A stretch of 34,391 nucleotides of DNA from Thermoanaerobaculia bacterium (GTDB taxonomy: Bacteria; Acidobacteriota; Thermoanaerobaculia; Multivoradales; UBA5704). Positions 1-34,391 of the stretch are shown in pieces; the first letter of the stretch is position 1; every line of letters begins with the position of its first letter. Below the pieces are notes generated by a model, which saw nothing but the letters and a program-made list of their open reading frames with translations, did no database searches and was not told where the DNA came from. The translations under genes were made by a program, and so were the position numbers. Where the stretch lies: the NCBI GenBank assembly GCA_044226625.1, contig JBGAGQ010000067.1:1-34391 (forward strand), given 5' to 3'.

Positions 1-1615
1 CCGCGGTCGCCCGCGGCGTCGCCCGGGCGTGCGCGGTGAAGCGCTCGTGGAGCGTCTGCTCGACCGCGTGCTCGCGGCGATTCGCGGTGCGGATCGCCTG
101 GGCTTCCTCGCTCGGGCTCAGATAGGAGAGCGCGGCGTGATGCGCGAACGGATCGGCCGCCATCGCCTCCACCACCCGGCGGTAGTAGTGGTGCATCCGC
201 TCGACCTGCTCGGTCGCGAGGTACGGATCGTTCTTCTCGAGCGTCAGGCTCACCATCGCTTCCGAGATCGGATCGCGCGAGAAGGTTGCGGCGAGCGGGA
301 AGTGGGTGACCGAAAGGTCGCTGTGCCCTCCCTGGCCGGAGACCGCGACCGAGCCGGTGCCGAGCACGCCGTGGATGGCGTGGAAGTGGAGATAGCTGAA
401 CGCCGACTCGAACAGCACCTGGCCGCCGCGCAGGCGCTGGATGGCGACCAGCGGATAGCGACGATAGGGGATCAGCTCCAGCTCGCCCGCGAAGGTGCGC
501 TTGACCAGGTCGACCCACGACCCCGAGCCGAGCTCGAGGCGGAAAGGAAGCGTGTTCAGGAATAGGCCGCGCACGTCGTCGCCGTCGGCTTCCTCCTGGC
601 GCCCATGGGTCGTGAGGCCGGTCACCACATCGGAGCGGCCGTTCACCATGCCCATCACCTTCAAATGAGCGGCGAGCAGCGTGCTCTTGAGCGGCGCCCC
701 CGCCTCGGCCGCCAGACGCTCCAGCCCTTCGACGATGCGCAAATCGTAGTGCTCGGTCGGCTTGTGGTCGGTCCCCGGAGGGTCGACGTGCGGGCCGCCC
801 GGCCAACGCGGCAGGCGCTCCACGTCGAGCGCGTCGAGCTTGCCGCGCCAGAACGCCTGCGCCTCGGGCGAGGCGAGGATCTTGCGTTCGAGGAAGACGA
901 AGTCGCGGTAGGTGGTGCCGAGCGGCGGCCGTTCCGGCGGCGCCTCGCCACGGACGATCGCGAGATAGTTCTCGAAGATCTCCGACAGCGTCGACATCGT
1001 GCTCCAGCCGTCCGAGATCGCGTGCGGCTCGGTGAGCGTCAGGTTGAACGAGTCGTCGGTTCGACGGTGGACCCGGTAGTGGATCAGCGGCGGCTTCGTG
1101 AGGTCGACGAGCCGACGATTCTCCTCCAGGATGAACTCGTCGAGACGGCGCTGCCGCTCCTCCGGATCGAAAGCGCGCAGGTCCTCGAACTCGATCGGCA
1201 GATAAGCGTGGCGGTAGACCAGCTGCAGCGGCTCGCTGTAGCGGGTGAGGTCGAAGGCCGTGCGCATGATCGGATGACGCGCGACCACCCGCTGCACAGC
1301 CTGGTCGAACGCCCAGACCTCAAGCGGCGCGAAGAGGTGGAAGCTGTTGACGTTGTGGTACGTCGGCGCCACCGCGTCCGACGGAGAAATCTCCATGTGG
1401 TACAGCATGCCGAGCTGCACCGCGGTGAGCGGATAGGCATCCTCGACATCCGGGGGAAGCTTCGCCCGGTCCTGCTCCGAGATCAGGCTGAACGGCTCGG
1501 TGAGCGGGGCTTTGGCCGCACTCTTTTTCTTCGCCCGGAGCTGCTCGAGCAGCTGCCGCCGCTCGGGCGACAGCGCCGAGATGCGCTCCGAATTGCGCGC
1601 CGAAAGGTCGCTCAT
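1..1615 (-). CDS. NRPS, 3'-partial: N-terminal docking helix - C domain (D-type branch) - start of an A domain; not in the supplied ORF track
   Basis: My translation from ATG 1615: MSDLSARNSERISALSPERRQLLEQ...PFSLISEQDRAKLPPDVEDAYPLTAVQLGMLYH...RHPIMRTAFD...EPHAISDGWS...GLFLNTLPFR...EQTLHERFTAHARATP. It stays open to the window edge (538 codons). RBS-like AAAGGGGG lies 7 nt upstream. Confidence 0.93.
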   Translation of the reverse strand, partial: MSDLSARNSERISALSPERRQLLEQLRAKKKSAAKAPLTEPFSLISEQDRAKLPPDVEDAYPLTAVQLGMLYHMEISPSDAVAPTYHNVNSFHLFAPLEVWAFDQAVQRVVARHPIMRTAFDLTRYSEPLQLVYRHAYLPIEFEDLRAFDPEERQRRLDEFILEENRRLVDLTKPPLIHYRVHRRTDDSFNLTLTEPHAISDGWSTMSTLSEIFENYLAIVRGEAPPERPPLGTTYRDFVFLERKILASPEAQAFWRGKLDALDVERLPRWPGGPHVDPPGTDHKPTEHYDLRIVEGLERLAAEAGAPLKSTLLAAHLKVMGMVNGRSDVVTGLTTHGRQEEADGDDVRGLFLNTLPFRLELGSGSWVDLVKRTFAGELELIPYRRYPLVAIQRLRGGQVLFESAFSYLHFHAIHGVLGTGSVAVSGQGGHSDLSVTHFPLAATFSRDPISEAMVSLTLEKNDPYLATEQVERMHHYYRRVVEAMAADPFAHHAALSYLSPSEEAQAIRTANRREHAVEQTLHERFTAHARATPRATA

Positions 1616-1622
1616 ACCTAAT

Positions 1623-1630
1623 CCCCCTTT
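1623..1630 (-). promoter_or_regulatory. Shine-Dalgarno-like AAAGGGGG for the last NRPS gene
   Basis: 7 nt upstream of ATG 1615, in a 52-nt intergenic gap. Confidence 0.6.
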
Positions 1631-1667
1631 CGGCCGGGTCCGCGGCGCCCGACGATCCCTTCGAACG

Positions 1668-4600
1668 TCACGATTTCGCTGCCTCCTCGCCCTGCAAGCG
1701 CGCGGCGACCTCCTCGTCCGACAAACCTTCGAGCTCGGCGAGCAACTCGGCGAGCTCCGCCTCGTCCTCGACCTTCGCCTCGGCCCCATTCGCCGCGGCG
1801 GCGGCCGATCCCGCGCTCGCCGCGTGCTCCGCCAACGCGGCGACGGTCGGATGGCGGAACAGCTCTTCGACCGTCAGCTCGATGCCCTTCTCGCGCGCGA
1901 GCGCGATCACGCGGACGCTCCGGATCGAGTCGCCGCCGAGCGCGAAGAAGTTGTCCTCGACGCCGATCCGGTCGACCGAGAGCACCTCGCCCCAGATCTC
2001 GACCAAGGTGGCCTCGGTCTCGTTCCTCGGCGCCACGTACTCTCGTTCCAGCTCCGGGCGGGCGTTGCCCGGCGCGGGCAGCGCCGGGCGGTCGAGCTTG
2101 CCGTTCGCGGTGAGCGGAAGCGTCGCCAGGCGCAGGAAGAGCGCGGGGACCATCGCGTCCGGCAGCGTAGCCGCGAGATGCCGGCGCAGCTCGTCGACGT
2201 TCGGCGCCGGATCGCGGTCGCTGGTGAAATAGGCGACCAGCCGTCGCTCGCCCGGCCGGTCTTCACGAGCCAACACCGCCGTCTCGCGAACGCCCGGCGC
2301 GCGCAGGAGCGTCGCCTCGATTTCTCCCAGCTCCAGACGTACGCCGCGCACCTTCACCTGATGGTCGTTGCGGCCGAGGAATTCGAGGTCGCCCGTGGGC
2401 ATCAGGCGCGCGAGGTCGCCGCTCCGGTACAGGCGCGCTCCCGGCTCCGCGGCGAATGGATCGGGTACGAACCGCTCCGCCGTCAGGTCCGGGCGGCCGA
2501 GATAGCCGCGCGCCACCCCGGCGCCGCCGATGTAGATCTCTCCGGGCACGCCTTCAGGCACCGCTCGTCCGCGGCCGTCGAGCAGATGGAGCCGGGCGTT
2601 TGCGATCGGCCGGCCGATGGGCACCGGCCCGGGCTCGATCGCGCCGGCCCGGACGATGAACGCCGAGCATCCGACGACCGTCTCGGTCGGCCCGTATTCG
2701 TTCGCAATCCGGACCTCCGGCGAGCGCTTGGTCCAAGGGGCGAGCGCCTCGCCGAGCAGCGCCTCGCCGCCGACGATCAGCGTTCTCGCCCACGCGGCCG
2801 GCTCGCCGTCCGCCGCGATCGGCCCGAGCAGGCCGAGGTGAGCGGGGGTGAGCTTGGTGAGGGCATACTCGGTTTTCTCGCGTAGCGTCTCGGCGAGCGC
2901 CTCGATCCCGCGCTCGTCGGCGAGCAGCTCGACCGCGCCGCCGGAAAGGAGCGGAGCGAACAGGCTGGTGACCGTAAGGTCGAAACCGATCGGCGAATGG
3001 AGCGGGGTGACGCCCGAGCCGGCGTCGTAGGCGCCGATCGCCCAGTGGAGATAGTTGACTACCCCGCCATGGGGCACCATCACCCCCTTGGGCTTGCCGG
3101 TGGAGCCCGAGGTGTAGAGCACGTAGGCGAGATCGGCCGGAGAGGCCGTTCCCACCGCCCCCGACGTCTCCCCGCCGTCGCCCGCGTCGCCAAGAACCAG
3201 CGTTCCCGCCGCCGTCGCTCGTTCCGGCGCGAGCAGCGACAGCAGGCTCTCCTGGGCGAGGACGAGATCGGCGCCCGAGTCGTCGAGCATGAAGGCGATC
3301 CGGTCGCTCGGATACGCCGAATCGAGCGGCAGGTAGGCGGCCCCCGCGCGGAGAACGGCGAGGATCCCCACCGCCATGTCGATCGAACGCTCGGAGAGGA
3401 TCGCGACCAGGCGCCCGGGGCGGGCACCGCGCGCCGCGAGGTGCCGGGCGAGCCGCTCGACGCGGCCAGCCAGATCGCCGTAGGTAAGCTCCGCCTCCCC
3501 CATCTTCACGGCGAGCTTTTCCGGGGTCCGCGCGGCCTGGGCGAAGAACAGCGAATCGACCGTCGCCTCGGTCGGGTACGCGGCGGCGGTCGCGTTCAAC
3601 TCGGCGAAGCGCAGCCGTTCCCGTTCGGTGAGCAGGTCGGGATCGCCGATCGGCGTCTCGGGCGCGCACAGCAGAGCGGCGAGATACGCGCCCCAGCGCT
3701 CGGCGTGGGTCGCCGCGACCTCGGACGAGAAGACCCGGCCGTCGTAGACCAGGGAACAGGTAAAGTGCCCCGGCTCCCGATCGACCTCGAGCCCGAGCTT
3801 CGTGCGCTCGACGTTCGCCACCCGACGCGTGCAGGCGAGCCGCGGCGCTCCACCTTCGGACGGGATCGCGGCGGAGCGGGCGCGATAGGAGAACGACGCG
3901 GGAAAGCCGATGCCGTATCGATCGTCTTCCTCGGTCGAGAAGCAGTCCTGCCAGTCGATCGCCTCGGAGAGGGCGGCTTCGATCTCGGGCGCCAGGCTCG
4001 CGATCGACTTGCCATCGGCCGCTTGGGCGACGAGCGGCGCGGTCCGGGCGAACGCGCCGAGCGCGTCGGCGAGATCGGGATGCGAACGCCCTTCGAGCTC
4101 GACGCCGACGCCCACCTCCACCGAGCCACTCATCCGCGCGAGCAGGGCGCACCAGGCGGCAAGCAGGAGCGAGCGCTCTTCGACGCCGAGGGAGGCGGCG
4201 AGCGTCGCCACCCGCTCGGCCGTCTCGGGAGCGAGCGCCACCGCCACGCGCTCGGGCGCGAAACCGCCGGGGACTTTCTTTTCGAGCGGCAACGAGAGAG
4301 CGAAGAGCGAGGTGAGCGGAAGGGTGCGGAAATGCTCGCGACCGGCGCGGCTCTCCTCGCTGGCGATCAGCTCGTTCGCCCACTCGGAAACCTGGACGTA
4401 CTGGACCGGCTCTTCGGCGTCGCCCTGAGTCGCGAGCTCGCGCTCGAGCTCGGCCAGGAAGGCGTCGAGCGAACGGGCATCGGCGGCGATCGAAGGGAGC
4501 GCGAGGATCAGCGCGGCGCGCCCCGGGCCACCAGGCACCCAGGTCGCGTGGACGACCGGCCCACGCTCGAGGTCGAACGGCCGCGCGAGCGCCTTGTCGA

Positions 4601-4910
4601 ACAGGGCCGCCGGATCGCTCCCCTCGGGCGCGACCTGCCATAGCGGCGGCAGCTCGGCCGCCACGACCTGGAGCGGAAAGCGGACGCCGGGAGAGCGCCG
4701 GTAGGTCGTACGCAGGATCTCATGCCGCGCGACCAGCGCCGTGAGCGCCGCGCGAACCGCCTCGGGCGTCGCGGCCTCCGCTCCCCCTTGGATCTCCACT
4801 AGCGCCTGAACCTTGAACGCACGGCTATCGCGCGCGAGCTGCCAGGTGCGACGCTGCTGGGGCGATAGCCGGAATCCTTCGATTGCAGGGGCCGCAGTCG
4901 CCGCCGTCAT
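1668..4910 (-). CDS. Single-module NRPS I-A(Asn)-T (1080 aa)
   Basis: GFRLSPQQ N-terminus and degenerate C core LPSIAADARSL. A code DLTKIGEVGK read from FDLTVTS / TKLTP / IVGGE / NEYGPTETVVG, the classical Asn code. T motif GGDSI (~1927). Acidic C-terminal docking helix. ATGA overlap with the upstream gene at 4907-4910. Confidence 0.96.
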   Translation of the reverse strand: MTAATAAPAIEGFRLSPQQRRTWQLARDSRAFKVQALVEIQGGAEAATPEAVRAALTALVARHEILRTTYRRSPGVRFPLQVVAAELPPLWQVAPEGSDPAALFDKALARPFDLERGPVVHATWVPGGPGRAALILALPSIAADARSLDAFLAELERELATQGDAEEPVQYVQVSEWANELIASEESRAGREHFRTLPLTSLFALSLPLEKKVPGGFAPERVAVALAPETAERVATLAASLGVEERSLLLAAWCALLARMSGSVEVGVGVELEGRSHPDLADALGAFARTAPLVAQAADGKSIASLAPEIEAALSEAIDWQDCFSTEEDDRYGIGFPASFSYRARSAAIPSEGGAPRLACTRRVANVERTKLGLEVDREPGHFTCSLVYDGRVFSSEVAATHAERWGAYLAALLCAPETPIGDPDLLTERERLRFAELNATAAAYPTEATVDSLFFAQAARTPEKLAVKMGEAELTYGDLAGRVERLARHLAARGARPGRLVAILSERSIDMAVGILAVLRAGAAYLPLDSAYPSDRIAFMLDDSGADLVLAQESLLSLLAPERATAAGTLVLGDAGDGGETSGAVGTASPADLAYVLYTSGSTGKPKGVMVPHGGVVNYLHWAIGAYDAGSGVTPLHSPIGFDLTVTSLFAPLLSGGAVELLADERGIEALAETLREKTEYALTKLTPAHLGLLGPIAADGEPAAWARTLIVGGEALLGEALAPWTKRSPEVRIANEYGPTETVVGCSAFIVRAGAIEPGPVPIGRPIANARLHLLDGRGRAVPEGVPGEIYIGGAGVARGYLGRPDLTAERFVPDPFAAEPGARLYRSGDLARLMPTGDLEFLGRNDHQVKVRGVRLELGEIEATLLRAPGVRETAVLAREDRPGERRLVAYFTSDRDPAPNVDELRRHLAATLPDAMVPALFLRLATLPLTANGKLDRPALPAPGNARPELEREYVAPRNETEATLVEIWGEVLSVDRIGVEDNFFALGGDSIRSVRVIALAREKGIELTVEELFRHPTVAALAEHAASAGSAAAAANGAEAKVEDEAELAELLAELEGLSDEEVAARLQGEEAAKS
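3640..4910 (-). other. Interface (I) domain 2
   Basis: GFRLSPQQ, RHEILRT, LPSIAADARSL in place of HHxxxDG, VQYVQVSEW. Directly downstream of the C-TauD fusion. Confidence 0.85.
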
Positions 4911-7900
4911 TGCGCTCCTCCCACGTCGTCGTAGCTGGTCATCTCACCCATCGCGACCAAGATCTTCCTCGGCCCGCGGTACGGGTTGCGCCCATGGGCG
5001 ACGAGCACGTTATCGACCAGCACGACGTCCCCCTTCTGCCAAGGGAACTTCACTTCGAGCCGGTCGTAGACGTCCAGGATCGTGGCCATCCACTCGTCCG
5101 GGATCGGCATGCCGTCGCCGAAGAACAGATGGCGCGGCAGCTCGTCGTCGGGGAACAGCGAGCGCATCGACTGCGACGTGGTCGGATCCAGACAGGCGAC
5201 GTGCCAATGCTGCCCTTGGTTGAACCAGGTCTTCTCTCCCGTCACCGGATGCGGGATCACGGCCGGGCGACCGCCCCGCGTACGCAGCCGATCGCCCGAG
5301 CGCCATGAGAGCTCAACCCGGGTCTCCAACGCCTCGCGCTCGACCTCGCCGATGTCGTCGGTCTGGAAGACCGTCTGCCAGGGCAGGCCGAGTCCCTCGG
5401 AGTACGTGCGCTGGTAGAGCACGCCCTTCTCCTCGAACGCCCTGCGGATCTCCTCGGGGATCTCCTCGTAGACCCGCCGGCTGTCGACCAGAGGTGTTTC
5501 GCCTCCTTCGGCCGCCGGCTGGGCGCAGGCGAAGAAGATCTTCAACGGCCAGCGCCAGTTGAACGAGTTTTCGTTGTGCCAGAGCAGGCGCTGGTCTTGC
5601 GGATAGAAGACCGGCGTGTAGACGTTGCCGGTCACCGACTCGCGCGGATGCTCGCCGTTTTCGTTGAACAGGTGGGCGCACAGCTTGCTCGCGAAGGCCT
5701 CGAGCACCTCGGGCGTATCGACGCCGAAGCCGCGGAAGAGGATCGCCCCATGAGCGAGCAGGTCGGCTCGGATCTCCGCCTCGTGGCCGGCGGCCCACTC
5801 CGCGAGATCGGCGTCGGGAACCGCGGGGGTGACGACGAGCGGCAGCTTCTGGTCGGGGGAGAAATATCCCTTACGCACGATCTCCTGAGCGGCGATCGCG
5901 ACGGGCTTCGGCTGTACCGACTTGAACGACCTGAAGCTCAGATTCTTGAGGTCCTTCTTCTCCATGGCCTGCTCCTCTCGTTCGATGTCAGCCAAAGCGC
6001 CCAGCAGCTCGGACAGCGGCGCGTCGGGGGCGAGCCCCGCGCGCCCGGCGACCGTCGCGAGCTGGCGCATCCAGCGCTCGACGCGCGGCGCGTCGAACAG
6101 GTCGGTCGAGTAATTCACCCATCCGACGAAGCCTTCCGGGCGGTCCCAGAATGCCAACACCAGGTCGAGCTTGGCGACGCGGATCTCCACTTCCATCGGC
6201 TCGACCGACAGGCCGGGGGTCGCTCCTCCCGGCCGGGAGGCGTTCTCTAAAAACAGCTTGACCTGAAACAGCGGGGCGTGCCCCACGCTGCGGTCCAACT
6301 TCAAGGTATCCACAAGGGCATCGAACGGGACATCCTGGTGCGCGTAGGCGGCGAGCGCGGTCTTGCGCACCCGGGCGACCAGCTCGGAAAACGACGGATC
6401 TCCCGCGAGCGAAACCCGGAGCGCGAGCTGGTTGATGAAGAAGCCAACGATCCCTTCCGTCTCTTCGCGGTTCCGGTTCGCGACATCGGTGCCGACCACC
6501 AGGTCGTCGCGGCCGGTGAGCTTCTTGACCACCACCAGCCAGGCGGCGAACAGGACCATGAACGGGGTCGCCCCTTCGCGGCGACCGATCGCCTTGAGCC
6601 CTTCGGCGACGGGACCGGACAGGAACACCGACCGAGTGGCCCCCCGATCGCTCGGGCGCGCCGGGCGCCGCCGATCGGCGGGCAGGTCGAGCAACGGCGG
6701 TGCGCCCTCGAGCCGATCGCGCCACCAGGCAAGCTCCCGTTCGAGCGTTTCGCCGGCAAGAAAACGGCGCTGCCAGGCGGCGAAGTCGGCGTACTGGAAC
6801 GGCAGCGGCGGCAGCAGCCGGAGCGGTTCGGGCTCCCCGGCCGCGGCGGCGGCGTAGAGCTGCGCCAGCTCGCGTACGAAGACCCCCGAGGACCAGGCGT
6901 CGCTCGCGATGTGGTGGATGGTGAACGCCAGGACGTGATCGCCGGCTTCGAGCTCGAACAGCCGGACGCGAAGTAGCGGCCCGATCGCGAGATCGAGCGG
7001 TCGGTCCCCGTCTGAGGCGAGCAGGCGCCGGCATTCACGCATGCGCACGCCGGAGCGCGCCGCGCCGAGCGCCGAGAGGTCGATGCGCGGAAGGTCGGGC
7101 GCGGAAGGCGGCAGGATCCGCGGCGCCGGCTCGCCGCGCAACGCCGGAAAAACCGTGCGGAGCGATTCGTGGCGGGCGACGATCGAGCCGAGCGCGATCT
7201 TGAGCGCGCGGACGTCGAGATCTCCGCGTAGGCGCACCGCGTCCGGGATGTTGAACATCGCCGTCCCGGGACGCATCTGCTCCAGGAACCAAAGGCGCTG
7301 CTGCGCGAACGAGAGGTCGAACCGCGAGCCATCGCGCGGAATCCGTTCGAACGCCGGCGCCGCAGCGCGGCCTTCCGCTCCTCCCTGGGAGCCGGCCAGA
7401 GCGCCCTCGACCTCGCGCGCAAGCGCCGCAATGGTTGGCGCGTCGAACAGCTGGTGGACTCCAAGCTCGACGCCGAACGCCCGCCGCGCTCGCGAGACCA
7501 CCCGGGTCGCCGAAAGCGAATGCCCCCCGAGCGCGAAGAAATCGTCGTCGAGCCCCACGTGCCGTCGCTCCAGCACCTCGGCGAAGAAGCCGGCGAGGAT
7601 CTCCTCGGTGGCGCTGCGCGGACGGGCGTCGGGTTCCTCGCCTTCCGCGATCTGCGGCACCGGCAGGGCGCCGAGGTCGAGCTTGCCGCTCGGCGAGCGC
7701 GGGAAGCTCTCCAGCCGCACGAACGCCGACGGCACGAGCGCGGCGGGGAGCCGGGCGGCAAGGAAACCGCGCAATTCCTCGGCGAGCCCCTCCTCCGCTC
7801 CCTCGCGCGGCACGACGTAGCCGACCAGGCGTTTGCTCCCCCCTTCGTCGATCGCGAGCACCACCGCCTGCCCGACCGCCGGGTGCTCGGCGAGGCGCGC

Positions 7901-10900
7901 CTCGACCTCGCCCAGCTCCAGCCGGACGCCGCGCACCTTCACCTGGCGGTCGGCGCGGCCGAGGTAGAGGATCTCCCCTTGGGCGTTCCATTTCGCGAGG
8001 TCGCCCGTGCGGTAGGCGCGGTCGCCGGGGCGCCCGGCCTCGCCCGCGAACGGGTTCGGGATGAAGCGCTCGGCGGTCAGATCGGGTCTCCCGACGTAGC
8101 CGCGCGCGACGCCGTCGCCCGCGATCAGCAGCTCGCCCGGGGTGCCCGCGGGGACCGCGGCGAGCGCCGGGCTTACCACGTAGGTGCGCACGTTGCCGTT
8201 CGGTCGGCCGATCGGCACGGCGGCGCGCGCGAAGTCCGGTTCGAGGCGCAGCGACACGCAATCGATCACCGCCTCGGTCGGGCCGAATAGGTTGTAGATC
8301 TCGGCCCCGGGGAACAGGTCCTGGAAGCGGAGCACGAGATCCGGAGCGAGCGCCTCGCCGCCGGAGAACATCCGCCGCAGCGTCCGGCAGGCCGCCACCT
8401 CGGGCTCGTCGAGAAACGGTCGCAGCAGCGACGGCACGAGCTGAAGCACGGTGATCCGGTCCGCCTGGACGCGGCGTACTAGCGCCCCGGTATCCTGGTG
8501 CTCGCCTGGCTTCGCAATCACCAGGAGCGCGCCCGAAAACAGCGGCGTGAAGTACTCCCACATCGAGGCGTCGAAGACGATCGGGGTCTTCTGCAGGAAG
8601 CGATCGACCGCGCCTACGGGTTCGAGGACGAGCGGATGCTCGATCAGGCTCCAAAGCACCCGGTTCGCGACCGAGGCGTGGGTGACCGCGACGCCCTTGG
8701 GCTTGCCCGTCGAGCCCGAAGTGAAGATGACGTAGGCGAGGTTCTCGGCGTCGTGCGGCGCCGACACCGCGAAGAGGTCGGGCGCGGCCCCCCCCTCCTC
8801 GAGGATCTCCTCGATCGCGAGCGCCGGTGTCGGCGCAACCGCAGGGGTCGATGGCGCGAGTTTCGCGAGGAATTTCCGCTGCGCGAGGACCCGGAACGCC
8901 GAGCCCGCCTCGATCACCTCGGCGATGCGCTCCGCCGGATGCTCCGGATCGACCGGTACGAAACAGCCGCCGGAGGCGAGAATCCCGAGCATCCCTGCGA
9001 CCATCTCGAACGACCGCTCGGTGACCAAGGCGACCGGCGTCTCCACGTCGACGCCCTCGGATCGCAGTCGACGCGCGATCCGCGCCGCGGCCGCCGCGAG
9101 ATCGGCGAAGGTCCACCGCAGACCGTCGAGCGCGAGCGCCGGGCGCTCCGGGGTCCGGCCCGCTTGCAGGGCGAAGAGGCGGTCGAGTCGCAGCTCCGCG
9201 CCATAGTCGGCGCCGCTCCGGTTCCAACCGAGGAGCACCGCCTCGCGCTCCGCCGGGTCGAGCAGCGGCAGCTCGGACAGCCTCGCCGACGACCGGTCGG
9301 TCACCGCTTCGAGCAGCGCCTCGAAACGGGCAAGCATCCGGTCGACCGTCGCCGGATCGAACAGATCGGCGCTGTATTCGACCCAGGCCTGGAGCCCCTC
9401 CGGAGTCGGGGTCAAATTAAGTAGCCAATCGATCTGCGCCGTGACGCGCGGCACCGGCAGCGACGCGATCTCTAGCCCCGGAAGCGCGAGCTCGGCCGGC
9501 GGCAGGTTGTGCAGGTTCACCTTGGTCTGGAAGATCGGCGAGAACGCCCGGCTCCGCTCCGGATTGATCGCCTCGACCAGCTTGTCGAACGGCAGATCTT
9601 GATGGGCGAACGCGGCGAGCGTCGTCTCCCGGACCCGCGCGAGGAGCGCGCGAAACTCCGGATCGCCTCCAGTGCGGCAGCGCAACGGAAGCTGATTGAT
9701 GAAGAAGCCGACCGTCCCCTCGGTTTCGCCCCGGTTCCGGCCGGCGAGGTCGGTGCCGATCACCAGATCGTCGACCCCAGCGAGCCCGCCGAGGAGCGCG
9801 GACCCCGTCGCGAGCACCACCATGAAGGGCGTCGCGGCCTCGGCGCGGGCGAGCTGCTCGACCCGCTCGAGCAGGGTCGAGGGCATCGCTCGCGCCCGCG
9901 CGCCACCGCGGCTGCTCATCACGCCCGGCCGCGGCCGGTCGCTCGGTAGATCGAGACGCTGCGGCGCTTCGCCGAGCTCCCGGCGCCAGAAATCGACCAG
10001 GACGTCAAACGCCTCGCCGCCGAGCCATCCGCGCTGCCAACGCGCGTAGTCGGCGTACTGCAGCTCGGGCTCGGGCAGCGGCGACGGCCGGCCGGCCGAG
10101 TAGGCGGCGTAGAGCGCCGCAAGCTCTCGCGTCACCACGCCGGTAGACCAACCGTCCGAGACGATGTGATGGAGGGTGAACAGCGCCTGGTGGAGGCCCT
10201 CCTCCAGTCGCAGCAGCGAGACGCGCAGCAGCGGCCCGCGGGCAAGGTCGAACGGCAGCAGCCCCTCGGCGCGGCCGAGCCGCCGGGCTTCCTCTTCGCG
10301 GAGCGCCGAGCCCAGCCCCAAGAGGTCGATCTCGCGCAGCGGGAAGCGCTCGGCCTCCGGCCCGATCACCTGGACCGGCTCCGAGCCGGCGAGGGCGAAC
10401 GTCGTGCGCAGCGCCTCGTGGCGGCGGACGATCTCGGAGACCGCGGCGGCGAACGCGGGGCGGGACAGGCGGCCAGCGAGCGAGAGCGCGACGGGGATGT
10501 TGTAGAACGGGCTCCCCGGCTGCATTTGGTCGACGAACCAGAGGCGCGATTGCGCGAAGCTCAGCGGCTCGCCCTTCGGATTACGCTCGCCGCGCACGAG
10601 GGGCGGGGCTTCGAGGCGCGGATCGGCACGCAGCCCCTGGTCGATCCGGGCTGAGAGGTCCGCGACGGTCGGCAGCTCGAACAGGCTGCGCAGCGGCACG
10701 TCGACGCCGAACGTGCGGCGCAGGCGCGATCCGAGCTGGGTCGCGTGGAGCGAATGGAACCCCAGGTCGAAGACGTTGTCGTGGATGCCGATCCGTTCGA
10801 TCCCGAGCAGTGCGGCGAGGCGCTCGGCGACCAACTGTTCGGTGGGGGTGCGCGGCGCCTGGTAGGCGCCGCCGCGCCCGGTGCGGCCGGCCTGGCTCCC

Positions 10901-13750
10901 CTCGATCGGCGGCAGCGCACGGCGGTCGACCTTGCCCGAAGAGAGGCGCGGAAGCGCCGGCAGCACCGCCCAGTCGGCTGGCACCATCACCTCGGGGAGA
11001 GTCTTCGCGAGCTTCGCCGCGAGGGCGACGACGTCCAGCGCCGCCCCTCCGGCCGCGCCCTCGCTCGCGACCAGATAGGCCGCGAGGCGCGGGTCGCCCG
11101 GACGATCCTCGCGCAACGCGACCGCCGCTTCGGCCACGCCGGGCTCGGCGACCAAAGCCGCTTCGATCTCTTCGAGCTCCACGCGGACGCCGCGGATCTT
11201 CACCTGCGCATCGATCCGGCCGAGGTACTGGAGCACGCCCGACGCGCTCCAGCGGCCGAGATCGCCGGTCCGGTAGAGCCGTTCGCCCGCGGAGCCGCTC
11301 GCGCCGTCCGGGACGAAGCGCTCGGCCGTCAGATCCGGCCGGCCGAGATAGCCGCGCGCGAGCCCCGCGCCGCCGATCGCGATCTCGCCACGGCTGGAGG
11401 TGGGAGACCACCGCCCACGACGGTCGAGCAGCACGATCCTGTCGTTCGCGATCGGCGCGCCGATCGGGACGATCGCCTCCCGCTCCGCGCCCGTGGCGGC
11501 GTGGTACGTGGCGTCGATCGCCGCCTCGGTCGGTCCGTAGGTGTTGACCGGCGCGACCCCCAGCCGGTCGAGCGCGCGCGCCGCGAGGTCGGACGGGAGC
11601 GCCTCGCCGCCGCAGAACAGCCGCCGGAGCACGCCCTTGCAGGTCGCGGCCTCCTCCGTCGCGAGCAGCGGACCGAGCAGCGAAGGCACCAGCTGGAGCA
11701 CGGTGATCCGGCGTTCGGCGATCGAGCGAGCGAGGTAGGCGACGTCGCCGTGACCACCGGGCCGGGAGAGGAACAGCCGCGCCCCGACCGCGAGCGGCAG
11801 GAAGATCTCCCAAATCGAGGCGTCGAACGAGTAGGGGGTCTTCGCGAACACCCGGTCACCCGTCTCAAGGGGGAACCGGTCTTGCAGCCAGAGCAGCCGG
11901 TTCGCGATCGCCCCGTGGCTCACCGCCACGCCTTTCGGCCGGCCGGTCGAGCCGGAGGTGTAGATCACGTAGGCCAAGTCGTCCGCATCGGGCCCGCCCG
12001 GCGTTGCCGAAACGGCCGGTGCTTCGTTTCCGTCCTCCGCGCTCCAGGTCCGAAGGTCGAGCACCGGCAGACCGCACGTGGCCACGTCCTCGGGCGACCC
12101 TTCGCCCGCGATCAACAGCACAGGCTTCGCGTCGCCGAGCATCCAGGCGCGGCGCTCGGCCGGCAGCGCCGGGTCGATCGGCAAGTAGGCGGCTCCCGCC
12201 CGGAGGATCGCGAGCAGGGCCGTCACCCGTTCGGGCGACGGATCGAGCGCCAGCGCAACGATCGAGCCCCGGCCGACGCCCCGTCGGGCGAGCGCCGCGG
12301 CGAGCGCCGACGACTCGCCGTCGAGGCGCCGGTAGGTCCGGTCGCCGGCCTCGCTTTCGAGCGCCGTTTCATCCGGAGTCCGTGCCGCTTGCGCCGCGAA
12401 CAGACCGGAGAGGGTGCGGATCGCGCCGAAATCCCGCGCCGGACCGGTCCCCAGTGCCACGAGCATCTCTCGCTCAGCCTTGCCGACGATCGAAAGATCG
12501 CCGATCGACGCCGTCGGCCGCGCCACGGCGTCGGCAAGAAGCGCAAGGAAGCGCTCCGCCAAACGCCGAGCGTCGGCCTCGGCGACGCGGCTCGTGTCGA
12601 AGCCCAGCTCCAGCTCGAGCTTCCGGTCGCTCGACCCATCGGCCGCGCCGGCCGCGCCGGCACCGCGAAGCTCGAACAGGAACCGGTCACTGATCACCTC
12701 GCGATCCTCGACGCGGAACACTGCCCCACCCGCCTCGATCGTCGCCTTCGCACCGCGCGGAACGAACGAAAACGGCAGATCGGCTGGCGTCGAGCCGGGG
12801 AGCAGGTGCTCGGCGAAGACCTCCTCGAAACCGCGCCGCTCGGCGAGCGCCGCTCCCACGCGGGCGACGGCCTCGGCGAACGGCAGATCAGCCGGCAGGT
12901 CGAACGGCACCGGGATGCGCGCGGCGAACAAGCCGATCGCCCCTTCGAGCTCGGCAAACTTCCTTCCGAAGAACGCGACGGAGAGGGCGACCTTCGCGCG
13001 TTCCGAGAGCCGGGCGAGCAGCGCCGCCCAGGCGGCCGCGAGCAAGTCGGCCGGCGCCGCGCCGAGAGCTCGTGCGGCCGCGCCCATCTCGGCCGGCGCC
13101 ATGAGCGAGATCCTACCGGGGGCGAAATCGCCGGAGGCTTGCAGCTCGATCGGCAGCTCGGCGGGATCGAGCGCCGGGATCTCCTGGCGCGCCCAATAGC
13201 CGCGGCCCGCCACGGTGTCGGGCGATTCGAGCAGGTCGCAGAGCCAATCGGCGAGGTCGACGTATTGGAGCGACTCCTCCGTCGGCCGTTCCGCCGCTTC
13301 GCCCCGCCTCTCGCCATAGGCCGCGGCGATCGCACGAACGAGAAGGTCGAGGCCCGTCTCGTCGACGAGCATCGCCGGCAGCGCGAGATCGAGCACCGCC
13401 GCGCCCCCTTCGCGCTCCCTCAGCGAGGCGGTGAGCAGCGGCGGGCGCGCGAGGTCGGCTGGCGGGCACGGACACCCTTCGAGCCGGAGCTCGAGCTTCG
13501 CCGTCCCCTCGACCACCTGCAAGGGGGTGCTCATCCCCGACGGAGTACGGAATCCCGTGCGCAGGATCTCCCACCGCTCGCACAGAGTGGCGAGGGCGGC
13601 CTCGAGAGCGCTTCGATCGAGGGGGCCTTCGATCGCCACACGGCAGCGCGCGATGTATGGCGAAAGGGCGTCGCTCGATCCCAGCGCCGCGATCCGCCGC
13701 CAGAGGCGCGCCTGCTCGGGCGCCAAACGGAAACCTTGCATCTCGCTCAA
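4907..13750 (-). CDS. NRPS I-A(Gln-like)-T-C-A(Gln)-T-C-TauD/SyrP-like Fe(II)/alpha-ketoglutarate dioxygenase (2947 aa)
   Basis: N-terminal GFRLAPEQ degenerate C-like domain with no HHxxxDG (LPAMLVDETG). Two A domains with codes DAWQFGTIDK and DAWQFGLIDK. T motifs GFHSL and GGHSL. C motifs HHIVSDG and HHIASDA. C-terminal GAILFRGF, WHNENSF, DNVLVAHGR. TTG start preceded by GGAGAGGA. Confidence 0.96.
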   Translation of the reverse strand: MSEMQGFRLAPEQARLWRRIAALGSSDALSPYIARCRVAIEGPLDRSALEAALATLCERWEILRTGFRTPSGMSTPLQVVEGTAKLELRLEGCPCPPADLARPPLLTASLREREGGAAVLDLALPAMLVDETGLDLLVRAIAAAYGERRGEAAERPTEESLQYVDLADWLCDLLESPDTVAGRGYWARQEIPALDPAELPIELQASGDFAPGRISLMAPAEMGAAARALGAAPADLLAAAWAALLARLSERAKVALSVAFFGRKFAELEGAIGLFAARIPVPFDLPADLPFAEAVARVGAALAERRGFEEVFAEHLLPGSTPADLPFSFVPRGAKATIEAGGAVFRVEDREVISDRFLFELRGAGAAGAADGSSDRKLELELGFDTSRVAEADARRLAERFLALLADAVARPTASIGDLSIVGKAEREMLVALGTGPARDFGAIRTLSGLFAAQAARTPDETALESEAGDRTYRRLDGESSALAAALARRGVGRGSIVALALDPSPERVTALLAILRAGAAYLPIDPALPAERRAWMLGDAKPVLLIAGEGSPEDVATCGLPVLDLRTWSAEDGNEAPAVSATPGGPDADDLAYVIYTSGSTGRPKGVAVSHGAIANRLLWLQDRFPLETGDRVFAKTPYSFDASIWEIFLPLAVGARLFLSRPGGHGDVAYLARSIAERRITVLQLVPSLLGPLLATEEAATCKGVLRRLFCGGEALPSDLAARALDRLGVAPVNTYGPTEAAIDATYHAATGAEREAIVPIGAPIANDRIVLLDRRGRWSPTSSRGEIAIGGAGLARGYLGRPDLTAERFVPDGASGSAGERLYRTGDLGRWSASGVLQYLGRIDAQVKIRGVRVELEEIEAALVAEPGVAEAAVALREDRPGDPRLAAYLVASEGAAGGAALDVVALAAKLAKTLPEVMVPADWAVLPALPRLSSGKVDRRALPPIEGSQAGRTGRGGAYQAPRTPTEQLVAERLAALLGIERIGIHDNVFDLGFHSLHATQLGSRLRRTFGVDVPLRSLFELPTVADLSARIDQGLRADPRLEAPPLVRGERNPKGEPLSFAQSRLWFVDQMQPGSPFYNIPVALSLAGRLSRPAFAAAVSEIVRRHEALRTTFALAGSEPVQVIGPEAERFPLREIDLLGLGSALREEEARRLGRAEGLLPFDLARGPLLRVSLLRLEEGLHQALFTLHHIVSDGWSTGVVTRELAALYAAYSAGRPSPLPEPELQYADYARWQRGWLGGEAFDVLVDFWRRELGEAPQRLDLPSDRPRPGVMSSRGGARARAMPSTLLERVEQLARAEAATPFMVVLATGSALLGGLAGVDDLVIGTDLAGRNRGETEGTVGFFINQLPLRCRTGGDPEFRALLARVRETTLAAFAHQDLPFDKLVEAINPERSRAFSPIFQTKVNLHNLPPAELALPGLEIASLPVPRVTAQIDWLLNLTPTPEGLQAWVEYSADLFDPATVDRMLARFEALLEAVTDRSSARLSELPLLDPAEREAVLLGWNRSGADYGAELRLDRLFALQAGRTPERPALALDGLRWTFADLAAAAARIARRLRSEGVDVETPVALVTERSFEMVAGMLGILASGGCFVPVDPEHPAERIAEVIEAGSAFRVLAQRKFLAKLAPSTPAVAPTPALAIEEILEEGGAAPDLFAVSAPHDAENLAYVIFTSGSTGKPKGVAVTHASVANRVLWSLIEHPLVLEPVGAVDRFLQKTPIVFDASMWEYFTPLFSGALLVIAKPGEHQDTGALVRRVQADRITVLQLVPSLLRPFLDEPEVAACRTLRRMFSGGEALAPDLVLRFQDLFPGAEIYNLFGPTEAVIDCVSLRLEPDFARAAVPIGRPNGNVRTYVVSPALAAVPAGTPGELLIAGDGVARGYVGRPDLTAERFIPNPFAGEAGRPGDRAYRTGDLAKWNAQGEILYLGRADRQVKVRGVRLELGEVEARLAEHPAVGQAVVLAIDEGGSKRLVGYVVPREGAEEGLAEELRGFLAARLPAALVPSAFVRLESFPRSPSGKLDLGALPVPQIAEGEEPDARPRSATEEILAGFFAEVLERRHVGLDDDFFALGGHSLSATRVVSRARRAFGVELGVHQLFDAPTIAALAREVEGALAGSQGGAEGRAAAPAFERIPRDGSRFDLSFAQQRLWFLEQMRPGTAMFNIPDAVRLRGDLDVRALKIALGSIVARHESLRTVFPALRGEPAPRILPPSAPDLPRIDLSALGAARSGVRMRECRRLLASDGDRPLDLAIGPLLRVRLFELEAGDHVLAFTIHHIASDAWSSGVFVRELAQLYAAAAAGEPEPLRLLPPLPFQYADFAAWQRRFLAGETLERELAWWRDRLEGAPPLLDLPADRRRPARPSDRGATRSVFLSGPVAEGLKAIGRREGATPFMVLFAAWLVVVKKLTGRDDLVVGTDVANRNREETEGIVGFFINQLALRVSLAGDPSFSELVARVRKTALAAYAHQDVPFDALVDTLKLDRSVGHAPLFQVKLFLENASRPGGATPGLSVEPMEVEIRVAKLDLVLAFWDRPEGFVGWVNYSTDLFDAPRVERWMRQLATVAGRAGLAPDAPLSELLGALADIEREEQAMEKKDLKNLSFRSFKSVQPKPVAIAAQEIVRKGYFSPDQKLPLVVTPAVPDADLAEWAAGHEAEIRADLLAHGAILFRGFGVDTPEVLEAFASKLCAHLFNENGEHPRESVTGNVYTPVFYPQDQRLLWHNENSFNWRWPLKIFFACAQPAAEGGETPLVDSRRVYEEIPEEIRRAFEEKGVLYQRTYSEGLGLPWQTVFQTDDIGEVEREALETRVELSWRSGDRLRTRGGRPAVIPHPVTGEKTWFNQGQHWHVACLDPTTSQSMRSLFPDDELPRHLFFGDGMPIPDEWMATILDVYDRLEVKFPWQKGDVVLVDNVLVAHGRNPYRGPRKILVAMGEMTSYDDVGGAQ
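4915..4921 (-). promoter_or_regulatory. Shine-Dalgarno (GGAGGAG) for the I-A(Asn)-T gene, translational coupling
   Basis: 4 nt upstream of ATG 4910, with an ATGA stop/start overlap. Confidence 0.7.
4930..5965 (-). other. NRPS-fused TauD/SyrP-like beta-hydroxylase domain
   Basis: H-x-E (HNE, 5570-5578) plus a distal His in AHGR (~4995). Also GGETP, WFNQ and WQKGDVVLVDN. Confidence 0.9.
5972..5976 (-). promoter_or_regulatory. Candidate internal Shine-Dalgarno (AGGAG) before in-frame ATG 5965 at the start of the hydroxylase region
   Basis: Minus strand reads gagAGGAGcaggccATGgagaagaag, a 6-nt spacer. Could be coincidental Glu-Glu codons. Confidence 0.35.
12500..13750 (-). other. Interface (I) domain 1, catalytically degenerate C-family domain
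   Basis: GFRLAPEQ start, WEILRT, HHxxxDG replaced by PAMLVDE, LQYVDLADW, GAIGLFA. Sits N-terminal to an A domain whose true C is on the upstream protein. Confidence 0.8.
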
Positions 13751-13759
13751 ATCCGACGT

Positions 13760-13767
13760 TCCTCTCC
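13760..13767 (-). promoter_or_regulatory. Shine-Dalgarno (GGAGAGGA) for the 2947-aa NRPS
   Basis: 9 nt upstream of TTG 13750, in a 33-nt intergenic gap. The alternative ATG at 13741 is 18 nt away. Confidence 0.6.
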
Positions 13768-13783
13768 GCTCACGACGATCCGA

Positions 13784-16700
13784 TCAAACCTGGCTTGCGG
13801 CTGGACGCCGCCGCGCCTTCAATTTTTCTCTGGCGACGTCGGCGACCGAGGCCGCTGTCGCCGCGACCCGCTCGCGGTCCAGCGCCGCGAGCCGCTCGAT
13901 CGCCTGGCCGAGCGTCGAGCCCGCCTCGGCCGACAACGCCGCGAGCGCCGCCTGAAGCTTCTTGAGCTTGTGCTGGATCGTCGCCGCGTCGAACCGCCGT
14001 CGGTCGTAGGTGAGCTGCAGCTCCAGGCCCGGCTGGGGGATCACGCGCAGCGACAGCGGTAGGTTGGTCGACACGTCGTAATCCGGCATCCGCATCTCAA
14101 ACGAGAGCCGCCCTTCCGGCTTGGTGAACGGGAAGTTCCAGAATTCGAACGCGGTGTCGAACAGGCCCCGGTCGGCGGGCAGTCCGGCCGCCCGCTGCGC
14201 CTCGACGAGCGGCGCGTGCGAGTAGCCCAGCAGCTCGGCTTGCTCGACCTGGAACGAGCGCAGCCACTCGCCCACCGGCGTTTCGGCGGCGAGCCGCGCG
14301 CGCACCGGCAGGGCGTTGATGAAGCAGCCGACGATCCGCTCGACGCCCGTAAGCTCCGGCGGCCGGCCCGAAACCGAGACGCCGTAGACCACGTCGTCGC
14401 TCCCCGCCTCTTGCGCGAGCAGAAGCGCCCAGGCGGTCGCGACCACGATCGACAGCGAGGTCTGCTCGCGCTTGCCCGCCTCGCGGACCGCCCGTTCGAG
14501 CTCTGGGTCGACCGTCGCGCCGAGCCGGATGAAATCCGCCCGCTCCGGATGCCCTCCCTCGTCCGGCCGGTCGGCCGCGAGCGGCGTCGGCCCCGAGAAG
14601 CCGCCGAGGTAGCGGCCAAAGAAGCTCTCCGTCGCTCCCGCCGCGCGCGCTGTACGCTCGGCGAGCCAGGCGATGTAGTCGCGGAACGGCCGCGTCGGCG
14701 GCAGGACCGCCTCCTCGCCGCGGCGCAGCGCCTCGTAGGTCGAGAGCACCTCGACGACCAGCATGGGTGAGGACCAACCATCCATCAACAGGTGGTGGTG
14801 GCTCCAGACCACCTCCCAGCTCCGGTCCTCCGTGCGGATCAAACGGAGCCGCATGAGCGGCGGCGCCGTGAGGTCGAACGGCGTCTCGCGGTCGAGCCGG
14901 GTGAGCGCCTCGGCGCGTGCCTTCTTCTCCTCGGGTGGCAGCGCCCGAAGGTCGTCGAACGCAACCGGTAGGGTGGCACGCGACGCCACCAGCTGGAGCG
15001 GCTGGTCGAGATCTTCCCAAGCGAACCCGGTGCGCAGCGCCGGGTGGTGATCGACCGAGCGTTGCCAGGCCTCGGCGAGCGCCGCCTCCTCGATCTCTCC
15101 CACCAGGGTGCAGGTGACCTGTTCCAGGTAAACCGCCTGTTTGCCCGCGGCGAGCGTGTCGAAGAGGAATCCCTGCTGGAGCGGCGACAGCGGATAGGCA
15201 TCGACGGCGTCGCGTCCCGACACCAGCGCCGACAACCGCTCCGGATCGAGCCCGGCGAGCGCGAACGGCTCGCCCGCGTCCTCCCGCGTCCCAACCTCGA
15301 CTGGCAGGTCGCCGAGGGCGAGCCCCAGCTCGCGCAGGGTCTGGTGTTCGAACAGGTGGCTGCTCTGCAGGTCGATCCCCGCCTCGCGCGCCGCGGCGAC
15401 GATTTGGATTCCGAGCACCGAATCGCCGCCCATCTCGTAGAAGTTGTCGTCGATGCCGATCTCTTCGATCCCGAGCACCCGCTGCCAGATCTCGCCGAGC
15501 TTTCGCTCGGTCTCGGTGCGTGGCGCCGCGAACGGCGTCTGGACGCTGCGCGGATGCGCCGCGCGCGCAGCGGTCGAGGCGGCGGCCAGCTCGCCCGGTC
15601 CCTCGGCGCGCGCGCGCTGCATTTGTTCGAGCAACACGCGCAGGTCGCGCGGCGAGACCGCCACCTGGCGGCCGACCCGCGAGGCGAGGATGCGCCGGAA
15701 CGCCTCGACGCCCTCCTGCGGGCTCATCCCCGACTGAGCGAGCAGCGCGTCTCGCTCGCGGTCTCCCGAGCTAGCCGCCGGGGCCGATCCGGACGAGGAG
15801 GACGCAGCCTCTTGGCGCCCGGGACCTGCCGCCTGCGCGGAGGGAGCCGCTCCCTGCGCTTCGAGCCGGCCGGCCGCCGCGCCGACGCTCTTCAAGGTGA
15901 ACGCCTCGATCTCGACGACCGCGCGCCCTTCGTCGTCGAGGAGCGAGACATCGGCGGTGACCGTCTCGGCCGTCCCGTCCTCGCGCTTGCGAATCGAGCT
16001 CCAGAGCCGCACCGGCATACCACCCGCGAAACGCAGGCGCCGATAGGCGAACGGCAGGTGGCTCCCCTCTTCGAGCAGGCCGACGATCCCGGTCGCGACG
16101 TCCAGTAGCGCCGGATGGAGTGGAAGCTCCGCGAAATCCGCCGCGAAGGCGGGATCGAGCTCCAGCCGCGCGAGCGCGCACCCGTCGCCGATGTGCACCC
16201 GCTTGAGCGTCTGCCACCGATCGCCCCACCAGACCAGCGCCTCGCGATCGTCGAGCAGGCGGCCGGTCACCTCGTCGGTGCGCCCGGCGCACACATCGCG
16301 CAACGCCGACAGGTCGCGCCGGCCGAGATCCGCGGGCCCGCGACGCGCTTTGCCGAACGCGTGCTCCTGCCATTTCGCCTCGCCCGGCGCGCGGCTCGCG
16401 ATGCGGAAGCTCCAGACCTCCTCGCCCCCCCTCTCGACCCCTCGCTCGACCAGCACACGGGCCTCTTTGACGGCGCCTTCGGGGACCATTAGAGGGGTGA
16501 GGAAATAGACGTCGGACAGCTCGACCGGCGTCGCGGGATCGCCGTTCGCCGTGGCGAGGACGAACGCGGCCCGCGCCATCTCCAGCATGCCCGTGCCGGG
16601 CACCGCCGGGGTCTTCGCCACGCGATGCTCGTCGACCACCCAGAGCGCACCCGCCGAGAGGCGAGAGAGGAACACCTTGCGGGCCGGCTCATCCTCGGCG

Positions 16701-19700
16701 AGCGTATGCACCAGCGGGTGGAGCTTCGGCCCCGCCGTTTCCTGCCTTTGGGCCGATTGACTCGAACTGGCCGCTCCCTTGGTCGGCACCCGCCCGTGGA
16801 CGGCCATGCCCACGTCGCGCCAGGCACCGTAATTGATCGCCACCGCCTGGATACCTCGCCGCCCGCCGAGGTCCTCGGCGAACGCGTCGAGGAATGAGTT
16901 CGCGGCGCAGTAGTCGACCTGGCCGAAGTTGCCGTAGATCGCGATCGTCGACGAGCAGACGACGAAGAAATCGAGCGGTTCGGCTACGAGCACGCTCTCG
17001 AGCACCCGCGCGCCCTCGAGCTTCGGCCGCAGCACCGCGGCGGCGACCTCCGGATCCTTGAGCTGGACGACGCCGCCGCCGGGAAGGCCTGCCGCGTGCA
17101 CGACGCCGCGGATTCCGTCGCCGAAACGCTCGTGCGCGGCGGCGACCGCCGCTCGCATCGATTCGGCGTTCGACACGTCGGCAGAAACGGCAAGCACCTC
17201 GGCGCCGAGCGCCTCCAGCTTGAGGATCGCGCGCATCGCGCGGCTCGCCGCGTCTCCCTCCCCCTCCGGCTGCGCCGCGAGGTGATCGTCCCAGCGCTCC
17301 CGCGGCGGCAGGGCGCTCCGGCCGGTGAGCACGAGGCGCGCGCGGCACGAGGCGGCGAGCGATTCGGCGAGCGAATAGCCGACGCCTCCGAGGCCGCCGG
17401 TGATCAGGTAGACACCGCGCTCGACGTAGGGGAGGCGCGCCTCCAGCGTACGGTCGAGCTCCACTCCTTCCCAGGCCTGAACCCAGCGCCGGTCGCCGCG
17501 GAGCGCGACGCCGACATCAGAACGTGGGTCGCAGATCTCGGCGAACAGCCGGTCGAGCGTTTCGTCGAGATCGCGCGGCGGCCATTCGAGGTCGATCGCC
17601 CGGGCCCCCAGGCGCGGGTTTTCCTGCGGCACCACCTTGCAGGGGCCCAGCAGCGTCGCCTTCTCCGGCGAGAGCCGCTCGTCGCCGCGGGCACGGAACA
17701 GACCGCTCGCCACCACCGCGATCTCGATCTTCTCGGCGAGCCGCTGCCGGCCGAGCGCCTGGGCGAGGAACAGCAGGCTCCAAAACGACCGCTTCTCGAG
17801 CGCGGCCGCATGCGCCGGGGTCGGTTCGAGGTCGTCGCCCAGCGCCAGGCAGTGGACGATCCGAGTCGGCAACCCCGGTCCCGCGGCGAGCGCTTCGAGA
17901 AGGCGATCGTAATCCTCGGCCCGGAAGGGATCGAACGCGAACCGCCCCGGCTCGAGCTCCGCGAATTCGCCTCCGGTCGCCTCGACGCCCGTGGCGATCG
18001 AGACGGTGACCCCGGCGGCCGCGAGCCTCCGGCCAAGCGCATCGGCCAGACCCTCGCGATCGGCGATCAGCAGGAACCGCTCCCCGCTTCGTTCGGCCGC
18101 CAGCTCCTCGACCGGCCGCGGCAACGCAGGAGAAGAGGGCTTCCAATAGGGGACGTAGAACCAGTTCTCGAAGTCGAGGCGCTTCGCTCCTTGCTGCGCC
18201 GACATCGCCGCCAGCATGTCGGAGGCCGGCTCGATGAAGAACCGCCGACGCTCGAACGGATAGGTCGGGAGCACCACGCGGTGCCGCTTCTGGCCGGAGA
18301 AGAACTTCTTCTGATCGATCGCGACGCCGCCCATCCAGAGCTGGCCCAGCGCGGTCAGCAGGACCGCGAGGTCGTCCTGCTCCTCCTTCGCCTGGCGCGC
18401 CGAGGCGACGACCGGCCGGCTGCCGCGATCCGGATGCTGGCGCGCGAGCTGCGCGAGGCTTGTTCCCGGCCCCACTTCGAGCAACGCCCGCTCGGGTTCT
18501 TCGAACAGCGTCGTGAGCCCTTCGGCGAAGCGCACCGTGCCGCGAAGGTGGCGGAGCCAGTACTCGGGATCGGTCGCCTGCTCGGCGGTGATCCACGCTC
18601 CGGTGACGTTTGAGACGTACGGCAGCTTAGGCGCCGAGAACGCGACCGATTGGAGCGCGGCGCGGAACGGTGCGAGCGCCGGCTCCATCATCGACGAATG
18701 GAACGCGTGCGAGGTGTGGAGCCGCCGCGAGGAGACGCTGCGCTCCCCGAGCTCGGCCTCCAGACGGTCCATCGCGGCGAACGGCCCAGCCACCACCGCC
18801 CGACGCGGCGCGTTGGTGGCGGCGAGCGATAGGTCAGGATGGCGCGCGAGCAGCTCTTCCACCTCGGCGCCCGGGAGCGAGACGGTGAGCATCGCGCCGG
18901 GCGGCACCGCCTGCATCAGCCGGCCGCGCGCCGCCACCAAGGCGAGCGCGTCATCGAGCGAGAAGACTTCGGCCAGGGCCGCCGCGACGTATTCGCCGAT
19001 CGAATGGCCGAGCATCGCCTTCGGCGCGATCCCCCAAGCCGCGAGCTGCCGCGCGAGCGCCCACTCGACGACGAACAACGCCGGCTGGGTGAGTCGCGTC
19101 TCGCCGAGCCGCCCCTCGGCTTCGGCACGCCGCTCCGGGGTCGGATAGAGGACCTCGCGCAGATCGAGCGACAGGTGGGGATTCAGAATCTCGGCGCAAC
19201 GATCGACCTCGGCGCGGAAGACCCGCTCGTTCCGGTAGAGGTCGGCGAGCATCCCGACGTGCTGCGATCCCTGGCCCGAGAACAGGAACGCGAGCTCCGG
19301 CGCTCCGGTCTCACGCCCCGAGACGAGAGGACGCTTGCCGTCGGCGCCCGAGAGCACGGCGATCGCGTCCTCGCGATCTCGGCAGACCAGCGCGCGCCGG
19401 AACTCCATCTGACGTCGGCCGAGCGCGAGCGTATAGGTGACGTCGGCGAAGGCCTCGGGCGAGGCCCCGGCCCCCGCCTCCAGGTGCTCCCGGAGCAATT
19501 CCGTCCGCCGGTCGAGCGCGCTCTCGGTGCGCGCCGACAGAAGTAATAGCTGCCACGGGCGCGAGGGGCCCGAGGGAGCGGCCAAAGGCGCCTCCTCGAC
19601 GATCGCGTGCGCGTTCGTGCCGCCGATGCCGAACGCCGAAACCCCCGCGCGGCGCGGGGCGTCGCCGCGGCGCCACGGCGTGAGGCGGTCCTGGACGAAG

Positions 19701-20899
19701 AACGGGCTCGACTCGAAATCGATCTGCGGGTTGGGCCGCTCGAAGTTGATGCTCGCGGGCAGCTCTTCGCGGTCGAGAGCGAGCAGCGTCTTGATCAGCC
19801 CCGCGACCCCCGCGGCCGAAGCCAAATGGCCGATGTTGGTCTTCACCGAGCCGATGCCGCAAAACGCCCGCTTGTCGGTCTTCGCCCGGAACGCGCGGGT
19901 GAGCGCGGTGACCTCGATCGGGTCGCCAACGAGAGTTCCCGTTCCGTGCGCCTCGATGTAGCCGATCGTCTCCGGGTCGACGCCGGAAACCGAATGGGCG
20001 GCGCGAATCACCCGCTCCTGACCGTCCGCGCCCGGGGCCGTGAAGCCCACCTTCGCCGCGCCGTCGTTCGAGACCGCGGTGCCGCGGATCACCCCCCAGA
20101 TGCGGTCGCCGTCGGCGAGCGCGTCTTCGAGCCGGCGCAGGACCACCACGCCGAGGCCGCTGCCGAAGATCGTCCCCTTGGCGTTCGCGTCGAAGGCGCG
20201 GATCCGGCCGTCGGGCGAGAGGATGTCCCCTTCGCGGTAGAAGTAACCCGCGGTCTGATTCGTGCGCACCGAGACCCCGCCCGCGAGCGCCATGTCGGTC
20301 TCGCCCGCGAGCAGCCCCTGGCAGGCGAGATGGACCGCGACCAGCGAGGTGGAACAGGCCGACTGGACATTCATGCTCGGCCCGCCGAGCCCCAGCTTGT
20401 AGGAGATGCGGGTCGAGACGTAATCGCGGTCGTTCGCGATCTGGGCGTTGAGCTCCCCCACCGAGGCGAGGAGCGCCGGGTTGCTGTAGATGTTCCAGAG
20501 ATAGGTCGTGAGCTTGATTCCCGAGTAGACGCCGACCGGGCCGGAGAATCGCTCCGTGTCATACCCCGCATGCTCGAGAGCTTCCCAGGCACATTCGAGG
20601 AACATGCGCTGCTGCGGGTCGACCAACTCGGCCTCTCGCGGGCTGTAGGAGAAGAGCGCGGCGTCGAACTGATCGTCGTCTTCGATGGTCCGTCCGACCC
20701 GCACGTAAGCGGAGTTCTGGAGCAGGACCTCGGACTCCCCGGCGCGCCGCAGGTCCTCCTCGGAAAAATGGGTGATCGACTCGACCCCGGCGCGCAGGTT
20801 CGCCCAGAACTCCTCGACGTTCTTGGCCCCCGGGAATCGGCCTGCCATGCCGATCACCGCCACCTCCATGCCGGTCCAGTCGTCGTCGCGTTCGCTCAT
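13784..20899 (-). CDS. Type I cis-AT PKS module with terminal condensation domain: KS-AT-KR(N part)-DH-KR(C part)-ACP-C (2371 aa)
   Basis: KS VQSACSTS (Cys ~20355), EAHGTGT, KTNIGH. AT GQGSQ, GHSIG, HAFH. KR TGGLGGVG and YCAAN. DH HRVAKTPAVP and HPALLD. ACP GGDSV (~15420). C HHLLMDGWS (~14790). ATGA overlap with the upstream stop at 20896-20899. Confidence 0.96.
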   Translation of the reverse strand: MSERDDDWTGMEVAVIGMAGRFPGAKNVEEFWANLRAGVESITHFSEEDLRRAGESEVLLQNSAYVRVGRTIEDDDQFDAALFSYSPREAELVDPQQRMFLECAWEALEHAGYDTERFSGPVGVYSGIKLTTYLWNIYSNPALLASVGELNAQIANDRDYVSTRISYKLGLGGPSMNVQSACSTSLVAVHLACQGLLAGETDMALAGGVSVRTNQTAGYFYREGDILSPDGRIRAFDANAKGTIFGSGLGVVVLRRLEDALADGDRIWGVIRGTAVSNDGAAKVGFTAPGADGQERVIRAAHSVSGVDPETIGYIEAHGTGTLVGDPIEVTALTRAFRAKTDKRAFCGIGSVKTNIGHLASAAGVAGLIKTLLALDREELPASINFERPNPQIDFESSPFFVQDRLTPWRRGDAPRRAGVSAFGIGGTNAHAIVEEAPLAAPSGPSRPWQLLLLSARTESALDRRTELLREHLEAGAGASPEAFADVTYTLALGRRQMEFRRALVCRDREDAIAVLSGADGKRPLVSGRETGAPELAFLFSGQGSQHVGMLADLYRNERVFRAEVDRCAEILNPHLSLDLREVLYPTPERRAEAEGRLGETRLTQPALFVVEWALARQLAAWGIAPKAMLGHSIGEYVAAALAEVFSLDDALALVAARGRLMQAVPPGAMLTVSLPGAEVEELLARHPDLSLAATNAPRRAVVAGPFAAMDRLEAELGERSVSSRRLHTSHAFHSSMMEPALAPFRAALQSVAFSAPKLPYVSNVTGAWITAEQATDPEYWLRHLRGTVRFAEGLTTLFEEPERALLEVGPGTSLAQLARQHPDRGSRPVVASARQAKEEQDDLAVLLTALGQLWMGGVAIDQKKFFSGQKRHRVVLPTYPFERRRFFIEPASDMLAAMSAQQGAKRLDFENWFYVPYWKPSSPALPRPVEELAAERSGERFLLIADREGLADALGRRLAAAGVTVSIATGVEATGGEFAELEPGRFAFDPFRAEDYDRLLEALAAGPGLPTRIVHCLALGDDLEPTPAHAAALEKRSFWSLLFLAQALGRQRLAEKIEIAVVASGLFRARGDERLSPEKATLLGPCKVVPQENPRLGARAIDLEWPPRDLDETLDRLFAEICDPRSDVGVALRGDRRWVQAWEGVELDRTLEARLPYVERGVYLITGGLGGVGYSLAESLAASCRARLVLTGRSALPPRERWDDHLAAQPEGEGDAASRAMRAILKLEALGAEVLAVSADVSNAESMRAAVAAAHERFGDGIRGVVHAAGLPGGGVVQLKDPEVAAAVLRPKLEGARVLESVLVAEPLDFFVVCSSTIAIYGNFGQVDYCAANSFLDAFAEDLGGRRGIQAVAINYGAWRDVGMAVHGRVPTKGAASSSQSAQRQETAGPKLHPLVHTLAEDEPARKVFLSRLSAGALWVVDEHRVAKTPAVPGTGMLEMARAAFVLATANGDPATPVELSDVYFLTPLMVPEGAVKEARVLVERGVERGGEEVWSFRIASRAPGEAKWQEHAFGKARRGPADLGRRDLSALRDVCAGRTDEVTGRLLDDREALVWWGDRWQTLKRVHIGDGCALARLELDPAFAADFAELPLHPALLDVATGIVGLLEEGSHLPFAYRRLRFAGGMPVRLWSSIRKREDGTAETVTADVSLLDDEGRAVVEIEAFTLKSVGAAAGRLEAQGAAPSAQAAGPGRQEAASSSSGSAPAASSGDRERDALLAQSGMSPQEGVEAFRRILASRVGRQVAVSPRDLRVLLEQMQRARAEGPGELAAASTAARAAHPRSVQTPFAAPRTETERKLGEIWQRVLGIEEIGIDDNFYEMGGDSVLGIQIVAAAREAGIDLQSSHLFEHQTLRELGLALGDLPVEVGTREDAGEPFALAGLDPERLSALVSGRDAVDAYPLSPLQQGFLFDTLAAGKQAVYLEQVTCTLVGEIEEAALAEAWQRSVDHHPALRTGFAWEDLDQPLQLVASRATLPVAFDDLRALPPEEKKARAEALTRLDRETPFDLTAPPLMRLRLIRTEDRSWEVVWSHHHLLMDGWSSPMLVVEVLSTYEALRRGEEAVLPPTRPFRDYIAWLAERTARAAGATESFFGRYLGGFSGPTPLAADRPDEGGHPERADFIRLGATVDPELERAVREAGKREQTSLSIVVATAWALLLAQEAGSDDVVYGVSVSGRPPELTGVERIVGCFINALPVRARLAAETPVGEWLRSFQVEQAELLGYSHAPLVEAQRAAGLPADRGLFDTAFEFWNFPFTKPEGRLSFEMRMPDYDVSTNLPLSLRVIPQPGLELQLTYDRRRFDAATIQHKLKKLQAALAALSAEAGSTLGQAIERLAALDRERVAATAASVADVAREKLKARRRPAASQV
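13930..15200 (-). other. Terminal C domain with DCL-like signature
   Basis: DAYPLSPLQQGFLF, LRTGFAWEDLDQPLQLV, WSHHHLLMDGWS, FRDYIAWL. Confidence 0.82.
15630..18160 (-). other. KR (structural and catalytic parts) interrupted by a DH domain at about 15890-16725
   Basis: The catalytic KR runs from YLITGGLGGVG to INYGAWRDVGMA (~16805). The DH follows (LHPLV, HRVAKTPAVPG, LHPALLD). The KR C-terminal segment GMSPQEGVEAFRRIL...QVAVSPRDL then resumes at ~15731-15630. Confidence 0.8.
18330..19290 (-). other. AT domain, malonyl-CoA type
   Basis: FSGQGSQ, TQPALF, GHSIGE (~19000), TSHAFHS (~18705). Confidence 0.9.
19590..20870 (-). other. KS domain of the NRPS-to-PKS hybrid type
   Basis: VAVIGMAGRFPGA, DPQQR, VQSACSTS, HGTGT, NIGH. 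The Cys-His-His triad is present. Confidence 0.92.
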
Positions 20900-23800
20900 C
20901 CCTGCTCCCCTTCCGTCTTACGTTGCGCCAACCGCCGCTTCAGCCGATCGCGTCCGGTCGCGAGCTTTTCGGTTCTGTCCTCGATCACCGCCGCCGGCCG
21001 CGGCGCCGATTCCCCTTGCGAAAGGAACGCGGCGAGCGCGGCGACGGTCGGGTGGGTGAACAGCTGCACCACCTGTAGCTCAGTGCCGAAAGCCTCCTGA
21101 ACCCGGGCATGAACTTTCACCATCTGCAGCGAGTTGCCGCCCAGCTCGAAGAAATTGTCGTCCTTGCCTACCTTCTCGACTCCGAGCACGTCGCGCAGAA
21201 TCGCGGCGAGCGTTCGCTCGATCTCGGTCTGGGGCGCGGCGAACGCGCCGCTCCGGTTGGTATCGTCCGGCTCGGGCAGTGCTGCGCGGTCGACTTTGCC
21301 GTTAGGGTTCACCGGTAGTTTCTCCAAGAGGACGAAGGCGGCCGGAACCATGTAGTCCGGTAGCCGGTCTTTGAGGAACGCTCGCAGCTCGGCGACGTTT
21401 GGACGGCCGGCGGCCGGCGTTCCCGGTTCCAGGACCACATAAGCCAGAAGGCGCTTCTCGCCTTCGGAGCCCGCGGATCCGGGCGACGGCCGAGCGATCA
21501 CCACACACTCGCGCACGACCGGATGGCGGCCGAGCAGCGCCTCGATCTCTCCGGGCTCGATGCGATAGCCGCGGATCTTCACCTGCACGTCCGCGCGCCC
21601 GGCGAACTCGACCTCGCCGTCCGGCAGGTAGCGCCCGAGGTCGCCGGTGCGGTAGACCCGATCGCCGGAATCCGCGAGCTCGGCGTCGTCCGCCGCCGGG
21701 TTCCGAGTAAATCGCGCCGCGGTCGCCGCGGGATCGCCGACATATCCGGCCGCGAGGTGCGGGCTGCGCATCAGGATCTCGCCCACCTCGCCCACCCCGG
21801 CGAGGCGCCCGGCCCGGTTCACGACCAGGACCTGGACGTCCTCGATTCCCCGACCGAGCGGCAGACTTTGCTTCTCTCCGCGATCGCGCCCAGGCTCGGG
21901 AACCACATGGTATCCCACCGAACGCTGCGTCTCGGTCGAGCCGTAGTAGTTGACGACCGTGACGTTCGGCGCGAGCGTTCGGAGACGCTCCACGTCACGC
22001 CGGGTGAGCACGTCGCCGACGAAGAACGCCCAGCGCAGATCGGGGGCGACCGGCGGCGCTTCTCCCGGACCCAGCTCGCACAAGATCTGCCCCATCGCGG
22101 GCGTCAGGTGCGCGACGGTGATCCGCTGGTCGCGGAGCCAGGCGGCGAGGCGCCCGGGGACCACGATGTCGCCGGGGGGCGGCGCGACCACCGCCGCGCC
22201 GGTCTGAAGCGGCGTGAACAGGTCGCGCTGGAGAGGATCGTGCGCGAGGCCGGAGAGCATCGTGTAGCGGTCTTCCGGGCCAAAGCCGAAGCGCCTCTCC
22301 TGCCAGGGTACGAAGTGCGACAGCGGACCGTGTCGCCCGAGGATCCCCTTCGGAACTCCGGTCGAGCCCGAGGTGAATGAGAGATAGGCAAGGTCGTCGG
22401 GGCCGATTTCGACGCCCAGCGGCGCCGCGCTCTCCTCCGCCGTGGGATCGGCGAGCACCGAACCGAACGCAGGGAGGGTCAGGCGGCAGGGCACCGCCGT
22501 CTCCTCCAGGAACTCCACCACCTGGGCGGGCACCGGCCCCGCCGCCTCGAGGGCCAGGAATCCGGTCGGCCGCGCCAGCCGGAGCGTGTCGACCATCCGC
22601 TTCCCGGGGTGGGCGGGATCGAGGATCGTGAACGCGGCCCCCGATTCGAGCACGCCCATCACCGCCGGAACCAGGCGCGCCGAGCGGTGGCCGAGGATGG
22701 CGACCGCATCGCCTTTCCGAACCCCTTCCCGCGCGAGCCGTCGGGCGATCCGCCGCGCGCGGTCGAGCAGCTCTCCGTAGGAAAAGCTCTCGGCTGGGTC
22801 GGCGACCGCCAGGCGCTCGGGCGTGCACTCGGCCCAGGCGGTGAAGCGTGCCGGGACGGAGCCGACCCACGCGGCCGAAAGCGTCGCCCGGGGGTCGGGA
22901 AGGATCTCCGCTCCCATCGCGAGCGAGAGCTCGGCCGCCGGGCGATCGGGCTCCGCCATCGCCTGGCCGAGCAGAGAGCGATACTGATGGAGCATCGCGG
23001 CGATTCGAGCCGGATCGAATAGGTCCGCGTTGTAGACCCAGTCGAGATGGATCTCGCGTCCGACCTCGAAAGCGTAGACCGTGAGGTCGAATTTCGCCTG
23101 GGCCTCCGGGGCCGCGAGCGGCGCGACGCGGATCCCCTCGACCGCGGCATGTACCTCCGGAAGGTTGACCATGTTGAAGAACGCCTGGAACAGGGGTGTC
23201 CGCGCGAGGTCGCGGGCCGGCTGGACCGCGTCGAGCAGTCGCTCGAACGGCACCTCGTCGCCGAACGCCTCCAGGACCCGCCCGCGCGTGCGCTGGATCA
23301 GGTCGCGGAAGCTCGGCTCGAGGCTCTCCCGTTCCGACGCCTCGGGTGCGAGATCCAGGCGCAGGACGAGGGTGTTCAGGAACATCCCGATGAGCGGTTC
23401 GAGCTCCGGCCGATCTCGCTCGGCGGCCGGCGTGCCGATCGCGAAGTCGCCCTGCCCGGCGAGCCGGCCCAGCTGCAGTGCCCAGCCGGAGAGCAGCGTC
23501 ATGAACAGCGTCGCCCCCGACGAGCGCGCGAGCGCGCGGACACCATCCGCGAGATCGGCCGGCAGGACCAGCGAGGCCGAGGCTCCGGCGAAGGTCCGCA
23601 CTGCCGGCCTCTGGCGGTCGAGCGGCAACTCCAGCGCGGGCGGCATCCCGGCGAGCCGCGTTCGCCACCTTTCGAGGCGACGCGCAAGGCGCTCGGCGGA
23701 GAGCTCGCCGCGCTGCCAGACGGCGTGGTCGACCACCTGCACCGCGAGCGCCGGGAGCCCGGATGCCCGGCCGGACCGCGCCTCGCCGTAAAGCGCCGCG

Positions 23801-26800
23801 AGATCGCGCACCAACACGCCGACCGACCAGCCGTCGGCGATGGCATGGTGGAGCGCGAAATGGAGAGCGAAATGGAGTTGAGGACCGGCCGTCTCCCCGA
23901 GGTCTCCGACGTCGACGGCCACCAGATGGAAGCGCGCGAGCGGACCGCGCTCGAGGTCGAACGGCGCCGCGGCGAGCCGCTCGTAAAGGCGGACGCGTTC
24001 GGACTCCACTCTCCGTCCGTCCAGGGCCGAAAGATCCGCAAGCGGGAGCGCGAGCCCCGCTCGCTCGGCGATCCGCTGCACCGGCGCGTCGCCCGCGAGG
24101 GCGAAGGTCGTCCGCAGGCTCTCATGGCGCTCGACCAGGCGATCGAGCGCCGAGCGGAGCGCCGGCACCGAGAGGTCCCCTTCGAGCCGCACCGCCGCCG
24201 GAATCGTGTAGGTCGAGCTCCCCGGCTCGAATCGGTCGAGCAGCCAGAGCCGCTCCTGCGCGAAGGAGAGCGGAATCGGGCCTTGCCGATCGGCCCGAGG
24301 GATCGTTCGCACTTCGGACCCGTCCGCCGTTTCGCCGATCCATTCGGCGAGCCCGGCGACCGTCGGCCGGTCGAACAGGACGGATAGAGGCAGCTCGACC
24401 GAAAACGCTTGGCGCAGGCGCTGCGCCGCGCGCGTTGCGAGAAGCGAGTGGCCTCCGAGGTCGAAGAAGTCGTCCTCGCGGCCGATGTCCGGGCGCTCTA
24501 GGAGATCGCTCCAAATCGCCGCGATCTGCCGTTCGACCTCGCCGCGCGGCGCCTCTCCGGCCGCTCCCAGTCCCCCCGCCTCGAAGGCGGCGCTCCGGGC
24601 CAGCCGGACGGCACGGAGCAGGGCGCGACGGTCGACCTTGCCGTTCGCGGTGATCGGCAGGGATTCCAGGCGGAGGAAGGTCCGCGGCACCATCGCCTCG
24701 GCGAGACGCTCCCTGAGCGCGGCGACCAGGTGTCGATCACCGAGCCCCTCGGCGCCCGGCATCGCGACCACGAAGCCGATCAGGCGGCGCTCCGCGCCGG
24801 AAACCTCCCCGTCCTCCACCGCCACCGCGGCGTCGCGCACGCCGGGCACCGCCGCGAGCGCGGCTTCGATCTCCCCCAGCTCGATGCGCTGGCCGCGGAT
24901 CTTGACCTGCCGGTCGATGCGGCCATGGAACTCGAATTGGCCGTCCGGCCGGAGACGCACTCGGTCGCCGGTCCGGTACATGCGGCTGCCGGCCGGCGCG
25001 CCGAACGGATCGGGAACGAAACGCTCCGCCGTCTGGGCAGGGTCGCCGAGATAACCGCGCGCGAGGCCGTCGCCCGCCACCGCGAGCTCGCCCGCCGAGC
25101 CGGTGGGGGCAAGCCCTTGGAAGCGATCGAGCAGATAGGCCCGAACGCCGGGGATCGGCTGCCCGATCGGCGGCGCTTCGGTACCATCGCCATCGCGCGC
25201 CTCGCCCTGGGTAGAGATGACCGCGTTTTCCGCCGGTCCGTACTGGTTGCAAAGGACATATCGGGCGCCCGGGGGGAGGCCGCGGAGTAGACGGTCGCCC
25301 CCGGTCCCGAGCGCCCTTAGCGCGAGGTCGGGAGGTGCCGGCTCGAGCGCCGCGAGATCGAAGATCGGCGTGGGCATCCAGCCGAGGGTCAGGCGCTCCG
25401 ACGCGAACCAGCGCATCAGGGCCGCCGGCTCGTTTCGGATCGCGGTCGGTGGGATGTGAAGGCTCCCGCCCGAGACGAGGGCGGGCCAAATCTCGATGAT
25501 CGACGCGTCGAAGCTCGGTCCCGCGGTCTGGCTCCCCCGATCCGCGGCCGTCCAGGCGAATCGGTCGCGATACCAGCCGACGATGTGGAGCGCGCCGCGA
25601 TGGCTCATCGCGACCGCCTTCGGTCGGCCGGTCGAGCCCGAGGTGAAGATCACGTAGGCGAGGCTTTGGGGATCGCGGCGGCGCGACGGAACCGCCGAGG
25701 ATCCGGAAACGGCAGCGACCGGCTCGGTGTCCAGAGCGATGACCCGCGCGTCGCCGCACCAGGATCCCGCGAGCTTCGACCGGGTGATCACCGCGGCCGA
25801 CCGCGAAAGCGCCACCATGTCGCGACGCCGTTCGCTCGGATAGGCGGGGTCGATCGGTGCGAACGCCGCCCCGGCCCGGAGCACGCCAAGCTCGGCCACG
25901 ATCAGATCGATCGAACGGTCGAGGCAAACCGCGACCGAAGCGTCCTCGGCGATCCCCAGCTCGCGCAGCTTCCAGGCGAGCCGGTTCGCGCGCGCCCCCA
26001 GCTCGCCGTACGAGATCGTGCCGTCCAAGTCGGCGACCGCGAGGGCCTCGGGCGTTTGCTCTTCCCACCGGGCGACGAGGTCGTCGAGTTGGGCCGCCAC
26101 GTCCCCAACTCTCCCTGGCCCCGCGCCGCGGCCCGCGGCGAGCAGCTCCTCCCGCTCGGCGTCGGAGAGCAAGCTCAGCTCCGACAGACGCGCCGTCGGG
26201 CGCCGGCCGAGATCGACGAGCACGCGTCCGAGCTGGCCGAGCAGACGCTCGACCGTCGTCCGTTCGAACAGGTCGGCGTCGTACTCGACCCCGGCCGCGC
26301 CTCCGCCTTCTGCTCGCGGCTCCACGTAGAGGGTCAGATCCCACTTCGCCGCGACCTCCTCCGGCTCGATCGGCGTGAGGCGCGCCCCGGGAAGCGAGAG
26401 GCCGGTCCCGGTGGTCGGCTGCGAGACGAGAGCCACCTGGAACAGCGGCGCGAGCGAACGCGCGCGTGCCGGAGCCAGACGCTCGACCAGCCGCTCGAAC
26501 GGCACGGGAGAGCGCTCCGCCGCGATCAAGCGCGCCCGGCTCGCTGCGAGCAGGTCGGCGCCGGAAGGATCGCCGGAGAGGCCGGCCCGGGCGACCGCCG
26601 TATCGGCGAGCATGCCCACCACCCCCACGGTCTCCGCGGTCCGCCCCGCGACCGGCAGGCCGATCGCGATCGTCTCGCGACCGGACAGGCGCGAGAGGAG
26701 AGCACCGAACGCGGCGAACCAGACCTGGAACGGGGTCGCGCCGAAACGGCTGGAGAGCGACGAGAGAGCGGCCGTGATCTCACCTACGGGCACAAAGGGG

Positions 26801-29800
26801 GAAAGCCGTAGGCTCGCACCGCGGTGGCGGGCAACCGCCGGTCGTGGATGGTCGAACGGCAGCTCTAGGGGCTCGACCGCGACGCCTTCGTTGGCTTCGA
26901 GCTCGGCCGCCTTCTCGGCCAAGGCCGCCATCCAGCGCTCTGCCGCCTCGGGCCGGCGCTCGAAGGCCGCGACGTCGGCTTGCTGGAGCCCGACCGGGGG
27001 AAGCGGCGTCGCCGGCAGACCGAGCGCCTGGGCGTAAAGTGACGAGAGATCGCGCTCGACCAGGGCGAGCGAGACGCCGTCGGCCACGAGGTGATGGAAC
27101 ACGAGGATCAGATCGCTCGGCTGCCCTCCGCCCCGCAGGACCACGAGATTTCGCCAGAGCGGCCCTCGGGCGAGATCGAACGGTCGATTCGAAGCGGATC
27201 GCCGGATGCGCGTGCCTTCCTTCTCCCGTCGCTCATCCACCCTCTCAGGCGAGGCCGACGAGCCGAGACTCCCGAGCCCCGAGAGATCGACCGTCGAGAG
27301 GCGCGTGCGTCCGTCGGAGGCGCCAAGCGAAGCGCCCGGGGAATTGAAGGTCTGGACCGGCCCGGCCTCGGACTCGAAGATCCGGGCCCGCAGAGCCTCG
27401 TGCCGATCCCAGATCCCGCCGAACGCCGCGTCGAGCGCGGCAACGTCGAGCTTGCCCGCGACCGAAAACGCCGCCGGGATGTGGTAGAGCGAGCTTGCCC
27501 CTTCGAGCTGCTCGATGAACCAGAGGCGCTCCTGGGCGTACGAAAGCGGGATCGGCCGGCTCCGGTCGGCGCGAGGGATCTCGCGTCCGGCGCCTTCGGC
27601 GAGCGTTTCGTCGGCCGCGGCGCGAAGCTCCTCGATGCGCCTCGCGAGACCGCGCAGCGTGGGCGTCTCGAACAGGAGAGCGACCGGCAGATCCAGACCC
27701 AGCTCTCCGCGTAGGCGATAGATCAGCTGGGCGGCGAGCAGCGAATGCCCCCCCAGGGCGAAGAAGTCATCCTCCCCACCGATTTCGCTCCCGATGCCGA
27801 GCAGGTCGCGCCAGGCCGATGCGAGGCGCCGCTCGAGGTTTGAGGAGGGTAGAGCCGCTTCGGCCGAAGGCGTGCGGCTCGGTAGCGAGATCCGTTCAAG
27901 CGCCCTTCGGTCCACCTTGCCGTTCGCGGTCGTCGGCAACTCACCGAGGCGGACGAAAGCGCGCGGAATCATCGCCTCAGAAAGCCGAGCGCGTAGACCC
28001 TCGACGAGATCGGCGTCCAACGGATCGGCGCCCGGCTCCGGCACGACGTAGGCGACGATCCGGCGCGAATTCCCCTCTTCGCGCACCCCGACCGCGACCT
28101 CGCGCACGCCGGGCAGCCGTGCGAGCACCGCCTCGATCTCCCCCAGCTCGATCCGTTGGCCGCGGATCTTCACCTGCAGATCGAGGCGGCCCAGGAATTC
28201 GAGCTCACCCGCGGCGCGCGCCCCGCGAGCCCTCCGCGCGCGGTCGCCGGTTCGATACATCCGCGCGCCAGGCTCGGCGGCAAATGGATCGGGAACGAAT
28301 CGCGCCGCCGTCTGGCGCGGATCGTTCAGGTAGCCGCGCGCGAGGCCCGAGCCCGCCACCACCAGCTCGCCCACCGAGCCGGGCGGTACCGGATTGAGCC
28401 GCCGGTCGAGCAGATAGGCGCGGACCCCGTCGATCGGGCCGTACTGGTTGCAGAGGAGATAACGCGAGCCCGCGGGGGCTCCATGGCGCAGCCGATCGCC
28501 GCCGGTCTGGAGCGCCCGCAGGCGCAACCCCTCGGGATGCCGCTCGCCGGCCATCAAATCCACGAGCGCGGTCGGCGCCCAGGCGATCGTGAGGCGCTCG
28601 GCCGCGAACCAGGCGAGCAGGTCGGGGGCCGACAGCCGCACGTCCGCGGTGGGGATGTGCAGGCTCGCCCCCGCCGCGAGCGCCGGCCAGATCTCGATCA
28701 CCGCCGCGTCGAAGCTCGGTCCCGAGACCTGCGAGCCGCGGTCCTCCGGCGTCCAGTCGAAGCGACCCTGGTGCCAGGCGACGATGTGCACCGCTCCGCG
28801 ATGGCTCATTCCGACGCACTTCGGCTCCCCCGTCGATCCGGAGGTGAAGATCACGTAGGCGAGCCGATCGGGATCCGACGCGAGCCCACCCGACCGACCG
28901 GCGAGCCGATCCGAATCGTTGGAAGACGGCGCCTCGTCGAAGATCACCACCGGGCAATCGAGGGTCCAACCGCCGGCGAGCTCGCCGAGCGTCACCACCG
29001 CCGAGGCGCCGGCCGCCCGCACCATCGCCGCGCGGCGGGCGGCCGGATAGGCCGGGTCGATCGGAGCGTAGGCCGCCCCCGCGCGCAGGGCCGCGAGCTC
29101 GGCGACGATCAGGGCAGCCGAGCGGTCGAGGCAGACCGCGACGACCGCGTCTTCGGCGATTCCCATCGCGCGCAACCGTTGCGCGAGCCGGTCGGCGCGA
29201 GCGAGAAGCTCCGCGTACGAAATCTGCTCGGACGCGTCCGCTACCGCGAGCCCCTCCGGGGTCTCGCGCGCCCACCGTTCGACGAGCCCGTCGATCGTCG
29301 CGGGACCGTCGGCGAGCGGCCGCTCCGCCGGCCCGGCCGCCAAGGCGAGCAGCTCGGCGATCTCCGGCTCCGAGAGCAACCGCAGCTCCGACAGTCTGGC
29401 ACCCGGGCGGGTCGACATCTCCGAAAGCATGCGCGAGAACCAAACCGACCAACGCTCGACGGTCGCGGCGTCGAAGCGGCCGGCGTCATACTCGATCGAG
29501 GCGCTCCAATCCTCGCCGGCCAATGAGTCGGCGAACATCGTCAAGTCAAACTTCGCGGTGCCGGTCTCGAGCGGGAACGGCTCGAGGTCGACGCCGAGGA
29601 GCGCGAGCCGGTCCGCATCGGTGGGCCGCGCCGCCGCCATCGTCGAAAACCAGGGCGTGCGATCGAGGTCGCGCTCGGGGGCGAGCGCCTCGACCAGCCG
29701 CTCGAACGGCGTGCCCGCGTGCGCGAGCGATGCCGCGAGCCCGCCGCGCAGCCGGTCGAGCCATTCATAGCCGGAGGGGTCTCCCGCGGCGTCGGCACGC

Positions 29801-32800
29801 AACACCACGGTGTTGACGAACAGGCCGACGAGCGGCTCCGCTTCGCGCCGAAGCCGCCCCGCTGCGGGCACCCCCACGCCGAACAGGTCCTGGCCGGTGA
29901 GGCGCTGCAGGAGCGCGGCATAGACGCCGAGGAGCGCCACGAACGGCGTCGTGCCCGCGGCTCGCGAAAGCGCGGCGAGCGCCGGGCCGCCGCCGCGCGA
30001 CTCGAGCGTCCGTCCGCGATGCCGCTCCGTGGCGCGCGGAGGCTCGCGGTCGGCCGGCAGCTCCAGAGCCGGCAGGCCAGCGAGCTCGGCGCGCCAGAAC
30101 TCGATCTCGCGCGTGTCCGGGGTCTCCAGGCGGCGGCGCTCGAAAAGGGCGTAGTCGGCGTAACGGCAAGGGAGCGGTGCGAGGATCGCAGCGCGCCGCT
30201 CGACTTGAGCGGAATACAGCGCGGCGAGCTCGCGCTCGAGAATGCCCAGCGAGACGCCGTCGGCGACGAGGTGGTGGACGACCAGCGCCAGCCGGAAACG
30301 CTCGGCGGAGAGCGCGATCGAGAGGACGCGCAGCAGCGGGCCGCGGCCGAGATCGAACGGCCGGCGCGCCGCGAGCCCGAGCAGCCGGTCGCCCTCACGC
30401 GTCCCCAGACCCTCGTTCGAGGAACCGAGCGCGAGGAGGTCGACCTCCGGTACCTGGGCCCCTCCCTCCGCGTCGAAAGACTGGAGCGCCTGCCCTTCGA
30501 TCCGGTGGAAGCGTGCCCGGAGCGCCTCGTGACGCTCCCAGAGATCCGCGAGCGCCGCGCGGAAGGCCGGTACATCGAGCCGGCCGCGCCCCTCGAAACC
30601 GGCGGCGATGTGGTAGAGCGCGCTCGGCCCGAGCAACTCCTCGAGGAACCAAATCCTCTCCTGAGCGACCGAGAGGGGCACGGGCACGCCGCGGGGCGCC
30701 ACCGGGATCGCCGACCGCGCCGAAGCGCCGCCGAAACCTCCGCGCTCTTCGAGCCAGCGGGCGAACCGCTCGACCGTGGGCTCCTTGAGCAGCGCCGAAA
30801 CGGGCACCTCGAAACCGACCTCGTCGTGCAGCCGGTAGGCGAGCTTCGCCGCGAGCAGCGAGTGGCCGCCGAGGGCGAAGAAATCGTCGTCCGCGCCGAC
30901 CTCGTCGATCCCGAGCACCTCGGCCCAGATCGCGGCCAAACGCGCCTCCCCCTCGGTGCGCGGCTTACGGCCCCCAGCGACCGCCGCCGGAAGCGGCAGC
31001 TCGGCGAGCGCGCGGGCGTCAACCTTCCCGTTCGCGTTCCGCGGCAGCGCGTCGAGCCGGAGGAAGACGCGAGGCACCATCGCGTCGGTCAGTCGATGAG
31101 AAAGGGCGTAGACCAGTTGGGCGTCGTCGATTCCCGACCCCGCTTCGGGAGTGGCGCCCACCGTTTCGTCGCCCGGCGTGTGCCCCGCCAAAACGACGTA
31201 GGCGACCAGGCGACGGTCCCCCTCGGTCGCCCCCGGTCGAATCCCCACAGCGGCCTCGCGGACGGCGGCGAGCGAGAGGAGGGCCGCTTCGATCTCCCCG
31301 AGCTCGATGCGCTGGCCGCGGATCTTCACCTGGGTGTCGAGCCGCGACAGGAACTCGAGCTCGCCGTTCGGCCGGTAGCGGACCCGGTCCCCGGTGCGGT
31401 ACATCCGGGCGCCCGGCGTCGCCGTGTACGGATCGGGGACGAAGCGCGAGGCCGTGAGCGCCGGGTCGCCCAGATAGCCGCGGGCGAGCCCGCCGCCGGC
31501 CGCCACCAGCTCGCCCGGTGTTCCGATCGGCGCGCGCTCGAGCCTCGCGTCGAGCACGTAGACCGCGACGCCGTCGATCTCGTGCGCCCGACCCGCTTTC
31601 AGACCGTGTCCGAAATCGCGCTGGGTGGTGATCACGGCATTCTCGGCCGGGCCGTACTGGTTGCTCATGACGAACGACGCCCCGGGGCCGATCTCGCGAT
31701 GCAGCCGGTCGCCGCCCGTTTGCAGATGGCGAAGCGCGAGGCCTCCGAGCGCCCCCCGGTTCTCGAGCGCTACGACCTCCTCGGCGATCGCGGTCGGCAT
31801 CCACGCGATCGTCAACCGCTCGCGGGCGAGCCAATCGGCGAGCGTTGAGGCGCCGAGTCGGACGTCCTCCTCTGGCACGTGCAGGCTCGCGCCGGAGGCC
31901 AACGCGGGCCAGATCTCGATCACCGCCGCGTCGAACGACGGACCCGAGACCTGCGTCGCGCGATCGGCTGGGGTCCAACCGAAGCGGCCGCGGTGCCAGG
32001 CGACCGTGTGCATCGCACCGCGGTGGCTCATGGCGACCGCCTTGGGACGGCCCGACGAGCCCGAGGTGAAGATCGCGTAGGCGAGGCGATCGGGCGCCTG
32101 CATCGCCTCGAAAGCCTCGACTGCTTCGGGCTCGGCGCCCTCTCGATCGAGGTCGAGCGCCTCGATTCGGACGACCGCGACGCCGCGCTCCTCGCCGCAC
32201 CAGCCACCCACGAGATTGTTACGGGTGATCACCACCCGCGCGCCCGAGGCCGCAACCATGTCGGCACGCCGCCCCTCCGGATAGGCAGGGTCGATCGGCG
32301 CGTACGCTCCGCCCGCGCGCAGCACCCCGAGCTCCGCCACGATCAAGGAGACCGAGCGGTCGAGGCAGACCGCAACGCGATCCTCTTCCCTCACACCCAG
32401 CTCCCGAAGCCGCCGGGCGAGAGCGCCAGCGCGCGAGCCTAGCCGAGCGTAGGAGAGGCTCTCGTCACGATCCCGCACGGCGAGCGCCTCGGGCGTCTCA
32501 CGCTCCCAGCGGGCGATCCACGCGTCGAGGGCGACCTCCTCCGGCGTGGTCTTGGCCGGCCCTTCGCCCCAGGCGGCGAGCTGAGCGGTCTCCGAGGGCG
32601 CGAGCAGCGGCAAAGTGGAGAGCCGCAGGTCGGGCGCCGCGACCGCCGCTTCGAACAGCCGGGCGAACCCGTCGACGATCCGCGCCGCGGTCGCCCGCTC
32701 GAAGCGGTCGACCGCGTATTCGAGGGCGGCGCGGAGCGGCGTCTTGCTCTCCCGACGCAATGCGAGCGCGAGATCGAACTTCGCGGTGCCGGTAAACATC

Positions 32801-34391
32801 GGTTCGAGGCGCGCGTCCAGTCCGGCGAGGCGCGGCGCGGGGGCTCCGTCCTCGATCGTGAGGAACGCCTGGAACGGCGCCGCAGCGATCCCGCCACCGG
32901 GCGGGCGCAGAAGATCGATCAGGCGGTCGTAGGGCAGATGCCGATGGGCATAGGCCTCCAGGCAGATCGTCCGCAGCCGCTCGGCCAACGTCGCGAACGT
33001 CGGGTCCCCCGCTAGGTCGATCCGGAGCGGCAGGGTGTTGACGAAACAGCCGATCAGCAGCTCGAGCTCCGGCCGCGTACGCACGGAGACCGGTGTCCCG
33101 ACCAGGAGGTCGGAGGCGTCGCCGAAGCGGCCGAGGACAGCGCCCCAGGCCGCCGCGAGCAGCATGAACGGCGTCGCGCCGAGCTGTCTCGCGAGCGCGT
33201 CGAGCGAGGCTCCGGGCACCTCGAGCCCGCGCTCGAGCCGCGCCCCGCGCGCGCTCGGGCTCCCCATCCGCGGGGTGGAATCGAGCGGCAAATCGAGGGG
33301 AGCCGGAGGCTCGGCGAGGCGTCCCGCCCAGTAGTCGCGCTCGCGATCCCAAAGACCTTCGAGGAATTGCCGTCGCTCCCAGGCGGCAGCATCCGCCACC
33401 TGGACTGGCAGCGCGGACTGGGCGAGCGGCACGCGCGCCAGAGCGCCCGAGTAGGCGGCGCCGATCTCGTCGGCGAGCAGGCCGAGCGACCAGCCGTCGG
33501 AGATCAGGTGATGGAGCGTGAGGACCAGCTCGTGGCGATCGCCCTCGAAGAGCATCCGGAGCGCGCGAAGGAGCGGCGGCCGGGCGAGATCGAAGGGCAG
33601 CCGCGACGACGCCTCGGCCACCCGGTCCGCCTCCCCGTCCCGCGCGGCCCGGTCCAGGCCCGAGAGGTCGACCGCCGGAAGGGGCAGCCGAACCTTCGAG
33701 GCGGCGATCTGCTCGGGCCCCTCCGGCCGCGCGACGAAGCCGGTGCGGAGCGCCTCATGGCGCTCGACCACCGCGCCCAGCGCGGCCTGGAGCGCCGCGG
33801 GATCGAGCGCGCCCTCGAGTCGGAGCCGGCCCGGGAGGTGGTAGGTCGGCTGACCCGGGTCGAGACGTTCGAGGATCCAGATCCGCGCTTGCGCGAACGA
33901 GGTCGGCAGCGGCCGGCCGCGCTCCGGCTCGGGGATCCGTTCGATCGGCGGCTCGGGAACCGACGCGGCGGCCCCGCCGCGGGCGGCGATCTCTGCGCGG
34001 ACCCTCTCCGCGAGGCGCGCGATCGTGGGTGACTCGAAAAGGGCCCGGGCGGGAAGTGCGACGCCGGTCGTTCGCGCCACCCGCGCGAGCAGCCGCATCG
34101 CCGCGAGCGAGTGGCCCCCCGCGCGGAAGAAGTCCTCGTCCGGGTCGAGCGTCTCGACGCCCAAGACCTCCGCGAACTGCCCCGCCAGGAGCTGGCCGAG
34201 CGCGTCGGCGGACGGTCCGGAAAGCCGGCCCGAAAGTCGCCCCGAGGCTTCGCCGCTCGCGCCGAAACGCGGCGCCGGCAGCGACTTACGGTCGACCTTG
34301 CCGTTCGCGCTCCGCGGCAGCTTGGGCAACGGCACGAACGCGCTCGGGACCATGTAGCTCGGCAGCTTCGCCCCGAGCCGCGCCGAGAGCG
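20896..34391 (-). CDS. Multimodular NRPS, 5'-partial: [A C-terminal tail]-T-C-A-T-C-A-T-C-A-T-C-A(Lys2-like)-T-docking tail
   Basis: ORF track gives 4485 aa from ATG 34353, but that Met lies in the conserved A-domain motif [10 protein letters not shown] and the frame is open to the window edge, so the true start is outside. Carrier motifs GGHSL x4 (~34110, ~30860, ~27745, ~24450) and GGNSL (~21135). C motifs HHLISDG (~33510), HHLVADG (~30275, ~27095), HHAIADG (~23850). A motifs such as FTSGSTG.PK, YRTGD, QVKIRG.RIE and NGKVDR. Confidence 0.97.
20905..20912 (-). promoter_or_regulatory. Shine-Dalgarno for the PKS gene (AAGGGGAG), translational coupling
   Basis: 5 nt upstream of ATG 20899, which overlaps the upstream TGA (ATGA). 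Confidence 0.7.
21280..22870 (-). other. Lys2 (alpha-aminoadipate reductase)-like A domain, code DPRHFVYRSK
   Basis: [26 protein letters not shown] (HDPLQRD at 22222-22242), [43 protein letters not shown]. These closely match the Lys2 A-domain motifs as I recall them. Confidence 0.85.
24610..26090 (-). other. A domain paralogue 3, complete, code DAIWGGQVIK
   Basis: [10 protein letters not shown] / LGWMPT / LGTGGD / [12 protein letters not shown]...PPIGQP. All core motifs are present. Confidence 0.85.
27880..29300 (-). other. A domain paralogue 2 with an in-frame deletion of about 26 aa after YGP (probably inactive)
   Basis: NQYGP is joined directly to IDGVRAY at 28434/28435. Paralogue 3 has [26 protein letters not shown] between these motifs. 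Confidence 0.85.
31000..32560 (-). other. A domain paralogue 1, code DAIWQGQVIK, PIGxP motif missing
   Basis: [10 protein letters not shown] / IAWMPT / LQTGGD / [12 protein letters not shown], followed by [19 protein letters not shown]. Boundaries approximate. Confidence 0.85.

Follow-up and report, generated by a model that had tools for sequence, protein, structure and literature searches.

The last adenylation (A) domain of a large nonribosomal peptide synthetase (NRPS) from a Thermoanaerobaculia bacterium is of the Lys2 type at the level of family profiles, lies in a C-A-T elongation module and is followed directly by an overlapping polyketide synthase (PKS) gene. We put at about even the chance that this domain, A* (P0005), loads an acidic amino acid by way of the side-chain carboxyl, in which case the residue would be iso-linked and then extended by C2 on the PKS. 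An earlier note on this DNA had proposed such an interpretation, and overall we find it partly supported. Both the substrate and the activated carboxyl of A*, as well as the activity of all the PKS domains, we infer from the sequence.

The NRPS gene occupies positions 20896-34353 on the minus strand of the window (the whole stretch of 34,391 nucleotides analysed) and is open at its 5' end; A* (21274..22896) is the last A domain that it encodes. Pfam resolves the last 1134 residues of the protein (window 20899-24300, minus strand) into Condensation (residues 6-461; PF00668, 292.8 bits; 22918..24285), AMP-binding (486-853), AMP-binding_C (918-1002) and PP-binding (1030-1093; PF00550; 21022..21213). 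As in an NRPS elongation module, a C domain with the HHxxxDG motif (HHAIADG, residue 3502 of P0001), an A domain and a T domain with the GGxS serine (GGNSL) are joined in one polypeptide. Pfam detects no reductase domain after the T domain, beyond which about 40 residues lead to the stop, in agreement with the earlier description of a normal C-A-T module without a reductase. A* is full length, and its core motifs (the TSGSTG P-loop, YRTGD, QVKIRG and NGKVDR) are intact. Each of the five motifs quoted in the earlier note occurs once in A*, at residues 4003, 4033, 4082, 4109 and 4137 of P0001, and alignment with other A domains returned the same ten Stachelhaus positions, DPRHFVYRSK. The register of this alignment is supported by the other A domains, which yield recognisable codes such as DFWNIGMVHK and DILQVGLIWK, both of which we take to be textbook codes.

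Among NCBIfam families, A* is best matched by TIGR03443 (Lys2) at 505.2 bits, compared with 383 bits for the generic TIGR01733; with the Lys2 model, three further A domains from the window reach 161.7-195.6 bits. The proposed kinship with Lys2-type A domains thus holds at the profile level; it is gauged here by family-profile scores together with the codes attributed to Lys2 and, below, to ACVS and McyE. A six-frame scan of the genome with TIGR03443 revealed two places, at 589.6 and 530.5 bits, with the next at 262.8 bits, and the match at A* spans model positions 1-921, that is, the upstream C half, the A domain and the T domain. Both the score of A* alone (505.2 bits) and that of the C half, A and T together (589.6 bits) fall below the equivalog cut-off of 1030.1 bits, and the module has C, A and T only, not the A-T-R architecture of the equivalog. 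By phmmer, A* matches the other A domains of the window at 201-229 bits, as against 1196 bits for itself, and so is as unlike its neighbours as had been claimed. The genome encodes 76 full-length A domains, two of which are of the A* type: A* itself and one further domain at 569 bits, no other scoring above 267. No biosynthetic genes were found beside this second domain (C109), which is flanked by genes for a sensor kinase and DNA polymerase III alpha. Against the N-terminal (ADA) region of Lys2, the C-domain halves that precede A*-type domains score 33.7 and 56.3 bits (controls, 21.7 and 19.4), too little to indicate any closeness. A PDB search with A* gave generic best matches (LgrA, FscH), with no Lys2-type A-domain structure among them; a search of the ESM Atlas gave generic 'NRPS' clusters only, and a search for longer homologues of A* listed bacterial NRPSs only.

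The PKS gene (13784-20899, minus strand) begins with an ATG that overlaps the TGA of the NRPS gene by 4 nucleotides (ATGA, 20896..20899), and the Pfam order of its domains is KS, AT, KR, DH, ACP, C. Coupling to a KS-AT(malonyl)-KR/DH protein, which the earlier note had claimed, is borne out with regard to the overlap and the KS-AT-KR-DH set, with the correction that the KR precedes the DH and that the protein ends in a C domain. On the minus strand, the ketosynthase (19739..20866; PF00109 and PF02801) carries the SACSTS cysteine and the EAHGTGT and NIGHL histidines; the acyltransferase (18323..19288; PF00698) has GHSIGE and HAFHS, presumably malonyl-type motifs; the ketoreductase (16814..17416; PF08659) has TGGLGGVG and DYCAAN, with no LDD motif inside the KR domain; and the dehydratase (15869..16720; PF21089 and PF14765) has LHPLV, HRVAKTPAVP and HPALLD. 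The carrier protein (15323..15502; PF00550) bears GGDS, and the C-terminal condensation domain (13922..15202; PF00668, 235.5 bits) bears HHLLMDG. The residues of a cis-AT type I PKS module are all in place (KS Cys-His-His, AT Ser motif, KR Tyr, DH His and Asp, carrier Ser). Judging by these motifs, the module that would receive the chain from A*-T is an apparently intact malonyl-type KS-AT-KR-DH-ACP, and both it and the C-A*-T module look functional. In the DH motif HxxxGxxxxP, a lysine replaces the usual glycine (HRVAKTPAVP), which counts against the proposed reading. No supply or tailoring genes were seen on the contig, all genes of which are NRPS or PKS genes.

Under the side-chain reading, A* would activate an amino-diacid by adenylating its distal, side-chain carboxyl and would tether it as an omega-thioester, and the upstream C domain would transfer the growing peptide to the free alpha-amino group of this residue. 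On the PKS, encoded by the overlapping gene, the KS would condense the omega-thioester with malonyl-ACP. Reduction and dehydration by the KR and DH would then give a beta-hydroxy or an enoyl acid, which the C domain at the end of the PKS protein would couple to the next amino acid, on the next NRPS protein. The predicted result is an iso-linked, C2-extended amino-diacid in the backbone, with a free alpha-carboxylate. DPRHFVYRSK contains the Pro236 and Arg239 of omega-carboxyl-activating A domains, together with His at position 278, where these domains have His or Asn. The rule invoked earlier, that codes with Pro236 and Arg239 go with side-chain activation, agrees with the published Zmn16 A1 (DPRH) and with delta-carboxyl activation by module 1 of ACV synthetase (ACVS-M1). 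With regard to the substrate, our first guess is L-2-aminoadipate (Aad) and our second is glutamate. The genome has dapB above its cut-off, and family models detected in it neither LysX of the AAA pathway (best 55.4 bits, cut-off 275.6) nor lysine 6-aminotransferase (best 157.7 bits, cut-off 520.8); that these two models reveal no Aad supply favours Glu over Aad.

A* falls within a clade of 121 domains that has a support of 0.998, most of its members coming from Acidobacteriota and Gemmatimonadota. Two protein-level data sets supplied 120 full-length domains of the clade, and cultured or named strains a further three, as relatives or members. The domain type is common in uncultured soil bacteria. 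In the pocket, R239 is present in 120/120 members, P236 in 115, D235 in 113 and H278 in 109; position 330 is R in 103 and Q in 17, and position 322 is L in 45, F in 37, Y in 26 and S in 9. Among 171 background A domains, residues other than P236, R239, H278 and R330 are the most frequent at these four positions. One member has the code DPRHFVMRAK, which we take to be that of yeast Lys2, and P0101, from a named Bradyrhizobium isolate, has a ten-residue code identical to that of A*. The nearest outgroup consists of four domains with codes D[P/V]RHFAL[L/M]AK (joint-clade support 0.993), with as many as 9 of the 10 residues the same as in the Zmn16 A1 code; this sister group is without the Lys2-like motifs AHDP.QRD, HLTPAM and TETQR and scores 284 bits with TIGR03443. 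Zmn16/FclI-type domains were found neither with A* as query (E<=1e-85) in 81 genomes from the family to which G001, the genome of Xenorhabdus locus L078, belongs, nor with a sister-group query (E<=1e-90) in 36 genomes from its genus, so that it is the code that links the sister group to Zmn16.

The size of the clade weakens the implication that the design is peculiar to this locus: the upstream neighbour of the A*-type domain is a C domain in 119 of 124 occurrences, and the usual downstream neighbour is also a C domain (42 occurrences). The A*-to-KS junction itself was seen only in this cluster family, a downstream KS being present only in P0089 and two orthologues at 73% identity, in whose clusters the junction is kept. 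A seeming bacterial C-A*-T-R module at locus L084 was rejected as a candidate: its A domain is Ser-like, matches A* at 231 bits and has homologues with the code DVWHFSLIDK, and its TIGR03443 score of 514.6 is due to its reductase domain. A homologue search with the C-half-A-T-R stretch of L084 found bacterial NRPSs only, and without this locus the phylum tally stands at 3 of 201 genomes (4 before), two candidates having been scored per genome.

The same clade bears on the possibility that A* acts instead on an alpha-carboxyl, that of Glu, Asp, Aad or a hydroxylated form, with the arginines holding the side-chain carboxylate; a normal peptide bond would then form, and the PKS would produce a statine-like, vinylogous or gamma-amino acid in which the side-chain acid stays free. 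In ordinary A domains, D235 binds the alpha-amino group adjacent to the activated carboxyl, and its retention in nearly all clade members (113/120) counts against the side-chain reading. The flanking C domains of A*-type modules, which by a crude score look like other C domains, count in the same direction, and the ordinary C-A-T-C contexts, with C upstream in 119 of 124 occurrences and downstream in 42, also speak for alpha-carboxyl activation. Extension of alpha-tethered amino acids across an NRPS-to-KS-KR-DH junction is, moreover, well precedented, in syringolin and cyclotheonamide. However, none of the 171 background codes has more than 4 of 10 positions in common with the A* code, which shares only D and K with DAKDLGVVDK from the same genome, which we take to be the textbook alpha-Glu code. 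The profile likeness is to Lys2, an established activator of a distal carboxyl, and the sole published DPRH-type code with a known product, that of Zmn16 A1, belongs to a side-chain-linked residue. We regard alpha-carboxyl activation as possible but on the unlikely side. Omega-tethering would become less likely if an epimerase (E) domain followed A*-T; the T-C-C arrangement that follows A* in P0024 has no E motifs, a comparison rendered powerless by the fact that E-like T-C-C after a generic A-T occurs in 0 of 240 proteins.

It is improbable, in our judgement, that the Lys2-like pocket misleads and that A* loads another anionic or polar block, such as Asn/Gln, an amino acid carrying a sulfonate or phosphate group, or a hydroxy- or keto-diacid. 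The variability of position 322, combined with Q330 in 17/120 members, suggests that substrates may differ within the clade; some relatives have sulfotransferase Pfam domains in the same protein, and DPRHVSLLAK is listed, in a survey paper, among Asn-activating domains. Nevertheless, the two pocket arginines and the Lys2 profile match point to a carboxylate, and the contig shows no supply or tailoring gene. That the C-A*-T module is skipped or inactive and adds nothing to the product is very hard to credit: in module 2 of the same protein, the A5-A6 region of the A domain is gone, so decay does happen in this assembly line, but A* keeps its full length and core motifs and its T domain the GGNSL serine, the orthologues are kept at 73% identity, and the pocket residues are kept across the clade.

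Returning to side-chain activation, we tentatively put forward a broader proposal, to which we give rather low credence: C-A*-T modules may be living bacterial elongation modules of the type ancestral to fungal Lys2, and perhaps to ACVS-M1, that insert delta-Aad or gamma-Glu, and the malonate extension at this locus would yield a 2-amino-C8 (suberate-type) hydroxy or ene diacid with a free alpha-carboxylate. We know of no assembly line from which such a residue has been described. Were these readings correct, iso-linked acidic residues would be built by an entire clade of NRPS modules from soil phyla that have received little study, and the backbone made by this cluster would be predicted to carry a chain-extended amino-diacid. 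Current structure predictors would misdraw such residues, much as, in the zeamine work, Aad was predicted for Zmn16 A1 and side-chain-linked Asp was found. The A* clade would then represent the missing bacterial elongation-module relatives of Lys2 postulated by Iacovelli et al. 2021. The origin of the fungal lysine-pathway reductase would become testable, and the identical code in Bradyrhizobium P0101 offers a possible test organism.

The closest known counterpart is Lys2, the fungal alpha-aminoadipate reductase, which adenylates the delta-carboxyl of L-2-aminoadipate. Its code, DPRHFVMRAK, agrees with that of A* at 8 of 10 positions. However, Lys2 has a truncated ADA domain where the A* module has a full catalytic C domain, and a reductase that the A* module is without; unlike Lys2, A* lies within a multi-modular assembly line and would hand its product to a KS, and it scores far below the Lys2 family cut-off (505 vs 1030 bits). 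ACVS-M1 has the code EPRNIVEFVK, which is further from that of A* than is the code of Lys2, and serves as an initiation module whose C* domain is truncated and non-catalytic, whereas the A* module is an elongation module. According to Iacovelli et al. 2021, ACVS-M1 adenylates the delta-carboxyl of Aad, stands alone among NRPS domains in being known to use Aad, and shares with Lys2 a proposed ancestry in an elongation module; the diacid is joined through its distal carboxyl, as is predicted for A*.

In text searches of the literature, the printed code DPRHF was not found, although supplementary code tables may list related domains, and neither were DPRHSGVVGK, DARHVGIFVK and EPRNIVEFVK; a search for 'DPRH' gave, as relevant printed codes, those of the zeamine work and the Asn survey (DPRHVSLLAK). 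In the zeamine work, Zmn16 A1 has the code DPRHLALLAK, for which a predictor had called 2-aminoadipate, and isolated prezeamine contains 'gamma-aspartate' (side-chain-linked Asp) at the corresponding position; the PARAS report likewise has two A domains tethering Asp by the side-chain carboxyl. The codes of Zmn16 A1 and A* have DPRH in common at positions 235, 236, 239 and 278 and differ at 299-331 (LALLA vs FVYRS), Zmn16 A1 being without the second arginine. Zmn16 A1 belongs to a first module, whereas A* belongs to the last NRPS module. To our knowledge, one well-known elongation module with an iso-linked residue is that of McyE in microcystin synthetase, where D-Glu ends up gamma-linked. The McyE code also begins with DPRH, and its module is a C-A-T elongation module like that of A*; McyE, however, follows PKS domains, whereas the A* module precedes them.

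The window spans the entire contig C67 of a 6.6 Mb genome assembled in 133 contigs (about 71% G+C), and its long genes are all on the minus strand. Its nearest relatives, by their names, put the genome in the Thermoanaerobaculia (Acidobacteriota). The Lys2-type adenylation domain, A*, belongs to the last module of the NRPS P0001 (20896-34353, minus strand), whose 5' end is open and which reads ...A10-T, C-A-T, C-A-T, C-A-T, C-A*-T. All five motifs quoted for A* in the earlier note are present (P0001 residues 4003-4137), and alignment-based specificity positions yield the same code that was claimed there, DPRHFVYRSK. The ten positions were assigned by aligning 296 A domains; other domains in this set give textbook codes, for example DFWNIGMVHK, DILQVGLIWK, DAWQFGLIDK and DAKDLGVVDK. 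The corresponding codes are DPRHFVMRAK in Lys2, DPRHSGVVGK in McyE and EPRNIVEFVK in ACVS module 1. The module is also, as had been proposed, a normal C-A-T unit (C domain with HHAIADG) that runs into a stop codon with no reductase domain, and in keeping with the suggested coupling to the PKS gene, the stop codon of the NRPS overlaps the PKS start codon as ATGA.

The likeness to Lys2 was gauged with the curated family profile TIGR03443 and control domains. At this profile level, the assignment as a Lys2-type A domain stands: TIGR03443 is the top family for A*, with 505.2 bits versus 383 bits for the generic A-domain model. A clade member of the Gln330 subgroup likewise ranks this profile first (406.3 bits); a sister-group A domain scores 284.2 bits, and 161.7, 195.6 and 168.4 bits were obtained for three of the window's generic A domains. 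Run against all six frames of the genome, the profile gave 589.6 bits at the A* site, in a match that takes in the latter half of the C domain together with A and T (model positions 1-921); a site on another contig, C109, came second at 530.5 bits, and the next place had 262.8 bits. When A* was used as the phmmer query against the genome's 76 full-length A domains, it scored 1196 bits to itself, 569 bits to the C109 domain and at most 267 bits to the others. Because the A* protein does not reach the family cut-off of 1030 bits and, unlike fungal Lys2, has no counterpart of the reductase domain, it is not a Lys2, but its A domain is Lys2-like. At locus L084 (G125:C15:6311-12862), the terminal module, a Ser-like C-A-T-R unit, obtained 514.6 bits owing to its reductase domain, so the matched model range needs checking for six-frame scores of this profile. 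The second Lys2-type A domain of the genome (code DPRHLVLRAK) lies within a 1217-residue C-A*-T protein (C109:26274-29924, minus strand; L081:274-3924) that heads another NRPS line and adjoins an unrelated gene, that for DNA polymerase III alpha.

A homologue search with A* gave E values of at most 1e-30 for 7558 of the 8000 scored candidates, and 120 proteins are among the matches listed; these come mainly from metagenome-assembled genomes and represent Thermoanaerobaculia, Longimicrobium (Gemmatimonadota), Pyrinomonadaceae, Chloroflexota and some cyanobacteria. Across the listed proteins, the window and C109, at least 120 full-length domains score 400 bits or more to A*. In a FastTree phylogeny (LG+gamma; 296 sequences, 472 columns), these domains group with a single one of 390 bits in a 121-tip clade (support 0.998); its sister group comprises four domains, whose codes read D[P/V]RHFAL[L/M]AK (joint-clade support 0.993). 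Arginine 239 is found in 120 of 120 clade domains, P236 in 115, D235 in 113 and H278 in 109; position 330 is occupied by Arg (103) or Gln (17), position 331 by Ala (102) or Ser (17) in nearly all, and position 322 is variable (L 45, F 37, Y 26, S 9). No more than four of the ten code positions are common to A* and any background domain. An A*-type domain occurs in at least three of 201 sampled genomes of the phylum, a lower bound because two candidates were scored per genome; a fourth match in this sample, the Ser-like C-A-T-R module of L084 scoring via its reductase, was rejected as a carrier. The code identical to that of A* recurs in P0101, an NRPS of the isolate Bradyrhizobium sp. SZCCHNRI2014 (residues 514-1059 and 1621-2118), where the next module has the beta-alanine-like code VDFITSLGDK. 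A member of the clade is also present in Tolypothrix campylonemoides VB511288. A small cluster on the Burkholderia gladioli BSR3 plasmid bgla_1p (L087; NC_015382.1:103607-117964) encodes a KS-AT-KR-ACP PKS, a C-A-T-C-A-T-TE NRPS, two members of the phytanoyl-CoA dioxygenase family, an MbtH protein and an exporter; in its NRPS, the A domain of the second module is related to the Gln330 subgroup (LSGLGHDPLFRD, HLTPSLA), with the code, read by eye, DPRHFGCQVK.

The 120 listed proteins contain 124 A* domains, which are preceded by a C domain in 119 cases, a partial C domain in one and the protein start in four. A*-T is followed by the end of the protein in 62 cases, by a C domain in 42 and a partial one in a single case, by a thioesterase-like domain in 14 and by a KS in one (P0089); four are cut off. 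Given these counts, location in an elongation module is the norm for the clade. Among 14 A* domains in 13 genome loci with flanks, the next domain is C in 13 and KS in one (L001); among 10 in 10 metagenome loci, it is C in eight and KS in one (L088), the remaining one being followed by the end of the ORF. Both KS-following loci are 73%-identical orthologues of the window cluster. Direct hand-over from A* to a PKS characterizes one cluster family, that of the window. In the related clusters L012 and L063, there is a KS, or else this same PKS module, one or two modules beyond A*. The homologue P0024 (residues 648-1513 and 2150-2575) carries tandem condensation-like domains downstream of A*-T, the first type of which (HHVAFDGWS / HHSAFDGWS) lacks epimerase motifs and recurs after a sister-group A-T.

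The PKS protein downstream of A*, P0002 (13784-20899, minus strand), has the organization KS-AT-KR-DH-ACP-C. By motif check, its KS has Cys, His and His, and its AT has GHSIGE and HAFHS, the malonyl-type signature. The KR has the Rossmann motif and Tyr, with LDD not found inside the domain; the DH has its His in HRVAKTPAVP, with Lys replacing the usual Gly, and its Asp in HPALLD; the ACP has GGDS. The KR precedes the DH, the usual PKS order being DH-KR. It does so too in the two further PKS modules of this domain set, found in the related clusters L001 and L012, and the order is also kept in L088.

Taking these features together, the most likely mechanism, which we hold with about even confidence, is distal-carboxyl tethering of an amino-diacid by A*. 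The alpha-amine would be acylated by the upstream C domain, a C2 unit would be added and then reduced and dehydrated by the KS, AT, KR and DH, and the terminal C domain of P0002 would hand the chain to P0003. The zeamine paper gives the code DPRHLALLAK and the predicted substrate 2-aminoadipic acid for Zmn16 A1, and later structural work places a 'gamma-aspartate', that is, side-chain-linked Asp, at this position of prezeamine. Tethering of Asp via the side-chain carboxyl is noted for two domains in the PARAS paper, and Iacovelli et al. describe ACVS module 1, which adenylates Aad on the delta-carboxyl, as the sole NRPS domain known to use Aad. The main rival, activation of the alpha-carboxyl of an acidic amino acid, with a vinylogous or gamma-amino acid as the post-PKS product, is favoured by the retention of D235 and the ordinary-looking C domains flanking A*. 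The pocket code speaks against it, as does the zeamine precedent, and we consider it less likely. With regard to the diacid that would be tethered distally, dapB scores above its family cut-off in the genome; family models found neither LysX (best 55.4 bits, cut-off 275.6) nor lysine 6-aminotransferase (best 157.7 bits, cut-off 520.8) there. Since the free-aminoadipate route was not seen with these two models, glutamate stays in play.

Beyond P0002, P0003 (4907-13750, minus strand) consists of a C-like domain followed by A-T-C-A-T-C-TauD, P0004 (1668-4910, minus strand) of a C-like domain and A-T, and one more gene, beginning with a C domain, is truncated by the contig edge. The C-like domains that open P0003 (about 12461-13738, minus strand) and P0004 (3615-4868, minus strand) have LALPAMLVDETG and LALPSIAADARS instead of HHxxxDG; an Asn/Asp-like code, DLTKIGEVGK, is present in an A domain after a C-like domain. 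Together with the TauD-type dioxygenase fused to the C-terminal end of P0003 (4952-5815, minus strand), they look like the combination of beta-hydroxylase and 'interface domain' described by Reitz et al. (2019), a study cited in the antiSMASH 8 paper. The C-TauD / C-like-A-T junction also occurs in L063 and L089, there immediately downstream of an A* module. Within P0001, the second A domain (27895-29319, minus strand; residues 1679-2153) has lost about 25-65 residues of the stretch that leads from the A5 motif to the following core, a deletion that splits its phmmer match in two; the corresponding sequence of its two sister domains includes IPGVRAY. This shortened domain is probably inactive, and the T domain of its module may be loaded by a neighbouring A domain; the codes of the A domains on either side, DAIWQGQVIK and DAIWGGQVIK, are nearly the same. 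An A-less C-T module occurs in the orthologue L001, at a different position.

The literature searched yielded no description of bacterial elongation modules with Lys2-type A domains, and the only bacterial relatives of the reductases found by Bushley and Turgeon were A-acyltransferase proteins. According to Iacovelli et al., the C* of ACVS module 1 and the ADA of Lys2-type reductases suggest descent from elongation modules; the clade is consistent with this published evolutionary hypothesis for Lys2. The NRPS module, the cis-AT PKS module and, in a few cases, activation of a side-chain carboxyl are all of known kinds. What is new is a large, coherent, uncharacterized clade of Lys2-type domains employed for chain elongation and, in this cluster, linked to a PKS; the chemistry is a prediction.
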